Shown: positions 1 through 44,710 of the stretch, piece by piece | Layout of the letters: each line of letters opens with the position of its first letter | Numbering within the stretch: the first letter of the stretch is position 1 | Sequence record: OR525703.1 | Source of the DNA: Escherichia phage vB-Eco-KMB36 | Strand: one strand, 5' to 3' | Length of the DNA stretch: 44,710 nt | Position numbers and translations under genes: made by a program | Notes under the pieces: model-generated | Database searches by the model: none | Told to the model about the DNA's origin: nothing | The model's input: the letters and a program-made list of their open reading frames with translations, nothing else

Positions 1-2
1 GA

Positions 3-1253
3 ATGAGTATTCAGCTATCCGCGCCACAGGCGCTGTTCCTTAATTGCGATAACAAATACAAGGCCTACGTAGGCGGCTTCGGTAGTGGCAAGACGTTTGT
101 CGGCTGCCTTGACCTGCTTACGTTTATGCTCAAGCACCCCGGCACGCGCCTGGGCTACTTCGGCCCGACCTATCCCGCCATCCGTGACATCTTCTACCCA
201 ACATTCGAGGAAGCGGCTAACCTGCTCGGCCTTGATGTGCTGGTTAAATCCGGAGACAAAGAGGTTGTGGTTACTCGCGGTAAGACGGTGCTCGGAACGG
301 TTATCTGCCGCTCTATGGATAACCCCGGCTCGATTGTGGGTTTCAAAATCGCCGCAGCATGCGTGGATGAGCTCGATGTATTGAGCCGAGAAAAAGCTGA
401 ACTGGCATGGAACAAAATCGTCGCCCGTATGCGTCTGGTTATCCCTGGTGTAACCAACCACATCTCCGTCACCACGACGCCGGAAGGGTTCAAGTTCGTC
501 TACGCCAAGTTCAAAGAGAACCCGACACCGAGTTACTCAATGGTGCAGGCTTCCACCCACGAGAACGCGCGATTCCTGCCGCCTGACTACATTAGCTCGC
601 TGACCGAGACTTACCCAGCGCAACTGATTAACGCGTACCTGAATGGGGAGTTCGTTAACCTGACATCCGGCAGCGTGTATTACGCCTACGACCGACGTAA
701 GCATCGCAGCAAAGAGACAATCCAACCGGGCGACACGCTGTACATCGGGCAGGACTTCAACGTTACGAAGAACGCCAGCGCCGTGTATGTGCAACGTAAA
801 GACGGCTGGCACGCGGTAGCAGAACTGAAGGGCCTGTTCGATACGCCAGATACCGTGCGTGTGATTACCGAGAAGTGGAAGTCGCAAGGCCACCGCATCG
901 TCGTTTACCCGGACGCCAGCGGCAAGAACCGCAAAACCAACTCGGCGTCAATCTCCGATATCGCCTTACTACAGCAGGCCGGTTTTGATGTTCGCGCTAA
1001 ATCCGCCAACCCACCGGTTAAAGACCGTGTTTTAGCCGTGAATACCGCGCTGGAAAAAGGTAAGCTGTGGGTTAACGACCACTTATGCCCTGAGATAGCG
1101 AAGACGCTGGAGCAGCAGGCATATGATGATAACGGAGAGCCTGCTAAAGACGGCGTCATTGACCATATGGCGGATGCTCTCGGCTATCCTGTAGTTTATG
1201 AGATGCCGGTGGTTAAACCAGTAATCAACATCCCGGTGACTTTCGCACTTTAA
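3..1253 (+). CDS. terminase large subunit
   Basis: 416-aa ORF with N-terminal P-loop GGFGSGKT; lies directly upstream of the portal gene; begins at window edge so true start uncertain. Confidence 0.75.
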   Translation: MSIQLSAPQALFLNCDNKYKAYVGGFGSGKTFVGCLDLLTFMLKHPGTRLGYFGPTYPAIRDIFYPTFEEAANLLGLDVLVKSGDKEVVVTRGKTVLGTVICRSMDNPGSIVGFKIAAACVDELDVLSREKAELAWNKIVARMRLVIPGVTNHISVTTTPEGFKFVYAKFKENPTPSYSMVQASTHENARFLPPDYISSLTETYPAQLINAYLNGEFVNLTSGSVYYAYDRRKHRSKETIQPGDTLYIGQDFNVTKNASAVYVQRKDGWHAVAELKGLFDTPDTVRVITEKWKSQGHRIVVYPDASGKNRKTNSASISDIALLQQAGFDVRAKSANPPVKDRVLAVNTALEKGKLWVNDHLCPEIAKTLEQQAYDDNGEPAKDGVIDHMADALGYPVVYEMPVVKPVINIPVTFAL

Positions 1254-1265
1254 GAGGATTATTCA

Positions 1266-2747
1266 ATGTTAACTATGAACGGTCAGAATCAGGGTGTTAA
1301 GACAAAACACCGGGAATGGCTGCATCACTTCAATAAATGGCAGAAGGTGCGCCACGCGCTGGAAGGCGACCTCATCCGTTACCTGCGCAATGTCGGGAAG
1401 AACGAGCCTGACCTGACCTATGCGGCACAGCGCCAGGAAGAATACGAGAACGGCGCTATCTGTTACAACTTCACTAAACGTACCCTGGCGGGGATGGTCG
1501 GCAGTGTCATGCGCAAAGACCCTGAACAGATTATCCCGCCTGAGCTTGAGTATCTGTTACGTAACGCCGACGGTTCCGGTGTCGGTCTGTGGCAGCACGC
1601 GCAGGATACGCTGATGGAGATTGACTCGGTGGGGCGTGGCGGGTTGCTGGTGGACGCCCCAGAGACAGCCGCGGCGACGGCAGCCGAACAGAACGCTGGA
1701 TTATTAAATCCGGTCATCGCATTCTATACCGCAGAGAACATCATCAACTGGCGACTGACTCGCGTCGGTTCAGTGAACCGCGTAACGATGGTCGTGCTGC
1801 GTGAGGTATGGGAATACTCTGAACCGGGAGCAGAGTTCGAAACAAAGTTCGGTGAGCAGTACCGTGTTCTCGATTTGATTGACGGGCGCTACCGCCAGCG
1901 CATTTACCGCTTCGATTCCGAAGGTGGCGCTCAGGGTGACGTAATCGAAATCTTCCCGGAACTCGGCGAACAGTTACGCGGCAAAATCCCGTTCACGTTC
2001 ATCGGGGCAAGCAACAACGACGCGACCATAGATGACGCGCCTTTGCTGCCGTTAGCCGAGCTTAATATCGGGCATTTCCGTAACAGCGCGGACAATGAGG
2101 AATCCAGCTTCGTTGTAGGGCAGCCTACTCTGTTCATTGCACCTGGTGAGAACATGAGCATGGAGCAGTGGAAGGAAGCCAACCCTCACGGCGTGCACAT
2201 GGGGTCACGTTCAGGTCATAACATTGGTTACGGTGGCAATGCATTTCTTGTTCAGGCAGGAGAGAACAACCTCGCCAAACAGAATATGCTGGATAAAGAG
2301 AATCAGGCCATTCAGATTGGCGCGCAGCTTATCACCCCGACGCAGCAAATCACCGCCGAATCCGCCCGCCTGCAACGTGGCGCGGATACGTCTGTTATGG
2401 CGACAATAGCACGTAACGTAAGTATGGCGTATACCGATGCATTGCGCTGGGTAGCCACGATGCTCGGGCTTAGTGACGGTACTGAGATTGAGTTCAAGTT
2501 GAATATGGAGTTCTTCCTGCAACCGATGACCGCTCAGGACCGCGCTCAGTGGATGGCGGACATTAACGCAGGCCTGTTACCGGCTACAGCTTACTACGCC
2601 GCGTTGCGTAAAGCAGGGGTGACTGACTGGACCGACGAGGATATTCAGAACGCTATTGAGGACGCACCTCTGCCGTTAGGTGCTGTTACTCAGGTGGCAG
2701 GAGAGATTCCGCAGTCGGCGCAGCAACAAGATGTCACTCAGCAGTAA
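1266..2747 (+). CDS. portal protein
   Basis: 493-aa ORF between terminase and head morphogenesis gene; size and position typical of portal. Confidence 0.65.
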   Translation: MLTMNGQNQGVKTKHREWLHHFNKWQKVRHALEGDLIRYLRNVGKNEPDLTYAAQRQEEYENGAICYNFTKRTLAGMVGSVMRKDPEQIIPPELEYLLRNADGSGVGLWQHAQDTLMEIDSVGRGGLLVDAPETAAATAAEQNAGLLNPVIAFYTAENIINWRLTRVGSVNRVTMVVLREVWEYSEPGAEFETKFGEQYRVLDLIDGRYRQRIYRFDSEGGAQGDVIEIFPELGEQLRGKIPFTFIGASNNDATIDDAPLLPLAELNIGHFRNSADNEESSFVVGQPTLFIAPGENMSMEQWKEANPHGVHMGSRSGHNIGYGGNAFLVQAGENNLAKQNMLDKENQAIQIGAQLITPTQQITAESARLQRGADTSVMATIARNVSMAYTDALRWVATMLGLSDGTEIEFKLNMEFFLQPMTAQDRAQWMADINAGLLPATAYYAALRKAGVTDWTDEDIQNAIEDAPLPLGAVTQVAGEIPQSAQQQDVTQQ

Positions 2748-2783
2748 GTTCACATATAGCCCCGAAAGGGGCTTTCTTATAGT

Positions 2784-4754
2784 ATGCTATTAACTTTAGC
2801 GCCACAGGGTTCATCTATGAGCTTACTTACATCTCTAATCAGCCACCAGATATGGCTGCAACGCACTGCATCCGGTGAGGTGAAAGACCTCGCGCCGTTC
2901 ATTAAGGAGATGCGGGACGAAATAAAACGGCAGGTGCTGTTATTCGGCGACGACGGGCGAAGCACCGCGCGACTGAATAAACTGTTACGCGACCTTGAAG
3001 AAGCACTTACCGCGCTTACCGGTGACTGGCGGACAAAGCTGACGGAAGACCTTAAGGAGCTTGCAGCGTATGAGGCTGAGTGGAATGTGAAGACACTCAC
3101 GGCTAACGTTAATGCGGAATTTGTTACCCCGACCGCTGAACAGGTGTGGTCCGCCGCCGAGTTTCAGCCATTATCATTAAGCGACAAGCCAGTTGACTTC
3201 ACTAAGCTGATGTCGGGCTGGGGGGAAACAGAAGTCGCGCGCCTTGTAACAGGCGTTAAGATGGGCTTTGTACAAGGCCAGACAACACGGCAGATTGTTA
3301 AGAATGTTGTTGGTGCTGGTGGTTTGGCGGACATTTCAGAACGTAACGCGGCTACTGTAATCCGCACCGCGCTGTCTCATGTATCCAACGAGGCCCGTAA
3401 CGAGACGTACCGCCAGAACGACGACATCATCGAGAAGTACGAGTGGGTGTCGACGCTGGACAGCCGTACCAGTACAACGTGTTTCACGGCTGAAACAGAA
3501 TTAGCGCCCATCGCGGGGATGGACGCGGTAATGCGCGGACTCTATTCAGGAAAAATCCTTACCATCGAACTTTCCAACGGCGAGAAGTTCAGTGGCACCC
3601 CGAAACACCCTGTACTCACGCAATACGGATGGACTCCGCTTGATGAACTCGACCCAACTAAGCATGTCTTGTATACCACTGTTGACAAAGTGACTGTGCT
3701 CGAAACAGTGAAGAACATAAACATGCCAGCCAGAGCGGATTATATTTTTAATACGCTCGCTGATTTCCCCATCAGGAAAATGGTAAGCACGAGTCCCGCG
3801 GCAACAGATTTCTATGGCGATGGAGTGGGACTCAATGGCAAAATCGACATTGTACGGGCCGATTGCAAACTGCGGAACTACGTCCACGCCAGCGGAATTA
3901 AACAATTCAAAAGCGAGGGTTTCAGTCTTATTCATAGCGCCGCTTTGCTGTCGGACGATAGCTCTGGCGATTTTCTCCTCCGGGGTGAATGTCCTGTGAG
4001 TGTGCCCGCGCTTAGCGAGGCCAAGTGTTTTGACCATAGAATAGAAAACTGTTTTGCTTACTTGGGTCCTTCTTATGCACTCAATAGGCGGGACGCCGGA
4101 CTCGAACAATTCTATAGCCCTTTTTTGATTCAAAATGGTGTCGTTAGAAACCCAACCACGGGGTCGATCATGCATGAGTCCGAGCTTCTTGAGAAATGTT
4201 GTTACCGTGGTGGTAGTGACGCCGTAATTCTTGGCTATGATGCTGGCGGGAGTGCCATCTCGGTACAAAGAACAAATATCATCCGCATAAGCGTCGAGTT
4301 TAGAACGTGCCATGTTTATACCCTCTCTAGTAGTCAAGGATATTATACAGCAGGTAGTGCGATAGTCAAGAATTGCAGGGCCAGAGACGGAATGACGTGG
4401 GAAATCGGTAAAGGACCGATGCCCCCGGCCCATTTTGGGTGCAGAAGTACTACCGCACCAGTAATCAGTTCCGAGTTCGACTTCCTCGATAAAGGCGCGA
4501 AACGCGCAGCTAAGGGCGCAGAAGGTGGTACCCAGGTAAGCGCAGACACCACCTATTACGAGTTCCTTAAACAACAACCGGCATGGTTTCAGGATGAAGC
4601 ATTAGGGCCGGTTCGCGGTAAGATTTTCCGTAACAGCGGTATATCGCCGGAAGAGTTTCGCGTAATATCTGTAGATGGTTTCGGGAATCCGCTGACGCTT
4701 AAGCAGATGGCGGAACTCGATAAACGTGTTGCTGATTATCTGAAAGAGGATTAA
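2784..4754 (+). CDS. head morphogenesis protein (SPP1 gp7 / Mu F-like) containing an in-frame intein
   Basis: Extein motifs DSRTSTT...CRARDGMTWEIGKGPMPPAHFGCRS match the Mu F/gp7 signature once residues 233-530 are removed; alternative start ATG 2817. Confidence 0.7.
   Translation: MLLTLAPQGSSMSLLTSLISHQIWLQRTASGEVKDLAPFIKEMRDEIKRQVLLFGDDGRSTARLNKLLRDLEEALTALTGDWRTKLTEDLKELAAYEAEWNVKTLTANVNAEFVTPTAEQVWSAAEFQPLSLSDKPVDFTKLMSGWGETEVARLVTGVKMGFVQGQTTRQIVKNVVGAGGLADISERNAATVIRTALSHVSNEARNETYRQNDDIIEKYEWVSTLDSRTSTTCFTAETELAPIAGMDAVMRGLYSGKILTIELSNGEKFSGTPKHPVLTQYGWTPLDELDPTKHVLYTTVDKVTVLETVKNINMPARADYIFNTLADFPIRKMVSTSPAATDFYGDGVGLNGKIDIVRADCKLRNYVHASGIKQFKSEGFSLIHSAALLSDDSSGDFLLRGECPVSVPALSEAKCFDHRIENCFAYLGPSYALNRRDAGLEQFYSPFLIQNGVVRNPTTGSIMHESELLEKCCYRGGSDAVILGYDAGGSAISVQRTNIIRISVEFRTCHVYTLSSSQGYYTAGSAIVKNCRARDGMTWEIGKGPMPPAHFGCRSTTAPVISSEFDFLDKGAKRAAKGAEGGTQVSADTTYYEFLKQQPAWFQDEALGPVRGKIFRNSGISPEEFRVISVDGFGNPLTLKQMAELDKRVADYLKED
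3480..4373 (+). mobile_element. intein (Hint domain, about 298 aa) in head morphogenesis protein
   Basis: Starts CFTAETEL, block B GTPKHPVLTQYGW, C-terminal VYTLSSSQGYYTAGSAIVKN followed by Cys+1; penultimate Lys instead of His. Confidence 0.6.
3546..4313 (-). CDS. putative homing endonuclease (tandem HTH + Vsr/DUF559-like nuclease) encoded antisense inside the intein
   Basis: 256-aa ORF from ATG at 4313 with upstream GAGAGGG; HTH-like TPASIIAKNYGVTTTTVTTFLKK and VSKTVFYSMVKTLGL; nuclease-like PYNVDFAIESHSIAIEI and ERIKNIIRSGWHVYVL; lies entirely within intein 3480..4373. Confidence 0.45.
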   Translation of the reverse strand: MARSKLDAYADDICSLYRDGTPASIIAKNYGVTTTTVTTFLKKLGLMHDRPRGWVSNDTILNQKRAIELFESGVPPIECIRRTQVSKTVFYSMVKTLGLAKRGHTHRTFTPEEKIARAIVRQQSGAMNKTETLAFELFNSAGVDVVPQFAIGPYNVDFAIESHSIAIEICCRGTRAYHFPDGEISERIKNIIRSGWHVYVLHCFEHSHFVNSGIQDMLSWVEFIKRSPSVLREYRVFRGATELLAVGKFDGKDFS

Positions 4755-4756
4755 CG

Positions 4757-5215
4757 ATGGGCTTTTTCAAAGTAACTGATGTTCCGTCACGTCGCGTTGT
4801 CCAGTTTGCTCGCGTGTCTGGCTCCGGCGAGAACGTGGTGTCTATTGGGGACGAAAGTGTACTAGGTACACCGGTAGACGACATGCCGTTTGCTGACAAG
4901 ACTGGTATTGCGCAGCCCGCGGCGGGTATGCTTTATGTGATTCCGTATCTGGCTGACGCAGGCGACGTGTACTTCTCGGCGCAACCGCAGGACGCTGAAC
5001 TGGCAGACGGCAGTGCAACTATCACTGTCGAAGTTAAGGCGGGCAAAGCGCCGTATACGCTTACCTGGTACAAAGACGGAAAGGAAGTGGTAAACGCCCC
5101 TGAAGAGGCTTTGTCTCTGACGGTTAACGCGGTCGGTGAATACTTCGTTAAAGTCACCGATGCCGGTGGAGTGGAGGCTGTGAGTAAAGCGGCGAAGGTC
5201 ACTAAGCCAGAATGA
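4757..5215 (+). CDS. Ig-like domain protein (possible capsid decoration)
   Basis: 152-aa ORF; C-terminal Ig-like strand pattern TLTWYKDGKEV...YFVKVTD. Confidence 0.5.
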   Translation: MGFFKVTDVPSRRVVQFARVSGSGENVVSIGDESVLGTPVDDMPFADKTGIAQPAAGMLYVIPYLADAGDVYFSAQPQDAELADGSATITVEVKAGKAPYTLTWYKDGKEVVNAPEEALSLTVNAVGEYFVKVTDAGGVEAVSKAAKVTKPE

Positions 5216-5218
5216 TAA

Positions 5219-5241
5219 GAGGCCCCGAAAGGGGCTTTTTT
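5219..5241 (+). terminator. rho-independent terminator
   Basis: GGCCCCGAAAGGGGC hairpin followed by TTTTTT. Confidence 0.7.
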
Positions 5242-5305
5242 AATGTCTGTGATTATTCCAGTTATTCCGCTCAATTGTAAATGTTGGAATAAACTATTCG
5301 AATAG

Positions 5306-5334
5306 TTGACTTTTCACTAAAAATGTGCTAAGCT
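5306..5334 (+). promoter_or_regulatory. sigma70-like promoter (copy 1 of repeated element)
   Basis: TTGACT, 17-nt spacer, TGcTAAGCT extended -10; CTATTCGAATAG palindrome abuts the -35. Confidence 0.5.
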
Positions 5335-5340
5335 CCACCT

Positions 5341-5541
5341 GAGCTTGTGAAGTATGAACAAGCGACCGCGGCGCGGGCAGGTAACGGAGCGGGACGTAAG
5401 TCCTGAGTGTAGTTACGCTGACGCGTTCGGAAGGGCCATACTCTATTGCTTGTGTAAAAAGTAACTGGTTTACTGAGATTACGCCGTTTCTATGTTTAAA
5501 TGATAAGGACTAGCGCCCCGCTTTATGGCGGGGCTTTACTT
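5341..5541 (+). ncRNA. candidate small RNA of about 200 nt, paralog A
   Basis: No ORF; bounded by the promoter and a GCCCCG/CGGGGC hairpin plus U-tract at 5513..5541; conserved 5-prime hairpin GCTTGT..ACAAGC and box TTCGGAAGGGCCATA shared with the copy at 36997..37210. Confidence 0.35.
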
Positions 5542-5558
5542 ATCGAGAAAGGAGAAAC

Positions 5559-5945
5559 ATGAATCTTAAAGCAACTGTCGTAGCGGGCGCATGTTTCATA
5601 ATCCTGGCTTACGCACACGGCATCTACCAGTATCGCATCGGCTGGAACGAAGGCCGGGCGAATCTCGTTTCGCAGCAACAGCAGAAAGCACAGGCTGAGT
5701 TAGCGAAGAAAACACAACGGCAGCAGCAGGATGAATCAAAGGCCGCGGCAGCTGACAACGAAGGCAAGACGAAATCAGAGGTGATTACCCGTGAAGTCGT
5801 TAAGTACATTAAAACGCCTGGTCGCAGCGTGTGCACTTTCGACGATGCTCGCGTCCTGCTCAAGTCCCGCGCCGTCGCAAACGCCAATTCCATCCCCGGA
5901 TACGACGATGATGCAGCCTCCGTGCAAACTGGCGCCGCCAAGTAG
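5559..5945 (+). CDS. Rz-like i-spanin
   Basis: N-terminal transmembrane segment VVAGACFIILAYA then Q/A/K-rich coiled-coil region; Rz1-like ORF embedded in +1 frame. Confidence 0.55.
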   Translation: MNLKATVVAGACFIILAYAHGIYQYRIGWNEGRANLVSQQQQKAQAELAKKTQRQQQDESKAAAADNEGKTKSEVITREVVKYIKTPGRSVCTFDDARVLLKSRAVANANSIPGYDDDAASVQTGAAK

Positions 5946-6054
5946 CGACGCGGACGAGGATTTAGCTATCGACGTCCAGAACGCCGAATGTGTGCGGCAA
6001 CTGAGACTGAAAGTGTTCATGTTGCAGGATTACGTGAGGAATATTCTGGAATAG
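5791..6054 (+). CDS. Rz1-like o-spanin lipoprotein
   Basis: Signal peptide with lipobox LASC, then proline-rich mature region; +1 frame relative to the Rz-like gene and extending past its stop. Confidence 0.6.
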   Translation: MKSLSTLKRLVAACALSTMLASCSSPAPSQTPIPSPDTTMMQPPCKLAPPSSDADEDLAIDVQNAECVRQLRLKVFMLQDYVRNILE

Positions 6055-6136
6055 TTGCCTTGTATGTTGGAATAATTTATTCTTGACATGTAAATCCGGG
6101 AGGCCCGGATTCCAACGTCCAGGGGACATACTGACT

Positions 6137-6838
6137 ATGAATCGTTTTTTACGCTATCCGTTCCAGGAAGAAGCTGGGGCTGAAGATAAATCTGGTGGCG
6201 GTGACGCGCCGAAAATGTTCACAGCCGAAGAAGTTCAGGCGCTGATTGAGAAAGAAGTTGCCGGACTTAAGGCTAACCAGGAAGCATTGCTGGCAGAGAA
6301 GAAAGAAGCCGCTCGCAAAGCAAAAGAGGCTGAAGAAGAACGGCAGCGCGCACACCAGGAGGCGTTAAAAGCCGCCGGTAAGATGGACGAGTTCGAAAAG
6401 ACTATTCGTAGCCAGTATGACCCGGTGTTAGCCGAGAAAGATGGTCGCATCTCCAAAATGGCGGAGCGCATCCTCGGCAGCGAACGTAAGGCAGTGTTAG
6501 GCTCTTTCGCGGGTGACTTTATTACCCCGGAAGCAGTAGACATTCTTGCACCGTTCGTTAAGACTGAGTTCGAAGGCGATGACGTGGTTACTAAGTTTGT
6601 CGGTGCAGATGGCAACGTAATCACGACTGACCCGGAACAGTTCCGCAAATACCTGCGCGAACACAAAGCGTTTTCGCATTTGATTAAAGCAAATGCAGCT
6701 TCCGGCGGCGGGGCTTCCGGTGGCAAAGGCGGCGGGGCCGCACCAGCGTTTAAAGACATGAGTGAAGCGGAGCGTTTAGCTCTGTATAAATCGAACCCTG
6801 CCGAATTTGAACGGCAACTTAAAGCCCTGAGGAAATAA
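6137..6838 (+). CDS. scaffolding protein
   Basis: Charged coiled-coil-rich ORF immediately upstream of major capsid gene; ATG 6137 preferred over TTG 6083. Confidence 0.55.
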   Translation: MNRFLRYPFQEEAGAEDKSGGGDAPKMFTAEEVQALIEKEVAGLKANQEALLAEKKEAARKAKEAEEERQRAHQEALKAAGKMDEFEKTIRSQYDPVLAEKDGRISKMAERILGSERKAVLGSFAGDFITPEAVDILAPFVKTEFEGDDVVTKFVGADGNVITTDPEQFRKYLREHKAFSHLIKANAASGGGASGGKGGGAAPAFKDMSEAERLALYKSNPAEFERQLKALRK

Positions 6839-6840
6839 TA

Positions 6841-7890
6841 ATGGCAATTACCACTATCGGCGATATCGTAACTGGCAACATCCCGGTCCTGGCGTCTTAT
6901 ATGACAGAGGACCCGGTAGAAAAAACCGCGTTCTTCCAGTCCGGTATTCTGACCCCGACTCCGTACGCCGCAGAGATTGCTCGCGGTTCGTCCAACGTCG
7001 CCAACATTCCTTTCTGGAAAGCGATCGATACCTCTATCGAGCCGAACTACTCGAACGATGTGTATCAGGACATCGCTACCCCGCGTAATGTGCAGACTGG
7101 TGAGATGATGGCGCGCGTTGCGTACCTGAACGAAGGTTTCGGTCAGGCGGACCTGACCGTTGAACTCACCAGCCAGAATCCGCTGCAATCCGTAGCATCC
7201 CGTCTTGATAACTTCTGGCAGCGCCAGGCGCAACGCCGTCTGATCGCCACCGCGCTCGGCCTGTACAACGACAACGTAGCCGCTACCGATGCTTACCACG
7301 AGCGGAATGACATGGTAATCGACGTGTCCGCTACTCTGGGCTTCGACGCAGGTGCGTTCATCGACGCTACCCAGACTATGGGCGATGCTCTGATGGGCAA
7401 CGGTGGCGAGGTGCTGGGTGCTATCGCGATGCACAGCTTCGTTTATGCGCAGGCACGTAAGCAGCAGCTTATTGACCTCATCAAAGATGCTGACAACGAC
7501 ACCCTGTTCGCCACCTACCAGGGTTACCGCGTGATTGTTGACGACAGCATGACTGTAGTCGGTACCGGCACGAGCCGTAAGTTCATCTCCATCATCTTCG
7601 GCAACGGCGCTATCGGTTACGGAGAAGGTAACCCGACCAATCCGCTGGCATATGAGCGCGAAGAGTCTCGCGGTAACGGTGGCGGTGTAGAAACCCTGTG
7701 GACCCGTAAGACCTGGTTGCTGCACCCGCTGGGCTACAGCTTCACCAGCGCGGTAATCACTGGCAACGGTACCGAGACGGTCGCACGCTCCGCTTCCTGG
7801 CAGGACCTGGCGAACGCTTCCAACTGGAACCGTGTGGTTGACCGTAAGCATGTACCGATTGCCTTCCTGGTAACTGGTGTCGGTGCTTAA
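6841..7890 (+). CDS. major capsid protein
   Basis: 349-aa ORF downstream of scaffold and followed by strong terminator; size and position typical. Confidence 0.75.
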   Translation: MAITTIGDIVTGNIPVLASYMTEDPVEKTAFFQSGILTPTPYAAEIARGSSNVANIPFWKAIDTSIEPNYSNDVYQDIATPRNVQTGEMMARVAYLNEGFGQADLTVELTSQNPLQSVASRLDNFWQRQAQRRLIATALGLYNDNVAATDAYHERNDMVIDVSATLGFDAGAFIDATQTMGDALMGNGGEVLGAIAMHSFVYAQARKQQLIDLIKDADNDTLFATYQGYRVIVDDSMTVVGTGTSRKFISIIFGNGAIGYGEGNPTNPLAYEREESRGNGGGVETLWTRKTWLLHPLGYSFTSAVITGNGTETVARSASWQDLANASNWNRVVDRKHVPIAFLVTGVGA

Positions 7891-7905
7891 GGTTAAGATA
7901 TAATC

Positions 7906-7930
7906 GAGAGGGACTTCGGTCCCTCTTTTC
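7906..7930 (+). terminator. rho-independent terminator
   Basis: GAGAGGGAC-TTCG-GTCCCTCT hairpin followed by TTTC. Confidence 0.65.
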
Positions 7931-7949
7931 ATTTACTAAGAGGTAAATT

Positions 7950-8248
7950 ATGGCCAAGACCGGAAAAGGCTTGCCGCGCAGCCTTCAGAATGTCGATTTC
8001 GGCGACTTTGATATCCCTGTCGCACTGCTACTACCAGCGTAGTTGGTGGGGTTAAAAAGTCAGCTACTGTGGATGCACCTGCGGCCGTTACCGCAGCCGC
8101 AGGGGAGCAGTCCGCTGCTGAACCGACTAAAGCCGAGTTCAACGCGCTTGTAGCGGAGTACAACAAACTCCTAACCGATGTTACCGCGCTGCGCACTACC
8201 GTAGCGAACCTGTTAACCGCGCTTAAAAACGCAGGAACTGTAAGCTAA
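7950..8248 (+). pseudogene. small Ala-rich coiled-coil protein gene split between two frames
   Basis: ATG 7950 with AAGAGG RBS stops after 30 codons at TAG 8040..8042; protein-like coding continues in the -1 frame from 8012 to 8248 without a start codon. Confidence 0.3.
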
Positions 8249-8260
8249 AGGAGATTAAAA

Positions 8261-8608
8261 ATGGTTGATGTAATTAAACGTCGTATTACCGGTGTTTCTG
8301 ATGAAGACTCTGACGGTCAGGTTGAAATCGACATGGCAAACATCTCTCCAGCGTCTTTTTCTACCGCACTGAGCGCCACCACAGCAGTTACAGCCGGGCA
8401 GACTATGACACTGACCGTAGTTGTTACTGGTGGTCTGGAGCCGTATTCCTACCAGTGGTACAAGAACAACAACGCTATCGCCGGGGCAAACGCGGCTTCC
8501 TATGCGAAGGCGTCCACCACTACCGCCGATTCAGGTACGTATAAAGTGGTTGTTCACGACGTGTATGGTAATATTATCTCCAGCAGCACTAAAGTAACCG
8601 TGTCTTAA
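8261..8608 (+). CDS. Ig-like domain protein (possible decoration or fibre)
   Basis: 115-aa ORF with Ig-like pattern YSYQWYKNN...SGTYKVVV. Confidence 0.5.
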   Translation: MVDVIKRRITGVSDEDSDGQVEIDMANISPASFSTALSATTAVTAGQTMTLTVVVTGGLEPYSYQWYKNNNAIAGANAASYAKASTTTADSGTYKVVVHDVYGNIISSSTKVTVS

Positions 8609-8644
8609 TACAATGGCCCTTCGGGGCCGTAATAAGGAAAGGTC

Positions 8645-8824
8645 ATGACAGATAATTATGTAATCCGTGAAAAGTACACCCACGTCGATATTGTCGATGG
8701 CCAGGTAATGCCCGTCCGCGGTGTTGTGGAAGCGGATGCGCTGGTTGCAGCACAACCGGACAACGAAGAAGCGCACAACAACGGCGGTGGCACTAAGCGT
8801 CGTCGCCGTAAGTCAGAGGAATAA
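8645..8824 (+). CDS. hypothetical small protein
   Basis: 59-codon ORF with AAGGAAAGG RBS; basic C-terminus; below ORF-track cutoff. Confidence 0.35.
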   Translation: MTDNYVIREKYTHVDIVDGQVMPVRGVVEADALVAAQPDNEEAHNNGGGTKRRRRKSEE

Positions 8825-8827
8825 TTT

Positions 8828-9340
8828 ATGCCGCTAATCGTGGAAACTGGGGCAATCGTCCCGAATGCCGACAGTTACATTAGTCTGGCTGACGCCCGCG
8901 CGTTAGCGGCTAATTATGGTCTTGAGTTACCCGCTGACGATACTGCCGCCGAAGTAGCCTTGCGCAACGGCGCTACTTATGTCGGGCTTGCAGAACCGCA
9001 GATGTGCGGTAGACGTGTATCCGCTGAACAGTCGCTGGCGTACCCGCGTACAGGAACAACACTAAACGGCTTCACCGTAGCTGATAATGTTATTCCGTCG
9101 CAGTTAATCCGTGCGCAAGTAATCGCCGCGGTTACATATGGCGCAGGCACTGATGTTCGGGCTAACTCCGATGGACGTTCCGTGCAGACTGAGCGTGTAG
9201 AGGGTGCGGTAACAGTGACCTACTTCAACAACGGCAGCAGTGGTGCTACGACCGCGATTACCGCTGCGGACGACGCCTTACGCCCGTTACTGTGCGGTGG
9301 TCTTAACAATGGCTTCTCGTTTAATGTGTACCGGGGTTAA
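8828..9340 (+). CDS. structural protein, head-tail connector region
   Basis: ORF in head-tail joining block; no motif recognised. Confidence 0.45.
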   Translation: MPLIVETGAIVPNADSYISLADARALAANYGLELPADDTAAEVALRNGATYVGLAEPQMCGRRVSAEQSLAYPRTGTTLNGFTVADNVIPSQLIRAQVIAAVTYGAGTDVRANSDGRSVQTERVEGAVTVTYFNNGSSGATTAITAADDALRPLLCGGLNNGFSFNVYRG

Positions 9341-9342
9341 AA

Positions 9343-9957
9343 ATGGCGAAGACTAAATCTGAGATATTTATCCTTATAGGGCAGGAGTTACCCGACAACA
9401 CGACGGGGCTTATCACTCCGGCCAAGCTGCGCGGTGTTCTTACGCAGATGGCTAACTCACCTATTTACGCCACTCCTGGCGTTAAAGAGGTTGAAGTTCT
9501 CCGTGCCGTATCTACCGTAACACAAGCGCCTACCGCGGTAGATACGGCATTGCAGTTAGCTTTCGGTCCCGCGCAGGGTAGCGCATCTGACCCGGTAATG
9601 ATTAATGCAGCGGGTCTGGTTACGTTCAACACCGCAGGTAACTATGCCGTTCGTATCAAGTTACAGGCTGGGCGCACGGGCGCTAGCGGAACATCTATCC
9701 TGCTATCGCGTATTCTTCTGGGCGGCGCTCAGTACGGCTCGCCGGCAGCTACTAAACTGGTAAGTGCTGATACTACAATCCCGATTGAATCTCGCGTCGT
9801 TATTAACACAACCGCAGGCCAGACGTTTGCCGTTCAGATTATGCGGGATAGTGCCGGGACCAACTTCGGCGGCGTATATCCGCAAGTTGCTACCGTAACC
9901 GCATGGGGTACAGCACCATCCGCATTACTGGTTATTTCGAGACTGGAGGCTGCCTGA
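9343..9957 (+). CDS. hypothetical structural protein
   Basis: 204-aa ORF, translationally coupled to neighbours. Confidence 0.45.
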   Translation: MAKTKSEIFILIGQELPDNTTGLITPAKLRGVLTQMANSPIYATPGVKEVEVLRAVSTVTQAPTAVDTALQLAFGPAQGSASDPVMINAAGLVTFNTAGNYAVRIKLQAGRTGASGTSILLSRILLGGAQYGSPAATKLVSADTTIPIESRVVINTTAGQTFAVQIMRDSAGTNFGGVYPQVATVTAWGTAPSALLVISRLEAA

Positions 9958-10051
9958 TGAATAAGTTCACATGTGGTGTAGTTTTTGGTTTTCTTACCGC
10001 GGTAGTCTTGCACAGTTACGGTGTTCTTTTGACGCTGCAAGAGGTGCTAAA

Positions 10052-10411
10052 ATGAGCACCGCTTTCAGTAAACGTATGCAAGGCGTCGGTACACGCCTGC
10101 TAACCAAATTCGGTAGCACGGTATCTCTTGTTCGCGCTGGCTCGAAAGTGTGGGATGAAGTTCTCGGTGAGTATGTCTGGTCCGCGGATGAAGTGCTGCC
10201 GTTGAAAGCTGTTCCGGTTCCGGTAAACGCAGGACTGGTGAACGGTACGACGATTCAGGCGGGCGACATGATTGTTAAAGCCGATTGCAGCGTCGTTCCG
10301 AAGATGGAAGACAAGGTACAATTCGGCGGCGAGCAATGGTCTGTCGTAGGTATCGAGAAGAAGATGGTTAACGACGATGTCGTGGCGTATTTTATTCAGG
10401 TTAGAAAATGA
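10052..10411 (+). CDS. head-tail adaptor-like protein
   Basis: ATG 10052 with AAGAGG RBS preferred over ATG 9971, which lacks an RBS. Confidence 0.45.
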   Translation: MSTAFSKRMQGVGTRLLTKFGSTVSLVRAGSKVWDEVLGEYVWSADEVLPLKAVPVPVNAGLVNGTTIQAGDMIVKADCSVVPKMEDKVQFGGEQWSVVGIEKKMVNDDVVAYFIQVRK

Positions 10412-10803
10412 GTTTCGCGCTTGATGTCTCTAAGTTCGTGGAAAAGGCGAAGAAGAATCCTGAGAAGGTGATGCGTCAGGTGTCTATTAAGCTGTTTTCC
10501 GCTATCATAAAGGCGAGTCCGGTAGATACAGGCCGCTTTCGTATGAACTGGATGGCATCTGGCGGTACTCCTGCTTCCGGGGTTACAGATGCTACGGATA
10601 AATCAGGAAACACGGCAACCGGAAACGCTACGAGTTTCATACTGAAAGCCGCCGACTGGCGCGAGTTCACGCTGACAAATAACCTGCCGTATGCACAACG
10701 GCTGGAGTATGGCTGGTCACAACAGGCTCCCGCCGGGATGGTCAGGACTAACGTGTCTCGCTTCCAGCAACTAATTAACGAAGAAGCCAACAAGGTGAAA
10801 TGA
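10408..10803 (+). CDS. neck / tail completion protein (HK97 gp10-like)
   Basis: Motif SPVDTGRFRMNW resembles the gp10-like family signature. Confidence 0.5.
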   Translation: MSFALDVSKFVEKAKKNPEKVMRQVSIKLFSAIIKASPVDTGRFRMNWMASGGTPASGVTDATDKSGNTATGNATSFILKAADWREFTLTNNLPYAQRLEYGWSQQAPAGMVRTNVSRFQQLINEEANKVK

Positions 10804-11216
10804 TGGGCTACTTTGAGGACTTAACAAAAGCGTTCGACGTGCCGCTGGTAGCCTTCGGAACCGCCAACGGCATCAAGGTTGCGCTTGAAAACATCGACGC
10901 GCCGACGTCAACCGATACGCCGTATCTGGCAAGTTACATGTTACTTGCGGATACAGAACAGGCGGATTTGTTCTTCACAGAACAACGCTCAGGTGTTTAT
11001 CAGGTCGACATTAACTACGCATCGGTGAAAGGTAGCGCGCCAATCAATAAAATGGCAGACTTACTTAACACGGCGTTTAAAGCAGGTAAGTCATTTTCGC
11101 GTAACGACATCTGCGCCGAGGTTCAATCGGTTAGCCTGGGGCCGCTGATTGTAGAAAACGGATGGGCCAAACGACCATTGTCAATTAACTTTATTGCATT
11201 CACCAAGAGGCTGTGA
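10800..11216 (+). CDS. tail terminator-like protein
   Basis: Position immediately upstream of major tail gene. Confidence 0.4.
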   Translation: MMGYFEDLTKAFDVPLVAFGTANGIKVALENIDAPTSTDTPYLASYMLLADTEQADLFFTEQRSGVYQVDINYASVKGSAPINKMADLLNTAFKAGKSFSRNDICAEVQSVSLGPLIVENGWAKRPLSINFIAFTKRL

Positions 11217-11218
11217 AT

Positions 11219-12385
11219 ATGGCTACAACTCCTTTTAAGGGCGCGAATACCGCGCAATTCTATGTGGCGGAAGTGACCCCTGGCGTAACACCGACTAACC
11301 CGGTCTGGTCGCCGTTGCGTAACACTGGCGGTGTTCCTGCGGTAACCCGCGATGCGCTGACTTCCAACGAACTCGACGGCAGCAGAGAAACCACATCCAT
11401 CCGCACCGGTAACAAACAGGTTAGCGGGGAGTACGCCATCGAACTTAGCTCACGTAGCCAGGATGATTTCCTTGCGGGTGCTATGACTTCTACGTGGCAG
11501 GACGGGGTAGAGATTACGGGTGCTGAAATTACGGTCGCTCCAGCGGGTAAAACATTCACCCGCGCTGCCGGTAGCTTCATTACTGACGGTGTAGAGGTTG
11601 GCGACCTGATTGCATTCACCGACTTAACCGGCGACAACGCAAAACCGTTTATCGTGACCGCGGTTTCTGCTCTTGTAGTTACGGGTGCGGGTATCCAGCA
11701 CACGCTGACAGCAGAGACTGTAACCACCGACGCTAAAACAGGCGATAAATTGGAAACCGGTAACGCATGTAAGACGTTCTCCATCCTGACATGGTTCAAA
11801 GGACAGTGCGGGAACCCTGACGCGTACATGCTGACCAAAGGCGTGGAAATCTCCGGTTTCACCATTGAACAGGCCGTAAACGCGATGGTGACAGGCAGCT
11901 TCCCGTTCATCGGCCTGAGCCAGGAGATTCTTTCCGGGCCGCCGGAAGGTTCCGACTTCTCTCAGGTCACATTCACTGACGAGCCGTTCTCTTCTGTAGA
12001 TGTGTCTGTGTTCGACGGTTCTACGCCGTTGCGTTGCGATACTCTTACCATAACCAACGACAACGGTGCGTCCGCACAGTTCGAACTAGGAAACAGTAGC
12101 GTTGCGTTCGTAGAACGTGGCCGCGCGGCTAACACATTCTCCATCTCCGGCAAGCTGTACGACATGGCGATGATTCAGAAGTTTATCAACGAGCAGCAGG
12201 TAGAGATTAACTCTATTCTGGCGGGGGTAAACGGGGCTATGTCTTTCAGTTTGAAACGTGCAGAGCTTACGGCGGTTACACCAGAAATATCAGGCCCAGA
12301 GTCAATCACTCAGAGCATAGAAGGACAGTCCACAGGCAATCAATATCAATCTTCTATTGTAATACAGCGTATTAGCTACGCGTAA
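11219..12385 (+). CDS. major tail (tube) protein
   Basis: About 390-aa ORF with AAGAGG RBS, followed by strong terminator; position upstream of chaperone and tape measure. Confidence 0.6.
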   Translation: MATTPFKGANTAQFYVAEVTPGVTPTNPVWSPLRNTGGVPAVTRDALTSNELDGSRETTSIRTGNKQVSGEYAIELSSRSQDDFLAGAMTSTWQDGVEITGAEITVAPAGKTFTRAAGSFITDGVEVGDLIAFTDLTGDNAKPFIVTAVSALVVTGAGIQHTLTAETVTTDAKTGDKLETGNACKTFSILTWFKGQCGNPDAYMLTKGVEISGFTIEQAVNAMVTGSFPFIGLSQEILSGPPEGSDFSQVTFTDEPFSSVDVSVFDGSTPLRCDTLTITNDNGASAQFELGNSSVAFVERGRAANTFSISGKLYDMAMIQKFINEQQVEINSILAGVNGAMSFSLKRAELTAVTPEISGPESITQSIEGQSTGNQYQSSIVIQRISYA

Positions 12386-12390
12386 GGAAA

Positions 12391-12416
12391 AGGCCCCGAA
12401 AGGGGCCTTACTATTT
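12391..12416. terminator. terminator hairpin shared by convergent genes
   Basis: AGGCCCCGAAAGGGGCCT hairpin between the major tail gene end and the minus-strand HNH gene end. Confidence 0.6.
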
Positions 12417-12899
12417 ACCGTGGTTCTCGTGGAACCCTAAATCTCTTTCAGCAACTCTCCTCGCGGCAACTGCATCTAGTAGCGTTTTAAAGCATCCGAT
12501 GTGTGTTTTTACGTTATTGTTGAATATCTGTGCGTACCACAACCTTTCTTTCGCGTTCCAGTAAACCCCGGTTACTCCTGATTTATTATTACGCTGTTTT
12601 GACATATTTTTATGGTTTTCCGCATTGGACTTTTTAGCTAAGTTAAGCGGTCTATTGTTTATTCGGTTATGGTCTAGATGGTCTATTTGATCTGACGAGG
12701 TTAGCTTATCGTTAGGATTGTTTAAGTCCCAAGCTATACGGTGCGCCGCGTGCCATTTACCTCTGAAAAATATCCTTCTATATCCGTCTCGCTGTACAGT
12801 ACCTGCCTCCTCTCCAGCCTTAGCCCTCCCGGAACGTGTTACTCTGTTAAATATCCTTCCTGAAATTAAGTCGTATATGAAAAATTCATTCCAGTCCAT
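12411..12899 (-). CDS. HNH homing endonuclease with AP2 DNA-binding domain
   Basis: IDHLDHNRINNRPLNL HNH core and AP2-like SGVTGVYWNAKERLWYAQI; start taken at the ATG 6 nt after AGGAG. Confidence 0.75.
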   Translation of the reverse strand: MDWNEFFIYDLISGRIFNRVTRSGRAKAGEEAGTVQRDGYRRIFFRGKWHAAHRIAWDLNNPNDKLTSSDQIDHLDHNRINNRPLNLAKKSNAENHKNMSKQRNNKSGVTGVYWNAKERLWYAQIFNNNVKTHIGCFKTLLDAVAARRVAERDLGFHENHGK

Positions 12900-12918
12900 A
12901 ATCATCTCCTGTTGCGAT

Positions 12919-12943
12919 AAGGCCCCGAAAGGGGCCTTTTTCT
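12919..12943 (+). terminator. terminator-like hairpin
   Basis: AAGGCCCCGAAAGGGGCC followed by TTTTTCT on the plus strand. Confidence 0.5.
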
Positions 12944-13173
12944 CACTCATCAATATTACTCCTGTACTCCCGTAACTTCTCCAGACTTTCAATTGCTTCA
13001 GCTAAGTCTGTTCCGGTGTCCTTGTGGCCACGCAAGCCCATACACAACAGCTTCTTCAATGCGTGTTGCAACGCCGGGTCGCGGATGTCGAAGGCACGCA
13101 GCACATCGTAAACGTCTACCGTCATAGTGCTGCCGTGGGTATTTGTCATTGTGCGGTTGTATTTATTTGTCAC
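12943..13173 (-). CDS. hypothetical protein
   Basis: 76-aa ORF, coupled to neighbours. Confidence 0.4.
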   Translation of the reverse strand: MTNKYNRTMTNTHGSTMTVDVYDVLRAFDIRDPALQHALKKLLCMGLRGHKDTGTDLAEAIESLEKLREYRSNIDE

Positions 13174-13363
13174 TGTTAACTCTCTTAAATCGGGCTATGC
13201 CTGACTCGTTAATGTTGCCTATTTCAAAGAAGCTGCGATATTTAGGCGAATACATTCTTACGTCGCCATTCTCTAGGGTGACCCCTTCATATACAGCGCC
13301 TACTTCGAATCCATTTTTCTCCGCGTACGGACTCACATCGGTGCATTCATACATATCTTTCAT
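13163..13363 (-). CDS. hypothetical protein
   Basis: 66-aa ORF. Confidence 0.4.
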   Translation of the reverse strand: MKDMYECTDVSPYAEKNGFEVGAVYEGVTLENGDVRMYSPKYRSFFEIGNINESGIARFKRVNSDK

Positions 13364-14490
13364 CCCAGCATCTCCGGTGAAATAGTTAAACGTGCGACCT
13401 CGCCATATTCGGCACTATAGGTAATTACATTTGCACTACGACCTGACATCCACCCGCCGCGGGAGGCGTAGGCGTCTTTAGCTGCTAAGGTGCGGTGTTG
13501 CTCAACAATCATGTTACGGCTTTCTACAATCTTCTGGTGGTGTAGGTGGCCTACGTGGGCGTAGCTGTAAACGCTCTCTCCGAACGCTTTGCGGAACTTG
13601 GCAATCATAACTGGCTCGATAGCGTCGAATCGTGCTTTATGCCCGTGGTGGAAGAACAGCGTCGTTTTGCCGTGTTGAACCATCTTGTAAACATCCGGCG
13701 ACGTATCGACGAACACACGCGGCTCATTGTCGTACAGCGTACTGAACATCTCAGCCAGCCAAATCATCCCGCTTTCGTCGTGGTTCCCTTGCACGATAAG
13801 CAAGCGAACAGTTTTATGCTTAACCAGTGCCATATCGACAACACGGCGTACCATACGAATCATGTAGCGGACCAGTTTCTGATAACGAGTGTCCGCATCA
13901 AGAACATGACCACTCGCTGGCGTAACCGCATCCAGACTATCGAAGTGCGCGAAGTCACCCAGCAGGTTAATAACCCCAGTTCCTGCATCTGGTGCTTTTT
14001 GAAATGCAGCATCAAACCAGCGGGAGAACAGGTCTTCCGCAATCTTCATGTCCCAGTCGTCGCCGCTCTCGTCGGCCCAGGCCAGCATACCGAGATGGAA
14101 ATCAGACACGGTGTAAAGATTGAGCAGCTTGTCGTCGCGTTTGGCACGGGCCGCTTTAACCGGTGCAACGGGAGTAATCTCTGACTTCATGCCTTCGATT
14201 ATGGCTTTCATCAATTCAACCTGACGTTCGGCGTCAGTATCTGTCTTAACCCATTGCAGTTTAGTGTTGCCGAACTCGTCCACAAGCGACGACGTTCCTT
14301 TAATCTTGTAGCCGTCCGGGACAAGATGGCTAACGTCACGACCGTGACCTACGCCTTTCTTCGCCAGCTTCGCTTTACGGATACGAATAACTCGGTCTGA
14401 GATGCCGTATTTACGGGATATGTCGATAATCTTTGTTCCGGCGTTCAATTCTTCCTGTAACTGTTCGTCGGTTATTTTAATCTGGGCCAT
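13360..14490 (-). CDS. calcineurin-like metallophosphoesterase with N-terminal HTH
   Basis: Motifs VSDFHLG, GDFAHFD, GNHDE, HHGH, GHLHH; N-terminal IDISRKYGISDRVIRIRK HTH-like segment. Confidence 0.7.
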   Translation of the reverse strand: MAQIKITDEQLQEELNAGTKIIDISRKYGISDRVIRIRKAKLAKKGVGHGRDVSHLVPDGYKIKGTSSLVDEFGNTKLQWVKTDTDAERQVELMKAIIEGMKSEITPVAPVKAARAKRDDKLLNLYTVSDFHLGMLAWADESGDDWDMKIAEDLFSRWFDAAFQKAPDAGTGVINLLGDFAHFDSLDAVTPASGHVLDADTRYQKLVRYMIRMVRRVVDMALVKHKTVRLLIVQGNHDESGMIWLAEMFSTLYDNEPRVFVDTSPDVYKMVQHGKTTLFFHHGHKARFDAIEPVMIAKFRKAFGESVYSYAHVGHLHHQKIVESRNMIVEQHRTLAAKDAYASRGGWMSGRSANVITYSAEYGEVARLTISPEMLG

Positions 14491-14529
14491 GCTTTACTTC
14501 CTCGTGTTTAGGATTTGTCCTATACTAGC

Positions 14530-14721
14530 TCACTTCTCTTTGACATTCGAGTTGCAAGCCCAGATTAAAATAAATACCCACGGCAGCAGAACCCAGCCAA
14601 GAAACAGATTGGCCATGAATATCGCTAATTTCGCTTTATGACCCCGCATATGGGCCACTAAAAACGGGATAAAATAAACTAAAACGATAATGATTAAGAA
14701 GAACATAGTAATACCTGTCAT
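14530..14721 (-). CDS. small membrane protein
   Basis: 63 aa with two hydrophobic helices. Confidence 0.45.
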   Translation of the reverse strand: MTGITMFFLIIIVLVYFIPFLVAHMRGHKAKLAIFMANLFLGWVLLPWVFILIWACNSNVKEK

Positions 14722-14762
14722 GGTGTAGCTCCTGTTTGAGTTAACATTGTTGGTGTAAGTGA

Positions 14763-14791
14763 ATAGTATCCTATTATGTTGGGGTGTGCAA
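14763..14791 (-). promoter_or_regulatory. sigma70-like promoter with AATAG-N4-CTATT palindrome
   Basis: Minus strand reads TTGCAC, 17 nt, TACTAT; near-identical to the plus-strand promoter at 37252..37280. Confidence 0.5.
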
Positions 14792-14898
14792 GTAATGTGT
14801 TAGAATTATTTTGCGCCTAGTGTCGCACACGAAAAGCGGGTGGTTCCCGTCTGGCGCATTTTCCTTAACCTGTAACCTCTTAACCAAAGGATTAAAGA

Positions 14899-15315
14899 AT
14901 GAAACTTTCTGATTTTTATTACGAAGCTGAGGCAGAAAAAGGCGCCCGTATGCCAATACCACTGAAAGACGGCACCGATTCAGGGGAGTGGCTGAACGTT
15001 GTTTCACCGGAGGCAGACGTTGCCGTTAAAGCTATGAGGGCGTTTACACTTGCGTACCGCGCGGCATTAGGTAAATTGAAACCGCTTCGTGATAAATGTG
15101 AGGAACTGAAAGATTTCTCGGAATACAATATTAAGATGGAAGACGCCGCGACGGACCTTAACCGCCAGTTAGCACTTGAACTGGTTAACGGTTGGAGTCT
15201 CGACGATGAATTTAATAAAGAGAACCTGAACACTCTTTTCTCACAATATAAACGCCTCGCTGAACACGTTGTTGTTTTCCACAACGAACAGCTTCACCAA
15301 TTGCAGGAAAAGTAG
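14899..15315 (+). CDS. tail assembly chaperone (G-like)
   Basis: 138-aa ORF immediately upstream of tape measure; ends GAA AAG TAG. Confidence 0.6.
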   Translation: MKLSDFYYEAEAEKGARMPIPLKDGTDSGEWLNVVSPEADVAVKAMRAFTLAYRAALGKLKPLRDKCEELKDFSEYNIKMEDAATDLNRQLALELVNGWSLDDEFNKENLNTLFSQYKRLAEHVVVFHNEQLHQLQEK

Positions 15316-15320
15316 ACGCG

Positions 15321-15680
15321 TTGCTCCAGTTTGCCCGTTGGAACTTCATAACCCGCCACAAACGGCGGGAGTTTGACAGTATTGCCGACGGGCATAAAGC
15401 TGCGCTAATTGCTATGGGGGTTATGCAAGATGCGCCGGAAGCAACGCAGGATACCGGGCCAGAATGCCCCCCTGAACTACTAACCACCTTCGAGAAGTAC
15501 AGGGAAATCAAATTCACACGCCGAGTGGATGACGACGGCATCAAGATGTACCCGCGCGAACAGTTACGATGGTCGGATTTAGTGGCGTACAGCACCGTTT
15601 CAGGCCAGAATATAGGCATGTTTGAATCCGACATCATCATGAGCTTAGACGCTATTTTCGAGGGTAGAAACGATGGCTGA
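15321..15680 (+). CDS. tail assembly chaperone GT extension (likely -1 frameshift product)
   Basis: -1 frame is open from 15264 to 15680 and overlaps tape measure start; putative slip site at GGAAAAG 15306..15312. Confidence 0.5.
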   Translation: MLQFARWNFITRHKRREFDSIADGHKAALIAMGVMQDAPEATQDTGPECPPELLTTFEKYREIKFTRRVDDDGIKMYPREQLRWSDLVAYSTVSGQNIGMFESDIIMSLDAIFEGRNDG

Positions 15681-18012
15681 TGTAGCTAGTTTGGTTGTAA
15701 AAGTATCAGAGCAAGGCGCGAAAGCTACATCAGACCGTCTTGACAACCTTTCCAAATCCGCAAAAGTGGCAGGGGCTGCCGTAGCGGGCCTCGCTTCCAT
15801 CGTCGCCGCTACCGCGTACAAGGCCGCGCAGGAACTGGTAGACTCCCAACGGCAACTGGACAAGATGTCCGCCAGCCTGAAAACATTAACCGGTAGCACG
15901 CAGGGCGCGAGACAAGCACTAAGCATACTGCAAGACTTCGCGCGCGACACTCCGTATGGTCTTGAACAGGCGGTAGAGGGATTCCGTAAACTGGTGGCAC
16001 TCGGCCTTACCCCCTCAGAAGAAGCGTTGCGCTCCTACGGAAACACCGCTGCGGCTATGGGTAAAGACCTTAATCAGATGATTGAGGCCGTTGCGGACGC
16101 CAGTACATTTGAATTTGAGCGCCTTAAAGAATTCGGCATCAAGGCCAAGCAGAACAAAGACGATGTTGAATTTACATTCCAGGGCACTACTACGGTGGTT
16201 AAGAAGAGCGCTGCCGATATCGAGCAATACCTGCTCAACATTGGTAACGTAAACTTTGCGGGGGCTATGGCGGACCAGGCTAACACGCTTAATGGGGCTA
16301 TCGCCAGTGCCAGCGATTCCTGGTCGCAGTTAAAAATGACACTGGCTACCAGCCTTGATGTTGGTGCTCTTGCGGAACCTATCCGGTACATCGATGATTT
16401 AATCCAGGAACTTAACGCACAGGTAGCATCCGGCGAACTCGCCGCTGAGATGCGTATGTGGGGTGACATCGCGTCAGAAGTGGGCCGCGCGATAGAGATG
16501 TCCTTCGACGCGGCATTTGGTTTCGTAGGCGACGCGATAAACGGGCTGAATGAACTCTGGGATTTTAGCAGTAAAAGTATCACCGATAGCGGTGAACAAA
16601 CGGCGACAACCATCGCAGAATCAGCCGCCGATGCGCTAGATTTCATCGCGGAAGAATTTACCGCGATGGAGCGTTTCTTTGAAGATATGGTTAAAGGGGC
16701 GCAGGATGCTGGCCGGTTGGTGAAAGCAGCCTTCACACCAGGTGAATCGGTAGACGTAGCAAAAAACATTAACTTCCAGCTGGGTATGGCACTGGATACT
16801 CAGCGTGATGTTGCGGACCTGACCCGTAAAAGTTTCCGCGAACAGGTGGAGGCTCAGCAAAATATCGTCGCGCTTAAACGCGCGGCATATGACATCGACA
16901 AAGAAGCCGCTAAGGCAGAAGGGCTTAGTAAATTTAAGGTAACCGGTACTGGTGGCGGGTCCGAGGATGATAGCGCGGGGGCAAAAGCCGCTAAGAAAGC
17001 CGCAGATGCGTTCGAGCGCCAGAAGAAAGCCGCTGAGGATTTCTACTACCAGTCTATTCATCTCAATGATGATGTATTCCAGAAAATAGAAGCTAATCAG
17101 GAGCAACAGTTAACCAAGCTACAAGAGTTTTACGGCAACCAGCTTCTTAGCGACCAGCAATACGAGAACGCCAAAACTCAAATTATGCTGGAAGCTGACA
17201 CCGCACGACAGGAAGAACTCGCCAAGCGAGAGAAAGAACGGCAGGAAAAGAACCAGAAAGGTGAAGACTTCATGGCCCAGATTATGGGTCAGAATGCCAC
17301 CGAGCTTGAGCTTCTCGACATCCAGGAACAGCAGAAACTGGCGGTAGCGGATAAGTACCGCGAGCAGGGTTTGATTAGCGAGAAGCAGTATCAGGCCGCG
17401 CTTAACGCCATCAACGAGCAATACGCCACCAAGCGTGCCGATGCGACGGCAACGGCCTTTGGTAACATGGCGTCAAACATCGGGTCTGCGTTGGGGGAGG
17501 CTTCCAGCGCGTACAAGGCATTCGCTATCGTACAGGCCACTATAGCCACGTACACCGCAGCTATTGAAGCGTACAAGTCAACGGCCGCTATCCCTGTTGT
17601 TGGCCCGTTCCTGGCCCCTGTAGCCGCTGCTGCTGCCGTTGGGGCGGGTATGGCGCAGGTTTCCGCTATCAGGTCCGCGCGCGAACAGGGTGGTCAGTTA
17701 TCCGCAGGGCAGGCTTCCACCATCGCTGAACGTGGTAAACCAGAAGTTATCATGCCCGCTGGCGCGTCACGTGTGCGCACAGCACAGCAAATGAAAGAAA
17801 TTATGGGGCAAAATGGGTCTTCTTCTGGCCCATCTAATGTTACCATTGTAAATAACACATCGAGTCAGATTGGCAACGTATCTACCGAGCAGGATGACGA
17901 AGGCCGTTTGCGCATCATCATAGAAGAGCAGGTGGCTGCCTCTTTGCAGAACAGCAACAGTAAGATTAGCAAGGCCCGCAAGGCCACAAGAAACGCGCCG
18001 GGGTTCAAGTAA
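15673..18012 (+). CDS. tail tape measure protein
   Basis: 779-aa Ala/Gln/Glu-rich helical protein after G/GT. Confidence 0.8.
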   Translation: MADVASLVVKVSEQGAKATSDRLDNLSKSAKVAGAAVAGLASIVAATAYKAAQELVDSQRQLDKMSASLKTLTGSTQGARQALSILQDFARDTPYGLEQAVEGFRKLVALGLTPSEEALRSYGNTAAAMGKDLNQMIEAVADASTFEFERLKEFGIKAKQNKDDVEFTFQGTTTVVKKSAADIEQYLLNIGNVNFAGAMADQANTLNGAIASASDSWSQLKMTLATSLDVGALAEPIRYIDDLIQELNAQVASGELAAEMRMWGDIASEVGRAIEMSFDAAFGFVGDAINGLNELWDFSSKSITDSGEQTATTIAESAADALDFIAEEFTAMERFFEDMVKGAQDAGRLVKAAFTPGESVDVAKNINFQLGMALDTQRDVADLTRKSFREQVEAQQNIVALKRAAYDIDKEAAKAEGLSKFKVTGTGGGSEDDSAGAKAAKKAADAFERQKKAAEDFYYQSIHLNDDVFQKIEANQEQQLTKLQEFYGNQLLSDQQYENAKTQIMLEADTARQEELAKREKERQEKNQKGEDFMAQIMGQNATELELLDIQEQQKLAVADKYREQGLISEKQYQAALNAINEQYATKRADATATAFGNMASNIGSALGEASSAYKAFAIVQATIATYTAAIEAYKSTAAIPVVGPFLAPVAAAAAVGAGMAQVSAIRSAREQGGQLSAGQASTIAERGKPEVIMPAGASRVRTAQQMKEIMGQNGSSSGPSNVTIVNNTSSQIGNVSTEQDDEGRLRIIIEEQVAASLQNSNSKISKARKATRNAPGFK

Positions 18013-18512
18013 TGAGCGACTTATATTTCCCACGTAGCCTCCGCCCTATAGTGTCGAAAGGCTACTCAATGACCAGACGCAACAACGTATGGAGTGTCGA
18101 TTTAGCCGGTGGCGGGGTGCGTCAGGGACGCGACACGTATCACGACGTGTTCCCGATAAGCGTAACCCTGATTACATCGGCGCTAGGGCGGCAGGCGTTC
18201 CTGTCGTTCCTTGAGAAAGTCGACGGCGGTGCGTCAAGTTTCTGGATGGCGCACGACTTCGGCATGGGCATTGAGGATTACCAGGTAACAATTACATCCA
18301 CCATCGCGGAGTCCACCGAAGACGGCATTAACTGGACGATTACCTTCACGGCAACCGCCGAGAAATCGCCGTTCCAGGACCAAGAGAACCAGTGTCTGAT
18401 TAACAATCTTCCAGATTTGTACGGTTGTTACGGGGATTGTCTGGGTAGTTTCCTGAAAATATACGCGAACTACGAAACTACGTTTCCACGAATTTGGGGC
18501 CCGATGCAATGA
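18012..18512 (+). CDS. minor tail protein (distal tail, M-like)
   Basis: Position after tape measure. Confidence 0.5.
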   Translation: MSDLYFPRSLRPIVSKGYSMTRRNNVWSVDLAGGGVRQGRDTYHDVFPISVTLITSALGRQAFLSFLEKVDGGASSFWMAHDFGMGIEDYQVTITSTIAESTEDGINWTITFTATAEKSPFQDQENQCLINNLPDLYGCYGDCLGSFLKIYANYETTFPRIWGPMQ

Positions 18513-19024
18513 GCCAGGAATCAGTAGAAGCAGCCTATCGCCGTAAACTGGCCTCTAACCCCGACGGCGAGATGGATTACATCACGTTGCAAATCAGCCA
18601 CCCGTTGCTGTCAAAGACGTATTACCTCGTGCGCGGGTTACAGGAGCTAACGGCAACGCTGGAGACGGGCGAAACAATCACGTTTGAACCCACCCCGATG
18701 GAAGCGTCGGGGGCCGCTAATAACAGTGATATGGACCAGACGACAACGTTTACTCTGCCAGATATCCTCAATCAACTGGACGATGAGATGGATAAAATCC
18801 CGATGAGCAATACTGAGTTGCCTAAGTTCGTCTTCCGCCGTTACGTCAGCACCGACCTTTCTTATCCAGCTGACGGTCCTGTTGTGTACGAGTTGCAGGC
18901 TATAAACCAGGAGAAAGGCGAGTTCTCTGCGGATGTCGGTACACCTATGCTGAACCAACGAAGCACTGGTATACTGATGACACCTAAAGAGATACCACTA
19001 CTTCGCGGTCTTCTGACAACATGA
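18494..19024 (+). CDS. minor tail protein (L-like)
   Basis: Position in tail tip block. Confidence 0.5.
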   Translation: MGPDAMSQESVEAAYRRKLASNPDGEMDYITLQISHPLLSKTYYLVRGLQELTATLETGETITFEPTPMEASGAANNSDMDQTTTFTLPDILNQLDDEMDKIPMSNTELPKFVFRRYVSTDLSYPADGPVVYELQAINQEKGEFSADVGTPMLNQRSTGILMTPKEIPLLRGLLTT

Positions 19025-19386
19025 ATATTAACGACTACACGGGCATACCTTACGACTTTCGCAAGCGCAATTGCTGGCATCATGTGCGCATTGTACGCGC
19101 TGACGCCGGGCTAGAAACCCCGGCGTTCGACGTTACAAGCCCAACGGCGATTAACGAAGCGTTTGACGAAGGCCACCGGGACACGAAGGGGCTTACGAAA
19201 ATCGATAAGCCTGAAAACTTCTGTGCGGTGCTTATGGGATATCGACGCGGCGGTCGTATCGTGTGGCATGCAGGAGTTTACTTCGACGGGATGGTGAGCC
19301 ATTGCGAGCTTGCTTCACGTCAGGTGCGGCTTGACAGGCTGGCGGACCTCAGAGACACGTACACGGAGATTGAATTTTGGCGATAA
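19021..19386 (+). CDS. tail assembly protein (K-like)
   Basis: 121-aa ORF with Cys/His-containing segment; position. Confidence 0.4.
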   Translation: MNINDYTGIPYDFRKRNCWHHVRIVRADAGLETPAFDVTSPTAINEAFDEGHRDTKGLTKIDKPENFCAVLMGYRRGGRIVWHAGVYFDGMVSHCELASRQVRLDRLADLRDTYTEIEFWR

Positions 19387-21932
19387 TCCTGCACTACACG
19401 CGAAACGCTGATGGCGCTTTCGACCGTACAAAACACGTCGGGATGCCGATGGAGTTTGTCATTAACCGTATCCCGGACGGCGTGCCGGTGCGCGTCTACC
19501 TCGGCGAGATTGGCGATGATACTGATGTTACAGACGACTTCGACGCGCTTAAAGACGAAGACGCTGTGTACCACATTATAGAGGGTGCGGGTAGCGGGGC
19601 ACTTGGTGCCGTTAGTAAGGTGTTCGGTTTTATCCTTAAGCCAATTGCCAAGTTGTTTGGTCTGAACATGTCCGCAAACGCCAACTACACGGCGACTAAC
19701 AACCAGACAACGTCACCGAATAACAGCCTTACCGACCGCTCAAACAAACCACGCCCTTACGAGCGCTCCTATGACATCTGCGGGACTGTGCAGACAATCC
19801 CTAATGACCTGATGCAGACGTATAAGGCGTTCAACTCCACTGGTGCTTTGCTGGAGTATTCGTACTATGACGCAGGGCGCGGACATCTGCATATTGAGGC
19901 TGATGGTGTCACAGAGGGCGACACCCTGATAAGCGACATCACAGGTTCCTCTGTTGCCATATATGCACCGTATACGTCACCGAACAACACCACATCGCCG
20001 CAACTACAAATCGGCGACGTCATTGACCAGAAACTCTATGTGACATACTCCAACGACGACGTTGACGGTATTGTACTGAAAGCGCCGAACGACATCGGGG
20101 CCAACCCAAGCGCCGGTGGCACAGCTAAACGTATTTCAACCACAGGCTACATCTACGACCCGTCGGGCGACTCTGCTTTTTCTGAGTTTCTTAGCGTCGG
20201 TGATGTCGCGGTGCTTAGCAACTTCGATGTTGCTGACGTCACTAACCTGAACGGCTCGTTTGAGGTTTTATACGTTGACGACTTTGAGGTTCGGTTGTAC
20301 GTCGGGGATATAGGTAACTGGGGCAACCTTAATAGCGGAGAGACTTACGCACTTACAGAGCGTTCTGACACGTTTATCGGCCCGAGCAACACCTATGACG
20401 TATCTCTTACGGACTGGTATTACATGGTGCGCGGAGAGGTTGACCGGGTACTTGCTAACGTTGCCGGGCAGAACGGCCTCTACAAATACGACGGCGGCTA
20501 TAACCGCACCAGTGTAACCGTAGAACTCCAGTACCAGATGATTGATTCCCAACGCAACCCGTTGAGCGACATTTACACGGTACAGGCTACAATTACGGGC
20601 AACAATACTGATTACGTCGGTACGTCTATCTACGGGCAATTGCCTACTGCGTCGCGTTTCCGCGCCCGCATGCGCCGTATAACTAATTTCGACAAGGACT
20701 ACAACGGTACAGTAAGCGACGAGATAACGTTCATCAACCTGTACGGTCAGTCACTGGACACTACCCCGCATTACGGCAACCGAACTACAGTACATTGCGC
20801 CCGTAAACAGACACCACGCGCCGCCAGTATCGATAACCCTGAACTGCGCATGATTGCTACAGAGATGTGCTACAAATACCTCGGCAATGGGGTATTCAAC
20901 ACCGTAATGACACCTAACACTCAGGCGGTGCAATCACTAATTCGACTGGCCCGCGACCCGGCGGTAGGTAACTTAGAACTGACAACCGCAAACATGGACA
21001 AGTTACTTGCCGTGCAGGAAGAGATTGAATCCTATTTTGGCAGCGAATTAGCGGGACAATTCTGCTACACGTTCGACGACTACGACACCACGATGCAGGA
21101 CATCGTTCAGACTATAGCCGAAGCCGTATTCTGTACTGCGTACCGCAAAGGTGCAGATATTATGCTGCGATTCGACCGTCCGGTTGCGGGGCCTGAAATG
21201 GTGTTCACCCACCGCAGTAAGACGACCGGTACGGAGAAATGGACACGCACGTTCAATGATTCGACAACCTACGATAGCCTGTCGTTCTCGTACATCGACC
21301 CGGATACTAACGTACAGGAAACGATTTATATCCCGGAAGAACTCGGCGCAAACACCGAGGAATACGAATCGAAGGGCGTGCGCAACTATCAGCAGGCGTA
21401 CTGGCTGGCGTGGCGTCGCTATCAGCGCAACGCGTTAAGTAAAGTTGTCGTAGAGTTCGAAGCTACGGAAGAGGGTGCGCTCGCTACGCCCGGCGGCGTA
21501 ATCAGCGTGGTTAAAGGCTCCCGCATCGCGCCGCAGGATGGTTATGTTGTCGCCGTTAATGGGCTTACGCTTACGCTGTCGCAGCCGGTTACGTTTACTC
21601 CGGGGGATGACCACTCCATCATTCTTAAGAAGCGAGACGGTTCGGTGCAGAGTATCTCTGTTATCAAAGGAAGCCATGACCGCGAGGTGATTATGCTCTC
21701 TGCGCCGGAGGAAGCCATCTACACAGGGAATAGTGCGCTAAAAACTGAGTTTTCATTCGGCAACGAAGCAAGGCATAATGCACAGAAGATAGTTGTTTCT
21801 TCAATCGACCCGGGCGACGACCGCACGGTCAAGATTACAGGCTACAACTATGACGACGGATTCTATAAATACGACGGCGTCGCTCCATACGGTAGCGGTT
21901 TCTCCGACGGATTCAGCAATGGTTTTAATTAA
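19377..21932 (+). CDS. tail tip / host specificity protein (J-like)
   Basis: 851-aa ORF in tail tip block. Confidence 0.55.
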   Translation: MAIILHYTRNADGAFDRTKHVGMPMEFVINRIPDGVPVRVYLGEIGDDTDVTDDFDALKDEDAVYHIIEGAGSGALGAVSKVFGFILKPIAKLFGLNMSANANYTATNNQTTSPNNSLTDRSNKPRPYERSYDICGTVQTIPNDLMQTYKAFNSTGALLEYSYYDAGRGHLHIEADGVTEGDTLISDITGSSVAIYAPYTSPNNTTSPQLQIGDVIDQKLYVTYSNDDVDGIVLKAPNDIGANPSAGGTAKRISTTGYIYDPSGDSAFSEFLSVGDVAVLSNFDVADVTNLNGSFEVLYVDDFEVRLYVGDIGNWGNLNSGETYALTERSDTFIGPSNTYDVSLTDWYYMVRGEVDRVLANVAGQNGLYKYDGGYNRTSVTVELQYQMIDSQRNPLSDIYTVQATITGNNTDYVGTSIYGQLPTASRFRARMRRITNFDKDYNGTVSDEITFINLYGQSLDTTPHYGNRTTVHCARKQTPRAASIDNPELRMIATEMCYKYLGNGVFNTVMTPNTQAVQSLIRLARDPAVGNLELTTANMDKLLAVQEEIESYFGSELAGQFCYTFDDYDTTMQDIVQTIAEAVFCTAYRKGADIMLRFDRPVAGPEMVFTHRSKTTGTEKWTRTFNDSTTYDSLSFSYIDPDTNVQETIYIPEELGANTEEYESKGVRNYQQAYWLAWRRYQRNALSKVVVEFEATEEGALATPGGVISVVKGSRIAPQDGYVVAVNGLTLTLSQPVTFTPGDDHSIILKKRDGSVQSISVIKGSHDREVIMLSAPEEAIYTGNSALKTEFSFGNEARHNAQKIVVSSIDPGDDRTVKITGYNYDDGFYKYDGVAPYGSGFSDGFSNGFN

Positions 21933-21944
21933 AGAGGATTCTAT

Positions 21945-24281
21945 ATGTCAAGCGGATGCGGTGACGTTTTAAGCCTGGCGGATTTACAAACCGCCAAAAA
22001 ACACCAGATTTTCGAAGCCGAGGTTATCACTGGTAAATCCGGCGGTGTTGCTGGGGGTGCGGATATTGATTACGCGACCAATGCTGTTACGGGCCAGACA
22101 CAGAAAACGCTACCCGCTGTGTTGCGCGACGCTGGTTTTTCTCCGGTGTCATGGGACTTTTCCACTGGTGGTACGTTAACCGCTAATGACCGCGACAAAG
22201 TGGTGTATGACCCTGTAAGCAAGACGTGGTACTCGTATACCGGGACTCTGCCGGTTGTTGTCCCCGCATCGTTTAACCCGGTTGGTAACGCTAACTGGAA
22301 GCCGCAGACTGACCCTGATTTACGGAATGATTTATCCAGCACAGACAATGCGACATTAGGTGATGCCATGGTCGGCGTCCGACAACCATTTACCGACGCT
22401 GTCGGCAGGACGCAACACGATAAAAATAGAGAAGTAGTTTCCGTTCTGGACTTCTATTTAGGTACTGACCCTGATTACACAAACGCCCTTAACCGAGCGC
22501 TTACAGCTAGTAACGGGGTGCTTGTACCGCAAGGGGAGTATAGTACGTCGCTACTCTCCCACCCGACATGCTCTCTATTCGGAACAGGGGGTGGGGTTTT
22601 AAAACAATCAAACGATTCTGGAAACCACTTAATCTTTGATAAACCTGCAGGAGGGCTACTTAGCACCCTGAGTATTGTAGGAAATAAGGCAACGGACTTC
22701 ACACAGGGTCAGCAGGTTTCCTTCGCCGGTGGGCGGGACGTTACTATTAAAGGTATTGATTTTAAAAATGCAAAGGGAACTGGATTTAGTTTAATAGCAT
22801 ACCCTAGTGATGGGGGTCCGTCTGGATACATTGTAAGCGGCATACGGGGCGACTACTCCGGGTATGCTACAAATAAAACAGCGGGGTGCGTGCTGTTTGA
22901 GTCCGCAAGTAATACTATAATCAACGATGTTATCGCCCGAAACTACCCCCAATTCGGGGCGGTTGAGTTGAAAACAGATGCTAAATGTAATGTTGTTAGT
23001 GGCGTCATTGGGCAAAGCTGTCAGCACGTTGTTTATAATGGCACCGAGACGACCAATGCCCCTAGCAGTAATATTATCAGTAATGTTGTTGCTAATAACG
23101 CTAAGTATGCCGCTGTGGTCACCGGCAAGGGTTCAGGTAATCTGGTGACAAATATTGTAGCTGATTACTCCTCCTCCGAGGCCACGCAAGCACACGGCGT
23201 TACATTACAAGGCAACTATAATGCCGCTGATAATATTCTAATGGTTGGGTGCAGCGAAACTAATAGTTTAGGGCAAACGCAAACCGCGACTTCTATTAGG
23301 TTTTTAGACGGAGCTAGTAATAACTACGCATCGGTTTTCCCTATGTATAGTGCTTCCGGGGTTGTTACACTAGAGACAGGGACTACCCGTAACTTTGTGG
23401 AAGTAAAGCACCCTGGACCCAAGAACAGTCTTCTTAGTTCACTATCTACTATAACCGGGGTCTCTAGCATTGATGGTACTACCACCAGTAACGTGGTACA
23501 CGCCCCCGCTATAGGACAATACATAGGGTCCATGTCCGGTAGGTTCGAGTGGTTCACTAAGTATATAGATACTTCTGCATTGCATTTTGTGTCAGCTGAT
23601 AAATTCAGACTAATTTCCGATGGGGCTACATCTTTGGCTATTGGTGGAGGTACGACCTCTCAGATAAAATTACTCACATCTGATGGTACTTCTCGAACTA
23701 TTTCTCTGGTTAGTGGTAATTTACGCTTAGCCTCTGACGCATCGGCGTATATTCAAATAGCCCCGACGGCTATTACACCATCCAGCGCAAACACCGTCGC
23801 TATCGGGTCGGCAAGTAGAGCTTTGTCCGGCGGATTCACTCAAACAGCGTTTACGGTTACGTCTGACGAGAGAGCCAAGACACTACCCCTGGAATTAACT
23901 GACGCTATGTTAGACGCTTGGGCTGAGGTTAATTTAGTTCAATATAAGTACCTGGATAGGGTTGCAGAGAAGGGGGAGGATGCGGCTAGGTGGCACTTTG
24001 GAGTAGTAGCCCAACGGGCAATTGAGGCGTTTACCCGGCACGGGTTGGACGCGACTAAGTACGGTTTCCTGTGCTACGATAAGTGGGAAGCGTCTCCGGA
24101 AATTATTGATGAGGAATCTGGGGAAGTATTAACAAAAGCTACGGCGGCAGGGGAGCGGTATGGTATTCGTTATGATGAGGTATTGATATTAGAGGCTGCG
24201 TTACAGCGACGTAAAGCAGCTCAGTTAGAGAAAAGGATTATAGCGCTTGAGACATTAGTGGCTACCCTGACAAACAGTTAA
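21945..24281 (+). CDS. tail fibre/spike with beta-helix region and C-terminal intramolecular chaperone (peptidase S74-like)
   Basis: C-terminal FTVTSDERAKTLPLELTDAMLDAWAEVNLVQYKY chaperone motif; Gly/Asn/Val-rich repetitive central region. Confidence 0.7.
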   Translation: MSSGCGDVLSLADLQTAKKHQIFEAEVITGKSGGVAGGADIDYATNAVTGQTQKTLPAVLRDAGFSPVSWDFSTGGTLTANDRDKVVYDPVSKTWYSYTGTLPVVVPASFNPVGNANWKPQTDPDLRNDLSSTDNATLGDAMVGVRQPFTDAVGRTQHDKNREVVSVLDFYLGTDPDYTNALNRALTASNGVLVPQGEYSTSLLSHPTCSLFGTGGGVLKQSNDSGNHLIFDKPAGGLLSTLSIVGNKATDFTQGQQVSFAGGRDVTIKGIDFKNAKGTGFSLIAYPSDGGPSGYIVSGIRGDYSGYATNKTAGCVLFESASNTIINDVIARNYPQFGAVELKTDAKCNVVSGVIGQSCQHVVYNGTETTNAPSSNIISNVVANNAKYAAVVTGKGSGNLVTNIVADYSSSEATQAHGVTLQGNYNAADNILMVGCSETNSLGQTQTATSIRFLDGASNNYASVFPMYSASGVVTLETGTTRNFVEVKHPGPKNSLLSSLSTITGVSSIDGTTTSNVVHAPAIGQYIGSMSGRFEWFTKYIDTSALHFVSADKFRLISDGATSLAIGGGTTSQIKLLTSDGTSRTISLVSGNLRLASDASAYIQIAPTAITPSSANTVAIGSASRALSGGFTQTAFTVTSDERAKTLPLELTDAMLDAWAEVNLVQYKYLDRVAEKGEDAARWHFGVVAQRAIEAFTRHGLDATKYGFLCYDKWEASPEIIDEESGEVLTKATAAGERYGIRYDEVLILEAALQRRKAAQLEKRIIALETLVATLTNS

Positions 24282-24288
24282 ATAAACA

Positions 24289-24312
24289 AGGCCCCTAACG
24301 GGGCCTTTTTCT
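24289..24312 (+). terminator. rho-independent terminator
   Basis: AGGCCCCTAACGGGGCCT followed by TTTTCT. Confidence 0.7.
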
Positions 24313-24449
24313 TACTCTTCTGATAACTTCTCCAGTACAAACGCCAGTTGCGCATTAGCGGCATCTCTTTGCTGGCGTAGTCGCAGAACCTCTTCTTCCA
24401 GTTCCTTGATACGTTTTTGCAATGCCGGAATCGGGGCTATGATGTTCAT
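24312..24449 (-). CDS. hypothetical small coiled-coil protein
   Basis: 45-codon ORF MNIIAPIPALQKRIKELEEEVLRLRQQ...; last gene of the minus-strand block. Confidence 0.3.
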   Translation of the reverse strand: MNIIAPIPALQKRIKELEEEVLRLRQQRDAANAQLAFVLEKLSEE

Positions 24450-24634
24450 TACTCGAACTCCACCAAACCGTCGTTAAAGAACTCTGCGATTATGTAGCCA
24501 GAATCCTCGTCGTAATCGGCGACTATCTCGCCCGCGAATCCGCAAATTACGCGATACTCAATGCCGTTGTAATAGGCCTTGATATTCTTCACCTTCTTCG
24601 AACTCAGGTACGTTTGAGCTAACACAAAACAATT

Positions 24635-26065
24635 TCATTTCTTACCTCGTCTCTTCATGTAATTAAGCAACTCTTCCTGTACTGATTTTTTCTCGTCGGT
24701 GCGCGCGGCAACAACCTCGTCCAGCGTGTCTTTAGCGACTATGTGATATAGGAACACTGGTCGCTCGTGGCCTGCCTGCTTCTGGCGTGTTGGACCTATG
24801 CGCTCGACAACCTGCAAATAGTGTTCAAGGTTCCAGCCTTGTGAGATAAACGCCAGATGATGCCCGCCATCCTGTAAATTTAAACCATGCCCGGCTGACG
24901 CAGGGTGAACGCATAAGATTTCGATTTCACCACGGTTCCACGCGTCCATCTGCTTATTGCCCTTCTCACCTTTGGCAAATGCCTGTGCTTGTGGGAATCG
25001 CTTAAGAATACGCTCCAGTTCGTGCTTGAACTGATAAGCCACCAGTAACGGCGCGCCCTGTAACTCCTCAACAATCGACTCAAGAGCATCAAGTTTCGTG
25101 TCGTGCACTTTCTCCCAGTCTTTGGTCGCTTCGCCATCCGTCCCTGACACATACACGGCACCAGATGCAATCTGCAAACACTTCGACGTCTTCGCCGCTG
25201 CGTTAGCTGCTTCAACTTCTCCGCTCTCCAGTTCTGCAAATAGCTTCTCCTCCATATCTATGTACGCCTGACGCGCTTTCTTCGGCAGGTCGATTTCAAC
25301 CGGTACGATAATCGGCGCTTCACACCCGAACCACTCGGCAGGGTCGATGGTCAGGCTGATGTCTTTCATCTTCTGATGAATTTCATTATCTGCACCCGGT
25401 CGCGCATGATATTCACGCGCCATAGCCGACTTACCTTTCTGTACCGAGTTAAACCAGCGGTCTGTGAATGCCGTATACGAAGAGCCGAGGCGCTCGCCAG
25501 CGTCGATAAACCAGTTCTGGCCCCACAGGTCTTTGAGGCCGTTAGGCGACGGTGTGCCCGTCAGATTGATGAAACGCTTAACTTTACCGAACGCCACTTT
25601 GCTGAGCGCCTTTGCCCGCTTGCTACCACCTGAACGGCTGCGGAATGATTTTAGTTTCGTGCTTTCATCGGCGACAATAACCGTAAAAGGCCAGTCGTCT
25701 TTGCCGTAGTAGTCAATCAGCCACTCAATAACTTCGTAGTTAGTGCACACCACGTTAGCGTCTGACTCCAGCGCCGCGATGCGGCGCTTCTCCGAACCAG
25801 TTGCATCTACGACACGCAGACAAGGGAATTGCCATTTCTCTTGTTCAGCGGGCCACGTACCGGACGCAACACGTAACGGGGCAAGGATTAACACGCGGTC
25901 CTCTTCCGTAAGCTGCCCGTTGCGGAACAGGCGGTTGAGCACCCACATAGTGGAGGAGGTTTTACCTCCCCCCATTCCGCACCAGATATTACAGCGCGGG
26001 TGTTGCAGCATGAACGAAGTCATGAGCTTCTGGTACTCTCGACGGATAAATTTAGACATGTTCAA
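24635..26065 (-). CDS. DNA helicase (superfamily 2-like)
   Basis: Walker A GMGGGKT and DExx-like VIVADESTK. Confidence 0.7.
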   Translation of the reverse strand: MNMSKFIRREYQKLMTSFMLQHPRCNIWCGMGGGKTSSTMWVLNRLFRNGQLTEEDRVLILAPLRVASGTWPAEQEKWQFPCLRVVDATGSEKRRIAALESDANVVCTNYEVIEWLIDYYGKDDWPFTVIVADESTKLKSFRSRSGGSKRAKALSKVAFGKVKRFINLTGTPSPNGLKDLWGQNWFIDAGERLGSSYTAFTDRWFNSVQKGKSAMAREYHARPGADNEIHQKMKDISLTIDPAEWFGCEAPIIVPVEIDLPKKARQAYIDMEEKLFAELESGEVEAANAAAKTSKCLQIASGAVYVSGTDGEATKDWEKVHDTKLDALESIVEELQGAPLLVAYQFKHELERILKRFPQAQAFAKGEKGNKQMDAWNRGEIEILCVHPASAGHGLNLQDGGHHLAFISQGWNLEHYLQVVERIGPTRQKQAGHERPVFLYHIVAKDTLDEVVAARTDEKKSVQEELLNYMKRRGKK

Positions 26066-26256
26066 TCCTTAACGTAGAGTACCAGCTCTTTACGCCCGAA
26101 CGCCGTAACGTTACCCGTTACATCTTCGATAACCAGTTTACCGTTCGACTCGACGAACACCGTATCAACGGCAACAGGACGACGGGTCTTAACGCTGAAA
26201 ATCATGTCGCCTGGTACGATGTCACGTGCTGGCTTGCGGTCATATTCGTGTTTCAT
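26062..26256 (-). CDS. hypothetical protein
   Basis: 64-aa ORF downstream of a minus-strand promoter. Confidence 0.4.
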   Translation of the reverse strand: MKHEYDRKPARDIVPGDMIFSVKTRRPVAVDTVFVESNGKLVIEDVTGNVTAFGRKELVLYVKD

Positions 26257-26286
26257 TTCTCAATTCCTTATATTGTTGGTGTGTGA

Positions 26287-26574
26287 TTAACTATAATAGC
26301 TCGCTATTAGGTCGTCAACCTGTTTAAACGAACCAACGACAAAAACATTTGCACCACGTTTACGCATCCGCTCGTGCTCTCGTAACTGGTGCGGGTCCGG
26401 CTTCGTGTTTTCGTCTTTCTTAACCTCGACGAACCAGATGATGCCACCAGGGAGAATTACCAGCAGGTCAGGAGCTCCCACTCTATTTTCGTACGACAAT
26501 TTGCGTACAAGGCCCCCCATGGCCTCGAATCGCTCTTTTGCGTATTTCTGTACGCGGCCCTCTTTAGTCGCCAT
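26287..26574 (-). CDS. VRR-NUC-like nuclease
   Basis: PDLLVILPGG...WFVEVK pattern. Confidence 0.55.
   Translation of the reverse strand: MATKEGRVQKYAKERFEAMGGLVRKLSYENRVGAPDLLVILPGGIIWFVEVKKDENTKPDPHQLREHERMRKRGANVFVVGSFKQVDDLIASYYS
26290..26318 (-). promoter_or_regulatory. sigma70-like promoter with AATAG-N4-CTATT palindrome
   Basis: Minus strand reads TTGACG, 17 nt, TATAGT; palindrome at 26295..26308. Confidence 0.5.
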
Positions 26575-27070
26575 GGTTGCAAAACTCTCCGTGCAGTTTT
26601 GCCCTAAATTCTCTCAGCGATTCCTCTGCTTCATTTAGGTTCTGGAAATACCCAATCTGGTAGCGTGTACCTTTAAAAGCAACTCGAGCGCACCAAGCAT
26701 TATGAGGCTTACTCCAGTTAACCCCTTTCACGCCGCTGGTGTTCGTAACTGGGGTCTTGCGGTTATGGTTCTGTTGAAATTCATCCGCAAGCCGTAGGTT
26801 ACAAATCCGGTTATCGTCCCGTATGCCGTTAATATGGTCTATTTGCTTAGTTGGCATTTCTCCGTATACCCACCACCACGCCAGCCTGTGTGCGCGGTAA
26901 TACACCCTATTCCATCCTAACAATATGTACCCTTTACGGTCCTTGTAGGTAACAACATCTCCGGGTTTCGCGGTCTGGCATCTGTGCTTGACCCATTCAA
27001 ATATCCCGGTATCCGGGTCGTATGACAGAAAATTTTTTATGTCGTCACTTGGTGCTTTCATAATACGCAC
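26564..27070 (-). CDS. HNH homing endonuclease with AP2 domain
   Basis: QIDHINGIRDDNRICNL HNH core, AP2-like SGVKGVNWSKPHNAWCARV. Confidence 0.7.
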   Translation of the reverse strand: MRIMKAPSDDIKNFLSYDPDTGIFEWVKHRCQTAKPGDVVTYKDRKGYILLGWNRVYYRAHRLAWWWVYGEMPTKQIDHINGIRDDNRICNLRLADEFQQNHNRKTPVTNTSGVKGVNWSKPHNAWCARVAFKGTRYQIGYFQNLNEAEESLREFRAKLHGEFCNHGD

Positions 27071-27143
27071 CCCTCACGTTTCGTATGCTCAATCCCGCAG
27101 CGCGGGCAGATTCGGCAGTCTTCTTCGTAGAACCCGTAAATTT

Positions 27144-27275
27144 TCATTCCAGCACCCACAGATAAATTGCGATGAACATACCTAATACGGCTACCATCAT
27201 GCCGTATTGACCCTCATGACAGTAGACACCGGCGGCGAATCCCGCCAGTACCGCGATAATCAGTTTACTTAGCAT
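27144..27275 (-). CDS. hypothetical small membrane protein
   Basis: 43-codon hydrophobic ORF whose ATG overlaps the polymerase stop. Confidence 0.3.
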   Translation of the reverse strand: MLSKLIIAVLAGFAAGVYCHEGQYGMMVAVLGMFIAIYLWVLE

Positions 27276-30200
27276 AGCGTTTTAACTCCGCACCTTCCGC
27301 TACAAGAGGGAAACCCTCCGCCCACTCAGGCAGCGAACACATTAATTTTTCCAGTTCAGCCACCGTGTACTCTGGGGCATCTGGAGTTTCGCACACCAAT
27401 TCATCGTGTACCGAAAGCACGATGGGGTACCCGCCGCCTTCAACGTTAATCATCGCATACGCAAGTAAATCACGGCACAGCGCCTGAACAATGTTTTCGC
27501 AGGCTTTACCGCCGTGGGTGTACAGGGTAGTCCATTGGCGGGTTAACTGGTTTTCCCCCTGATACTTGATTCGCACATTCGTGTTTACCCGTCCGTCTTC
27601 GTCCGTTTCCTTTGTTACACTAACGCCGATTCCCGGATACGAGAGGATGCGACCTGACGGCAACTCCATGCATAACCACCAACCAGGAACCTCCCTGCCG
27701 GATGAATCAAATTCTACAGTACGCCATATGCGGATAGCCCTTTCCCCATTCCTTCGCAAGTGTGCTCCCGCCCAAAATTCACGACCAGGATTACGCACAG
27801 CGGCTAAAATTCCTTCTTTAAGGTCACGCCAGAACGCTACTGTTTCCGGGTGTGACTCGCGCCACATACGCTTGATTGCGTCGCATGTGCGCCACACTTT
27901 CTTGTCCAGAATATACGATGGTCGGTCATCCTTCTCACCTGGATGCGGGGGGCGCTTGGCTTCCTGGATGCGCGCCCATTCATATCCTCTCGCGGTGGCC
28001 GACCAGATGTGGTCCGGGAATGTACCGTCCATTGTTTTTGCCATCTCAATAAGGTCAAGACCTAAGTTTTTAGCAAACTGAACGAACGCCCCGACGCCAC
28101 CCTCGTAGCCTAGTCCAAGCTCGCAGTTATGCGCCACAAGAAAGCCAGAGCCTGAGGCTATAAGAAAACGGTTGCCGTCTTCCACATCAATCAGGTCGTA
28201 CACCGGCTCGCAGTAGGTTAATTTCCCGCTCAAGTTCAGCAATGCGGGCAACGGCTGCATCATACTTTCGTTGAAGCTCGGGTATTTGCCGTCTGTTTCG
28301 GCAGTTTTCAGAACGGCTGACAAACCGAATGTTTCCAGGTTCGTAGTTACCGTCTGTGTCGATTCTATCCATTTCGAGGTTCGGGTCATCCCAGCCTTCC
28401 AGAGTTTGAACATATCTAAGAAAAGACCTTTTATCAGTCCTCCACTGGTCGAATACCGTGATGCCTCTTGCCCCATAGTTTTTATAACCCTTATCCCTGG
28501 GGCTTGTTGTTCGCGTGATCGCCGCGGACAGCCGGTTGAGTAATCGCGTTCTGTGCGCATCATCCGGCATTGCGTCTTCGTAGCAGAAATACTGTTTACG
28601 ATATTTTTTTGTTGCTTCAAGGGCGCAGCGGTTGCATTGAGTGGTTTTACCCGCTCTGACGTTGTCATAATAGACCCGCCCCGGCATCTCTCCGCAATCA
28701 CATTGGACGAGTAGTTGTCTTTGGCCTTGTCGTTTTGGTAACTCGCGCAGGATAACCAAGCGTCCATACCTCTCTCCAGGGCGAGGCCCATCATATATCT
28801 GTTTGAAGCGAGTTGCTTTGCCTGCTTCCAGGAATGCGCCAAGATTTTGTGGTCTTCGGTCATTAGCACCCCGTCCACATTTATTACCGGTTTCCACCCC
28901 ATAAGGTGCGCGCCTTTTGTATTCACCCATTTTTCACCGCTCCATACTTTATCTGTTGATGTAACCGCCATAATATCCTTAAATCCGCCATCGGTCAAAA
29001 CTTGGGTATGACGGTGAAGGCACGCTTTACCAATCTGGCGCAAGTCTTTACGTTCTTTCTTAATATAGTCGGGGTCCATGCCAAACATCTTACCTGCGGT
29101 TACGCAATAAATATCCAACCCGGCGCGGAAAGTATCAAGCGCGGTTTCTTCGCCTGCCAACCACGCAAGCCCACGACCCTCAACGTTAGAGTAATCGGCA
29201 ACAACAAACTTATGCCCCACTTCCGGTATGATGCAGCTACGTACCGTCGATGCCGTTAGCTTGGCTACATCAAAACGGCGGTGTGCCCGGCCTTTAAGTA
29301 ACGCTGAAATGCCTTTATCCAGTTCATCATCGTGATAGTACCCGCGCGCCAGGTTCTGCGGCTGGAAGCCTTTACCCGCCCATCGCAGGGTACGTTTTGC
29401 CCCGCCATACTGTAAGCACCCGCGACGACGATCGTCAGACGAGCGGCCTAACAGCAGTGGGTTATATTTCGTTGACGCAGTGGATGCCGCCCCGAGGCGC
29501 ATTTCTATAATCGCGCGGGCATCGTCCGGTAAATCATCGTCTGCCAGCAGGTCGTTAAGCGTCGACTTCTGCGCGTTATGGATTCGGTGTGCTGGTGCGA
29601 GTTCACGCAGAATAGGCAGAAAGTCCTTACCGGTAAGCGAGCCGCCGTATTTGCGTTGGGCTTCTTCCTGTAACTGCGCTTTGTGTTTTTCCACGGCTTC
29701 GATTGCGGCTTCCGCCAGTGCAACGTCGACCTTAAACCCGCGGTCATTGATTAATTGGTCCAGCTCCAGTACACGGTCCTCGAACTCGGAGTTACCCCAA
29801 CGCGGCAGCTTATGGAAGACTTCGCGCATCGCAGTGATGTCGCTCACGGCGTACTTAATGAACAGCGCCCACTCGTCCGGGTGTGTTTCTGCGGTGTAGC
29901 GGCGGATTTTGTAATTCTTCGGTGTCGGTTTAGAGAAACGCTGAATCAGCGCCTTGCCGCGTTTATCTTTCGCGTTGTCCGCAGACACGCCCAACACTTC
30001 GCACAGTGCATCAAGTGACCCCGGCAGCGCGTGGCGAAACGCCCAAATCATCGTATCAATGGTGTTGCTTACCGGAATATCAAAGCCCCAGCAGTGCTTC
30101 ATGATGAGCCTGTCGAACATTAAAAAGTTATGGCCCACGATTTTCATACGTCCACGCATAACATTACGGAGAGCAACGCGGAGGCTTATTGGCATTACTG

Positions 30201-30360
30201 GTTCGGAAGTGCAATCCCATACTTCTACAGGACCGTCATCAACGGCATATGTACAAATTATAACCTCGGTCGTTGGATGCTCCGCGTACGCGTACGACCC
30301 AACTTTCTTTAAGTCCGCTCCAGAGAATGTCTCAGTATCTAGGTACAATAAACTAGTCAT
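27265..30360 (-). CDS. DNA polymerase I (family A) interrupted by an intein
   Basis: Exo motif YLDTETFS, polymerase motif A VADYSNVEGRG, C-terminal VHDELV; 299-aa insertion between RQIGKA and CELGLGYEGG. Confidence 0.8.
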   Translation of the reverse strand: MTSLLYLDTETFSGADLKKVGSYAYAEHPTTEVIICTYAVDDGPVEVWDCTSEPVMPISLRVALRNVMRGRMKIVGHNFLMFDRLIMKHCWGFDIPVSNTIDTMIWAFRHALPGSLDALCEVLGVSADNAKDKRGKALIQRFSKPTPKNYKIRRYTAETHPDEWALFIKYAVSDITAMREVFHKLPRWGNSEFEDRVLELDQLINDRGFKVDVALAEAAIEAVEKHKAQLQEEAQRKYGGSLTGKDFLPILRELAPAHRIHNAQKSTLNDLLADDDLPDDARAIIEMRLGAASTASTKYNPLLLGRSSDDRRRGCLQYGGAKRTLRWAGKGFQPQNLARGYYHDDELDKGISALLKGRAHRRFDVAKLTASTVRSCIIPEVGHKFVVADYSNVEGRGLAWLAGEETALDTFRAGLDIYCVTAGKMFGMDPDYIKKERKDLRQIGKACLHRHTQVLTDGGFKDIMAVTSTDKVWSGEKWVNTKGAHLMGWKPVINVDGVLMTEDHKILAHSWKQAKQLASNRYMMGLALERGMDAWLSCASYQNDKAKDNYSSNVIAERCRGGSIMTTSERVKPLNATAAPLKQQKNIVNSISATKTQCRMMRTERDYSTGCPRRSREQQAPGIRVIKTMGQEASRYSTSGGLIKGLFLDMFKLWKAGMTRTSKWIESTQTVTTNLETFGLSAVLKTAETDGKYPSFNESMMQPLPALLNLSGKLTYCEPVYDLIDVEDGNRFLIASGSGFLVAHNCELGLGYEGGVGAFVQFAKNLGLDLIEMAKTMDGTFPDHIWSATARGYEWARIQEAKRPPHPGEKDDRPSYILDKKVWRTCDAIKRMWRESHPETVAFWRDLKEGILAAVRNPGREFWAGAHLRRNGERAIRIWRTVEFDSSGREVPGWWLCMELPSGRILSYPGIGVSVTKETDEDGRVNTNVRIKYQGENQLTRQWTTLYTHGGKACENIVQALCRDLLAYAMINVEGGGYPIVLSVHDELVCETPDAPEYTVAELEKLMCSLPEWAEGFPLVAEGAELKRYAK
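28126..29022 (-). mobile_element. intein (Hint domain, 299 aa) in DNA polymerase
   Basis: CLHRHTQVLTDGGFKDI, TEDHKILAHS, VYDLIDVEDGNRFLIASGSGFLVAHN then Cys+1; boundaries checked on nucleotides. Confidence 0.65.
28187..28930 (-). CDS. HNH endonuclease gene overlapping the intein in the +1 frame
   Basis: Zinc ribbon CDCG...CNRC and HNH core DRIDTDGNYEPGNIRFVSRSENCRNRR; own GGAG RBS and ATG; frame offset from polymerase verified on nucleotides. Confidence 0.55.
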   Translation of the reverse strand: MGEYKRRAPYGVETGNKCGRGANDRRPQNLGAFLEAGKATRFKQIYDGPRPGERYGRLVILRELPKRQGQRQLLVQCDCGEMPGRVYYDNVRAGKTTQCNRCALEATKKYRKQYFCYEDAMPDDAHRTRLLNRLSAAITRTTSPRDKGYKNYGARGITVFDQWRTDKRSFLRYVQTLEGWDDPNLEMDRIDTDGNYEPGNIRFVSRSENCRNRRQIPELQRKYDAAVARIAELEREINLLRAGVRPD

Positions 30361-30826
30361 GGCAATAAAATTCCTTGTGCAGTTTTTCTCTTAATTTCTT
30401 TACGGCGCTTTCTGCTTCTTCAAGAGTTCCGTAGCTACCAGCGTTATAACTTTTGTAGTTAAAATGTACACGCCCGTAAAATCGGTTGCCGTTTTTAACT
30501 ACTCCCTTAACTCCGGTTCTAGCTCCCTTATTTTTAGCGTTTCGCACATTATCAGCGGTTGTTGCTTTCCTTAGGTTAGAAATCCTATTGTCTAACCTGT
30601 CACGGTTTATATGGTCAAGAGGCCCCTCGGGCCATTCACCGTACTCGAAAAACCAAGCAAGCCTGTGGGCCATGTAATATCTACCCATATAAGGTATGCG
30701 CCAGTATCCACTACTATTGATGCACCCAGCGATGTCTCCGGGTTTTCCTCGTCTGTACGTAGGTTGTATCCATGTGAATATTCCGGTTTCTCGGTTATAA
30801 CTAAGAAAATCTTTTATATGTTCCAT
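30353..30826 (-). CDS. HNH homing endonuclease with AP2 domain
   Basis: LDHINRDRLDNRISNL HNH core, AP2-like TGVKGVVKNGNRFYGRV; start at ATG 30826 after GGAG; stop overlaps polymerase start. Confidence 0.7.
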   Translation of the reverse strand: MEHIKDFLSYNRETGIFTWIQPTYRRGKPGDIAGCINSSGYWRIPYMGRYYMAHRLAWFFEYGEWPEGPLDHINRDRLDNRISNLRKATTADNVRNAKNKGARTGVKGVVKNGNRFYGRVHFNYKSYNAGSYGTLEEAESAVKKLREKLHKEFYCHD

Positions 30827-30834
30827 TCTGACTC

Positions 30835-30859
30835 CGGTAAAAAGGCCCAATGAAGGGCC
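30835..30859 (-). terminator. rho-independent terminator
   Basis: On minus strand GGCCCTTCATTGGGCC followed by TTTTT, immediately upstream of the HNH RBS. Confidence 0.6.
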
Positions 30860-30880
30860 TTAGTTAAATTGATTCAGATA

Positions 30881-31507
30881 TTAGCGACGGCGACGTTCGC
30901 GGCGTGGTGCTTCATCTTCTTCGTCATCCTCAAGGTCATTGACGCTTGCAGCGACTTTAGAACCACCGAACGCTTTACCTTCGCCTACGTATTTAATCGC
31001 CAGCAGGTTAACCCCGAGAACTTTATATTTCTGGCTGAACCAGATTTCGACGCTTACGTTAGCGACGCAGCCGCTGTAAACTTGTTCACCTTCAATCTGT
31101 TCGCCGTCTACATTGAAGTCCTGCTCTACCTGAGTCTCACCTTTTTTAGAGGTAACAATCAGCGGCTGTTTCTGTGCCTTCGCTTTGAAGTAGAAGCCCT
31201 CCGGGAAGTCTTCAAACGGATTGTCACGCTCAGCAATGTCTTTAATCGCACATTTATCCATGTGCTTACCTTCGCCGTAGTTAGACTTCATCCACTTCTC
31301 AGCGGCGGCTGCACCTAACGCTTCTTCAACTACAGCGTAAACGGTGTCGTAGAGCGCGTCGATTTGCGCGTGGTCGGACGGCAGGATAATAGTCGCGCTG
31401 TACTGACCTTTAGTGATTGAACCATCATCATTTTCACGGTCTTTTTCGCGTTCGAATACGTTAACCCAAGCAGTGTTTACTTTACGCAGATTTAATTTCA
31501 GCCCCAT
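30881..31507 (-). CDS. ssDNA-binding protein-like (acidic C-terminal tail)
   Basis: 208 aa with C-terminal DLEDDEEDE tail; adjacent to exonuclease gene. Confidence 0.4.
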   Translation of the reverse strand: MGLKLNLRKVNTAWVNVFEREKDRENDDGSITKGQYSATIILPSDHAQIDALYDTVYAVVEEALGAAAAEKWMKSNYGEGKHMDKCAIKDIAERDNPFEDFPEGFYFKAKAQKQPLIVTSKKGETQVEQDFNVDGEQIEGEQVYSGCVANVSVEIWFSQKYKVLGVNLLAIKYVGEGKAFGGSKVAASVNDLEDDEEDEAPRRERRRR

Positions 31508-31562
31508 TTCTCGATTCCTCAGTTTTCAGTTTACTCCGGGAGCTGCCCGGCCAGTGATTAGA

Positions 31563-31591
31563 ACTATAATAGCTAACTATTCAGGTGTCAA
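31563..31591 (-). promoter_or_regulatory. sigma70-like promoter with AATAG-N4-CTATT palindrome
   Basis: Minus strand reads TTGACA, 17 nt, TATAGT; palindrome at 31568..31581. Confidence 0.55.
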
Positions 31592-31595
31592 CACT

Positions 31596-32852
31596 TTATT
31601 CCAAATCTTCTTCACTAACCTGATTCCACTCAGGCCGTTTGTCGTCTGCCGTTGTGATGCATGGGGCACCTGGCTTACGTGTGATGAAGTCTTTCAGTTC
31701 TTCTTCCGGTATCACTTTAACAGCTTCGGTTGGCGTCATGAGCACTTCTTTAGTCAGCTTGTCGCCGTAGAGTTCTGTTACTTTCTCCGCGTCTTTCCAC
31801 GCACGATTGCCCATCTTACCTTCAACCAGCTTGTACCCAGGAACTTTCTTACCGGAATGCAACGCGGCAGCCATAGCTTTCTCAACCTTATCGATGTGCT
31901 GGCGCAACAGCGGCAGCTTCTCATACTCAGCTACGAGTTGCTCCGGCGTAAGTTCCAGTGCAAAGTCGTCTTCCAGTTCTTCCACCAGTACGGAATTAAC
32001 CGTCTTTGTACGCGCGGCGCATTGTTCTGAGAACCGGCACCACTGGCAACCATCGACCGACGGCCTGAAGTCCGACGCTTTCAGGTTCTTCTTACCGCGG
32101 AAATATGCATCTAACGCTAACAGGGCACGTTTCTGTGCGAACTTAGCGAACAGTTCCAGACCTTCGACCGAGATGTCCCACTCTGCCGCATCTCCCGCGT
32201 ACGGCTGGAAGATGACCAGGCGCACTACTGTGATGTTATACCGTCTCTTGAGTCGGCGATAAACACCGAGAGCGTAAAGCATAAGCTGCTTGTTTTCTTT
32301 CGCTTCGACACGATGTCGCCCGGTTTTAAGGTCACCGATAATTAGCATGTGCTCGTCGGTGTTAGCCAGTTCCTGAACGGCAACAAGGTCAGCGGTTCCG
32401 AACGTCTCGACACCTTCGTAACCCGGATGCAATACCTCAGTAAGATTGACACGCATTTCCAGCTTGGCGTAAGTCGCTACATCGATAACAGCTTTGCAGT
32501 AGTCGGTGTACTTGCGCACCTGCTCAATCATGTCAGCCGTAATCAGGACAGCGCCTTTCATCGGGCTAATTAGTGCCTTAATCTGGCCTTTGCCTTCATC
32601 CAGCACATAAGCGCCAACTTCGCGCTCTAACGGCAGCGCAGTGCCTCTGATGTACTGATTTAAATGGACCTCTGCTATGGTGTGCATGGCTGTACCTAAT
32701 ACCGCGGCTTTACCGGACGTGTTAGGGATATCTTTTTCACAGGCCAGCGATGCGGCGCAGGTTAACCACTTTTTAGCACCTGACGGCGACAGTAAGGCGT
32801 GCACATCGTTATTGCCGCCGCGTTCCTTTAAAATCATACTCTGTTCTCCCAC
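31596..32852 (-). CDS. PD-(D/E)XK exonuclease (Cas4/RecB-like, Cys cluster)
   Basis: IIGDLKTGR nuclease motif and C-terminal CQWCRFSEQC cluster. Confidence 0.6.
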   Translation of the reverse strand: MGEQSMILKERGGNNDVHALLSPSGAKKWLTCAASLACEKDIPNTSGKAAVLGTAMHTIAEVHLNQYIRGTALPLEREVGAYVLDEGKGQIKALISPMKGAVLITADMIEQVRKYTDYCKAVIDVATYAKLEMRVNLTEVLHPGYEGVETFGTADLVAVQELANTDEHMLIIGDLKTGRHRVEAKENKQLMLYALGVYRRLKRRYNITVVRLVIFQPYAGDAAEWDISVEGLELFAKFAQKRALLALDAYFRGKKNLKASDFRPSVDGCQWCRFSEQCAARTKTVNSVLVEELEDDFALELTPEQLVAEYEKLPLLRQHIDKVEKAMAAALHSGKKVPGYKLVEGKMGNRAWKDAEKVTELYGDKLTKEVLMTPTEAVKVIPEEELKDFITRKPGAPCITTADDKRPEWNQVSEEDLE

Positions 32853-33106
32853 TGGTCAATTAAATGCCTGGTCTGGTGCTGGCAGCGCATGGCCCACCCA
32901 TACATCGACTCGAAGACATAAAAGTCAGGCTTGGCGAAAGTCGCGCGTTTAATCTGCGACACGTGACGGCCTATATATTTAGGCCGCGGTACTTTGCCTA
33001 AGTACGCCATCTCTTCCATCTGGTGCGCACCGGACGGCGCACGCAACAGCCACAACGCCTCTGTGCCATCCCGCCTGTCAACGGCGCGGTAGAGTTGGTA
33101 AATCAT
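32834..33106 (-). CDS. hypothetical protein
   Basis: 90-aa ORF. Confidence 0.4.
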   Translation of the reverse strand: MIYQLYRAVDRRDGTEALWLLRAPSGAHQMEEMAYLGKVPRPKYIGRHVSQIKRATFAKPDFYVFESMYGWAMRCQHQTRHLIDQWENRV

Positions 33107-33149
33107 AATTCCGACCCTCAGTTAAAGCGGCCCTCGGGCCGCAGGATAG

Positions 33150-33650
33150 TTATTCTTCTTCGAAATACTTGTTCTTGATTGCTGTCAGTCGTTCCAGGTA
33201 TTCAGCCAGGTCTTCGTCTTTAATCGCGGCAATCTTCATCTTCTTACCGGTGAACTCTTCAAGCAGTTCATCGGAATCATCACACGCGGCGTCGCTCGGA
33301 CCTTCGTTAATCGCATCGTCGATAGCCTGAATCTGGTCACGCAGAGACTGGTAATCGACTTCTTCTTTCTCTTCTTCCGGTTCTGGCGTTGGTTCCTCTA
33401 CTTTAGCTTTACGCGGCTTGCGTTTAGGCTTCTCTTCTTCTGCTGGTTTAGTGTCAACGACGTCTTCACCTTCGACCGGGATTTCTTTTGTTTCTTCTTT
33501 AATACTTTCAGAGAACTGCTCAATTTTATGAGCGGCTACTGCGGCAGCCTCTTTGGCAGTAGTTGGCGCGAACTGTTTCGCGCTGTTCGCAGCAATCAGT
33601 TCATGTGCAACTACGAAACGTTCCAGTAATTTTAAGAATTGTTCTAACAT
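33150..33650 (-). CDS. acidic early protein
   Basis: 166 aa, strongly acidic with one basic patch KPKRKPRKAK; first gene downstream of the early promoter at 33682..33710. Confidence 0.45.
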   Translation of the reverse strand: MLEQFLKLLERFVVAHELIAANSAKQFAPTTAKEAAAVAAHKIEQFSESIKEETKEIPVEGEDVVDTKPAEEEKPKRKPRKAKVEEPTPEPEEEKEEVDYQSLRDQIQAIDDAINEGPSDAACDDSDELLEEFTGKKMKIAAIKDEDLAEYLERLTAIKNKYFEEE

Positions 33651-33681
33651 TTGTTTCTCTCCTCTCGTTTGGTATGGGCTA

Positions 33682-33710
33682 ACTATAATAGCGAACTATT
33701 CACATGTCAA
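33682..33710 (-). promoter_or_regulatory. sigma70-like promoter with AATAG-N4-CTATT palindrome
   Basis: Minus strand reads TTGACA, 17 nt, TATAGT; palindrome at 33687..33700. Confidence 0.55.
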
Positions 33711-33744
33711 TGGGCTTTTCTAAAATAATTAATATGGTACTATT
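33699..33744 (+). promoter_or_regulatory. candidate divergent promoter and second operator-like site for the XRE-family gene
   Basis: TTCACA, 16 nt, TAAAAT; degenerate palindrome AATAT-GGTA-CTATT at 33731..33744. Confidence 0.35.
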
Positions 33745-33774
33745 CACATATCAACTGACTAAGGAGTAATTGAC

Positions 33775-33990
33775 ATGCAACCATCTGAACTAGGAATCCG
33801 TGTAGAACAGCGCCGTAAAGAGCTCGGTATTTCCCAGCGCCGTCTGGCTGTCCTGACCGGCGTTTCCCAGGGTGCAATTAACCAGCTTGCGCTTGGAGTA
33901 ACTCAGGACGTCCGCCCGGCGACGCTGTTTAAACTGGCGGAAGTGCTACAAGTAGACGCTAAGTGGCTGGCGTTCGGTGAAGGGGCTTAA
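33775..33990 (+). CDS. XRE-family HTH transcriptional regulator (Cro/CI-like)
   Basis: ELGISQRRLAVLTGVSQGAINQL helix-turn-helix; divergent from the early operon. Confidence 0.65.
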   Translation: MQPSELGIRVEQRRKELGISQRRLAVLTGVSQGAINQLALGVTQDVRPATLFKLAEVLQVDAKWLAFGEGA

Positions 33991-34005
33991 AGCCCCTTTC
34001 TTTTT
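33981..34005 (+). terminator. rho-independent terminator
   Basis: AGGGGCTTAAAGCCCCT followed by TTCTTTTT. Confidence 0.6.
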
Positions 34006-34007
34006 AC

Positions 34008-36269
34008 CTATTCCAAATCCTCCTCTGTCACTATCAGCATTTCATTCGGTTCGTATATTGTCTTCGGAATCTTGTTATCGTTTATGCCCCACGGCAACCG
34101 GTATTGCTTAGGGATCGGCCTGTTGTTGTTATCCAGCCCCGAGACTATAACCCCAGCCTCGTGCATCTCTTCCAGTTTCTTTCGAAGGTCGTTATTAGCG
34201 TTAATTGGTACGCCGTAACTATCCTCTTTCGCGGCTTTGACGATAGCGGACATAGAAAACCCCCGCTTGTCGTCGCCCTGCTCCTGCAATTTACCCAATG
34301 CGTAAATAACCGTAGCCTCTTTGGTGTCCAGTTTCTCGAACTGGCCCACCTTTTCTTTAACGGCTTCCTTCTGTTCGTCGGTCATACCTTCTACTTTCTT
34401 CACGAAGACAGAGAAGGAGTTAAAGTTAACAAAGACATCGATGTGCGGATTTCCTGCGTCAAAATCGCGGACATCATCACTACTGTACCCTTCCGGTAGT
34501 CCCATGAAATTGTGAGTTGGTTCTTTCTTTTCAGGTGGTTCCGCTATCTGAATCTTCTGTATTACGAACCCTCTCGCTTTCTGCCGTTCTCCGTTTCGAT
34601 TCTTTATGTGATACAGGTTTATCTCTAAGTTATTGTCGTTGTCCGGCTTATGCAGGAACATCCCGTTATCAATGGAGTTGTGAAAGTCACTTCCACCCTT
34701 CGGCATCATGCCGTTTTCGGATGGCACAGTTTCGTCGATGTTTTTAGTTGGGTGCACCATAGCGCCTACTGCGGCGTTCAGCGTCGACGCTATTTCGTTA
34801 AGTGCCTGTGCTGCTTCTTTCATCGACCTGTTGTCGTTCTCGTCGAAGCCCGGTATGCAAGTTTGCAGAGTATCAAACGTAACCTTTACAATTTTCTCTT
34901 CACCGGCGACACGGCGCATCATTCTCACCGCCTGGCGGCGCCACGTCTCATCGAGTAAGTTACACCCATCCGCAACACAATCGATAATGTGCAAGCGGTC
35001 AAGGCTGTCACCGAGGGCGATTTGCAAAGACTTTTTATGCCGCTCGAATGACTGCGCACCTTCACCCGCGAAAATAAATGCATGCCCTTCTGCGACCTCT
35101 GCCCCGCCGAACGCATATCTTTTTTCAGCGGCTATAGCGGCGTCAATCGCCATACTAAATGTTGACTTACCGGTATGCGATTTTGCGCAAATGTAGAATG
35201 ATTCGTTAGTCTGCATAAGGCCATCTACGACGGAGTAAGCAGGTTCTTTTTCAACTTCCGGCTCGTCTTCAAGGTCTTCCAGCGTGCAAGTTACAGGCTC
35301 TTCGTTCTCTGTGCGGTGCAATTCCTCAATCTCTTCGTCCGGTAAATCAGGCAAAGCCGCACGGATGCTGTTAATACTGATAGGTTGCTTGTCTACGTTA
35401 AGCTCGTCTGGGAGGCCACACATACGCAGGGCCAAATGTTGCCGGCGGTTAAGCTCGGTGCAAGCGCCGTTGTTTGTGTGCTGACACACGAAGCGCACTT
35501 CTTTACCGTCAAGCATGATGCTGGTGGAGCCTTTTCCGGTGTGCAGGTGTTCGTTAGGGCAAGGCACTTCGTACCCGCGACCGGAAGATAGAGCGTCAAG
35601 GCCAAGCTCCGCTTCGCAGAAATGAGCTATATCTGCGTTAAGCCCGTGCTCATCGGCAGCAAGCGTCTTAGCTTCACGTTTACGCAACCCCATCTCTTCG
35701 GCTTTCTTGATGTACCGCTCGGCACGGATAACACGCCCTTCTGTAACCGTTATCTTCGACTCTTTATGCGGCAGGTAGATAAGGCGGTTGCCGTCTTCTG
35801 TGCAGTGGTCGCGCAATGCTTCGTCTATTTCTAACTCCGCACAAATAGCCCGTTGCACCATCCACGCGTCGTTAGAGTTGAACGGAGTGCGAGCCGGAAC
35901 CAGAACGCGGAAAGCGTAGTCACCGTTTTTACACGCGTGCTGGTGCGACGCCGTTGTGTGCAGAATATTGAAGAACGGCGCGTTCTTGAATTTGCGGGTG
36001 AGGTCGCGGTACTGGGTACGGTTTAGATGGTCGAAATCGAACTTAACCACACTGTCTTCCAGAATCGCGTTTTTACGACGACCGCCAACAGGCGCAATAG
36101 CTTTCTGCTTAATCTTGGCAGCGTCGTACTCTTCCTTAGTCCAAGACGGGTCCACGGACAAACGCTTCGATGTATCGCAGACATACTCGACAAACTGCTC
36201 CAGCGGCATTTCACGCGCTACAGGGTTTTTATCGAATGTGTTACGCAGTGTTGCAAAAACAATATTCAT
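34008..36269 (-). CDS. replication protein, primase/helicase-like P-loop NTPase
   Basis: 753 aa; Cys/His zinc-binding segment CPNEHLHTGK...CQHTNNGAC; Walker A-like AKSHTGKST. Confidence 0.55.
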   Translation of the reverse strand: MNIVFATLRNTFDKNPVAREMPLEQFVEYVCDTSKRLSVDPSWTKEEYDAAKIKQKAIAPVGGRRKNAILEDSVVKFDFDHLNRTQYRDLTRKFKNAPFFNILHTTASHQHACKNGDYAFRVLVPARTPFNSNDAWMVQRAICAELEIDEALRDHCTEDGNRLIYLPHKESKITVTEGRVIRAERYIKKAEEMGLRKREAKTLAADEHGLNADIAHFCEAELGLDALSSGRGYEVPCPNEHLHTGKGSTSIMLDGKEVRFVCQHTNNGACTELNRRQHLALRMCGLPDELNVDKQPISINSIRAALPDLPDEEIEELHRTENEEPVTCTLEDLEDEPEVEKEPAYSVVDGLMQTNESFYICAKSHTGKSTFSMAIDAAIAAEKRYAFGGAEVAEGHAFIFAGEGAQSFERHKKSLQIALGDSLDRLHIIDCVADGCNLLDETWRRQAVRMMRRVAGEEKIVKVTFDTLQTCIPGFDENDNRSMKEAAQALNEIASTLNAAVGAMVHPTKNIDETVPSENGMMPKGGSDFHNSIDNGMFLHKPDNDNNLEINLYHIKNRNGERQKARGFVIQKIQIAEPPEKKEPTHNFMGLPEGYSSDDVRDFDAGNPHIDVFVNFNSFSVFVKKVEGMTDEQKEAVKEKVGQFEKLDTKEATVIYALGKLQEQGDDKRGFSMSAIVKAAKEDSYGVPINANNDLRKKLEEMHEAGVIVSGLDNNNRPIPKQYRLPWGINDNKIPKTIYEPNEMLIVTEEDLE

Positions 36270-36394
36270 TTCTTTTTCTCCGCACGTTCTAAGGCTTCCT
36301 GCATACGGCGCATTGCGCGGTTCATCTTTACCGGTGCGAAGAAATCAGCGCCGTGTTTCTGGCGGCGTAGCTGTGGAACTATTAACTTTGTCAT
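36266..36394 (-). CDS. hypothetical small protein
   Basis: 42-codon ORF with AGGA RBS, overlapping primase start. Confidence 0.3.
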   Translation of the reverse strand: MTKLIVPQLRRQKHGADFFAPVKMNRAMRRMQEALERAEKKK

Positions 36395-36462
36395 TGTATA
36401 ATCCTTGTGCTTACTTTGATGATTTGTACTTTAGCCCCGACGTTCTGGCGTTGGGGTTTCTT

Positions 36463-36675
36463 TTATTTACAACCAGAAAACCACGTGTGCTCGGAATCAT
36501 AGAAGCGGCATTTACTTAACACGTCTACCGGCATCTTAATAATTCGCGTCGGTTCCGACAAATGATTAGGTTTACATATTTCTGCATAGAATCCGCTGTC
36601 GGTAATTTCTGACGCAAACTTAAACCAGTATTTAACTTTACCGTTTTCAAAGTAACAACCCATACGCCCAATCAT
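36463..36675 (-). CDS. hypothetical protein
   Basis: 70-aa ORF. Confidence 0.4.
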   Translation of the reverse strand: MIGRMGCYFENGKVKYWFKFASEITDSGFYAEICKPNHLSEPTRIIKMPVDVLSKCRFYDSEHTWFSGCK

Positions 36676-36854
36676 TTCACATTCTCCTTAATCCACGCTT
36701 CAACTTTATTACGGTCGAATGTACCAGGTAAACGGCGACCCATAACTTTAATACAACAGTCGGGGAATTTGCCGCTGCGTAACCAGTTATTAATTGTCTG
36801 ACGTGTCACCCCAATACGCTCGGCTACTTCATTCTGTGTCATGTACTGTTGCAT
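36672..36854 (-). CDS. AlpA-like HTH DNA-binding protein
   Basis: MTQNEVAERIGVTRQTINNWLRSGKFP; ATG 36854 with AGGAG RBS. Confidence 0.55.
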   Translation of the reverse strand: MQQYMTQNEVAERIGVTRQTINNWLRSGKFPDCCIKVMGRRLPGTFDRNKVEAWIKENVK

Positions 36855-36885
36855 TTTTATATCTCCTGTTTGTTTGGTGAAACCG

Positions 36886-36914
36886 AGTATAGGATAGCGG
36901 GGATGTAAAAGCAA
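36886..36914 (-). promoter_or_regulatory. candidate sigma70-like promoter of the early operon
   Basis: Minus strand reads TTGCTT, 17 nt, TATACT. Confidence 0.4.
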
Positions 36915-36961
36915 CCAAAACTGAACGCAAAGTTACCAAAATACAAAAGATGCTACTGGTA

Positions 36962-36990
36962 TTGACTTTTCACTAAAAATGTGCTAAGCT
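36962..36990 (+). promoter_or_regulatory. sigma70-like promoter (copy 2 of repeated element)
   Basis: TTGACT, 17 nt, TGcTAAGCT; identical to the promoter at 5306..5334. Confidence 0.5.
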
Positions 36991-36996
36991 CGTCCT

Positions 36997-37210
36997 GAGC
37001 TTGTGAAGTATGAACAAGCGACCGCGGTGCGCGGCAGGCGAAACGAGCACGTCTAGACGTGTGGAGTGAGGCTCGCTGGCGCATTCGGAAGGGCCATAGT
37101 CTATTGTAATTCCCGCCTAGGTATCTAAGTTACTGATTTGCCGTAGGTTAGAACCGCAAGCTCACTCACTCACTCTTGGTGCCTTCGGCACCACGTTCGT
37201 TTCGTTTCGC
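36997..37210 (+). ncRNA. candidate small RNA of about 210 nt, paralog B
   Basis: No ORF; shares promoter, 5-prime hairpin and TTCGGAAGGGCCATA box with 5341..5541; ends at GGTGCC-TTC-GGCACC hairpin plus U-rich tract. Confidence 0.35.
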
Positions 37211-37251
37211 TCGCTAAACAAAAGAATCACAACGGCAACGTAACTATTCTC

Positions 37252-37280
37252 TTGCACACCCCAATATAATAGGATACTAT
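37252..37280 (+). promoter_or_regulatory. sigma70-like promoter with AATAG-N4-CTATT palindrome
   Basis: TTGCAC, 17 nt, TACTAT; palindrome at 37268..37281. Confidence 0.5.
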
Positions 37281-37305
37281 TCACTTATCGAAACGAGACA
37301 GAGGA

Positions 37306-37506
37306 ATGATGGTTATGTTTAAGAAGGGCCAGTTGGTTAAATGCGCCGACGGTGAACACGGCATAATTGAATTAAAATCTAATGTATTTCCCGGTGAGTA
37401 CGTAGTGACCGTGCAAAAGGTGAGAGGGGTAAATTCACAAATATACGTAGAAGAGGAGAACTTAAAACTCATTGGCAACAATTTTAAATTCAAAGGGGCG
37501 AAGTGA
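37306..37506 (+). CDS. hypothetical protein
   Basis: 66-aa ORF downstream of promoter; start may be ATG 37309 or 37315. Confidence 0.45.
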   Translation: MMVMFKKGQLVKCADGEHGIIELKSNVFPGEYVVTVQKVRGVNSQIYVEEENLKLIGNNFKFKGAK

Positions 37507-37709
37507 TGGAAGAATTATTTGAAGAACTGAAACATCATAGACTGGAGAAAGTGCATTTCCAGGTAAACAGATACGAAGTTGTTTTATTAGACGGCCCAAC
37601 TATTTCTTCCGGGGTATGCGAAGACTTGCTAAAAGTTTTACGTGCGCTACGAACGGCATCGAATCATGATGCTCGTGCCGAAGACTCTGAGGGAGGTTGC
37701 CGTGAATGA
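37503..37709 (+). CDS. hypothetical protein
   Basis: 68-aa ORF, coupled. Confidence 0.45.
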   Translation: MMEELFEELKHHRLEKVHFQVNRYEVVLLDGPTISSGVCEDLLKVLRALRTASNHDARAEDSEGGCRE

Positions 37710-37927
37710 ATAACACTGAGCTGAAAACAGTAGCGGAATATAACCATAAAATACGGGTCATGCGTCGGGGTGCCGGGCTGGAGCGGTTTTATAACATGTG
37801 GCGCACTGCGACGCGCGACCACGAGTTTCTTAGTACCGGGTATTATTTCAATAAAGGCATTATCCCGATTCGTGCCTGCAAGGATTACGGTTGGGTGCGG
37901 AGTTGCAAAGGCTTGGAGATTTTATAG
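37706..37927 (+). CDS. hypothetical protein
   Basis: 73-aa ORF, coupled. Confidence 0.45.
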   Translation: MNNTELKTVAEYNHKIRVMRRGAGLERFYNMWRTATRDHEFLSTGYYFNKGIIPIRACKDYGWVRSCKGLEIL

Positions 37928-37962
37928 TGTACCCCGACTTAGAAGATGATGAGGATTAAGGT

Positions 37963-38118
37963 ATGAGAGAAGCATTCGAACGTTGGGCCGTCGTCGAAGG
38001 TCTGCCGGTTAACAAGGGTTCAAAGAAAGAGTATCTGAACGTTAAGACACGTCTCGCGTGGCGGGCGTGGAAAGCTGGTGTGCAATCCTTGATTGAAAGA
38101 GGGGTGAGATATGGGTGA
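37963..38118 (+). CDS. hypothetical small protein
   Basis: 51-codon ORF with GAGGA RBS. Confidence 0.35.
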   Translation: MREAFERWAVVEGLPVNKGSKKEYLNVKTRLAWRAWKAGVQSLIERGVRYG

Positions 38119-38314
38119 GTGGATTAAGTGTAGTGAGCGGATGCCTGAAGGAACTAGTGACATCATTGTCGCCTGTTCGGATGGAATCGTAATGTCAGGT
38201 ATTTCTTATTCCCGCCGTAAAGGATTCTACATAGCTGCATTGGAGTACGATGACGATGAGCCTGTTACAGATGTTACCCACTGGATGCCATTACCTGAGC
38301 CGCCGGAAGTGTGA
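38111..38314 (+). CDS. hypothetical protein
   Basis: 67-aa ORF. Confidence 0.45.
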   Translation: MGEWIKCSERMPEGTSDIIVACSDGIVMSGISYSRRKGFYIAALEYDDDEPVTDVTHWMPLPEPPEV

Positions 38315-38438
38315 TGTTCAATAGTTTGGGATTTTACCGAGTGACTTACGCTGCTACACAGCAGCGTATCATTTTTCTCATTTTTGTTCTATTTCACCAA
38401 ACGCAACAATCGAAGCAACTATTGCAGGAGATGCAACA

Positions 38439-38609
38439 ATGAAACTGAATGACATCGTTACCTGGACCGGTAGAAACGGAGAAAAGCGATTCGGACTTAT
38501 TGTTGCGTCAGACGGCAACAAGTACCGTGTTATGCGATGGTGTCAGTGGGCACGACGCCCGAGGTACTACTGGATTCGTGGCGAACGATTATCTTTAAAA
38601 CACCAATAA
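38439..38609 (+). CDS. hypothetical small protein
   Basis: 56-codon ORF with AGGAG RBS. Confidence 0.35.
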   Translation: MKLNDIVTWTGRNGEKRFGLIVASDGNKYRVMRWCQWARRPRYYWIRGERLSLKHQ

Positions 38610-38616
38610 AATTTAC

Positions 38617-38645
38617 TTGCACACTGGGATAGAATAGGCTACTAT
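38617..38645 (+). promoter_or_regulatory. sigma70-like promoter with AATAG-N4-CTATT palindrome
   Basis: TTGCAC, 17 nt, TACTAT; palindrome at 38633..38646. Confidence 0.5.
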
Positions 38646-38675
38646 TCATTTACACAAACGAGAGGAGAGACAGAG

Positions 38676-38843
38676 ATGAAAGCAGTAACTAAAGATGAGT
38701 TTTTCAGCACAGTAGAAGGTCTTATGTATCACATGGTTATTAATGCGGGTACGCCAGAGTCTATCTACATAGATAGCGGTAATAATCTTGTCGCTAAAGC
38801 AACATGGAGTTACCCGGAAACCGTGTATGAGGTTGCGCAATGA
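38676..38843 (+). CDS. hypothetical small protein
   Basis: 55-codon ORF with GAGAGGAG RBS. Confidence 0.35.
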   Translation: MKAVTKDEFFSTVEGLMYHMVINAGTPESIYIDSGNNLVAKATWSYPETVYEVAQ

Positions 38844-39067
38844 CCCCCGCAAAAGCACGTGCGCTGTTACGCCGCAATGGGATTCTTGATGAGGTGGACA
38901 TCCTTGTAGAGAAATACGGCATACACATGATAGGTCGCCAGCCGAAAGGCGATATGCGTTGGATGGCGGGGGTCCCCGGTACGCCTGGCGTGTCATACGG
39001 CGACACATTAACCCATGCGGTCCATACTTACATTATTGAGTCGGTACTAGGAGAAACCAATGAGTAA
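38840..39067 (+). CDS. hypothetical protein
   Basis: 75-aa ORF. Confidence 0.45.
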   Translation: MTPAKARALLRRNGILDEVDILVEKYGIHMIGRQPKGDMRWMAGVPGTPGVSYGDTLTHAVHTYIIESVLGETNE

Positions 39068-39506
39068 CAAAAACGAAGTATTCGAGTACCTGATTGGCCA
39101 GTTACGGCAGCAGGTAAATGGCAACCAGTGTGAAGACCTGGCGCACGAGGTGCAGTCACTTAAGAATCAGTTACGTGATATGTCGGAGCTGGTGGATGAG
39201 CTACTGGGGACAATAACGTTAATGAACGGGAAATCTAGTCGCCGTAAGGAAGATACTCAGTACAACGCCTGGAGGCCGCATTATGGTGCACGACAACCTG
39301 TGCCGGATGGGACTATGGTATTTATCCGGTATCGCAACGGGGAGGAGCCGAAACACAGTGTAGCAGCAGAAAAGCGGTCGTGGATTTGGGATGGAACATA
39401 CGCAGACATAGTGGAATACAAGATTGACACACACAGGAATGTGAACATGACTATCGTTTGGTTCTGTGGTGTAGCGACTTACAGCAGTGCTCTAAATGCG
39501 GGGTGA
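39060..39506 (+). CDS. hypothetical protein
   Basis: 148-aa ORF. Confidence 0.45.
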   Translation: MSNKNEVFEYLIGQLRQQVNGNQCEDLAHEVQSLKNQLRDMSELVDELLGTITLMNGKSSRRKEDTQYNAWRPHYGARQPVPDGTMVFIRYRNGEEPKHSVAAEKRSWIWDGTYADIVEYKIDTHRNVNMTIVWFCGVATYSSALNAG

Positions 39507-39714
39507 TCAAATGACCAGCATCTTATTTATCTGGGTATTGTCCGCAGGCCAGATGCAACTAGCGGCATCAGAAACGTTTTATTCGATGGAGGCGTGCCAG
39601 TCAGCGGCACGCGCCGCAGAGAACGCGCACTTTCTGTTTCAGGGTGACAAGCCCAACGACTCAGAGGTACGCGCTATCTGCTCACCTAAGCGACTTGGTA
39701 AACAGGAGAAGTGA
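39496..39714 (+). CDS. hypothetical protein with N-terminal hydrophobic segment
   Basis: 72-aa ORF; possible signal peptide MTSILFIWVLSAGQMQLAAS. Confidence 0.4.
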   Translation: MRGDQMTSILFIWVLSAGQMQLAASETFYSMEACQSAARAAENAHFLFQGDKPNDSEVRAICSPKRLGKQEK

Positions 39715-39911
39715 TTATGGTACAAAGATATGAGGTAGAAAAATGGGGCTTGCCAGAACCTGAGGTGGTTGAGTACGCATACGGTGGTTATGTAAGCTAC
39801 GAAGACTACGCGAAACTAGAAGCCGAGTTACAGAAATACAAAGACCAGTTTCCGGATTACGTCGAGTGCGCGAACTGCGGGTCAATTACACATGTGGAAG
39901 GGGTGGAGTGA
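39711..39911 (+). CDS. hypothetical protein
   Basis: 66-aa ORF with CANCGS motif. Confidence 0.45.
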   Translation: MIMVQRYEVEKWGLPEPEVVEYAYGGYVSYEDYAKLEAELQKYKDQFPDYVECANCGSITHVEGVE

Positions 39912-39975
39912 TGATTGACGCGTATATCTATTGGAGTGGGGGTAGCTTTTAATTTTACCCTTATACCTGTGATTC

Positions 39976-40012
39976 TTTGGGCACTTTGGTGTTTGGGCAC
40001 TTTGGTGTTTGG
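39976..40012. repeat. tandem direct repeats of a 16-bp unit
   Basis: TTTGGGCACTTTGGTG x2 plus a partial third copy. Confidence 0.6.
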
Positions 40013-40216
40013 TACTGTTCCCCGCCGTAGAAGCTGCTAGCATGGCGCGGTACTACCGAAGAATCGGAAAAGTTCACGGGATTAAAGTGCACAGCTGGTT
40101 CAGGCTTTTCCGCGCTAACTACGAATTGTTTGGGCGCACGTTCACAGCACAGCGGTGCTCTTACGGCTATTGGGAAGGAGTAGGGCGATGGGAAGTATTT
40201 CCTGCGGAGGCCGAAA

Positions 40217-40510
40217 ATGAGCCTCGCAACTGATATCCTGAAACGAAGCGGCCTTGCGCCGCTGTCACCGAGAGCTAAAACACAGATATACAAGCGTCGC
40301 CGTAACGCGCTGTACCCGGAGATTCAGGCCAGACGTAAAGCTGTCCGCGCCTGCGGGTTCCAGAACGGGAAGGCCTTGAACCTCGGTGAGTTTAAAACGC
40401 AGGAACGTGCGGCTATAGCTAATCGGCTATTTAATTACTGGAAATCGCTGGGATACGATGATATTCCGACGAAACCACAGAGACGACAATACATCTGGAG
40501 ACATAAATGA
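40217..40510 (+). CDS. hypothetical basic protein
   Basis: 97-aa ORF. Confidence 0.45.
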   Translation: MSLATDILKRSGLAPLSPRAKTQIYKRRRNALYPEIQARRKAVRACGFQNGKALNLGEFKTQERAAIANRLFNYWKSLGYDDIPTKPQRRQYIWRHK

Positions 40511-40947
40511 CTACTATCGCGTTTGATGGAAAGACAATGGCCTGTGATACCCGTGTTGTGTGCGGGAGTAACTGTTACAACACAGACACTAAGATTTATG
40601 AGAATGATTTTGTGGTTGTCGGGGTGGCTGGTGACGCGGGGGTTGGAATCCTTTTAGTGAAGGACAATAGTATTTTAGTGCCTAAGCACTACGACTTCGA
40701 TTTCGAAGCCCTGGTGTTCGTGAAAGACACAGAAAAGGTGTACAAAGTCGCGTTTTATAAATCATGGGATTGCGCACTAAGTTCGGTTATTCCGGTTGTT
40801 GATAGCTTTGCCGCTGTTGGCTCCGGCGCGCCTTATGCCCTAGCGGCTATGGAATGTGAGTATTCGGCACATGGTGGCGTAGCCGTCGCTTCAAAGTTCG
40901 ATACCAACACAGGCGGCAAGATTATTACCAAACAACTATTAAGATAA
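40507..40947 (+). CDS. HslV/proteasome beta-like Ntn-hydrolase
   Basis: MTTIAFDG N-terminus, VVVGVAGDAG and AAVGSGAPYALAAM align with HslV TTIVSV, VIAGFAGG and AIGSGGPYAQAA. Confidence 0.6.
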   Translation: MTTIAFDGKTMACDTRVVCGSNCYNTDTKIYENDFVVVGVAGDAGVGILLVKDNSILVPKHYDFDFEALVFVKDTEKVYKVAFYKSWDCALSSVIPVVDSFAAVGSGAPYALAAMECEYSAHGGVAVASKFDTNTGGKIITKQLLR

Positions 40948-41006
40948 TTCCTACCCGTGGTATCCTCCAGTTACTGCATACTTAATACGCACCTGGAGGA
41001 TTCATC

Positions 41007-41258
41007 TTGGATAAATTTACTGAAACAGTGACGGGGTGGCTTCTCGCTGCCGCGCTAGCCGGAGGGGTTATCGGACTACGGCAACATAAGTCTGTTATTT
41101 CTGGCCCCATCGACGGCTTCTGCTTTATCGCAACTGGCTTCACCTGCGCCGTATTCGGCGCACCTCTAGCGGCTCAATGGTTCGGCATTACCGGGGAGCG
41201 TGAAATCGCTCGGCGCACCTCTAGCGGCTCAATGGTTCGGCATTACCGGGGAGCGTGA
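41007..41258 (+). CDS. holin-like membrane protein, truncated by a 55-bp tandem duplication
   Basis: Two hydrophobic helices then frameshifted tail RRTSSGSMVRHYRGA; removing one repeat copy restores a 102-aa three-helix protein ending at 41370. Confidence 0.5.
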   Translation: MDKFTETVTGWLLAAALAGGVIGLRQHKSVISGPIDGFCFIATGFTCAVFGAPLAAQWFGITGEREIARRTSSGSMVRHYRGA

Positions 41259-41265
41259 AATCGCT
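41156..41265. repeat. perfect 55-bp tandem duplication
   Basis: CGGCGCACCTCTAGCGGCTCAATGGTTCGGCATTACCGGGGAGCGTGAAATCGCT occurs twice back to back. Confidence 0.85.
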
Positions 41266-41362
41266 GGTCTGGGTTTCATCATCGCTATTCTCTGGATGCC
41301 TATCTATTCTCGCCTTTCTGGCATCGTCGCCGGAGAATACATCACACGTCGAGGAGGCCCGG

Positions 41363-41635
41363 ATGAATGAGCTATTCTGGCTCGGCGGTATGCTGGCAAT
41401 CGGAGGCACATCGCTGTTTAATGTGTATCATCCCGGCGTTGACGACGGATTATTTGGCCGTGTGCTCTATATCCTGACTGCTATCGTCTGCGCCGCCGGG
41501 TGTATCCACCTGTTACAGGGCAGCATGTCGCCAACGCTGCCCGAGACGTTAATCACATTAGTTGCGCTGCGCCAGATTCGTCAGGCGTGGCTGTCGTATG
41601 GAGGACATAAGCGTGTCTCGAAACATTTCAGATAA
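41363..41635 (+). CDS. holin/antiholin-like two-helix membrane protein
   Basis: MNELFWLGGMLAIGGTSLF and ILTAIVCAAGCIHLL hydrophobic helices; upstream of endolysin. Confidence 0.5.
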   Translation: MNELFWLGGMLAIGGTSLFNVYHPGVDDGLFGRVLYILTAIVCAAGCIHLLQGSMSPTLPETLITLVALRQIRQAWLSYGGHKRVSKHFR

Positions 41636-42101
41636 TGGACTGCATTTCACCGCCGCGTTCGAGGGGTTCCGTGGTACTGCGTATCGTGCTACGCCGAATG
41701 AGAAATACCTGACTATTGGGTACGGAAGCTATGGCCCTCATGTGTATGAAGGACAGAAGATTACGAAGGGGCAAGGCCTCCTGTTACTGAATCGCGATAT
41801 GGCTAAGGCCGTAGCTGCGGTTGATGCCGCCGCGCACCATTCACTGACACAGGCACAGTTCGACGCTGTGTGTGACCTGGTCTATAACGCTGGCGCTGGC
41901 GTGATCGCCGCTACTACTGGCACGGGCAAGGCGCTGCGTTCCGGGGATATTGCGACGCTGCGGGCTAAGCTGGCGATGTTCATCAACCAGAACGGCAAAC
42001 CGCTACTTGGCCTGCGTCGCCGTACTGCGGGCCGTCTGGCGCTGTTCGACGGTAAACCGTGGCAGGAGGCTGAGGCTATTGGGCGCGCGGTGAAAGGTTG
42101 A
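41598..42101 (+). CDS. endolysin (T4 lysozyme-like, GH24)
   Basis: FEGFRGTAYRATPNEKYLTIGYG signature; alternative GTG start 41613 has a GGAGG RBS. Confidence 0.75.
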   Translation: MEDISVSRNISDNGLHFTAAFEGFRGTAYRATPNEKYLTIGYGSYGPHVYEGQKITKGQGLLLLNRDMAKAVAAVDAAAHHSLTQAQFDAVCDLVYNAGAGVIAATTGTGKALRSGDIATLRAKLAMFINQNGKPLLGLRRRTAGRLALFDGKPWQEAEAIGRAVKG

Positions 42102-42166
42102 CACCTGAGATTAATCCGACGATACTTAAATCACCTCCTGTTCCATCCCTCTGCTCTCCAGTTTTA

Positions 42167-42199
42167 TCCCGGCCCTGACCCAGCCGGGATTTTTTTTTA
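42167..42199 (+). terminator. rho-independent terminator
   Basis: CCCGGC...GCCGGG hairpin followed by T9. Confidence 0.75.
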
Positions 42200-42220
42200 T
42201 CTATTTTCTGCAATGACTAG

Positions 42221-42249
42221 TTGACTATTAACTACGACCCTATTATATT
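42221..42249 (+). promoter_or_regulatory. sigma70-like promoter
   Basis: TTGACT, 17 nt, TATATT. Confidence 0.45.
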
Positions 42250-42282
42250 TACTTCATCGACAACGAGAACGGAGTAGAGAAG

Positions 42283-42432
42283 ATGAAAATCACAGATATC
42301 GAAGCATTCAAAGACGCACAACTGATGGCACGTATCGCCGTTAGTAACCTGAGCAACAGCATTCCGGCGGATGCGTTCTGGGCTGCAGCGATGAAGGCAC
42401 TGAAAGCAGCTTATGCAGGAGAGAAGAAATGA
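42283..42432 (+). CDS. hypothetical small protein
   Basis: 49-codon ORF with GGAG RBS. Confidence 0.35.
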   Translation: MKITDIEAFKDAQLMARIAVSNLSNSIPADAFWAAAMKALKAAYAGEKK

Positions 42433-42587
42433 GCGAACAAGGTCAAGTAAGCCAACCATTACGAGTAGGCCGTAAAGTCAGTCACGCCCCGTTCCCGACA
42501 CGTGAGGAACTTATGGAACGTAACAGTTTCCCGGGGCCGGACAAGAACAAGTATCTTAATCGCATGTGGGGAGAGCGTAAAGAATGA
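42429..42587 (+). CDS. hypothetical small protein
   Basis: 52-codon ORF, coupled. Confidence 0.35.
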   Translation: MSEQGQVSQPLRVGRKVSHAPFPTREELMERNSFPGPDKNKYLNRMWGERKE

Positions 42588-42772
42588 CTGACCGCGACTA
42601 CGAAAAGATGATGGTAGAGGCCGCAAACGGCAAAACAAACGAAGCCAGAAACGAAATAGCGGTCCTCGATGCCAGGATTAAACATCACGCACAATGGGTA
42701 GATATCCTTATGGAACGCCGCCGTGAACTGATTAACCGCTTCAAACTGAACAAAGGTGATACCAATGCCTAA
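42584..42772 (+). CDS. hypothetical protein
   Basis: 62-aa ORF. Confidence 0.4.
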   Translation: MTDRDYEKMMVEAANGKTNEARNEIAVLDARIKHHAQWVDILMERRRELINRFKLNKGDTNA

Positions 42773-43004
42773 AATCACAATCGCATCGCTCGAGCGCCGT
42801 ATTATGGTGCTTGAGTCAGAGAAACAGACGCTAGGCGGGCAACTGTCAATTAACGGTGAGTTTCAACTGGAGGCATTTAAGTTGTTGCTTGATAAGTTGA
42901 AAGAGGGTGAAAAGCCTTGTGCGCATGACTACTACTTACATGTGGTTGGCGGGTTACATCGAGCCACGTGCATTAAATGTGGTGAAGCGTATGGAGTCGC
43001 CTAA
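42765..43004 (+). CDS. hypothetical protein with C-terminal Cys/His motif
   Basis: ATG 42765 preferred over GTG 42756; CAHDYYLHVVGGLHRATCIKCG. Confidence 0.4.
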   Translation: MPKITIASLERRIMVLESEKQTLGGQLSINGEFQLEAFKLLLDKLKEGEKPCAHDYYLHVVGGLHRATCIKCGEAYGVA

Positions 43005-43173
43005 GCCAGTAGTAATTGATGGCGTCCTGTGGAAACCCTACTCGGTTAACCACATCGACGCCGACGGGAAGAAGTTTAGCTTCTACATTTTTGCAATTAG
43101 CCGTGAGCACGCCGCTTGTGTGGTCGATGATATACGAGAAACGGCGTGGCTTGGCGATGAGGTAGTGGGGTGA
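42991..43173 (+). CDS. hypothetical protein
   Basis: ATG 42991 within track ORF 42907..43173. Confidence 0.4.
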   Translation: MESPKPVVIDGVLWKPYSVNHIDADGKKFSFYIFAISREHAACVVDDIRETAWLGDEVVG

Positions 43174-43175
43174 TT

Positions 43176-43346
43176 ATGTTCAGTGACATCAACGCAGCAA
43201 TCGAAGAAGCAATATGGCGGCGCTATAACGGCGAGCAACAGCGGCACTTTTGCCTCGTGCAACGCGGTAACATGATTGCCGTAGTGCAGGACCGGGATAA
43301 CAAATATCCGAATGCGATGTGGTCAACGAGGAATTTCTTAGGATGA
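43176..43346 (+). CDS. hypothetical small protein
   Basis: 56-codon ORF. Confidence 0.35.
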   Translation: MFSDINAAIEEAIWRRYNGEQQRHFCLVQRGNMIAVVQDRDNKYPNAMWSTRNFLG

Positions 43347-43579
43347 TTACCAGCATTCCTAACCTGATTAAAGAATTCGGCACGATGGCGGAGACATGCC
43401 GACAAACTGGCCTCAACGAAATGACGATTGCTAAGTACAGCAAAGACGTGAAATGTGAGCGCCACGTAATCTATAACAACCGTCTAATGACGCACGTTAA
43501 GACAAGCCCGGTATTATTCACGCGCCGCGGTATCACTAAAACCGAGCAACGTATTGCTAAAGAGGAGAGCGGGGAATGA
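43343..43579 (+). CDS. hypothetical protein
   Basis: ATG 43343 within track ORF 43319..43579. Confidence 0.4.
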   Translation: MITSIPNLIKEFGTMAETCRQTGLNEMTIAKYSKDVKCERHVIYNNRLMTHVKTSPVLFTRRGITKTEQRIAKEESGE

Positions 43580-43776
43580 GCGAAAAACTATTGTTACTTA
43601 TGCTGCATACGCTTATTGATGACAACGGGCAGGTGGTATTCCAGTTTACCGGGCGCGATGACCTCCTAATCGACGTCTATGGTGGGACATTTGCTATTGG
43701 CGACGAGTTTGTAGAAAGAGGGGCTGCATTCCAGTATCTAAGCGATAATTACGACGTACTGGTAGATATTTGCTGA
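43576..43776 (+). CDS. hypothetical protein
   Basis: 66-aa ORF. Confidence 0.4.
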   Translation: MSEKLLLLMLHTLIDDNGQVVFQFTGRDDLLIDVYGGTFAIGDEFVERGAAFQYLSDNYDVLVDIC

Positions 43777-43891
43777 TGAGACTACTAATCATCCCTAACG
43801 CCTGGGCCATCGCTGCGGCTAACGACCATTACGGCGGCGATGGTAAAAGAGCCTCACGACACGGCCTGTATAACTGATTGGAGAGCGAGAG

Positions 43892-44032
43892 ATGAAAAAT
43901 ATTCTGGATAAACTAAGCGACTGGATTACGGCTAAACCATATCGATATTGGATCATTCAATGGCTGCTGAACTGCGTTACGTTCTTCGCCGCGTGTGTTA
44001 CGGTAGCCTTCGTATTTAAGGCTATCTCCTGA
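43892..44032 (+). CDS. hypothetical small membrane protein
   Basis: 46-codon ORF with one hydrophobic helix; RBS GGAGAG; followed by terminator. Confidence 0.35.
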   Translation: MKNILDKLSDWITAKPYRYWIIQWLLNCVTFFAACVTVAFVFKAIS

Positions 44033-44038
44033 CCAACA

Positions 44039-44062
44039 AGCCCTCTACGGAGGGCTTTTCTG
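44039..44062 (+). terminator. rho-independent terminator
   Basis: AGCCCTC-TACG-GAGGGCT followed by TTTTCT. Confidence 0.65.
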
Positions 44063-44155
44063 TACATCCCGCCCAATCCCCTTATATAATCCCTTTAGAC
44101 GCGTAGGGCGCGTCTGGTGCGCTCTGATGGTCAGACGCATATGCAAGGGGATTCT

Positions 44156-44701
44156 ATGAAGCTGAAACTCAAGCAGCCATCGCCAGAGGTGGTGCAAGCT
44201 GCACATGAAGAAGCTGTTAGCGCAAACCGCCGCCGTAAGCGACCACGCGGCAAACAGAGCCTTTATCAATCATCCCGTAATTCCGCCGCGTTGTGGGACC
44301 CGGACTATTGCGACGCGTTAATCGAGTTCTTCGACCGCACGTCATGGGAACTTGTGCCTACCTCCAAAGGCGACGAACGCCCGCTGATTCAGGACAAACC
44401 GCCGTCACTGGCCCGCTTTGCCTTACGCATCGGCGTCACTATCCCGATTATTAAGCTGTGGCTGCGCGAGATTCCCGCATTCGCAGAAGCATGGGAGACA
44501 GCGCAGGCATTGGAAGAGGCATACTTCACTGAGACAGGGGCCGCAGGTATCTCTGCTACGTTTGCCGCTGCGAAACTTGGCCTTGGCAAAGAGAAACCAG
44601 TTGAATCCGCCGAAGAAACGGCACCGACTGAGATTATTTTCAGTGTTGCGGAGCCTGTAGGTAAAATCGTAACAACGAATATGGGCGAGGTAGAGGAATG
44701 A
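44156..44701 (+). CDS. putative terminase small subunit
   Basis: HTH-like SLARFALRIGVTIPIIKLWLREIPAF; ATG 44156 with AAGGGG RBS; assignment by motif and genome-end position only. Confidence 0.4.
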   Translation: MKLKLKQPSPEVVQAAHEEAVSANRRRKRPRGKQSLYQSSRNSAALWDPDYCDALIEFFDRTSWELVPTSKGDERPLIQDKPPSLARFALRIGVTIPIIKLWLREIPAFAEAWETAQALEEAYFTETGAAGISATFAAAKLGLGKEKPVESAEETAPTEIIFSVAEPVGKIVTTNMGEVEE

Positions 44702-44710
44702 GTAAATCCC

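Follow-up and report, generated by a model that had tools for sequence, protein, structure and literature searches.

How does a phage DNA polymerase gene come to carry, inside an insertion that interrupts its coding sequence, a complete second gene in another frame of the same strand? The question is raised by Escherichia phage vB-Eco-KMB36 (OR525703.1), of which we analysed a stretch of 44,710 nucleotides, referred to here as the window. A preliminary description, made by reading the DNA without database searches, had taken the insertion for an intein, had proposed that its homing endonuclease is no in-frame domain but is translated separately from an overlapping gene, and had suggested that this arrangement may lie outside the textbook intein architecture. 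Our analysis makes the central proposal probable: at motif B the polymerase carries a class-1 intein, and the homing endonuclease of this intein has a gene of its own, overlapping in the −1 frame, in place of an in-frame domain (Table 1). The implied novelty does not stand. Separate-frame intein endonucleases were reported for actinobacteriophages in a 2025 preprint that terms such intein architectures rare (Gosselin, Arsenault & Gogarten, bioRxiv 10.1101/2025.01.02.630785), so the general out-of-frame arrangement is already described and the polymerase intein is a further case of it.

Table 1. Features of the polymerase locus, with positions in the window.
Feature	Position	Strand	Details
Family-A DNA polymerase precursor ORF	27265..30360	minus	1031 aa; two exteins and intein; from the ORF list
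Class-1 intein	28126..29022	minus	299 aa; at polymerase motif B, between Ala and Cys (RQIGKA / CELGLGY)
N-terminal splicing domain (blocks A, B)	28723..29022	minus	intein aa 1-100; pLDDT 97-98
Sigma-70-like promoter candidate, tentative	28970..28998	minus	TTGACC, 17 nt, TATTAT; inside block-A codons
Shine-Dalgarno-like GGAG	28940..28943	minus	nine bases upstream of the nested ATG; read from the sequence
Nested-ORF start ATG	28928..28930	minus	wobble A of Lys31 (AAA) plus TG of the conserved intein Trp32
Nested ORF, HNH-like homing-endonuclease candidate	28187..28930	minus	247 aa plus stop; -1/+2 frame
Polymerase-frame 'linker'	28294..28704	minus	intein aa 107-243; predicted disorder; shadow translation of the nested gene
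Zinc-ribbon-like CxC...CxxC	28625..28702	minus	nested-protein C77, C79, C99, C102
Putative beta-beta-alpha core of the nested protein	28289..28375	minus	nested-protein aa 186-214: EMDRIDTDGNYEPGNIRFVSRSENCRNRR
C-terminal splicing domain (blocks F, G, terminal His-Asn)	28126..28275	minus	intein aa 250-299; pLDDT 94-97
Cys+1	28123..28125	minus	directly after the intein

Comparative data identify a class-1 intein in the polymerase gene

The polymerase ORF matches the Pfam family DNA_pol_A at 2e-15, and the ORF list and translation bear out the insertion as it was first located, coordinates and sequences included. The translated insert opens with CLHRHTQVLTDG and includes TEDH; its last residues are VAHN, followed by Cys. 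We placed the extein junctions by reference to intein-free alleles: in fFiEco03 the polymerase is 733 amino acids long, with RQIGKA and CELGLGY joined and no insert between them, and the intein is precisely missing from 469 phage records that are contiguous over the junction; 165 records carry the insert. Because 165 GenBank records have the 897-nt intein free of indels, sequencing error is excluded as its source. The same records show nothing of the pair of compensating indels that the preliminary description had considered as a possible explanation.

All of the splicing motifs first read from the translation (block A, TEDH, terminal Asn and Cys+1) are present, with C1, T55, H58, D276, H298 and N299 invariant across 48 inteins; residue +1 is Cys at nearly all relative loci and Ser in L098. 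Profile searches for the splicing domains were divided, in that Pfam did not recognise the sequence as an intein but the intein profile matches the Mtu RecA mini-intein (E=4e-4). AlphaFold2 models intein amino acids 1-100 and 265-299 at pLDDT 94-98, and the top 27 Foldseek matches of this model in the PDB are all inteins (probability 0.75-1.0), at E-values of 0.01-0.6 only. Because the match to the Mtu RecA mini-intein profile, the fold match and the invariant catalytic residues coincide, we regard the insert as an intein, and comparative data show it to be of class 1 with exact boundaries. Between its two halves, amino acids 107-243 are modelled without secondary structure at pLDDT <50, and S+T+K+R+Q+N account for 46.7% of this linker vs 28% of the exteins, which agrees with the earlier impression of a low-complexity, stop-free stretch with no fold.

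Selection changes frame along the intein

The nested ORF begins at intein nucleotide 92 (0-based). As 92 mod 3 = 2, it lies in the −1/+2 frame ('frame 3'), and its initial assignment to the +1 frame was mistaken. The two-frame reading itself was confirmed on the nucleotides: read in the frame of the polymerase, the bases give ...TSKWIESTQTVTTNLETF, and read in that of the nested ORF the same bases give ...LEMDRIDTDGNYEPGN.

Measured against SO-1 and EP23, constraint passes from one frame to the other and back. Over intein nucleotides 0-180, omega is 0.06-0.07 in the polymerase frame and ~1.6 in the nested frame; over nucleotides 285-750 the respective values are 1.3-1.4 and 0.10-0.12; and over nucleotides 750-897 the polymerase frame stands at 0.12-0.14. 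Variable sites are concentrated at polymerase codon position 3 in the N-terminal splicing domain and at position 2 in the core. These comparative data show that each frame is under purifying selection in its own segment. The omega switch, together with the conserved wobble base of the nested start, upholds the conservation of both frames in related phages, and together with the nested ORFs of all 68 non-close relatives (see below) it supports an overlapping endonuclease gene over an in-frame domain.

The absence of stops tells of a second kind of constraint. Synonymous recoding of the nested protein would be expected to produce 5.6 stops in the polymerase frame, where 0 are observed, and only 0.07% of recodings left that frame stop-free (P=7e-4). 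The third frame holds 24-31 stops. Among distant inteins, 49 of 49 have 0 host-frame stops vs 1.5-8.5 expected, and the host frame of the +1 subfamily has 0 vs 8-12 expected, although the compared sequences are related and the counts are thus not fully independent. Selection against polymerase-frame stops is shown by these comparisons, as had been proposed from the single genome; in the aligned sequences the polymerase frame in mid-intein evolves freely yet never gains a stop.

The nested protein combines a zinc-ribbon-like motif with a His-less core

The nested ORF, which has 305 homologues and an AlphaFold2 model at pLDDT 85, was first described as encoding a zinc ribbon and a canonical HNH core. 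The first element holds: the CxC...CxxC motif is present, C77, C79, C99 and C102 are invariant in 78 homologues, and the protein's profile weakly resembles the COX5B zinc ribbon. 'Canonical' does not, since the core is without His and has Arg189 at the catalytic His position, invariant in 78 close and 11 distant homologues. Tyr196, in the loop between the two core strands, is invariant as well. Searches with HNH profiles were similarly split. The ORF matches phrog_374 'HNH endonuclease' at 6.9e-47, but neither it nor its relatives match a Pfam HNH or NCBIfam model; among HNH-labelled profiles, only PHROG families match. Pfam searches of 78 homologues gave weak CapR matches only, PDB sequence searches with the nested protein or its profile gave zinc-ribbon noise only, and a Foldseek search of the PDB with the model of the nested protein gave nothing significant. 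An hhalign comparison of the nested family with one HNH_3 protein of the same window was not significant (probability 1.4%) and lent no support to homology with canonical HNH_3.

A precedent for such a core exists in PacI-type His-Me fingers, in which the active site is without His and has a loop Tyr instead (PMC5714182), and by analogy the nested core looks like a PacI-type variant using the loop tyrosine. The invariant Tyr196, as the PacI solution to a His-less active site, also weighs against an unlikely alternative, namely that the nested protein is expressed but acts as a DNA-binding or targeting factor while a flanking HNH_3 or other phage nuclease does the cutting (trans-homing). That alternative would account for the substitution of Arg189 for the catalytic His throughout the family members examined and for the absence of Pfam HNH matches to the nested protein, and it has parallels in some His-Me fingers without both His and Tyr, which are inactive DNA binders (PMC5714182). 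Two canonical HNH_3 genes moreover adjoin the polymerase gene, at 26564..27070 and 30353..30850, and could aid the mobility of the region. Yet the intein spreads despite differing flanks, as in fPoEco01, whose polymerase gene has no adjoining HNH_3 gene, and across hundreds of phages the nested-protein family acts as a mobile, free-standing gene. Free-standing relatives include L023, L026, Staphylococcus phage 812 Gp70, FSL SP-030 gp63, Gordonia phage Zipp gp80 and others. We favour a nested protein that is itself the homing endonuclease.

The start of the nested gene is conserved

The nested ORF has its own GGAG and ATG, at the positions and nine-base distance first noted. In distant inteins, the wobble base ahead of Trp32 is A in 38/50, G in 12/50 and C or T in 0. 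Two conserved Trp codons are preceded by a wobble A in 33/50 and 38/50 and in 0/100 by C, where the background frequencies are 24% (A) and 22% (C), and an ATG is found in 45/50 distant inteins. These comparisons show selection on the start codon of the nested gene. In many family members whose ATG is at intein nt 77, no Shine-Dalgarno sequence is obvious.

Because the start codon is under selection, we reject frameshifting at the A-run as the way into the nested frame. Programmed −1 frameshifting would yield an N-extein/intein-N/HNH fusion, and a second shift would yield a conventional in-frame intein. Such a route is very improbable, even though the nested frame is −1, the A-rich run GAAAAAT overlaps the ATG and many relatives are without a clear Shine-Dalgarno: there is no canonical slippery heptamer, and the selection of the wobble base before the Trp codons for ATG or GTG makes sense only with initiation. 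The first ~30 nested codons, moreover, have a nested-frame omega of ~1.6 and predicted disorder, and a double shift would remove the need for an open polymerase frame, yet this frame is open in every lineage.

Independent initiation of the nested gene may be accompanied by its own transcription. The sigma-70-like promoter candidate matches 10/12 positions, and scores of >=9/12 are reached in 32/50 distant inteins, nearly all with the same position and spacing. Codon choice within it is skewed, the Leu9 codon being TTG in 31/40 vs 150/448 elsewhere (p=7e-8) and wobble nt 47 being T in 37/47 (35/43 in a subset). Conserved amino acids (VLT, AIV) account for part of the motif, and we keep the promoter tentative because the motif is weaker in the +1 subfamily.

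A group I intron with an endonuclease ORF, or a decaying intein frameshifted by mutation or sequencing error, has next to no probability in spite of the Sodalis phage SO-1 record, which annotates the insert as a 'type I self-splicing intron', and the SS3e record, in which the polymerase gene is split and a separate 'HNH endonuclease' is called, since an Rfam scan of 27900..29300 returned no family at E<=1, the insert is a multiple of 3 with an open host frame, invariant intein catalytic residues and omega ~0.1, and 160+ genomes, sequenced independently and free of indels, give an omega of ~0.1 for the nested frame. The SS3e indels do not form a compensating pair: the two extra bases sum to +2, lie in homopolymers and break the polymerase, and they are probably sequencing errors.

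The intein has spread among diverse phages

Relatives of the nested protein are encoded on 332 IMG/VR contigs. At 68 of 68 non-close IMG/VR loci (42-71% identity), an intact nested ORF lies in a PolA intein and keeps the same relative frame; in a sister group, the APSE-2 polymerase intein included, the nested gene occupies the +1 frame. The intein is 99.4% identical to that of f18SE, vs 77% and 87% for the two exteins, and 83% identical to that of SO-1, from another genus, vs 63-67% for the exteins. Homing is indicated, because an intein 99.4% identical is shared by phages with exteins 77-87% identical, and comparative data of this kind show that the intein has spread horizontally. As far as sequence comparison can establish, the nested arrangement is genuine, and selection acts on it in hundreds of phages.

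The window holds another intein, in a head-protein gene, for which the preliminary description had seen the same logic. Here the parallel fails: the extra ORF (3546..4577) runs antisense to the intein and not in a shifted same-strand frame, and the head-protein intein appears to be of the antisense-ORF type.

A model for the polymerase intein and its significance

From these data we infer the following for splicing, for translation of the nested gene on its own, for use of the promoter, and for the activity and target of the nuclease. Ribosomes traversing the intein in the polymerase frame would make the N-domain, a ~140-aa disordered linker, which would be the nested gene read out of frame, and the C-domain. 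The two splicing halves would then assemble into a HINT domain, as in mini-inteins, and Cys1, TxxH, His-Asn299 and Cys+1 would excise the intein and restore RQIGKACELGLGY. The nested 247-aa protein would be made independently from the ATG at 28930 with the GGAG upstream, and the sigma-70-like promoter within the block-A codons may also drive its gene. The likeliest role of this protein would be to cut intein-less polymerase alleles during co-infection, whereupon repair would copy the intein and the nested gene together.

We put forward tentatively, as possible and somewhat short of probable, a broader proposition: coding the endonuclease out of frame may be no rare, transient accident following the invasion of an intein by a free-standing gene, but an old architecture, stable and maintained by selection, that prevails in a large clade of phage PolA inteins. 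Three observations fit it: the inteins occupy two or three motif-B insertion sites and another site in APSE; homologous endonucleases are found in either the +1 or the +2 frame; and promoter-like −35/−10 elements and a start codon are written in splicing-domain codons. If it is true, endonuclease dosage is uncoupled from polymerase dosage and a disordered tether replaces a folded domain.

The locus matters first for annotation, which has missed a conserved gene in Jerseyvirus, Kagunavirus and Dhillonvirus, genera of Salmonella and E. coli phages that are widely studied and used for typing and therapy. Records label the region 'DNA polymerase', 'intron' or split genes. That an architecture called 'rare' in 2025 proves common and old bears on how inteins gain endonucleases, and specifically on the model of 'splicing first, invasion by free-standing endonuclease genes'. 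The intein is also a natural instance of dual coding that is exceptionally clean, with one frame selected only for the absence of stops, and serves well as a test case for the detection of overlapping genes. For engineering, the structural model suggests that the intein may tolerate a ~140-aa disordered insert between its halves.

Comparison with known systems

Of the nucleases to which the nested protein may be likened, the PacI-type enzymes (group 20; Jablonska et al. 2017, PMC5714182) give a weak structural match and a sequence match that is not significant, the role of Tyr196 being suggested by position only. As an arrangement of genes, the polymerase intein has several counterparts. Antisense LAGLIDADG/VSR-like intein ORFs (Gorbalenya 1998; Gosselin et al. 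2025) also place a separate endonuclease inside an intein, but on the opposite strand, whereas the polymerase intein has its ORF on its own strand and in its own mRNA. In the fractured genes of Dassa et al. (2009, PMC2677866), an intein likewise shares one locus with an endonuclease gene that is translated separately; there the host gene is in two ORFs joined by trans splicing, whereas here it is one continuous 1031-aa ORF with predicted cis splicing. In the ShiLan methylase insertion (Arsenault et al. 2025, PMC11855218), the endonuclease again occupies an alternative frame with the host frame open, but that element is without splicing domains and is thought to be retained in the protein, whereas complete splicing domains flank the nested gene here.

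The closest likeness is to the actinobacteriophage inteins (bioRxiv 10.1101/2025.01.02.630785). They too have a same-strand endonuclease ORF between the splicing blocks, in the third frame, and keep the extein frame open; translated in frame, their endonuclease region is without recognisable structure; their endonuclease is kin to free-standing phage endonucleases; and there are signs of ongoing horizontal transfer. Unlike them, the inteins described here are those of enterobacterial and metagenomic phages, with motif B of a family-A polymerase as extein, and in the nested protein a zinc ribbon is combined with a His-less core at the C-terminus; the actinobacteriophage protein instead has an N-terminal EndoVII-like core (residues 1-67). 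Against the 'rare' of the preprint stand 165 GenBank phages and 332 IMG/VR contigs, down to ~42% identity: the arrangement is far commoner and older than the preprint implies.

An intein within the polymerase gene

The polymerase gene of this Guernseyvirinae (Kagunavirus-like) phage is 94% identical to its counterpart in Escherichia phage fPoEco01 and carries an insertion, between RQIGKA and CELGLGY, that the preliminary description read as an intein. Comparison with relatives bears this reading out. In the intein-free allele of phage fFiEco03 (733-aa polymerase), RQIGKA-CELGLGY is uninterrupted, which fixes the extein junctions; the junction is contiguous in 469 phage records, and the insert is present in 165. 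Cys is the first residue of the insertion, TEDH lies within it and His-Asn closes it, followed by Cys; an alignment of 48 homologous inserts shows no variation at C1, T55, H58, D276, H298 or N299. The profile of these inserts matched the Mtu RecA mini-intein (PDB, E = 4e-4); Pfam detected no intein in the insertion. An AlphaFold2 model reached pLDDT 97-98 at residues 1-100 and 94-97 at residues 265-299, with residues 107-243 below 50 and devoid of secondary structure; the top 27 Foldseek matches were all inteins. Sequence and predicted structure together indicate that the insertion is an intein.

Features of the polymerase and head-protein regions and of two comparison loci
Feature	Coordinates	Strand	Description
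Polymerase ORF	27265..30360	-	1031 aa; family-A polymerase and 3'-5' exonuclease matches
Intein insertion	28126..29022	-	299 aa
Nested ORF	28187..28930	-	247 aa; same strand as polymerase; GGAG nine bases 5' of ATG
Mini-ORF	28934..28945	-	ATG GAG CGG TGA, four codons, nested frame
Sigma-70-like motif	28998..28970	-	TTGACC, 17 nt, TATTAT; within block-A codons
HNH_3 gene	26564..27070	-	Canonical, free-standing; Pfam E = 2.5e-12
HNH_3 gene	30353..30850	-	Canonical, free-standing; Pfam E = 2.3e-15
Mu F-like head morphogenesis protein	2784..4754	+	656 aa, intein inside; weak Pfam Intein_splicing match
Long ORF in head-protein intein	3546..4577	-	Opposite strand; weak HTH and REase_MTES_1575 (Vsr-like) matches
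APSE-2 nested homologue (EU794049.1)	2225..2890		Inside P45 polymerase (217..3198); +1 frame; hhalign probability 98.9%
Nested ORF of locus L021	2423..3157		Broken by stop

Database records treat the region variously as a single polymerase, an 'intron' or split genes. In Sodalis phage SO-1 (GQ502199.1, gp38/gp39), the nested ORF is annotated as gp39 and the insert is taken for a 'type I self-splicing intron'; Rfam found no group I intron signature in the homologous region of the window. In Salmonella phage SS3e (NC_006940.2, an old record), one extra base at intein nt 33 and another at nt 306 divide the polymerase annotation between two genes and give rise to orf42, an 'HNH endonuclease'. Both insertions fall in homopolymer runs and would destroy the polymerase, which makes sequencing error the probable cause.

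Two coding layers under selection

Intein nucleotide 92 (0-based) is the first of the nested ORF, which therefore lies in the -1 (equivalently +2, or 'third') frame, not in the +1 frame first assigned to it. Among 14 distinct close variants, the polymerase frame has 0 stops and the nested ORF is intact throughout; the third frame, neither polymerase nor nested, has 24-31 stops. Variable sites fall at polymerase codon position 3 in intein nt 0-180 and 750-897, and in nt 180-750 at polymerase position 2, equivalent to position 3 of the nested frame. Omega (dN/dS; Nei-Gojobori, against SO-1 and EP23) follows the same frame switch, with polymerase-frame and nested-frame values of 0.06-0.07 and about 1.6 over nt 0-180, 1.3-1.4 and 0.10-0.12 over nt 285-750, and 0.12-0.14 and about 1 over nt 750-897. 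Mid-intein, therefore, the nested protein is conserved and the polymerase-frame peptide is free to vary, never with a stop. When the nested protein was recoded synonymously, 5.6 polymerase-frame stops were expected (P(stop-free) = 7e-4), and permuting the ORF's own codons, a conservative procedure, gave 1.5-8.5 expected stops versus 0 in 49/49 distant relatives. These substitution patterns and stop counts indicate that both frames are real coding layers, and that selection keeps the polymerase frame open, as had been proposed. The observation of an overlapping out-of-frame candidate endonuclease gene within an intein is confirmed, and its interpretation supported.

Spread and mobility

Homologues of the nested protein number 305 in the protein database, mostly of 236-262 aa, and a profile-guided scan of IMG/VR returned 332 contigs. 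In all 68 non-close loci retained (42-71% identity), the ORF is embedded, in the +2 frame, in a PolA intein whose end reads HN/C, and these inteins occupy two or three neighbouring motif B sites. Judged from this sequence distribution, the arrangement is ancient and common. A more distant sister group of PolA inteins (three IMG/VR loci, L022, L024 and L025) has homologous endonuclease ORFs in the +1, instead of the +2, frame; in this +1 group, which includes APSE-2, the host frame has 0 stops versus 8-12 expected. The long-known APSE-2 polymerase intein lies at a different site (TYGGKS/C...HN/CEN; 0 stops versus 8 expected). The two frames imply that the endonuclease ORFs invaded independently or that the frame changed in the course of evolution.

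Free-standing relatives also occur, among them L023 and L026 as well as genes of Staphylococcus, Salmonella, Gordonia and Bacillus phages that carry the annotation 'HNH endonuclease'; a match is present in 915 phage records overall. In L021, where the polymerase frame is open, the endonuclease gene may be decaying within a still-intact intein. Metagenomic homologues lie mostly on contigs of ~0.9-1.3 kb, near intein size; assemblies may break at intein boundaries, reflecting several extein backgrounds or presence/absence polymorphism within a sample.

Identity to Salmonella phage f18SE is 77% in the N-extein, 99.4% in the intein and 87% in the C-extein; to SO-1, a Dhillonvirus, the values are 67%, 83% and 63%. 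Together with the presence/absence polymorphism, these identities are the signature of homing. Two HNH_3 genes adjoin the polymerase gene, one on each side, the upstream one overlapping its start by 8 nt; they might affect how mobile the region as a whole is.

Start and putative expression signals of the nested ORF

The GGAG and ATG attributed to the nested ORF are present. Its start is an NTG whose first base is the wobble position of the codon just ahead of one of two conserved Trp codons (LWDG and EWV). Across 50 inteins, A occupies this position 33 and 38 times, respectively, before the two Trp codons, and C in 0/100 cases (background 24% A, 22% C); ATG is present in 45 of the 50. The first ~25-30 codons are unconstrained in the nested frame and predicted to be disordered, which supports independent initiation over frameshifting. 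The mini-ORF ends four bases before the nested ATG, and its own ATG (intein nt 77) is the actual start in many relatives.

The sigma-70-like motif scores at least 9/12 in 32/50 distant inteins, nearly all at the same position and spacing. TTG encodes Leu9 in 31/40 cases, compared with 150/448 elsewhere (p = 7e-8); T occupies wobble nt 47 in 37/47. The +1 subfamily shows the motif less strongly, and we therefore regard it only tentatively as a candidate promoter of the nested ORF. Intein nt 8 and 53 (window 29014 and 28969), also wobble positions of the N-terminal splicing domain, show unusual conservation among distant inteins (about 1 bit versus 0.1-0.3 for other four-fold sites), which is accounted for neither by the -35/-10 motif nor by the start codon.

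Nature of the nested protein

The nested protein matches PHROG 'HNH endonuclease' families (phrog_374 at 7e-47) and an 'endonuclease VII' family (2e-5); no Pfam or NCBIfam model matched it. Its invariant residues are the four Cys of the zinc ribbon, as originally described, D188, R189, Y196, N200 and N209; in its model (pLDDT 85), residues 186-211 form a strand-loop-strand-helix. The core had been called canonical HNH, a label that does not hold: the catalytic His position is Arg in every family member, free-standing ones included. PacI, a known His-Me finger, has no His at this position and relies on a loop tyrosine (PMC5714182). With Arg for His and an invariant Tyr196 in the loop, the nested protein is plausibly an active PacI-like variant.

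Relation to known systems

The head-protein intein was said to show the same logic; its long ORF, with a likely start at the MARSKL Met at about 4313, is instead antisense rather than in a shifted same-strand frame. A similar case, an 'antisense VSR-like endonuclease in minor capsid inteins', comes from Gosselin, Arsenault and Gogarten (bioRxiv 10.1101/2025.01.02.630785). They describe actinobacteriophage inteins with the endonuclease in a separate frame (antisense LAGLIDADG, antisense VSR-like and EndoVII-like in 'frame 3') and call such architectures rare. An out-of-frame HNH insertion lacking splicing domains has also been reported (Arsenault et al. 2025, PMC11855218); in publications about Jerseyvirus and APSE the inteins are mentioned and no nested gene is. 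The arrangement thus belongs to a recently described kind and is not a new one. This analysis adds how widely it occurs and how deeply it is conserved, the switch of selection between frames, a start codon formed with a Trp codon and the two alternative frame relationships.

Follow-up and report, generated by a model that had tools for sequence, protein, structure and literature searches.

The window, by which we mean the whole 44.7-kb stretch of E. coli phage DNA analysed here, is that of a Kagunavirus-like coliphage. It carries three free-standing HNH-AP2 genes (HEG1, HEG2 and HEG3) and two inteins with nuclease genes of their own, grouped mainly near the DNA polymerase gene. HEG1 lies directly upstream of that gene, where the following features were delimited:

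30353..30826, minus strand: HEG1, a free-standing HNH(N)-AP2 endonuclease gene of 157 aa, flanked by the genes for SSB and DNA polymerase
30348..30836, minus strand: the HEG1 insert as compared with the empty site, from blastn breakpoints and junction alignments
30837..30861, minus strand: intrinsic-terminator hairpin of the SSB gene, AAGGCCC-UUCAUU-GGGCCUU then UUUAC, read from the sequence; upstream limit of the insert
30095..30360, minus strand: polymerase 5' allele (~265 nt) linked to HEG1, a candidate co-conversion tract and immune target region
27265..30360, minus strand: family A DNA polymerase gene, 1031 aa including a 299-aa intein (Pfam DNA_pol_A and exonuclease, phrog_17/7766)

A preliminary description of this DNA had counted three free-standing HNH genes and, with those associated with inteins, five homing-endonuclease-like genes in 44.7 kb. 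Both counts hold: the three are intact HNH_3 endonuclease ORFs, all on the minus strand, and the two intein-associated ORFs are real. No additional nuclease gene appeared among ten other ORFs of the window that were scanned. A 565-aa minus-strand ORF (6235-7932), which overlaps the scaffold and capsid genes, was considered as an extra element; it has no family matches and was treated as spurious. The GC content of the HEGs is 42-47%, against 50.6% for the genome, a foreign composition. The nuclease genes are genuine, yet the phenomenon is already known for this and other phage groups. Related Guernseyvirinae phages carry two to four such genes each, so the density is ordinary for the subfamily; Xp10-like phages of ~44 kb have six to eight (PMC2248197), and homing endonuclease genes and inteins are listed among the accessory mobile elements of Jersey-like phages (PMC8425127). 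Free-standing HNN-AP2 endonuclease genes are multi-copy in Xp10/OP1/Xop411, T1, T5 and RB16/RB43 (PMC2248197, PMC2993671).

Each HEG consists of an I-HmuI-like His-Me nuclease core followed by a C-terminal AP2 DNA-binding domain. The three are paralogues with a mutual identity of just 31-43%. All score above the Pfam HNH_3 (PF13392) cut-off of 24.8 bits (HEG1 56.5, HEG3 46.7, HEG2 26.4 bits), and all match phrog_99 “HNH endonuclease” with E-values of 1e-49 to 1e-64 (3e-49 for HEG2). The catalytic and metal-binding pattern D-H...N...N is kept in the three proteins, and D71, H72, N80, R81, N84 and N96 (HEG1 numbering) are invariant across a 43-sequence alignment that includes them. A confident structure model of HEG1 shows the I-HmuI-like core and an AP2 fold; in its beta-beta-alpha-metal motif it resembles a characterised HNH homing endonuclease, and its AP2 part, a three-stranded sheet on a helix, superposes on solved AP2 domains. 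The AP2 domain announced by the preliminary description is borne out by this model and by the many homologues at 35-50% identity annotated with both PF00847 and PF13392. It does not reach the Pfam threshold: in a relaxed search with PF00847 (33.3 bits), HEG3 scored 16.3 bits (E 0.012) and HEG2 15.5 bits (E 0.021), with no match for HEG1, so that the assignment rests on structure and homologues. I-HmuI, a nickase, is the structurally nearest solved enzyme to HEG1, although a sequence search of the PDB finds it only marginally (E 0.42). The terminase-associated HNH proteins of the HK97 type (gp74 type) are not known to have the HNH_3 and AP2 domains.

At the SSB-polymerase junction, the HEG1 insert occupies 489 nt in the window where K1G has 25 nt. 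It begins immediately after the SSB hairpin, which is conserved in the HEG-less K1G, fPoEco01, Golestan and BPS11T2; homology ends just after the ...TTTTTAC. A 66-nt RNA containing this hairpin and its flanks folds with a free energy of -19.8 kcal/mol (z -3.4). The terminator therefore belongs to the SSB gene and not, as first proposed, to HEG1, which does possess the ribosome-binding site credited to it: a GGAG (30832-30835), 5 nt 5' of the HEG1 ATG and within the insert. A simple terminator scan missed this hairpin and those beside HEG2, probably because extension of the stem uses up the U-run; both are supported by reading of the sequence and by folding. There is no promoter-like site in the interval between terminator and HEG1, and expression of HEG1 is accordingly assumed. 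At the other end, the HEG1 and polymerase ORFs overlap by 8 nt, ATGACTAG (30353-30360), also within the insert. This confirms the overlap of the two ORFs reported at the outset, but the stop codon does not lie on the start codon: it is found at 30353-30355, 2 nt beyond the polymerase ATG (30358-30360). The native ribosome-binding site of the polymerase gene has been replaced by HEG1.

The polymerase gene that follows HEG1 is itself distinctive. Its first ~265 nt are at least 91.6% identical in only the five records that carry HEG1, and 60-80% identical in the other 269. The linkage between HEG1 and this divergent 5' allele is consequently found in 5/5 records with HEG1 and 0/269 others. Where HEG-less alleles are listed for the entire tract, they are longer by 6 nt, owing to a 6-nt indel. 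Divergence is greatest in a core at nt 151-240 of the polymerase gene, and the end of the tract lies near nt 265. Judged from these alignments, such a linkage looks like a classic signature of co-conversion or immunity. The phages with HEG1 differ elsewhere: the window has a polymerase intein that EM1, VIPECOMC04 and VIPECOTPH05A do not have, and the 3' polymerase allele of EM1 is different, with 68-74% identity.

The other two free-standing genes and their surroundings are as follows:

26564..27070, minus strand: HEG3, an HNH(N)-AP2 endonuclease gene in the slot flanked by a 33-aa ORF and VRR-NUC, overlapping at both ends
12411..12899, minus strand: HEG2, an HNH(N)-AP2 endonuclease gene of 162 aa, within the bidirectional terminator that separates the tail-tube gene from the convergent module on the minus strand
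12390..12409, no strand assigned: left terminator hairpin flanking HEG2, AAGGCCCC-GAAA-GGGGCCTT, from the sequence
12919..12938, no strand assigned: right copy of the HEG2 hairpin, identical, upstream of HEG2 on the minus strand, from the sequence and its folding

HEG3 more likely starts at the ATG at 27061 (165 aa) than at the GTG at 27070. In K1G, fPoEco01, VIPECOMC04 and VIPECOTPH05A, a 147-nt segment (a 153-nt ORF) stands in the place of its insert (26570-27057), and in Golestan 24 nt. HEG3 adjoins VRR-NUC in all 40 of the records listed out of the 54 with an orthologue. Compared with BPS11T2, it shows 17 synonymous and 12 nonsynonymous changes, in line with purifying selection, and a search for a co-conversion tract beside it gave no clear pattern. 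The HEG2 insert covers 12410-12918 relative to VIPECOMC04, whose empty site is a bare bidirectional terminator with one copy of the hairpin. A 46-nt RNA with the left hairpin folds at -20.6 kcal/mol. In fPoEco01, the same slot contains a different HNH gene in the opposite orientation.

Orthologues of the three genes are found in 5 (HEG1, at least 98% amino acid identity), 4 (HEG2) and 54 (HEG3) phage records, out of ~150-500 related Guernseyvirinae records, all remaining matches among related phage records being below 60% identity. No phage in the database carries all three. The occupied SSB-polymerase junction is spanned in only 5/153 records; in K1G this slot is vacant (25 nt), in Golestan and fPoEco01 it is taken up by small unrelated inserts, and the HEG3 slot of relatives contains the 153-nt ORF or nothing. 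Comparison with HEG-free relatives, as the preliminary description had proposed, thus reveals accessory genes in polymorphic slots. They are not conserved core genes at fixed positions, which would have spoken against mobile elements: their presence is sporadic, and in relatives the slots are empty or otherwise filled. Sporadic presence with empty sites, and occupation of the same site in divergent genomes (the HEG1 lineage, HEG3), are the marks of the free-standing HEG class. Around the polymerase gene, relatives have HNH genes between exonuclease and SSB, between SSB and polymerase, and directly after the polymerase; further occupied sites are the intein of the polymerase and two slots, one before VRR-NUC and one after the helicase. 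The neighbourhood has been hit repeatedly, in agreement with the earlier view of the polymerase locus as a hotspot for selfish elements, and the distribution suggests that they arrived by invasion.

The two inteins and their nuclease genes lie in the following places:

28126..29022, minus strand: polymerase intein, aa 447-745, CLHRH...VAHN|C, from intein-less relatives and splice-junction residues
28187..28930, minus strand: HNH endonuclease ORF of 247 aa, in another frame within the polymerase intein (phrog_374, E 7e-47)
3480..4373, plus strand: head-morphogenesis intein, 298 aa, interrupting a Mu-F-like gene (2784-4754)
3546..4313, minus strand: antisense gene in the head-morphogenesis intein, encoding a tandem HTH and Vsr-like (PD-(D/E)XK) endonuclease of 255 aa, from homology and fold

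Intein-less polymerase orthologues measure 2169-2199 nt. The polymerase intein occurs in 162 phage records and is 897 nt long in every record listed. Its nested ORF matches the endonuclease VII family weakly, with phrog_374 (HNH) as the best match. When the central 534 nt are compared with AV129, the nested nuclease frame has 60 synonymous and 42 nonsynonymous changes, against 22:80 for the intein frame, which is near the random expectation (synonymous fraction 0.23). No stop codon interrupts the intein frame in three phages. From these substitution counts, the centre of the intein appears to be open but free of amino-acid selection, and the nested nuclease frame to be under purifying selection. 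The Mu-F-like host protein of the second intein has 656 aa, versus 347 aa in relatives, with junctions TSTT|CFTAE...IVKN|CRARDG and a weak Intein_splicing match. This intein is present in three phage records only, and the DNA relatives of the intein and its antisense nuclease are all at least 99.7% identical. No similarity was found between the two ~895-nt inteins. Such inteins, with out-of-frame and antisense nuclease genes, are more unusual than the free-standing HEGs. Actinophages were reported in 2025 to have inteins whose nuclease gene lies outside the intein frame; in the present case the host phages are enterobacterial siphophages (Guernseyvirinae and one Dhillonvirus), and the window adds a quantification of frame-specific selection.

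From these data a model can be proposed in which the three ORFs are probably active free-standing HNN/HNH-AP2 homing endonuclease genes, each at its own Kagunavirus site, with activity and homing as predictions. For HEG1 we infer nuclease activity, a target site, homing and translational coupling. Located just past the SSB terminator, HEG1 would share a read-through transcript with the polymerase gene and be translated with the help of its own GGAG. In a cell co-infected by a relative without the gene, its enzyme would nick or cut the HEG-less allele, most likely inside the 5' ~265 nt of the polymerase gene. Repair by recombination with the HEG-bearing genome would then copy in HEG1 and, along with it, the neighbouring polymerase 5' allele, which would resist cleavage. 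Translation of the polymerase is probably coupled to that of HEG1, because the insert removed the native ribosome-binding site and overlaps the polymerase start by 8 nt. The remaining nucleases (HEG2, HEG3 and the two borne by inteins) would be independent elements with the same lifestyle.

The HEGs might instead be vertically inherited relics, gained long ago, lost repeatedly and no longer mobile, the polymerase 5' allele being a segment shared by descent. Homologues of HEG1 at 73%, 68% and 65% identity do sit at the same SSB-polymerase junction in divergent ~40-kb metagenomic phage contigs, which could reflect old vertical descent with many losses, and the linkage of HEG1 with its allele could stem from the shared ancestry of one recombinant segment rather than from target immunity. 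Within Kagunavirus, HEG1 is conserved at 93-97% nt, not above its SSB flank (91-100%), so that nothing dates a recent sweep. We nevertheless consider such a history unlikely. Synonymous to nonsynonymous changes in HEG1 are 19:1, 21:3 and 21:2, against a random synonymous fraction of 0.20; these ratios point to strong purifying selection and, with the intact catalytic residues, speak against decay. In addition, the HEG1 segment is found in differing genomic backgrounds, and unrelated inserts fill the slots.

The same selection would also be expected if the nucleases were retained for a benefit to the phage, with or without homing, for instance as weapons against the DNA of relatives in the same cell (marker exclusion) or as nickases promoting recombination and replication. 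The nickase nature of the closest solved enzyme fits this, as does the way in which these genes are tightly built into operons of the replication module, with start and stop codons that overlap. Such a benefit as the reason for their upkeep seems improbable: the rarity of the HEGs in close relatives means that any benefit is dispensable, and it would be compatible with homing in any case. A role as HNH accessory factors of the DNA-packaging machine, suggested in the published annotation of the fBC-Eco01 orthologues Gp45c and Gp49c (PMC9825357, citing Kala et al. 2014), is rejected on position and distribution as extremely improbable, the HEGs lying at 12.4, 26.6 and 30.4 kb against 0-2.7 kb for terminase and portal, missing from most relatives, showing neither the adjacency nor the conservation of the HK97 gp74 type, and having an HNH_3 and AP2 architecture with an I-HmuI-like fold, in phages whose relatives are reported as headful (pac) packagers (PMC6776784).

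Read as homing endonuclease genes, the HEGs share their two-domain architecture with the HNN/HNH-AP2 genes of Xp10/OP1/Xop411, T1, Rtp, T5 and the T4-like RB16/RB43/RB49/JSE. Their AHRLAW, WP, DH, DNR and NLR boxes match the descriptions from Xoo phages, whose genes are likewise multi-copy, dispersed and variable in position between related genomes (PMC2248197, PMC2993671). In the Xoo phage study, however, there were no conserved flanks and a sequence-independent spread was proposed, whereas the sites in the window are precise when compared with empty sites, and HEG1 keeps strictly to one site in divergent phages and is linked to an allele of its flank. I-HmuI, from Bacillus phage SPO1 (PDB 1u3e), is encoded by a group I intron and binds DNA through NUMOD/HTH modules; HEG1, a free-standing gene in front of that for the polymerase, carries an AP2 domain and is only ~24% identical to it. 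The T4 seg and mob genes (for example mobE between nrdA and nrdB) are intergenic beside a conserved gene of replication or nucleotide metabolism, cleave the neighbouring gene and co-convert flanking markers, much like the linkage between HEG1 and its polymerase allele (PMC2988022). They differ in family, seg being GIY-YIG and mob-type HNH having no AP2.

A bolder proposal, which we regard as rather doubtful, is that HEG1 belongs, with the 5' ~265 nt of the polymerase gene, to one mobile cassette that has seized the translation start of an essential gene and so has a “translational hostage” hold on it, and that the intein architecture reaches beyond actinophages into enterobacterial phages. As the polymerase gene has lost its native ribosome-binding site, with an overlap of 8-11 nt with the polymerase start kept in the homologues at 65-73% identity, a clean loss of HEG1 would cripple polymerase synthesis. 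If true, a hostage strategy would stabilise this selfish gene, and the out-of-frame and antisense intein nucleases, described only in actinophages so far, would reach enterobacterial phages with evidence of frame-specific selection.

For annotation, these HNH genes should be labelled accessory homing endonucleases, not packaging factors or core replication genes; the intein-nested nuclease ORFs have been overlooked in nearly all of the ~160 database records with the polymerase intein. In biotechnology, the pair formed by HEG1 and a K1G-type polymerase offers a ~265-bp region in which the target of a new site-specific HNH-AP2 nickase could be mapped. For phage evolution, the locus would be a clean natural case of a free-standing endonuclease gene that moves with the resistant allele of its essential neighbour, and may show how such genes drive the mosaicism of the replication module in therapeutic-candidate coliphages and Salmonella phages.

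Because the window runs from terminase to terminase and has matches over its full length among siphophages of the subfamily Guernseyvirinae (Kagunavirus and Jerseyvirus), it is in essence a complete coliphage genome of ~44.7 kb. Its best relatives, fPoEco01, fEg-Eco19, VIPECOMC04 and VIPECOTPH05A, are ~91-93% identical to it in mosaic blocks; the window's own genome is absent from the phage collection. The three free-standing minus-strand HNH genes of the preliminary description (HEG1, HEG2 and HEG3) are real, each exceeding the Pfam HNH_3 cut-off of 24.8 bits (56.5 for HEG1, 46.7 for HEG3, 26.4 for HEG2) and matching phrog_99, "HNH endonuclease" (E 2e-58, 1.5e-64 and 2.7e-49, respectively). 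Both intein-associated nuclease genes are also present, and since ten more ORFs scanned in window-specific segments held no further nuclease, the count of five is upheld. The features concerned are:

3-1253, large terminase gene, start of the window
3480-4373, head-morphogenesis intein, 298 aa, enclosing an antisense ORF with a likely start at 4313
12390-12409 and 12919-12938, two copies of a 20-nt palindromic terminator hairpin bracketing HEG2, single at the empty site
12411-12899, minus strand, HEG2
26564-27070, minus strand, HEG3
27265-30360, minus strand, family A DNA polymerase gene (pol)
28126-29022, minus strand, pol intein, aa 447-745
28187-28930, minus strand, nested HNH ORF in another frame than the intein; phrog_374, E 7e-47
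30353-30826, minus strand, HEG1
30837-30861, minus strand, terminator hairpin AAGGCCC-UUCAUU-GGGCCUU-UUUAC, 3' of the SSB gene
30881-31507, minus strand, Gp2.5-like single-stranded DNA-binding protein (SSB) gene, with Pfam/PHROG-type family matches
44117-44701, small terminase gene, end of the window

Together, the three HEGs and two inteins make up ~7% of the genome, by arithmetic from coordinates. The GC contents of the HEGs are 42.4%, 41.9% and 47.1%, against 50.6% for the genome. With pairwise identities of 43%, 32% and 31%, they are old paralogues rather than recent duplicates. In an alignment of 43 sequences that includes all three, D71, H72, N80, R81, N84 and N96 (HEG1 numbering) are invariant, a pattern corresponding to the HNN variant of the motif, as in phage HNN-AP2 enzymes (PMC2248197). 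Nearly all changes between HEG1 and its orthologues are synonymous (synonymous:nonsynonymous 19:1, 21:3 and 21:2, with ~20% synonymous expected at random), and the ratio between HEG3 and its BPS11T2 counterpart is 17:12, so both genes are being maintained and are not decaying relics.

Comparison of insertion sites with HEG-less relatives, as the preliminary description had proposed, fixes the boundaries of HEG1. Homology between the window and K1G stops right after ...GGGCCTTTTTAC and picks up again within pol; thus 489 nt of the window (30348-30836) correspond to 25 nt in K1G. HEG1 had been credited with its own terminator and ribosome-binding site. The latter stands: 3' of the SSB hairpin there is a GGAG, separated by five bases from the ATG of HEG1 (30826). 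The terminator belongs to SSB, since the boundary alignment finds the same hairpin in K1G, and it is present with or without the HEG; a 66-nt RNA that includes the hairpin with flanking sequence has a folding energy of -19.8 kcal/mol (z -3.4). In K1G the hairpin is followed by TAAGGGTCAAAAATA-ATG, pol's own ribosome-binding site and start. At the other end of HEG1, ATGACTAG holds both the HEG1 stop TAG (30353-30355) and the pol start ATG (30358-30360), so the two ORFs overlap by 8 nt. The native pol ribosome-binding site was removed by the insert, leaving only a weak AGGA, 11 nt upstream of the pol ATG and inside HEG1. A promoter scan found no sigma-70-like site in the interval from the terminator to HEG1, and the closest one is located upstream of the SSB gene (31591-31563, 11/12 matches). 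Unrelated inserts occupy the same junction in Golestan (a 279-nt ORF) and fPoEco01 (~210 nt of unannotated DNA), in both cases after the native RBS-ATG.

Presence of HEG1 goes with a particular allele of the 5' end of pol (30095-30360, minus strand). In a sliding comparison, the first ~260 nt of pol are 91-95% identical between the window and HEG1-carrying phages, and 66-75% between the window and the HEG1-less K1G, fPoEco01 and Golestan; downstream, identity is ~90-95% for all phages compared. At nucleotide resolution the tract begins at the start codon and reaches to around nt 265, with a nearly unalignable core (nt 151-240) and a 6-nt indel. In the protein comparison, two extra pol residues are present in 4/4 HEG-less alleles and absent from 7/7 HEG1-lineage alleles. 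A 253-nt tract query reached at least 91.6% identity only in the five HEG1-carrying records, the other 269 giving 60-80%; among the latter, alleles that align with the complete tract exceed it in length by 6 nt. The HEG1-plus-tract segment lies in different backgrounds, since the pol intein of the window is absent from the HEG1-carrying phages examined (EM1, VIPECOMC04 and VIPECOTPH05A) and EM1 has a different pol 3' allele. An enzyme that attacks the adjacent gene, with co-conversion of a resistant allele during repair, would produce such linkage. We infer this tentatively, because shared descent of one recombinant block may also account for the linkage.

In a tblastn search of 50,697 phage records, HEG1 orthologues (98-99.4% aa identity) were found in only five (EM1, VIPECOTPH05A, P AB-2017, fBC-Eco01 and VIPECOMC04), overlapping the pol start in all five; the remaining matches were at most 46% identical. 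The insert is spanned in 5 of the 153 records matching the SSB-pol junction at the DNA level, and the spans of the others are consistent with an empty site or shorter inserts. In a wider protein database, homologues of 73%, 68% and 65% identity fall in metagenomic phage contigs of ~40 kb. Each of the three is preceded by an Enc34-type SSB gene and followed by a family A polymerase gene whose start it overlaps by 8-11 nt; in one such contig, three HNH_3 genes surround the polymerase gene. Because the same junction is used at 65-73% identity and only five phage records carry the gene, the HEG1 lineage is site-specific over considerable divergence, yet rare in the genus. A packaging role has been suggested for the two HNH genes of fBC-Eco01 (PMC9825357), one of which is the HEG1 orthologue; position and distribution argue against it.

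HEG3 is more widespread, with orthologues (at least 80% aa identity) in 54 records, mainly Jersey-like phages of Salmonella (SETP3 and BPS11T2, for example), and a VRR-NUC gene adjoins it in all 40 records listed. The HEG3 start codon (ATG, 27061) shares bases with the stop codon of a 33-aa ORF (ATGA), and at its other end HEG3 overlaps the beginning of VRR-NUC by 11 nt. The slot holds a 153-nt ORF in K1G, fPoEco01, VIPECOMC04 and VIPECOTPH05A, nothing in Golestan, and HEG3 plus an extra ORF in EM1. It is a cassette position between overlapping start and stop codons (window 26570-27057; L006 2628-2774, L004 26831-26977), and the 153-nt ORF encodes a hydrophobic, membrane-like sequence. HEG2, with orthologues in four records (536P11 and Ro145 phages) and its insert spanned in 4 of 445, lies between the tail-tube gene (plus strand) and a convergent minus-strand module. 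There VIPECOMC04 has one bidirectional hairpin terminator, and fPoEco01 a different, I-HmuI-like HNH gene in opposite orientation. The upstream hairpin copy at HEG2 (12919-12938) has lost its minus-strand U-run, which would allow read-through into the gene. HEG1, HEG2 and HEG3 occur together in no record of the phage collection.

The nuclease of the pol intein is encoded out of frame, as seen from a comparison with the intein of Dhillonvirus AV129, which is 83% identical and differs by no indels. Over the central 534 nt, synonymous:nonsynonymous changes are 60:42 for the nuclease frame, 22:80 for the intein frame (expected synonymous fraction 0.23) and 13:89 for the third. At the intein ends the conserved frame is that of the intein (9:3 and 9:2), and this frame is free of stop codons in all three phages compared. 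The nested ORF is thus under purifying selection, with the intein frame neutral across the centre and only kept open. The intein occurs in 162 phage records, at 897 nt in every one listed; annotations almost always miss the nested gene. AV129 (101-997) carries the same 897-nt intein and nested ORF at 83% identity in another genus, which suggests inter-genus transfer. A promoter-like TTGACC-17-TATTAT (28970-28998, minus strand, 10/12) lies in the intein coding sequence ~40 nt upstream of the nested ATG; this is a consensus match only, from which the ORF might be transcribed separately. The antisense ORF of the head-morphogenesis intein has three homologues (37-54% identity), one with HTH_7 and REase_MTES_1575; two of the three are likewise antisense within a Mu-F-protein intein, the sense frame being open over the whole contig. 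Since out-of-frame and antisense layouts have both been reported for actinophage inteins (2025 preprint, 10.1101/2025.01.02.630785), the present inteins are new examples, in enterobacterial phages, of a known architecture.

A census with 11 nuclease proteins and the annotations of relatives supports the proposal that the pol locus is an invasion hotspot. Across the window and its relatives, the occupied positions of the replication module are exonuclease/SSB, SSB/pol, the pol intein, directly 3' of pol, before VRR-NUC, after the helicase, and a LAGLIDADG intein in the VIPECOTPH05A helicase. The last (19274-20314) is a canonical in-frame intein of 347 aa; the same phage has an unannotated, possibly 5'-truncated HNH gene just 3' of pol (17834-18298), 92% identical to VIPECOMC04_00037. 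In the structural module, the occupied sites are portal/terminase, the intein within the head-morphogenesis gene, a position following that gene, another inside the spanin region and one following the tail tube. At 37823-38887 of VIPECOMC04, an annotated HNH (phrog_99) gene has an "Rz-like spanin" fragment on either side, which gives the impression of an insertion into the spanin gene region. Elsewhere in the window, 34086-36671 (the helicase-primase gene and neighbours) cannot be aligned at the nucleotide level with any of the three closest full genomes, although the helicase-primase protein is a full-length phrog_3228 match; a whole allele has been replaced in an otherwise ~92% identical genome. 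An unusually long 565-aa ATG ORF (6235-7932, minus strand) runs opposite the genes for scaffold and major capsid protein (6083-7890, plus strand); it has no Pfam or PHROG match and has probably stayed open by chance.

The density of homing endonucleases is typical, since relatives (VIPECOMC04 with four nuclease genes, fPoEco01 with three, EM1 with at least three) and other phage groups are comparable: the ~44-kb phages Xp10, OP1 and Xop411 have 6-8 HNH genes (PMC2248197), and there are six genes of the HNH-AP2 type in RB16 and 15 for homing endonucleases in T4 (PMC2993671). Homing endonucleases and inteins are already counted as accessory mobile elements of Jerseyvirus (PMC8425127), and a capsid-morphogenesis intein was noted in the Snoke announcement (PMC6776784). 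The initial finding is thus correct and its interpretation supported, the phenomenon itself being well known. Worth keeping are the exact definitions of the empty sites, the complete linkage of HEG1 to a pol 5' allele, the loss of pol's own ribosome-binding site, and the unannotated out-of-frame and antisense intein nucleases.

Follow-up and report, generated by a model that had tools for sequence, protein, structure and literature searches.

A constrained 14-bp dyad in the core of seven sigma70-type promoters of a Kagunavirus genome, a putative operator of a 434-Cro-like regulator

The genome of Escherichia phage vB-Eco-KMB36 (OR525703.1), analysed here over its full 44,710 nucleotides (the window), carries six perfect copies and one degenerate copy of the palindrome AATAG-N4-CTATT, all of which overlap the core of a sigma70-type promoter, and the motif is under selective constraint across two phage genera. 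Comparing these sites with their counterparts in related phages, we favour, at about even confidence, the reading that the palindrome is the operator of a dimeric phage HTH repressor, for which the likeliest candidate is the 71-residue XRE protein encoded between two of the sites. The repeat itself is already published, in phage fBC-Eco01 (PMC9825357). In the literature searched, the dyad was nowhere described as an operator, and we found neither start-site data nor a usable account of the transcription programme for Guernseyvirinae; an RNA-seq time course of the Kagunavirus K1B4 (PMC12645636) sorts genes into classes too coarse to time the regulon, with no promoter or start-site analysis, and places one HTH gene among four 'early' genes.

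The window belongs to Kagunavirus (Guernseyvirinae). A megablast search with positions 31000..39000 returned Escherichia phages fTaEco03, Golestan, Snoke and other Kagunavirus at about 90% identity, and weaker matches to several hundred Salmonella Jerseyvirus records. The layout (Table 1) is typical of a virulent siphovirus of 42-45 kb, with about 7.3% of the window non-coding, and no CI partner, integrase or lysogeny module was found beside the XRE system in this genome. By Pfam, the eight largest ORFs comprise DNA polymerase A, tape measure, tailspike, AAA helicase-primase, Mu-F, SNF2 helicase, a PD-(D/E)XK nuclease and one ORF with no Pfam match. Two of these are unusual in size or domain content: the Mu-F-like head morphogenesis ORF (2784..4754) encodes 656 aa, compared with about 347 aa in fBC-Eco01 and Jersey, and the family A DNA polymerase ORF (27265..30360) encodes 1031 aa with only a short Pfam match. 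Since an intein has been reported in the capsid morphogenesis gene of the sister phage Snoke (PMC6776784), inteins or insertions are likely in these two ORFs as well.

An exact search recovered the perfect palindrome at the six positions listed by the sequence-only reading that preceded this work, and the degenerate seventh copy it described next to the XRE gene departs from the consensus by a single mismatch. The motif occurred in none of 100 dinucleotide-preserving shuffles, compared with six times in the window, where no other 5-mer palindrome with a gap of 0-10 nt is as frequent; the remaining frequent ones are the stems of terminator hairpins. A weight matrix built from the seven sites gave scores above 25 bits to those seven and nothing else; the runner-up reached 12 bits. 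Six of the seven lie in non-coding DNA, the exception falling within the last codons of an ORF. The dyad consists of two 5-bp half-sites with centres 9 bp apart, a spacing that suits a dimeric HTH protein on one face of the DNA, and when read on one strand all seven sites share the asymmetric extension ATAATAG-N4-CTATTCAC. A role at the RNA level was considered and rejected: in both promoter classes described below the palindrome lies upstream of the predicted start and is untranscribed from its own promoter, and a 5-bp stem with a 4-nt loop would be weak. Rfam gave no family match anywhere in the window.

Table 1. Palindromes, promoters and candidate regulators in the window
Feature	Coordinates	Strand	Sequence or elements	Context
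Palindrome O1, perfect	33687..33700		AATAGCGAACTATT	Class A spacer of a minus-strand promoter, abutting the -10
Class A promoter at O1	33682..33710	-	TTGACA-17-TATAGT, 11/12	Drives 33650..33150 and the downstream exonuclease module
Palindrome O2, one mismatch	33731..33744		AATATGGTACTATT	Over the TACTAT -10 (33738..33743) of the XRE promoter, class B
Perfect palindrome	31568..31581			Spacer of a class A promoter
Class A promoter	31591..31563	-	TTGACA-17-TATAGT	Upstream of an Enc34-type ssDNA-binding gene (31507..30881) and the DNA polymerase gene
Perfect palindrome	26295..26308			Spacer of a class A promoter; within the 3' end of ORF 26287..26574
Class A promoter	26318..26290	-	TTGACG-17-TATAGT	Upstream of 26256..26062 and the SNF2 helicase gene
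Perfect palindrome	37268..37281			Over the -10, class B
Class B promoter	37252..37280	+	TTGCAC 37252..37257, TACTAT 37275..37280	Drives small genes from 37306
Perfect palindrome	38633..38646			Over the -10, class B
Class B promoter	38617..38645	+	TTGCAC 38617..38622, TACTAT 38640..38645	Drives genes from 38676
Perfect palindrome	14762..14775			Over the -10, class B
Class B promoter	14791..14763	-	-35 14791..14786, -10 14768..14763	Drives a minus-strand island: superinfection-immunity gene 14721..14530, metallophosphatase and HNH genes
Probable weak eighth site	42216..42229		ACTAGTTGACTATT	Overlaps the -35 of the next promoter
Late-operon promoter	42221..42249		TTGACT-17-TATATT	Heads an operon running into terminase and structural genes
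XRE/HTH_3 protein, 71 aa, 434-Cro-like	33775..33990	+		Monocistronic; followed by terminator-like hairpin 33979..33999
HTH_17 (excisionase/MerR-like winged helix) protein, 60 aa	36672..36854	-		ATG at 36854 after AGGAG
HTH_17/helicase-primase operon promoter	36914..36886	-	TTGCTT-17-TATACT	Without palindrome
Small-RNA-like element, copy 1	5305..5545	+	Own TTGACT-17-TAAGCT promoter	Promoter without palindrome
Small-RNA-like element, copy 2	36962..37200	+	Own TTGACT-17-TAAGCT promoter	Promoter without palindrome
Structural genes		+		
Replication and recombination block	24.6-36.9 kb	-		
Small genes, lysis genes, then terminase	from 37.3 kb	+		

The claim that every copy sits on a sigma70-like promoter held: all seven overlap a sigma70-type promoter facing a gene, the palindrome overlaps core promoter elements in 7/7 cases, and a ribosome-binding site and start codon follow each promoter at 25-60 nt. 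These promoters fall into two classes. The three of class A (sites 26295, 31568 and 33687, all on the minus strand) read TTGAC(A/G)-N4-AATAG-N4-CTAT-TATAGT and are near-consensus in a promoter scan, with 10-11 of 12 sigma70 positions matched and 17-bp spacers. Class B comprises two plus-strand sites (37268 and 38633), the minus-strand site 14762 and the degenerate copy at 33731, and reads TTGCAC-N10-AATAG-NN-TACTAT-T; its three TTGCAC-17-TACTAT members (37268, 38633 and 14762) match only 7/12 consensus positions, fall below the scan threshold and were read directly from the sequence, yet they are conserved in relatives. The earlier statement that the palindrome covers both the spacer and the -10 is accurate for class B, in which the right half-site lies inside the -10, but has to be revised for class A, where the palindrome fills the spacer and shares just the first T of TATAGT. 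The promoters at 14756..14792 and 37251..37287, described as near-identical, indeed match at 36/37 bases once registered, in opposite orientations, and are best regarded as duplicates of one cassette.

Between the TATAGT and TACTAT promoters the dyad is thus found in two registers about 5 bp apart and in opposite orientation, the asymmetric flanks opposing the direction of transcription in class A and following it in class B. The two registers and opposed flanks exclude a fixed promoter element and disfavour an activator that makes fixed contacts with the polymerase, and near-consensus class A promoters with 17-bp spacers need no activation. Activation of the MerR type, in which the dyad occupies an over-long spacer of 19-20 bp, was rejected, all spacers here being 17 bp. 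Reverse-strand promoters at the class B sites were also considered and rejected, as poor matches with no genes downstream, with the exception of a 9/12 match at 37291..37263. A dyad placed in two registers and two orientations inside the core of promoters with consensus 17-bp spacing points to steric repression rather than to activation, MerR-like distortion or a promoter-loaded factor of the Q/AlpA type that requires a fixed geometry.

We compared the sites with 37 Kagunavirus and 12 Jerseyvirus loci, each extending up to 10 kb either side of the XRE gene. The motif scan of related genomes proposed with the sequence-only reading found the perfect palindrome at orthologous promoters in nearly all loci of both genera, O1 being perfect in 38/38 sequences (the window and the 37 related Kagunavirus loci), and relatives also preserve the imperfect left half of O2. 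For a quantitative view, orthologous regions were taken by BLAST regardless of the motif, aligned and deduplicated, leaving 31-42 distinct sequences per promoter, and variation was expressed, for each column, as the share of sequences without the majority base, averaged over each region. The half-site distal from the -10 varied at 0.010 in class A and 0.006 in class B, and the proximal one at 0.003 in both, compared with 0.043 (class A) and 0.019 (class B) for the -35 hexamer and 0.043 for the rest of the -10 in class A; in class B the -10 is inseparable from the dyad, coinciding with centre positions 3-4, the TA of the -10 (0.006), and the proximal half-site. Variation was far higher in the central bases (0.24 over all four in class A, 0.19 over positions 1-2 in class B), in the spacer between the -35 and the palindrome (0.19 and 0.12) and in the flanks (0.10-0.13 and 0.07-0.13). 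The half-sites are therefore among the least variable promoter columns, less variable than the -35 and, in class A, than the rest of the -10.

Relatives show one-base indels between the -35 and the palindrome that leave the dyad intact and on the -10 side, and the rare natural variants lie mostly at half-site position 2 (ACTAG twice in L039; AGTAG in L009 and L026). The spacer of a sigma70 promoter receives no base-specific contacts, so that a distal half-site nearly invariant within it, across two genera in which the neighbouring spacer and the centre vary, indicates selection beyond sigma70 recognition. The supposition that the palindrome is constrained as such is thereby borne out. Its conservation across genera despite diverged flanks also argues against mere recent duplication. 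In Cornellvirus, which infects Salmonella, no repeated 5-nt palindrome was found, and the orthologous promoters carry ATTAG-N4-GTATT, which is not dyad-symmetric.

The XRE protein, put forward earlier as one of two candidate regulators, stands up as a reasonable one. It contains a Pfam HTH_3 domain (E 1e-12), and among proteins of solved structure its best relative is 434 Cro (E 2e-6, residues 6-68 of 71), followed by the 434 repressor, P22 c2 being a weak sequence match. Its gene sits between two minus-strand operons, and the divergent promoter region that serves it contains two sites, the perfect O1 on the opposing class A promoter and O2, 44 bp away centre-to-centre. O1 beside the gene and O2 on the gene's own -10 form the layout expected for negative autoregulation. 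The recognition helix is invariant across Kagunavirus except for one conservative Gly-to-Ser change, and its first Gln is kept in three genera (Kagunavirus, Jerseyvirus and Cornellvirus), as is base 1 of the half-site; in 434 the helix-initial Gln contacts operator base 1. After this Gln comes a small residue, Gly or Ser, in agreement with the tolerated variation at half-site position 2. Between Kagunavirus and Jerseyvirus the protein is 49% identical and the helix reads SQGAINQ and SQSLITH respectively, the half-sites being identical, and Cornellvirus retains the protein (39% identity) though the dyad is gone, which makes the co-variation of the XRE protein with the half-sites ambiguous across the three genera.

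A word-indexed protein search for XRE-like helices elsewhere gave Kagunavirus-like proteins only, and a contig scan for XRE relatives gave generic XREs with unrelated helices and one Jerseyvirus-like contig (L063, NZ_JACVEL010000022.1), from an assembly of Taishania pollutisoli (Flavobacteriia). Over the 70 residues compared its XRE protein is the commonest Jerseyvirus variant, and AATCGTGCTCTATT lies upstream of the gene; to judge from this, the contig is probably Jerseyvirus-like DNA, present by contamination or as a co-assembled phage contig.

The set probably extends beyond the seven main sites. The 14-mer of the probable eighth, weak site hardly varies within Kagunavirus, unlike the spacer that follows, although this conservation is owed in part to the -35 itself; the Jerseyvirus equivalent is AATAGTTGACTAGT. 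The structural module of fBC-Eco01 contains two inserted minus-strand gene islands, each headed by an additional copy, and the promoter-plus-dyad cassette thus marks transcription units outside the late operon. In the window, a one-mismatch copy (TATAGTATGCTATT, 2778..2791) lies in a 36-bp gap after the portal-gene terminator (2759), at the place where fBC-Eco01 carries a minus-strand gene with a full palindrome-bearing promoter; the copy seems to be what survives of such an island after its loss.

Several relatives, L005, L006 and L023 among them, have an extra perfect palindrome (e.g. AATAGGTTACTATT) just upstream of the terminator equivalent to 38347..38368, preceded by two copies of the direct repeat GGTGTAACAGG and with no obvious -35. 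The window counterpart at 38320..38333 is degenerate (AATAGTTTGGGATT), and neither it nor its equivalents in relatives have a recognisable promoter attached.

The promoter of the HTH_17/helicase-primase operon lacks the palindrome, and so do the two small-RNA-like promoters (Table 1). The latter belong to two paralogous non-coding elements of about 200 nt, each ending in a GC hairpin, which are nearly identical over their first ~90 nt and share a second block, TTCGGAAGGGCCATA.TCTATTG. RNAalifold, applied to nine sequences, predicted 60 pairs, 13 of them with compensatory changes, and there was no Rfam match even at E<=1; from these features we regard the two as a candidate pair of phage small RNAs. 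Copy 2 is recognisable in only some Kagunavirus loci, and a CTCA/CTCACT tandem repeat just before its terminator hairpin (37160..37176) differs in length between phages, with extra units in L005 (13409..13635).

Combining the two-register placement with the layout around the XRE gene, we infer the following switch. Host sigma70 RNA polymerase would initiate at all phage promoters; as the regulator accumulates, it would occupy the perfect operators first, between the -35 and the -10 at the three replication/recombination promoters and over the -10 at those that serve the small-gene operons and the minus-strand island, and would exclude RNA polymerase by steric occlusion. The one-mismatch sites, 33731 on the regulator's own promoter and 42216 on the -35 of the late operon, would fill later, giving negative autoregulation and a graded shift from early to late expression, and the three site-free promoters would escape control. 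Repressor occlusion of sigma70 promoters is a textbook mechanism; a simple early shut-off is harder to reconcile with the weak site on the late promoter. That one dimeric regulator gates the whole set, as the sequence-only reading had it, agrees with the two registers and orientations, which fit an independent dimer that occludes promoters; the XRE protein remains a candidate binder, the 'early/middle' label given to the regulon is provisional, and other readings have to be weighed.

The first of these takes the HTH_17 protein as the binder of all palindrome promoters, working by repression or, like lambda Q or AlpA, as a factor loaded at the promoter, which we consider unlikely. This protein is limited to the genera that bear the palindrome, Kagunavirus and Jerseyvirus (442 phage records at >=70% identity), between which it is 82% identical, in line with the unchanged half-sites, and it is missing from the whole genome of the Cornellvirus Shemara, where the dyad is lost; this phyletic argument, however, amounts to one loss event, and co-variation across the three genera is ambiguous for HTH_17 too. 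The putative recognition helix changes from TRQTINNW to STMTLNRW in L024 and L032, both of which nevertheless retain five perfect palindromes. An AlphaFold model (pLDDT 78) gave Xis, BldC, RacA, the DNA-binding domain of the terminase small subunit and MerR N-terminal domains as top Foldseek matches. The N-terminal domains of RacA and MerR bind inverted repeats, which counts for this binder, but proteins of the Xis type usually bind direct repeats, as does Apl of phage 186 (PMC7498355), and no dimerisation element is evident within the 60 residues.

That the promoter of the HTH_17 gene is itself free of the palindrome would suit a scenario in which early synthesis from an operator-free promoter precedes action on the palindrome promoters, a sequence of events we think doubtful. 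The position of the AlpA element of P. aeruginosa between the -10 and -35 of its targets (PMC7969949) and the many intrinsic terminators reported for relatives (13 in Golestan, PMC7203180; 23 in fBC-Eco01, PMC9825357) are compatible with a loaded factor, but two registers and two orientations are hard to square with one that makes fixed contacts. The earlier label 'AlpA-like' for this protein had to be dropped: its fold is a generic HTH_17/excisionase one, it resembles AlpA in neither sequence nor fold, and no AlpA chain occurs among its PDB sequence matches up to E=10.

Alternatively, the binder could be a host factor common to E. coli and Salmonella, or another phage protein, with the non-late promoters tied to the state of the host, a reading to which we assign a rather low probability. 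It would account for half-sites that are identical in E. coli and Salmonella phages despite variation in both phage candidates, and many small phage ORFs have no known function. The 5-N4-5 geometry and the TAG/CTA core recall the trp operator ACTAG-N4-CTAGT, and L039, site 42216 and the Jerseyvirus late promoter show the variants ACTAG and CTAGT; yet in 13/14 half-sites of the seven main sites an A replaces the C of CTAG that matters for TrpR, and we know of no host factor with the consensus AATAG-N4-CTATT. Moreover, Cornellvirus infects Salmonella too, without the dyad, and two sites bracketing a phage regulator gene are the usual mark of a self-encoded system.

Slightly lower still in our estimation is the absence of any dedicated regulator, the motif being intrinsic to paralogous promoter cassettes and kept by descent together with a requirement of RNA polymerase or a modifying factor. 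The cassette duplication seen at 14762 and 37268 counts in its favour, as does the proximal half-site, which overlaps or abuts the -10. Two genome reports point the same way, listing seven 'phage RNAP promoters' in fBC-Eco01 with the same consensus, tgAATAGTa-ccTATTat-T (PMC9825357), and seven PHIRE promoters in Golestan (PMC7203180). Against this, the distal half-site lies in the sigma70 spacer and is still better conserved than the -35, register and orientation differ between classes A and B, and dyad symmetry serves no role in a unidirectional promoter.

The promoters found by PHIRE are the same motif at orthologous places (TGAATAGTATCCTATTATGT and others in PMC9825357, Table S2), and in their accessible parts these papers credit a phage RNA polymerase and mention neither the dyad symmetry, nor the overlap with sigma70 hexamers, nor the XRE neighbour. 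We reject the label of a phage-RNA-polymerase promoter: none of the eight largest ORFs contains an RNA polymerase domain, none is annotated in the records of Golestan, phi135, Jersey, Shemara and fBC-Eco01, and the motif is opposite in orientation and shifted by about 5 bp in register between the classes. The phage may encode a small unrecognised sigma factor.

Least probable, and in our view very much so, is that the Xis-fold HTH_17 protein, as a non-homologous analogue of Q and AlpA, loads at the palindrome: made first, it would engage RNA polymerase at the palindrome promoters and carry it through operon terminators, so that antitermination rather than repression would set gene timing; terminator-like hairpins are present inside operons, but only class A has the element between -35 and -10 as AlpA and Q do, the class B dyad lying over the -10.

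If repression by the XRE protein is correct, a single Cro-like protein without CI controls all seven palindrome-bearing sigma70 promoters through one 14-bp operator, which would offer a simple model of temporal control for Guernseyvirinae that is open to test and would correct the published 'phage RNAP promoter' annotation. Kagunavirus and Jerseyvirus are widely isolated and have been proposed for therapy against E. coli and Salmonella, and the repressor, operators and promoters would form a compact set for engineering such phages.

Among known systems, AlpA and lambda Q are small DNA-binding proteins that act at elements between the sigma70 -35 and -10, AlpA being an antiterminator that recognises a non-palindromic element at this position (PMC7969949, PMC9371919). 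The AlpA element, GGGACG-N5-GGTA, contains no palindrome and has one fixed register, unlike the window dyad with its two. Comparable in geometry are the operator core of P22 c2/Cro, TTAAG-N4-CTTAA, and the E. coli trp operator, which lies over a -10; both share the 5-N4-5 arrangement and the ..TAG/CTA.. core, but their half-sites differ, the P22 proteins are part of a temperate switch, unlike the virulent phage here, and TrpR is a host protein with no demonstrated link to the window. A further parallel is phage 434, whose operators are likewise 14 bp long (ACAA-N6-TTGT), with conserved outer and variable inner bases, and whose Cro protein is homologous to the XRE protein over its full length, both having 71 residues. 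In both phages, the 14-bp dyad keeps its outer bases, varies at its centre and lies on sigma70 promoters in a divergent control region, with one site on the regulator's own promoter. The half-site AATAG and the 5-N4-5 spacing differ from those of 434, and binding by the regulator is here putative. Whereas the 434 operators are clustered in triplets at two loci, the sites in the window are not clustered but stand singly on seven or eight promoters spread over 28 kb of a virulent genome.

Follow-up and report, generated by a model that had tools for sequence, protein, structure and literature searches.

In the genome of Escherichia phage vB-Eco-KMB36 (OR525703.1), a Kagunavirus (Guernseyvirinae) whose 44,710 nt constitute the window analysed here, a gene-free gap in a divergent control region adjoining the helicase-primase gene carries a promoter-like sequence and a segment that recurs ahead of the capsid operon, raising the question of whether this locus encodes a discrete small RNA or the 5´ leader of the genes downstream. 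The initial annotation proposed the former, a terminated short transcript, and all the sequence features it named were found where it had placed them. The gap, put there at roughly 390 bp, is 451 bp long, extending from a minus-strand ATG at 36854 to a plus-strand ATG at 37306. The features of the locus (copy B, 36962-37110) and of the element that it repeats (copy A, 5306-5452) are collected in Table 1.

Table 1. Features of the copy B and copy A loci, in window coordinates.
Feature	Position	Strand	Sequence or parts	Basis or remark
Candidate leftward promoter	36886..36914	-	TTGCTT-17-TATACT	Read from sequence
Copy B promoter	36962..36990	+	TTGACT (36962-36967), 17-nt spacer, TGc (36982-36984), TAAGCT (36985-36990)	Sequence-inferred
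-10-like direct repeat	36996..37001	+	TGAGCT	Read from sequence; overlaps predicted start (G 36997)
Copy B structured RNA core	36997..37110	+	~112 model positions	Covariance model R1
P1 hairpin	36999..37019	+	GCUUGU-GAAGUAUGA-ACAAGC	Begins 2 nt from predicted 5´ end
Invariant segment	37021..37027	+	ACCGCGG	Apparently unpaired; same in all five types
Long irregular stem-loop P2-P5	37028..37083	+		Pairing kept across types
P6 hairpin and following segment	37084..37106	+	UUCGG-AAGGG-CCAUA (37084-37098), then GUCUAUUG	Box exact in both copies
B-locus-specific 3´ domain	37107..37177	+	UAAGUUACUGAUUUGCCGU (37126-37144), (CUCA)n run (37161-37175)	Comparison with copy A
Hairpin and tail, weak candidate 3´ end	37178..37212	+	GGUGCC-UUC-GGCACC (37178-37192), tail ACGUUCGUUUCGUUUCGCUCG	Loose terminator scan
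Proximal promoter-like motif	37251..37287	+	CTTGCACACCCCAATATAATAGGATACTATTCACTTA	19 nt upstream of ATG 37306
Copy A (universal copy)	5306..5558	+		Promoter to spanin ATG
Copy A parts	5306-5514	+	Promoter 5306-5334, predicted start 5341, core 5341-5452, 3´ domain 5453-5514	Sequence and model
Copy A hairpin to ATG	5515-5559	+	GC hairpin 5515-5534, UUUACUUAU, ribosome-binding site, Rz-like spanin ATG 5559	

As had been proposed, copy B and the element at 5306 are true paralogues. The 29-nt promoter is identical in the two copies, with two matches in the window compared with none in 100 shuffles. The copies further share a 70-nt segment (96% identity) and a 33-nt box (91% identity), which make up repeat families D4 and D7, and the sequence TTCGGAAGGGCCATA occurs exactly in both, at 5426 and 37084. 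A covariance model built from relatives matched copy B with 96.5 bits (E about 4e-24) and copy A with 134 bits. Back to back with copy B, the candidate leftward promoter lies 25 nt upstream of a helix-turn-helix gene (ATG 36854), though a consensus scan missed it. On the other side, the sequence taken initially for a promoter at 37252 is not a canonical sigma-70 promoter, since its TTGCAC and TATAAT are only 7 nt apart, but it does belong to a repeated promoter-like family: the motif is an inverted copy of 14756-14792, which lies in the same orientation upstream of a minus-strand ATG at 14722, and it is a member of repeat families D3 and D5.

An extended -10 sigma-70 promoter is plausible for copy B, as sequence comparison with relatives suggests: TG is invariant and is followed by C, A or G, the form in type D, one of five sequence types (A-E), being TGnTACGCT. 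Transcription is predicted to start ~7 nt downstream of the -10 element, at the G at ~36997. A 5´ hairpin, AAGCTC-gtcct-GAGCTT, had been drawn at this position, but it overlaps the -10 hexamer and half of it is upstream of the predicted start, so that its 5´ arm would be untranscribed. We consider it better read as the -10 element followed by a direct -10-like repeat, which appears inverted because AGCT is self-complementary; in type D the repeat is unambiguously direct (TACGCT-AAC-TACGCT). The second hexamer is found 9-11 bp downstream of the -10 element in all types and co-varies with it, TGAGCT accompanying TAAGCT in types A, B, C and E and an exact TACGCT accompanying TACGCT in type D, and the spacer between the two hexamers varies freely among relatives. 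For sigma-70 recognition the A at position 2 of the -10 element matters most, and TGAGCT lacks it. A -10-like element inside putL of phage HK022 has been proposed to pause RNA polymerase, aiding RNA folding (PMC9378689).

The core that follows consists of a 5´ hairpin (P1), the invariant ACCGCGG, a long irregular stem-loop (P2-P5), the UUCGG-AAGGG-CCAUA hairpin (P6) and CUAUUG. All five types keep this fold through compensatory changes; both sides have changed in 12 of the 28 core pairs, and 88% of pair cells are paired in the model-fitted alignment compared with 31-46% when partners are slid. The proposal that copy B encodes a structured RNA is thus borne out by helices kept through compensatory changes. 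P1 is paired in all 24 sequences with letters there (types A, B, C and E, type D being gapped), and in these four types 0-2 nt separate it from the predicted transcript start; it is 7 bp long in type E (GCUUGUG/CGCAAGC), and type D has only ACGCU-UUC-AGCGU, of 3-5 bp depending on the exact start. Within the long stem-loop, P2 (UGCGC/GCGCA), P3 (CAG/CUG), a GCGAAA bulge and P4 (CGAG/CUCG) lead to P5 (CACGU-CUAG-ACGUG, 37048-37061), where the DNA contains the palindrome CACGTCTAGACGTG, and the 3´ internal loop is UGGAGUGAGG, bearing a conserved GAGUG(U)A; the CGAGC/GCTCG stem of the initial annotation is likewise present. Across 34 sequences the closing pair of P2 (37028-37083) is U-A in 17, C-G in 14 and A-U in three, with no non-pairs, and P4 and P5 differ in sequence while pairing in every type. 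Mismatches in P6 become pairs in independent lineages, namely UUCGG/CCGAG in type D, UUUGGG/CCCAAA in RP180 and UUUCGG/CCAAAG in type E. The invariant unpaired motifs of the core are ACCGCGG, GAGUG(U)A, GGAAGGG and CUAUUG. ACCGCGG can instead pair with UUCGG at 37084-37088, an arrangement in which RNAfold extends P2 in competition with P6 and on which no covariation decides.

Several other readings of the element were rejected. RNAalifold proposed, with apparent A-versus-D covariation, that the 5´ end pairs with the region between the hairpin and the ribosome-binding site, but the duplex energies did not improve on those of shuffles (p about 0.14 each), and type E alters P1 while leaving the partner unchanged. 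Pairing of the P1 loop with CAUACU, seen in the type A minimum-energy fold, was discarded, the partner position being freely C, G or U. We also considered a coding function: a short ORF starts at an AUG within the loop of P1, with 36 codons in copy A but 19 in copy B. This ORF is not conserved, since the frames differ between the copies after an indel and types D and E lack the AUG, and where records annotate "hypothetical proteins" across the element, these are likely spurious.

The distribution of the element separates the two copies. In approximately 449 of ~461 related Guernseyvirinae genomes (about 97%) a single copy precedes the operon of spanin, scaffold and capsid genes, so the element is conserved among relatives and the objection of poor conservation, foreseen in the initial annotation, does not apply. 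Copy A directly follows a strong terminator closing the terminase-portal-decoration genes, and it is 97-99% identical to its counterpart in Salmonella phage SETP13, compared with 71-86% for the flanking genes. To judge from these identities, copy A appears to be under strong selection, more conserved than the surrounding proteins. Beyond these phages, the covariance model gave no match in Pantoea phage AH01 or Pseudomonas phage PMBT14, and when viral, genome and metagenome collections were scanned with gapped patterns, most matches were chance ones in GC-rich DNA, the real ones being Kagunavirus-like contigs only. Copy B is confined to a subset of Kagunavirus genomes (at least 39 records) and is a mosaic, its promoter and core being joined to a different 3´ part. 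The 3´ domain of copy B is not homologous to that of copy A except for an ACUGA...GCCGU island, which is also present in the B-locus of SETP13, a locus without the core. A TAAGTWACTKA palindrome, considered as an operator, is enriched in the SETP13 B-locus (nine occurrences compared with 2.4 expected) and is not enriched in the window. The B locus thus received the promoter and core only, without the 3´ domain or hairpin of copy A, and the fold has been kept despite many substitutions.

We compared the 3´ hairpins using our own re-implementation of a terminator discriminant d; on this scale the terminator at 5221 scores +46, the copy A hairpin about +17, type D about -3 and copy B about -40. 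The GGTGCC-TTC-GGCACC hairpin of copy B had been described as carrying a U-rich tail. Its GTTTC-repeat tail is present, but the hairpin is followed by ACGUUCGUUUCG rather than a U-run and scores as a non-terminator (tail score 0.6-0.9, d -40 to -49). Other B-locus variants have a different hairpin, likewise without a U-tract (d -32 to -49 for the B-locus overall), and type D, found in 269 genomes, has a hairpin that lacks a U-tract and is a borderline terminator. The GC hairpin between the copy A core and the ribosome-binding site shows compensatory changes (GCCCCGC/GCGGGGC, GCCCGGC/GCCGGGC and GCCCGAC/GUCGGGC), and its type A form scores as a terminator. Only ~25 nt separate this hairpin from the spanin ribosome-binding site and ATG, leaving no space for another promoter, and at least some of the copy A RNA must therefore continue into the capsid operon as its 5´ leader. 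A further terminator-like hairpin is located downstream of the capsid gene (7906-7927).

Our best reading, put forward tentatively, is that the element is a portable cis-acting leader that promotes read-through in an antitermination-like manner. On this reading, copy B is a recombinant duplicate of a module, promoter plus leader, that is specific to Guernseyvirinae phages. Host sigma-70 polymerase would initiate at ~36997 from the extended -10 promoter TTGACT-17-TGnTAAGCT, within the -10-like repeat, which may cause a promoter-proximal pause, and the first ~112 nt would form P1, P2-P5 and P6. The folded nascent RNA would then act in cis on elongation or termination by the polymerase that made it, either unaided, in the manner of HK022 put, or by serving to load a factor of phage or host origin, as lambda nut and qut do. 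In both cases polymerase would pass the GC hairpin and the terminators beyond it and enter the downstream operon, comprising the spanin, scaffold, capsid and tail genes for copy A and the rightward small-gene and lysis operon for copy B. That the promoter and core alone were copied, with the fold kept, suggests that function travels with the promoter, independent of any particular downstream sequence. Several considerations argue against this leader. The second hexamer of type A lacks the A at position 2; the type D and B-locus hairpins lack U-tracts, so there may be little termination to overcome; no Q-like or N-like protein turned up among the 30 ORFs scanned, and neither leader contains a boxA; a factor-independent antiterminator gives no obvious temporal control of late genes; and the B locus has its own promoter-like motif, which may be enough to transcribe the rightward operon without the distal start.

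Next in probability, though unlikely, is a passive 5´ leader that leaves the polymerase unaffected and protects a very abundant late mRNA from 5´-end-dependent decay or keeps Rho from loading on a long untranslated leader. In types A, B, C and E, P1 lies next to the predicted transcript start, and the element stands before the operon that is expressed most highly; both are consistent with such a role, and a protective leader would work before any operon, fitting the mosaic copy B. However, a terminal hairpin suffices for protection, so that the 112-nt core, its invariant unpaired motifs and the 97-99% identity across genera are left unexplained, and the terminal hairpin of type D is just 3-5 bp.

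The discrete small RNA of the initial annotation, a terminated trans-acting transcript of ~200 nt that pairs with phage or host mRNAs or sequesters a protein, with the P4-P5 differences between copies A and B setting specificity, is in our view distinctly unlikely. What stands of that proposal is a paralogous, structured and conserved element; the terminated short transcript is not supported, the copy B hairpin being a poor terminator and copy A being, in part, necessarily a leader. The copy A hairpin does score as an intrinsic terminator, the sigma-70-like promoter and hairpin-capped 5´ end resemble those of many stable RNAs, the downstream B-locus genes have a separate proximal promoter-like motif, and the variable apical hairpin could determine specificity. 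Yet copy B and the B-locus variants lack U-tracts, type D has only a borderline terminator, the capsid operon, with no other promoter, needs read-through of copy A at least part of the time, and the duplication did not bring the 3´ end of the supposed gene. Nor were targets apparent: phage transcripts contained no site of at least 12 nt complementary to the RNA except the paralogue itself, and the promoter-plus-core query (36962-37110) gave no blastn match on either strand of 5,426 E. coli genomes, although pairing through short seeds, or sponging of a protein, may still occur. A single match to this query in an E. coli "plasmid" was discounted, the record being a Kagunavirus-like genome. There is thus no evidence for a trans target, and its absence counts toward the leader reading. 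Given the weak copy B hairpin and the lack of room for another promoter at copy A, a discrete small RNA is no more likely than a long 5´ UTR.

A sensing attenuator, in which the core serves as an aptamer that recognises a metabolite or a protein of the phage or host, and binding sets whether the hairpin stops transcription or translation, seems quite improbable. Its architecture would be familiar, with a promoter, a multi-helix domain combining conserved unpaired nucleotides and variable stems, a linker, a GC hairpin and a ribosome-binding site, and the extended P2 (ACCGCGG with UUCGG) and P6 are mutually exclusive, suggesting a possible switch. Against this, copy B has the core but lacks the expression platform of copy A, core and hairpin showed no alternative pairing that is conserved, the RNAalifold long-range proposal being no better than shuffles, and the element occurs in one phage subfamily only. 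No Rfam family corresponds to it either: Rfam 15 gave no matches over the whole window at gathering thresholds, and with E up to 10 over 36850-37350 returned just two chance-level matches (16 bits compared with thresholds of 50-59), both outside the core; tRNA and tmRNA scans found none. An origin-priming or origin-activating transcript, forming an R-loop or activating a nearby origin as do T4 oriF/oriG or ColE1 RNA II, is very improbable. Copy B does lie in a divergent control region beside the helicase-primase gene and is followed by a simple-repeat (CTCA)n tract, and the genome carries two copies. Most genomes, however, have copy A alone, set between structural genes and running straight into the ribosome-binding site of the spanin gene, with neither iterons nor an AT-rich unwinding element beside it, and the presence of G-U pairs together with compensatory changes favours a folded RNA over a hybrid with DNA.

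Jerseyvirus and Kagunavirus phages are among the commonest isolates for Salmonella and E. coli therapy and biocontrol, and a 112-nt fold heading the capsid operon in about 97% of genomes is an obvious candidate for the point at which late transcription, driven by host polymerase alone, is controlled. In the literature searched, we found no description of this RNA, and for late-transcription control in these phages only predicted promoters and terminators. If the element modifies polymerase, it would enlarge the very small set of RNA-based antiterminators and provide a genetic part that can be moved between contexts; as a merely stabilising leader it would still be a new, well-supported RNA motif, to be annotated instead of spurious small ORFs.

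Among known systems, the 5´ UTR of ompA is an example of an mRNA stabiliser formed by a 5´-terminal stem-loop, and the element likewise places a hairpin within 0-2 nt of where a highly expressed mRNA is predicted to begin, but it is far larger, and its sequence far more constrained, than such stabilisers need. The proposed leader resembles lambda nutL/nutR with N as portable RNA sites that follow two promoters and make polymerase terminator-resistant, and a small phage protein partner would supply timing. In contrast to nut, neither leader contains the boxA consensus (YGCUCUUWA with at most one mismatch, absent from 5341-5558 and 36997-37305), a boxB-like 15-nt hairpin with a GNRA-like loop is not conserved across types, and no N-like protein was found among the 30 ORFs scanned (20 with PHROGs, 10 with Pfam). 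The lambda late leader, PR'-qut-tR', gives a 194-nt "6S" transcript and works with the Q antiterminator. Copy A parallels it in having a sigma-70 promoter, a ~200-nt leader and a terminator-like hairpin immediately followed by lysis (Rz/Rz1) and morphogenesis genes, and the -10-like repeat, an exact copy of the -10 element only in type D, lies at ~-1 to +5, where lambda has a pause-inducing element. It differs in that the same 30 ORFs included no Q-family protein, and the conserved feature here is RNA structure, whereas no conserved RNA fold is known for the lambda late leader; moreover, of the hairpins at the leader end, only that of copy A (d about +17) resembles an intrinsic terminator, those of type D (about -3) and copy B (about -40) being weak.

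There is also a close resemblance to putL and putR of HK022, which are also structured RNAs just downstream of sigma-70 promoters at operon heads, with terminators within the operon, and which start within a few nucleotides of the transcript 5´ end, are present as two related copies per genome (here in the Kagunavirus subset only), have a -10-like element in the early transcribed region (PMC9378689) and, as here, have no apparent antiterminator protein. The put RNA is ~70 nt long with two stem-loops, a V shape and a stem I triplex (PMC9378689), and this description sets it apart from the core, which is ~112 nt and comprises P1, a 56-nt P2-P5 stem-loop and P6. Acting in cis and needing no protein factor, put RNA binds the zinc-binding domain of the RNA polymerase beta-prime subunit and so suppresses pausing and termination, an activity that the core may share. 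In contrast to HK022, the phages considered here are virulent siphoviruses with mostly one copy, at late rather than early operons. A bolder form of the proposal is unlikely: that the core, although folded in a way unrelated to put, is an antiterminator RNA that binds polymerase and needs no protein, driving the late operon of many virulent Salmonella and E. coli siphoviruses and copied to a second operon in some Kagunaviruses. Were this to prove true, it would to our knowledge be the first put-type RNA fold described outside HK022-like lambdoid phages and a compact, portable antitermination part.

The interval 36900-37300 matches 230 phage records, all Guernseyvirinae (Escherichia, Salmonella or Raoultella phages), with the best matches in Kagunavirus at 88-93% identity. 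The element under study, copy B, is located in a 451-bp divergent control region, and its paralog, copy A, separates the decoration and spanin genes. All sequence features listed for copy B in the initial annotation are present in the window. The promoter described as shared corresponds to a 29-bp string, TTGACTTTTCACTAAAAATGTGCTAAGCT, found exactly twice in the window versus 0 times in 100 shuffles, and the shared segments are confirmed by direct-repeat families D4 (70 nt, 96%) and D7 (33 nt, 91%), which join both loci. Upon pairwise alignment, the copies are near-identical from the -35 to CUAUUG, the interior block excepted, and largely unrelated beyond it. The observation holds and is well beyond chance. 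We read the proposed 5´ hairpin, AAGCTC-N5-GAGCTT, differently, since its 5´ arm is the -10 hexamer and half would be outside the RNA. What the sequence types (A-E) conserve is a second, directly repeated copy of the -10 hexamer placed 9-11 bp downstream of the first: TAAGCT...TGAGCT for types A, B, C and E, and exactly TACGCT-AAC-TACGCT for type D. The repeat appears inverted because AGCT is self-complementary; the supposed loop is the spacer between the hexamers and varies freely.

Features of the window and of the copy B RNA
Feature	Position	Strand	Remark
Terminase, portal, head morphogenesis and Hoc-like decoration genes	last ends 5215	+	order as in annotated relatives
Terminator after decoration gene	5221		
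Copy A promoter; core	5306-5334; 5341-5452		
Copy A hairpin	5515-5534		
Rz-like spanin, scaffold, major capsid and tail genes	5559 to ~24.3 kb	+	order as in annotated relatives
Replication genes	~24.6 to 36.85 kb	-	order as in annotated relatives
Helix-turn-helix gene (60 aa)	36672-36854	-	last of replication block
Copy B promoter	36962-36990		
P1 hairpin	36999-37019	+	GCUUGU-GAAGUAUGA-ACAAGC; RNA 5´ start if transcription begins at 36997
Invariant ACCGCGG	37021-37027	+	
P2-P5, long irregular stem-loop	37028-37083	+	P2 UGCGC/GCGCA; P3 CAG/CUG, then GCGAAA bulge; P4 CGAG/CUCG; P5 CACGU-CUAG-ACGUG; GAGUG(U)A in 3´ internal loop
P6 hairpin	37084-37098	+	UUCGG-AAGGG-CCAUA, then CUAUUG
Copy B (CTCA)n run	37161-37175		3´ domain
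Copy B hairpin	37178-37192		followed by ACGUUCGUUUCG
CTTGCACACCCCAAYATAATAGGATACTATTCACTTA motif	14756-14792, 37251-37287		mutually inverted
Small genes, then holins and endolysin	from 37306	+	order as in annotated relatives
AATAG-N4-CTATT-sharing promoters	26289-26318, 31562-31591, 33681-33710, 33730-33754		
HNH_3 homing-endonuclease ORFs	26564-27070, 30353-30850	-	paralogous pair
Holin-gene duplication	41155-41264		
GGCCCCGAAAGGGGCC hairpins	2754-2791, 5217-5254, 12388-12425, 12917-12954, 24288-24320		ends of gene blocks

We also noted a pair of homing-endonuclease ORFs among the replication genes, and an exact 55-bp tandem duplication in the first holin gene that Raoultella phage RP180 lacks. 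The 55 bp are not divisible by 3, so the duplication shifts the frame and splits the holin ORF, which reflects either genuine disruption or an assembly error. The terminator hairpins GGCCCCGAAAGGGGCC are near-identical, and those between convergent genes may act bidirectionally.

Transcription of copy B is predicted to start ~7 nt past the -10, at G 36997, giving an RNA whose core would fold into six helices (P1-P6). Helix sequences change between types, yet pairing holds in each: P4 is GUAAC/GUUAC in type A, GGAAC/GUUCC in type E, GAAAC/GUGUC in type C and CGAG/CUCG in type B; each type has its own distinct P5 hairpin; both P6 mismatches turn into pairs in type D, type E and RP180; and the P2 closing pair is C-G, U-A or A-U, with zero exceptions in 28 or 34 sequences. 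In a model-fitted alignment, standard pairs occupy 88% of pair cells (31-46% with partners slid 1-3 columns), both sides change at 12 of 28 pairs, and the covariation score is 0.26 versus ≤0.08 in slid controls, figures that overstate independence because the alignment was fitted to the structure and the sequences represent only five lineages. A plain MAFFT alignment agrees in direction (83% vs 31-41%). G-U pairs are confined to the plus strand, in favor of a plus-sense RNA. Folds of single sequences beat shuffles only modestly (z -2.0 and -2.6); in these, ACCGCGG can pair with UUCGG, precluding P6, and as both segments are invariant, covariation favors neither arrangement. Rfam 15 gave no match in the window at gathering thresholds and, at permissive settings, two chance-level matches near the core, none inside it; the window has no tRNA or tmRNA genes. 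The searchable papers on these phages give predicted promoters and terminators only and do not describe the element. The RNA motif is well supported and confined to Jerseyvirus, Kagunavirus and relatives, and we found no published description.

Copies collected in three ways (IMG/VR exact 15-mer, neighboring spanin protein, GenBank phages) fall into the five types. Type A occupies the spanin locus in Kagunavirus and some Jerseyvirus, and type D, a divergent version, the same locus in most Salmonella Jerseyviruses (269 records, one per genome). Types B and E occur at the control-region locus only, and type C at both (the spanin locus in genome L013, the control-region locus in L044 and L053). 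The control-region copy was found only in Kagunavirus-group records, at least 39 of which match across at least 80% of 36900-37300. The copy B query matched 180 records which, with the type D records, give ~449 genomes carrying the element, compared to 461 records with a capsid protein at least 80% identical, bearing out conservation in related genomes. A covariance model of 28 sequences picked up all five types (48-135 bits) and nothing in two outgroups, Pseudomonas phage PMBT14 and Pantoea phage AH01, the latter an unclassified Guernseyvirinae member with 88% capsid identity. Upstream of its spanin gene, AH01 has a GC-rich, hairpin-rich leader of ~300 nt (12140-12484), scoring no match with the model, which also ends in a GC hairpin and then CACUUAUACG ahead of the ribosome-binding site; this is either an analog or a homolog diverged past recognition. 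The promoter-plus-core query (36962-37110) had no match among 5,426 complete E. coli genomes, and true matches in pattern scans of viral, bacterial-genome and metagenome collections were Kagunavirus-like contigs only. An E. coli "plasmid" of 44,086 bp (CP088689.1) matches the query at two places and so probably represents a Kagunavirus genome. The type B element on a 6.2-kb contig in a "Bacillota bacterium" MAG (JAEWLW010000073.1) suggests that phage DNA was mis-binned.

Relative to Salmonella phage SETP13, a Jerseyvirus, the copy A promoter and core are 97% identical and its 3´ domain 99%, above the neighboring head-morphogenesis (71%), spanin (73%), scaffold (83%), capsid (85%) and decoration (86%) genes, which would reflect either very strong constraint or recent module exchange. 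Exchange does occur, since types A and D are both found in Jerseyvirus. In the SETP13 control region, the distal promoter differs (TTGACA-17-TAAGTT), the leader has no core, and only the downstream islands TAAGTTACTGA..TGCCG, CCCAATATAATAG..TACTATT and AACGAGA are common to it and the window. Copy B is thus a mosaic: the late-operon promoter plus core displaced the 5´ portion of an older rightward leader, and later diverged in P4-P5 with the fold retained. The copy B leader contains one instance of a near-palindrome, TAAGTWACTKA (37126-37136), and the SETP13 control region three (36040, 36137 and 36207, spaced 70-97 bp), with nine strand-matches versus 2.4 expected across the SETP13 genome; a phage DNA-binding protein may use it as an operator or roadblock site.

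The rightward promoter proposed at 37252 has a spacer of 7 nt. The site lies in a 37-bp motif, CTTGCACACCCCAAYATAATAGGATACTATTCACTTA, both copies of which precede a start codon in the same orientation (37306, plus strand; 14722, minus strand), with 35-45 nt from -10 to ATG. The copy at 37251-37287, a relative of the palindromic TGAATAGT...CTATTAT family (repeat families D3 and D5) that others found with PHIRE (PMC9825357), is probably an unusual type of promoter or operator. The AATAG-N4-CTATT palindromic core of the motif is also found in consensus TTGACA-17-TATAGT promoters before minus-strand replication genes; together these look like a promoter family with a common operator.

Copy A is the sole candidate promoter for the spanin-scaffold-capsid operon and lies directly after a strong terminator, with the spanin ribosome-binding site 25 nt on, so its predicted RNA has to lead the main late mRNA each time the operon is expressed. 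GenBank X87092, a fragment of Salmonella phage MB78, also has a complete, unannotated type D element (835-1060), which lies upstream of the scaffold gene, p26/p28; MB78 is therefore a Jerseyvirus-like phage. The fragment also carries ORFs p21 and p11.5, and p26/p28 contains a frameshift site. The p26/p28 products are reportedly late proteins.

The portable unit is promoter plus core, which heads two unrelated downstream sequences. This portability favors action on the transcribing polymerase or the whole transcript, and our first-ranked, though tentative, reading is a cis-acting leader promoting read-through (antitermination). It might act by a factor-independent mechanism, like the HK022 antiterminator RNA put, or alternatively by factor loading, like the lambda nut or qut sites. 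Against read-through, terminators in type D and copy B are weak, the A at position 2 is missing from TGAGCT, we found no boxA and, among 20 ORFs scanned with PHROGs and 10 with Pfam, no Q-like or N-like protein, the rightward operon has its own proximal promoter-like motif, and both the start and read-through are predicted from sequence and a modeled fold. A leader that stabilizes the mRNA is doubtful, given that core size and sequence constraint exceed the needs of a protective 5´ hairpin. We consider a discrete trans-acting or sponge RNA unlikely on the basis of a d'Aubenton-Carafa-type discriminant (re-implemented formula, values approximate), which gives d of ~-40 for the copy B hairpin and -32 for the type E hairpin at the same locus, although copy A scores +17; type D scores -3 and the terminator after the decoration gene +46. 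By these scores, copy A could plausibly give a terminated short RNA, type D only doubtfully, and copy B probably not. Small RNA is an only partly correct label for the element, and copy B is better read as a leader. The copy number of the (CTCA)n run preceding the copy B hairpin varies among relatives, with one extra unit in the MAG contig, and the comparable place in some type E loci holds a (GTGA)n run. A sensing attenuator with a matched expression platform is improbable given the portability of promoter plus core, and we give very little credence to an origin transcript.

We infer that the element is a promoter-proximal regulatory leader RNA of phages, a known kind of RNA to which this motif would be an addition. 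The -10-like repeat at its start site resembles the sigma-dependent pausing arrangement of lambdoid late promoters. A second parallel is the -10-like element of HK022 putL, which has been proposed to aid putL folding (PMC9378689).

Follow-up and report, generated by a model that had tools for sequence, protein, structure and literature searches.

A proteasome-like Ntn hydrolase of the PPH family encoded next to the lysis genes of a Kagunavirus-type Escherichia phage

The locus and its existing annotation

The window (the whole stretch of DNA analysed, 44,710 nucleotides) is a Kagunavirus-type siphophage genome (Guernseyvirinae), with approximately 88-90% nucleotide identity to the Escherichia phages fEg-Eco19 and vB_VIPECOMC04, and, as expected, terminase, tail, polymerase and helicase genes are present in it. 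The gene under study, referred to here as PPH, encodes a 146-aa proteasome-like Ntn hydrolase, is located at 40507-40947 on the plus strand (stop codon included) and belongs to PHROG 1040 ('peptidase HslV family'). The translation of this ORF starts with MTTIAFDG and holds VVVGVAGDAG and AAVGSGAPYALAAM, exactly as the initial annotation had described it. Position 40507 is the earliest available start codon of the frame, no in-frame start being found further upstream, and a GGAG Shine-Dalgarno is located at 40497-40500. The stop codon of the preceding gene and this ATG overlap (ATGA); the preceding gene is also on the plus strand (40217-40510), encodes a 97-aa protein of unknown function (phrog_9632) and is kept in PPH-less relatives. 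Given this overlap and this first possible start, the PPH protein can only begin with Met-Thr, without a propeptide. PPH is translationally coupled to this upstream gene and not to the holin.

PPH is the last in a series of small genes of unknown function, among which anti-restriction or host-takeover functions may be present. The PPH gene itself is under strong purifying selection, with dN/dS values of 0.08-0.16 when compared with three Kagunavirus orthologues. A promoter and terminator scan gave nothing exceeding the shuffled expectation, and the RNA-seq paper on the Kagunavirus K1B4 makes no gene-level statement on the PPH gene. Further upstream, a 66-aa ORF (39711-39911) corresponds to phrog_29624 and shows a weak match to a Lar-like restriction alleviation protein (phrog_3592, E=8e-4), as well as a sub-threshold match to Imm70.

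Orthologues of the PPH ORF are found in 298 phage records, with an identity of 76-91% in Kagunavirus and about 62% in Salmonella Jerseyvirus. Several of the existing records label them as 'peptidase HslV family', 'HslV family peptidase', 'protease' or 'ATP-dependent protease', and the record of phage Shashou (2019) contains the note 'HHPred ... 100 probability to Haemophilus influenzae HslV'. Since these labels were already in GenBank and the protein matches PHROG 1040, the recognition of this gene as HslV/proteasome-like is correct but already known, also from Fuchs et al. 2021. The gene belongs, as a routine member, to a phage family that is known and named and has been annotated before, and for this window the result is only the re-identification of an annotated accessory gene.

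In a Pfam search over the window ORFs of at least 100 aa, the head module gave only a portal-like DUF4055, Phage_Mu_F and terminase, and no canonical prohead protease was detected in this module. The tailspike region carries a Peptidase_S74 intramolecular chaperone domain, and three HNH_3 endonuclease ORFs are present in the window.

Lysis cassette, presence/absence and genomic context

Downstream of PPH, three lysis genes follow on the plus strand: a class I holin gene (41007-41370; phrog_2359, by profile match) interrupted by a 55-bp tandem duplication, a second holin gene (41363-41635; phrog_2508) and an endolysin gene (41598-42101; Phage_lysozyme, PF00959), the start of which is placed according to the 504-nt orthologue of Shashou. 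The order PPH-holin-holin-endolysin is conserved in Kagunavirus and Jerseyvirus. The 59-nt spacer between PPH and the first holin contains a conserved RNA hairpin, ATCCTCCAG...CTGGAGGAT (40962-41001, plus strand; dG -19.6 kcal/mol, z = -3.2), which covers by its pairing the Shine-Dalgarno of the class I holin, a gene with a TTG start, and is not a T-tailed terminator. This hairpin is near-invariant (1-2 substitutions) across the Kagunavirus genomes compared, including a PPH-less one, and the 59-nt spacer is identical in three Kagunavirus genomes that differ by 10-20% elsewhere. The hairpin may restrain the translation of the holin. In the Jerseyvirus spacer (Salmonella phage ZCSE9, 3470-3512 of its locus), a canonical intrinsic terminator, ATCTCCGAA...TTCGGAGAT followed by T7, is present. 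With a terminator in Jerseyvirus and a Shine-Dalgarno-masking hairpin in Kagunavirus, entry into the lysis cassette is apparently controlled differently in the two groups.

The duplication within the class I holin gene is perfect (41155-41209 and 41210-41264) and, since 55 is not a multiple of 3, the gene is frameshifted, the ORF at 41007-41258 corresponding to positions 4-70 of the holin profile and the ORF at 41200-41370 to positions 53-97. Neither vB_VIPECOMC04 nor Shashou has the duplication, which is either a real mutation disrupting this holin, with the second holin remaining, or an assembly artefact.

Among the 116 Kagunavirus-type records matching the segment from the upstream gene through PPH to the holin, PPH is present in 32. 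At least 39 of the 60 matches listed consist of two pieces over about 440-510 bp, PPH being missing and the holin cassette intact. The PPH-less phages comprise the type phages K1G, K1H and K1ind1-3, as well as Golestan and the BASEL isolates Bas71, Bas74, Bas75 and Bas76, and PPH is present in Bas73. In vB_EcoS_fPoEco01 (1880-1970 of its locus), a clean excision has left the last ~18 nt of the ORF behind the upstream gene, the spacer hairpin and the holin being unchanged despite the absence of PPH. PPH is a dispensable accessory gene in Kagunavirus-type phages. A function as prohead protease, considered because Pfam detected no canonical head protease in the window, was rejected, since most of the genus is without PPH and the gene is far from the head module.

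PPH relatives occur across many phage groups, and their neighbourhoods were compared on 78 viral-contig loci representing 33 PPH lineages, using crude ORF calling and BLASTP clustering; the related-locus search used a 24-sequence sub-alignment. In this clustering, no neighbour family was present in more than 6 lineages. The most frequent families were portal, terminase, endolysin and Rz, each in no more than 6-8 lineages. When one representative per lineage was considered, the terminase large subunit was found downstream in ~8/33 lineages and an endolysin in ~3/33, within four genes, while an Rz spanin was located upstream in about 2/33. The N4 gp49/Sf6 gp66 family (PF13876) was upstream in only about 4 loci. 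Some PPH loci lie inside a head-tail connector module and, in DSL-LC04, QkW1, IME346 and a Vibrio phage, the homologue is located among hypothetical genes. Over the 78 loci and 33 lineages, the neighbourhoods thus indicated no conserved partner or substrate. This low recurrence points to insertion at module junctions, as expected for a mobile accessory gene, and not to a functional partner.

In the Ruegeria phage RpAliso (3513-4516 of its locus), the gene for a 171-aa proteasome-like homologue (28.7% identity) immediately follows polynucleotide kinase and RNA ligase genes and is itself followed by NAD-salvage genes, a neighbourhood suggestive of a connection with tRNA repair or counter-defence.

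These data bear on the possibility, raised in the initial annotation, that PPH is tied to the lysis cassette. As a lysis-timing factor, PPH would process or degrade the holin, the antiholin or the endolysin, and such a role could be suggested by the gene order shared by Kagunavirus and Jerseyvirus, by the lack of a terminator between PPH and the holin in Kagunavirus and by the position of PPH between lysis and packaging genes in some other lineages. However, the many PPH-less Kagunavirus-type genomes keep the hairpin, both holins and the lysis genes untouched, Jerseyvirus has an intrinsic terminator in the PPH-holin spacer, and the translational coupling of PPH is to the gene on its other side. 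Outside these genera, lysis genes are not regular neighbours, as illustrated by the low counts of endolysin and Rz and by the lysis-unrelated context in RpAliso, DSL-LC04, QkW1 and IME346. A lysis role was rejected on these grounds, and we regard lysis timing as very unlikely. The link to lysis is positional only, PPH being neither part of the holin-endolysin cassette nor required for it.

Predicted fold and active site

The match of the protein to PHROG 1040 (E=3.8e-34, 119.5 bits) covers residues 1-143. A profile search over 1.84 billion representatives retrieved 3,689 clusters (50% identity) at E<=1e-3 and 192 at E<=1e-10, the best relatives being mostly 135-155 aa long and aligned from residue 1. 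The score against the Pfam Proteasome model PF00227 (19.9 bits, E=6e-4) is under the gathering score of 22.4, and two close orthologues carry a precomputed PF00227 match. The family is a divergent member of the proteasome-like Ntn hydrolase superfamily (PF00227, MEROPS T1), recognised by profile-profile and fold comparison.

The single-chain AlphaFold2 model, obtained with 127 sequences in the alignment, has a pLDDT of 91.5 and a pTM of 0.87 and forms an alpha-beta-beta-alpha Ntn sandwich that can be superimposed on proteasome beta subunits. In a Foldseek search against the PDB, only proteasome or HslV chains were retrieved at E<=0.001, with the best TM score (0.73) for S. aureus HslV; connectase and Anbu appeared lower in the list. 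The predicted structure is accordingly an Ntn fold and not a non-Ntn one, and the description of the protein in the initial annotation as a compact Ntn hydrolase of proteasome-beta/HslV fold, with a Thr right after the initiator Met, holds well, the catalytic set being complete and conserved. The only helices assigned by DSSP are 44-52, 108-116 (H3) and 121-131 (H4), a terminal strand (139-143) follows H4, and the C-terminal S12/H5 elements are absent from the model. The loop at residues 53-65 (40663-40701, plus strand), which includes HYDFDFE, replaces helix H2 and the basic pore cluster of HslV according to DSSP and hhalign, and has a reduced pLDDT (71-82). The PDB contains no solved structure of PPH type, and the literature searched yielded no experimental work (activity, assembly or substrate) on any PPH.

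The conservation of the catalytic residues was surveyed on 137 representatives with pairwise identity of at most 50%, the counts being given per 138 family sequences; all codons cited are on the plus strand. The predicted N-terminal nucleophile, Thr2 (codon 40510-40512), is Thr in 134/138 sequences and Ser in 2 more, and an 'MT' start is found in 129 of the 137 representatives. Methionine aminopeptidase cleaves Met before Thr, as for E. coli HslV. Asp14 (40546-40548), the equivalent of proteasome/HslV Asp17 in the HslV alignment, is Asp in 136 and Glu in 2 of the 138 sequences; Lys29 (40591-40593), equivalent to Lys33, is present in 138/138 and is invariant in the sub-alignments too. Gly42 (40630-40632) corresponds to the oxyanion-hole Gly47 (HslV Gly45) and is kept in 136/138. 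The Gly128-Ser129-Gly130 motif of the proteasome is represented by Gly105-Ser106-Gly107 (40819-40827), in which both Gly are found in 138/138 sequences and the central position is Ser in 124 and Thr in 9. Finally, Asp132 (40900-40902), the equivalent of proteasome Asp166, is conserved in 134/138.

On this basis, a catalytic scheme can be proposed. Translation would start at the ATG at 40507, and the host methionine aminopeptidase would take off Met1. The exposed Thr could then provide both the nucleophile and, by its free amine, the general base partner. Asp14 and Lys29 would tune this Thr, Gly42 would form the oxyanion hole and Gly-Ser-Gly with Asp132 would act as scaffold, as in proteasome beta subunits and HslV.

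A protein of this fold could also be catalytically inert, for example an inhibitor capping or poisoning the host HslV/HslU, or a structural protein. Some proteasome-family members, such as the alpha subunits, are indeed inactive, and the Betaproteobacteria proteasome homologue (BPH), whose active site is complete, was nevertheless inert in standard peptidase assays, which indicates that conserved residues do not guarantee easily detected proteolysis. Against such a decoy or scaffold, the catalytic positions, including the Thr after Met, are conserved near-absolutely in very divergent members, which is hard to explain without catalysis, and the low dN/dS of the gene points in the same direction. 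We therefore consider an inert protein highly improbable.

In another possibility, PPH would be active but not degradative, as a sequence-specific transpeptidase or ligase resembling connectase, or as an amidase acting on one defined target, possibly as a monomer. Connectase, an archaeal protein ligase, shares with PPH the proteasome fold with Thr1 and the loss of flanking helices, and it acts with no unfoldase; this other family member is a ligase and not a protease. We hold a non-degradative enzyme of this type to be unlikely.

Comparison with HslV and proposed function

Fuchs, Alva and Lupas (2021) described PPH as proteins of ~140 aa from Caudovirales, placed in group I close to BPH and HslV, treated as a family distinct from HslV, and unique together with RPC in being without H2. 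The protein analysed here agrees with this description in its size (146 vs ~140 aa), its origin from a tailed phage (the family being one of tailed phages or prophages of Proteobacteria), the absence of a propeptide, the proteasome-beta core with Thr1/Asp17/Lys33 and the oxyanion Gly, the loss of H2 with H1, H3 and H4 kept, the lack of S12/H5 and its position in group I near BPH/HslV; we found no substantive difference. By this description and the match to PHROG 1040, the gene can be assigned to the phage family PPH, whose cluster in the CLANS analysis of these authors has WP_042125023.1 as representative. A feature of the Guernseyvirinae clade is an insertion of ~8 residues (81-87 and 91), giving a longer beta-hairpin than in most PPH members.

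An assignment of the protein to HslV itself is not sustained by the comparison, and PPH is not an HslV orthologue. The NCBIfam HslV models are far from being reached (TIGR03692, 15.5 bits vs a cutoff of 157.75; NF003964, 14.4 bits vs a cutoff of 137), and PPH is about equally distant from HslV, BPH and beta5. The alignment by hhalign, made with an E. coli HslV sequence entered by hand (the relationship being independently seen with deposited HslV chains), has a probability of 97.6%, with gaps facing HslV residues 50-95. About 20 residues are missing across H1-H2, where PPH has one short helix (44-52) in place of the apical pair H1/H2 of HslV, and the H3-H4 connection is shorter by 9 residues. 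As a whole, PPH is about 30 residues shorter than HslV (ClpQ). The Arg86/Arg89/Lys90 region of HslV faces the acidic/aromatic stretch HYDFDFE. In HslV, this basic pore cluster changes upon HslU binding and its mutation cripples the enzyme; PPH has neither the cluster nor H2. In addition, HslV, a dodecameric double ring activated by HslU, is paired with HslU in the hslVU operon, whereas PPH has no adjacent hslU and is phage-borne and dispensable. What the E. coli HslV and PPH share is the Met-Thr-Thr start without a propeptide.

The real homology to HslV and this common start are in agreement with a phage HslV that depends on HslU, as the initial annotation had considered, forming hexameric rings on the host HslU and either diverting the unfoldase to substrates chosen by the phage or titrating HslU away from the host HslV. 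The hairpin that builds the groove for the HslU C-tail (HslV mature residues 19-31, inter-protomer) is also kept in PPH. To our knowledge, all known hosts of these phages encode HslU. In contrast, the HslU-responsive elements, H2 and the Arg86/Arg89/Lys90 cluster, are absent, the scores of PPH fall far short of the HslV equivalog cutoffs, and PPH is no closer to HslV than to BPH and beta5. A comparable offshoot of HslV, BPH, fails to associate with HslU, and Fuchs et al. keep PPH separate from HslV. Pairing with the host HslU is the less likely option given the structural losses, and we judge an HslU-dependent enzyme to be unlikely. Independence from HslU is better supported by the loss of H2 and of the HslU-responsive pore cluster, by the lack of any special closeness to HslV and by the precedent of BPH. 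The latter differs from PPH in being longer (about 185-200 aa), in keeping H1 and H2 and a long acidic pore loop, in forming tetradecamers and in being chromosomal, encoded in stress-linked operons.

An unfoldase was also searched for in the genomic context. No AAA+ unfoldase gene was found next to PPH in the 78 loci from 33 lineages, and no HslU/ClpX-like gene in the window, the sole AAA match there being the AAA_25 of the replicative helicase-primase. We favour, with moderate confidence, the interpretation that PPH is a minimal, propeptide-free Ntn hydrolase of proteasome-beta fold, acting as an HslU-independent threonine peptidase and carried as a dispensable accessory. Such an enzyme would work without ATP or unfoldase, and would be self-assembled or possibly not ring-forming. 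Its targets could be peptides, or an accessible or unstructured segment of a specific host or phage protein. With lower certainty, PPH could confer a conditional advantage, for example in host takeover or counter-defence, which would explain both the purifying selection where the gene is present and its frequent loss.

A broader proposal is that PPH is a self-sufficient viral 'mini-proteasome', either an H2-less ring or a non-ring Thr1 enzyme, thus a new quaternary form, that would need no unfoldase and that many unrelated phages would employ as a mobile means of host takeover or counter-defence, cleaving a specific host protein. We put this forward as a tentative idea, more doubtful than the threonine peptidase itself. 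PPH had no match to a defence system in PADLOC. The BASEL authors reported that their Kagunavirus isolates, which include the PPH-positive Bas73 and the PPH-negative Bas71 and Bas74-76, 'behave very similarly' against the defence systems tested. This presence/absence polymorphism would make the phenotype directly testable.

Among the proteasome-family lineages, PPH alone is primarily viral, and it occurs widely in siphophages, jumbo phages and prophages. The family is a reasonable experimental target, for which the Kagunavirus polymorphism offers a genetic handle. Once found, the target of PPH would explain why phages have a threonine peptidase of their own, and would also show whether a proteasome-fold enzyme works without H2 and unfoldase.

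Longer forms of the domain exist as well. In the Vibrio phage 1.193.O (3001-3801 of its locus) and in BFVD matches of 260-280 aa, a PPH-like domain is followed by a C-terminal extension of ~120 aa, these extended proteins having a total length of 266-279 aa and being annotated as 'nucleophile aminohydrolase'.

Follow-up and report, generated by a model that had tools for sequence, protein, structure and literature searches.

A perfect 55-bp tandem duplication that truncates the first holin gene in the record of phage vB-Eco-KMB36 is very probably an untrimmed contig-end overlap

The genome record of Escherichia phage vB-Eco-KMB36 (KMB36; OR525703), a Kagunavirus, contains a perfect 55-bp tandem duplication that frameshifts and truncates a holin-like gene. 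Does the phage carry this duplication, or does only its record? A preliminary description of the sequence had offered two readings, a recent mutation, possibly a lysis-timing variant, and an assembly artefact. The whole stretch of DNA that was analysed, 44,710 nucleotides in length, is referred to here as the window. The duplication lies in the first gene of an ordinary holin-holin-endolysin cassette, made up of the following features.

40995..40999, plus strand: Shine-Dalgarno sequence GGAGG, read from the sequence, 7 nt 5' of the holin TTG start
41007..41258, plus strand: truncated ORF as deposited, WQN07601.1 'putative holin', TTG start, 83 aa
41007..41370, plus strand: full extent of the first holin gene, TTG start; without the extra 55 bases it has 309 nt and 102 codons
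41156..41210, unstranded: first copy of the 55-base unit, comprising codons 51-68 (GAPLAAQWFGITGEREIA) of the holin gene and the last base of codon 50
41211..41265, unstranded: copy 2 of the 55-base unit, presumed redundant, 100% identical to copy 1
41363..41635, plus strand: second holin-like gene, 90 aa, phrog_2508 'holin' (E = 8.9e-33)
41613..42101, plus strand: endolysin gene, GTG start, 162 aa, Phage_lysozyme PF00959 (E = 3.1e-26)
5559..5945, plus strand: Rz-like spanin gene, phrog_2536 (E = 5e-55), far from the holin-endolysin cassette

The segments 41156-41210 and 41211-41265 are identical by reading of the sequence, by Tandem Repeats Finder and by direct string comparison, which bears out the coordinates first given for the duplication. 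Tandem Repeats Finder calls a repeat of period 55 with 2.0 copies at 41155-41265, with 100% matches and no indels. The period-55 identity extends 1 nt past two exact units, and the border ambiguity, or microhomology, consists of a single T. The unit opens with CGGCGCACC and closes with ATCGCT. At the junction between the copies GAAATCGCT is followed directly by CGGCGCACC, and the 30-mer across this junction is GAGCGTGAAATCGCTCGGCGCACCTCTAGC. A perfect tandem repeat of 55 bases cannot have arisen by chance. A tandem-duplication scan of the window found just one other perfect tandem repeat, of 16 bp, at 39976-40012. That repeat, TTTGGGCACTTTGGTG in 2.3 copies, lies in a gap of 305 bp (39912-40216) without a convincing gene, between a 66-aa ORF and a 97-aa phrog_9632 gene; fFiEco02, the nearest relative at this gap, has contiguous genes there.

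As 55 is not divisible by three, the second copy shifts the frame, and the recorded product is an 83-aa 'putative holin'. The ORF that begins at TTG 41007 terminates at TGA 41256-41258 and its final 15 residues, with the tail RRTSSGSMVRHYRGA, are out of frame. Removal of one copy yields a 102-aa product with the C-terminus ...GLGFIIAILWMPIYSRLSGIVAGEYITRRGGPDE, and the outcome is the same whether copy 1 or copy 2 is deleted. The restored stop codon, 41368-41370, overlaps the ATG of the next gene at 41363, the sequence of the overlap being ATGAATGA. Thus the structural claims of the preliminary description, namely the frameshift with a stop at 41258, the 102-aa protein with a third helix after deletion of one copy, and the coupled overlap with the ATG at 41363, are all upheld by the string edit and the Kyte-Doolittle profile.

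The restored protein has three predicted hydrophobic helices and a charged tail that ends in RRGGPDE. The third hydrophobic segment, with residues 70-83 at its centre, appears in the Kyte-Doolittle profile of the restored form only. Against the PHROG family phrog_2359 (holin) the restored protein scores E = 3e-29, with residues 1-95 aligned to profile positions 4-97 of 110. A Pfam search found no family for either holin-like protein, and PHROGs alone recognises both. The features of the restored gene are those of a holin: it is small, has at least two transmembrane helices and a charged C-terminus, and is located near an endolysin gene. On this profile match the restored product is classed as a member of phrog_2359 and a putative holin, the 'class II holin-like' protein of K1G-type annotations. 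Without the duplication the gene is an unremarkable representative of the Kagunavirus first-holin family, and the 83-aa WQN07601.1 is probably an artefactual product.

The neighbouring genes complete the cassette. The second holin-like protein has two hydrophobic segments. The endolysin gene starts 243 nt 3' of the restored stop codon, and its product lacks an N-terminal hydrophobic signal; the enzyme would therefore need a holin for access to the cell wall. In relatives the trio is labelled 'class II holin-like' (102-103 aa), 'class I holin-like' (90 aa) and endolysin. Directly 5' of the cassette, at 40507-40947, lies a gene for a 146-aa homologue of the HslV-family peptidases (phrog_1040, with a weak Pfam Proteasome match), which is found in Bas73 and G AB-2017 and is missing from fFiEco02 and KMB35.

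The lysis region of KMB36 matches 134 phage records at ~88-91% identity, mostly Kagunavirus phages of Escherichia. Complete E. coli genomes gave no match to it, and a prophage copy as the source of the region was rejected on these zero matches. An 80-base query across the copy junction hit 78 phage records, where the matches listed consist of two overlapping pieces covering only ~55 bases. The duplication was found neither among the listed matches of these 78 records nor in 40 IMG/VR loci or two Logan contigs. In a protein-level search at least 80% of the 102-aa holin was covered in 118 phage records. An ungapped match of 306 nt was present in 25 of the 26 records listed among these, the exception being PQ474795, which has a 1-nt insertion. 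All 40 of the IMG/VR loci match holin residues 1-102. The two Logan contigs encode an identical second holin and come from different phages, with 90-96% DNA identity to KMB36; their first holin has 102 aa and a single copy of the unit.

When the gene was re-extracted from relatives, every one of the 46 examples had 102 codons and a TTG start. Copy 1 (41156-41210) aligns gap-free with the relatives' single copy and is, judged by this alignment, genuine sequence. Helix 3 is at least 90% conserved in the 46 re-extracted relatives, and Dhillonvirus homologues, which are 45-52% identical, keep the helix 3 region too. Across the genus, codons 69-102 show 418 synonymous versus 125 non-synonymous differences, counts that indicate purifying selection on the displaced C-terminal part. 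Since the relatives have a single copy and 102 codons, and the C-terminal part is conserved, the 83-aa form is not native to the family. A comparison with related phages had been proposed at the outset as a check; it turned up neither the duplication nor the 83-aa form in any of those examined. The 83-aa sequence has an exact match in NCBI only, on no Logan or ENA contig. The restored 102-aa sequence has no exact match in a collection of 15 billion proteins, nor in any Logan run assembly.

Two kinds of variation at this locus were seen in the relatives. In phiEc4 (MZ576218) and ST20 (MF153391) the first holin gene is intact, with 102 codons and a TTG start, but is unannotated (locus ~553-860), evidently overlooked by gene callers owing to the TTG start. 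In PQ474795 (vB_Eco_AMO_3701M, locus ~760) and OR061069 (M01, locus 601-906) there is one extra G in the G run that follows REIAG, and the resulting +1 frameshift gives a holin product of 101 aa without helix 3. The break lies 1-2 codons from the KMB36 junction. The two phages are ~90% identical at the holin locus and each record is 45,294 bp long. Their frameshift may be true variation within a lineage, or it may stem from a sequencing or reference-guided error.

A de Bruijn assembler turns a genome that closes circularly into a linear contig in which the last k bases are repeated at both ends. If such a contig is circularised and re-opened elsewhere without trimming, the two end copies come to adjoin inside the record. 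The value 55 belongs to the default k list of SPAdes. In the default multi-cell mode, however, k reaches 127 on untrimmed 2x300 reads. An assembly that stopped at 55 must therefore have been made in single-cell mode, with an explicit list of k values, under the default of a wrapper, or from reads that had been shortened.

Base 3 of the window aligns to base 1 of the K1G reference NC_027993, which is the start codon of the large terminase, and the KMB36 record was therefore rotated. The published pipeline agrees with this: SPAdes 3.10.1 was used to assemble the KMB genomes, which next underwent 'genome zeroing' on a reference phage. The stated sequencing coverage is >300x, and KMB36 appears as OR525703 in Table 1 of that study (PMC11162368). 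A contig-end overlap of 55 bp from SPAdes is on record for phage 132 (PMC8483715), and a phage annotation guide warns of duplicated regions in contigs (PMC8785237). The KMB36 repeat is perfect over this same length, and we infer from it that k was 55 in KMB36 as well.

These observations suggest the following course of events. With a final k of 55, SPAdes would have converted the circularly closing KMB36 genome into a linear contig U + X + U with identical 55-base ends. The contig would then have been taken as a circle and 'zeroed' on K1G, that is, re-opened 2 nt 5' of the large-terminase start codon, with the overlap left untrimmed. Re-opening would have placed the two U copies head to tail inside the record, in the order X2 + U + U + X1. 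The contig ends would have been the 55-mer now at 41156-41210 and the redundant copy would have become 41211-41265, the original contig break having fallen by chance within the first holin gene. The real KMB36 genome is probably 44,655 bp long, as compared with the 44,710 bp recorded. It most likely encodes a 102-aa three-helix holin, coupled to the 90-aa holin-like protein and a soluble, lysozyme-type endolysin.

A fault of the pipeline could leave the same mark in other genomes from the study. Seven sibling genomes were searched for perfect tandem duplications, the period being set at 15-400 or 20-400 bp; five of them gave the following results.

KMB35 (Kagunavirus, OR525704), 41411-41520: perfect 55-bp tandem duplication
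KMB41 (Murrayvirus, OR539216), 21484-21594: perfect 55-bp tandem duplication
KMB47 (Vectrevirus, OR424385), 41879-41988: perfect 55-bp tandem duplication
KMB43 (Krischvirus, OR525698), 103271-103380 and 141005-141114: two perfect 55-bp tandem duplications
KMB46 (Warwickvirus, OR525699), 3371-3470: perfect 50-bp tandem duplication

The same scan found no perfect tandem duplication in KMB14 (Vectrevirus, OR424384) or KMB25 (Tlsvirus, OR424386). Duplications of exactly 55 bp thus occur in four of the seven siblings, as five events at arbitrary positions in four unrelated genera; with the window included, there are six such events in five of eight genomes. The border microhomology is 0-1 nt in all six, which fits a join made in silico and not slippage between short repeats. 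The sibling 55-bp duplications are the same artefact as the one in KMB36. Since KMB14 and KMB25 are clean and the KMB46 unit is 50 bp, the pipeline was not uniform.

Several of these duplications also disrupt genes. When one copy is removed from KMB47, ORFs of 57 aa and 556 aa merge into a single 570-aa ORF, which is called tail-fibre-like because its homology to the KMB14 tail-fibre protein is limited to the N-terminal ~120 residues. In KMB41 the same edit turns two overlapping annotated CDSs into one 134-aa ORF, and in KMB46 a 226-aa ORF emerges in a 770-bp stretch without an annotated gene. The KMB46 duplication is probably a related joining artefact. In KMB43 a 'DNA helicase' is split into two annotated CDSs, and the two events in this genome fit two contigs that were joined and closed with the 55-base graph overlaps left in.

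Control DNA gave a different picture. In ~640 kb of Kagunavirus DNA that came from metagenomes or other laboratories there were only four perfect tandem repeats of at least 20 bp. With periods of 24, 24/36, 24 and 60, each divisible by three, these leave the reading frame unchanged. None of the perfect tandem repeats in the ~640 kb had a period of 55.

An untrimmed k = 55 contig-end overlap, with a true genome that lacks the second copy and has an intact first holin, is thus very probably what the record shows. The chief alternative is a genuine and very recent tandem duplication in the KMB36 stock that cuts the first holin short after helix 2, with lysis through the second holin-like protein and perhaps altered timing. 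The copies are identical, as would be expected of a recent event, and both a second holin-like gene and an intact endolysin gene lie downstream. Since that second gene follows, plaque formation might be possible even with a defective first holin, and viability alone does not discriminate against a mutation. The frameshifts of M01 and AMO_3701M, in the same loop, hint that loss of helix 3 might be tolerated. A real duplication would, together with these frameshifts, suggest that helix 3 is dispensable in the Kagunavirus first holin or that lysis timing is tuned by its loss. However, four further genomes that went through this pipeline have duplications of exactly this length, five in all and at unrelated sites, while period 55 is absent from the 640 kb of control DNA; slippage would need border repeats of several bases, and the KMB36 borders share 1 nt. 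None of the >150 relatives checked has the duplication among the listed matches, and downstream of it the gene is wholly intact and conserved. A genuine duplication is accordingly very improbable. Of the two original readings the artefact is preferred over the mutation because the genome went through SPAdes and rotation and because four of seven siblings have 55-bp duplications at unrelated sites. The idea of a lysis-timing variant gained no support.

A technical cause of another kind could also produce a false duplication: a library fragment may have been chimeric, pieces may have been mis-joined by hand in Geneious, or the consensus may have taken up a minority variant. The 50-bp unit of KMB46 and the double duplication of KMB43 do show that pieces were joined manually. 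But random chimeras or hand joins would differ in length, and six events of exactly 55 point to a single systematic source, the assembler k. A minority variant, moreover, would not normally win the consensus at >300x coverage, and such causes are highly improbable. The last alternative takes the split as functional, with the 83-aa N-terminal fragment acting in a holin/antiholin pair together with either a C-terminal fragment or a second holin extended from GTG 41255. The C-terminal fragment corresponds to the following ORF.

41200..41370, plus strand: mechanical ORF of 56 aa, GTG start, the displaced holin C-terminal part including helix 3

These ORFs exist mechanically, the 56-aa one solely through the duplication, and the GTGA overlap at 41255-41258 (GTG 41255, TGA 41256-41258) looks like a coupling signal. 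Yet both GTG codons have GGGGAG at a distance of 1 nt on their 5' side, too short a spacing for a ribosome-binding site, and initiation at GTG 41200 is unlikely for this reason. The 126-aa frame from GTG 41255 also stays open when there is a single copy and so does not depend on the duplication; none of the homologues shows such an organisation, and the exact 56-aa sequence is absent from the 15-billion-protein collection. Re-initiation products from GTG 41200 or 41255 were rejected on these grounds, and the probability of a functional split is close to nil.

Phage 132 (PMC8483715) resembles KMB36 in that a SPAdes assembly was re-opened on a reference and a perfect 55-bp repeat equalled an assembler k. 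In phage 132, however, the overlap was trimmed before re-opening, whereas in KMB36 it was evidently kept and a gene was broken. The restored KMB36 product is 78-98% identical to the Kagunavirus phrog_2359 'class II holin-like' proteins, with the same TTG start and length, and the gene precedes the 90-aa holin-like gene and the lysozyme gene in the same order; the cut 83-aa form as deposited occurs in no family member. Natural repeats of Kagunavirus, such as the in-frame 60-bp repeat of fFiEco02 (locus 627-752), are likewise perfect, head-to-tail and within coding sequence. The periods found in them are multiples of three, which keep the frame, whereas the 55-bp unit of KMB36 destroys it. M01 and AMO_3701M share with KMB36 a holin without helix 3, but there one G too many in a G run is responsible, not a duplication, and the product has 101 aa. 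The feature in the KMB36 record is a known kind of assembly artefact and not a biological one.

The result brings no new biology; its value lies in data quality and database curation. OR525703, a public 'complete genome', is probably 55 bp too long and has added a false 83-aa holin, WQN07601.1, to the databases. The signature of an untrimmed overlap is present in at least four more records, OR525704, OR539216, OR424385 and OR525698 (twice), which, like OR525703, need 55-bp corrections. A related 50-bp signature is probably present in OR525699, and across several of these cases genes were split or left unannotated. When a phage genome has been re-opened, a perfect tandem duplication whose length matches one of the usual assembler k values (55, 77, 99 or 127) can serve as a flag for the artefact. 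It would let scans and curators separate artefacts from true frameshifts before a pseudogene or a lysis variant is proposed.

Other features of the KMB36 genome were noted in the course of the analysis. An element of ~145 nt occurs twice, at 5306-5448 and 36962-37106, both times intergenic, in blocks that are 96% and 91% identical. It begins with a sigma-70-like promoter, TTGACT-17 nt-TAAGCT, and continues as a conserved non-coding leader. This leader contains several hairpins, and compensatory changes are seen in one of them. The Rz-like spanin gene lies 3' of one copy, and the rightward genes that start at 37306 lie 3' of the other; a related Logan contig has both copies as well (3289-3431 and 15256-15398). 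Rfam reported nothing in the window at the gathering score and has no family for the element, which may be a shared leader or a small RNA.

A 30-nt motif, AACTATAATAGCnnACTATTCA..., occurs four times in the region of the leftward replication genes (26289-26318, 31562-31591, 33681-33710 and 37262-37291). It holds a TATAAT box and an AATAG/CTATT inverted repeat and is promoter- or operator-like. Terminator-like hairpins of near-identical sequence, GGCCCCGAAAGGGGCC with a T run after it, are located at the ends of gene blocks (2754-2791, 5217-5254, 12388-12425, 12917-12954 and 24288-24320). The minor head protein ORF, 2784-4754, encodes 656 aa versus ~350 aa in relatives (KMB35 CDS 2759-3835; 347 aa in a Logan contig), which agrees with the ~900-bp intein reported by the KMB authors (PMC11162368).
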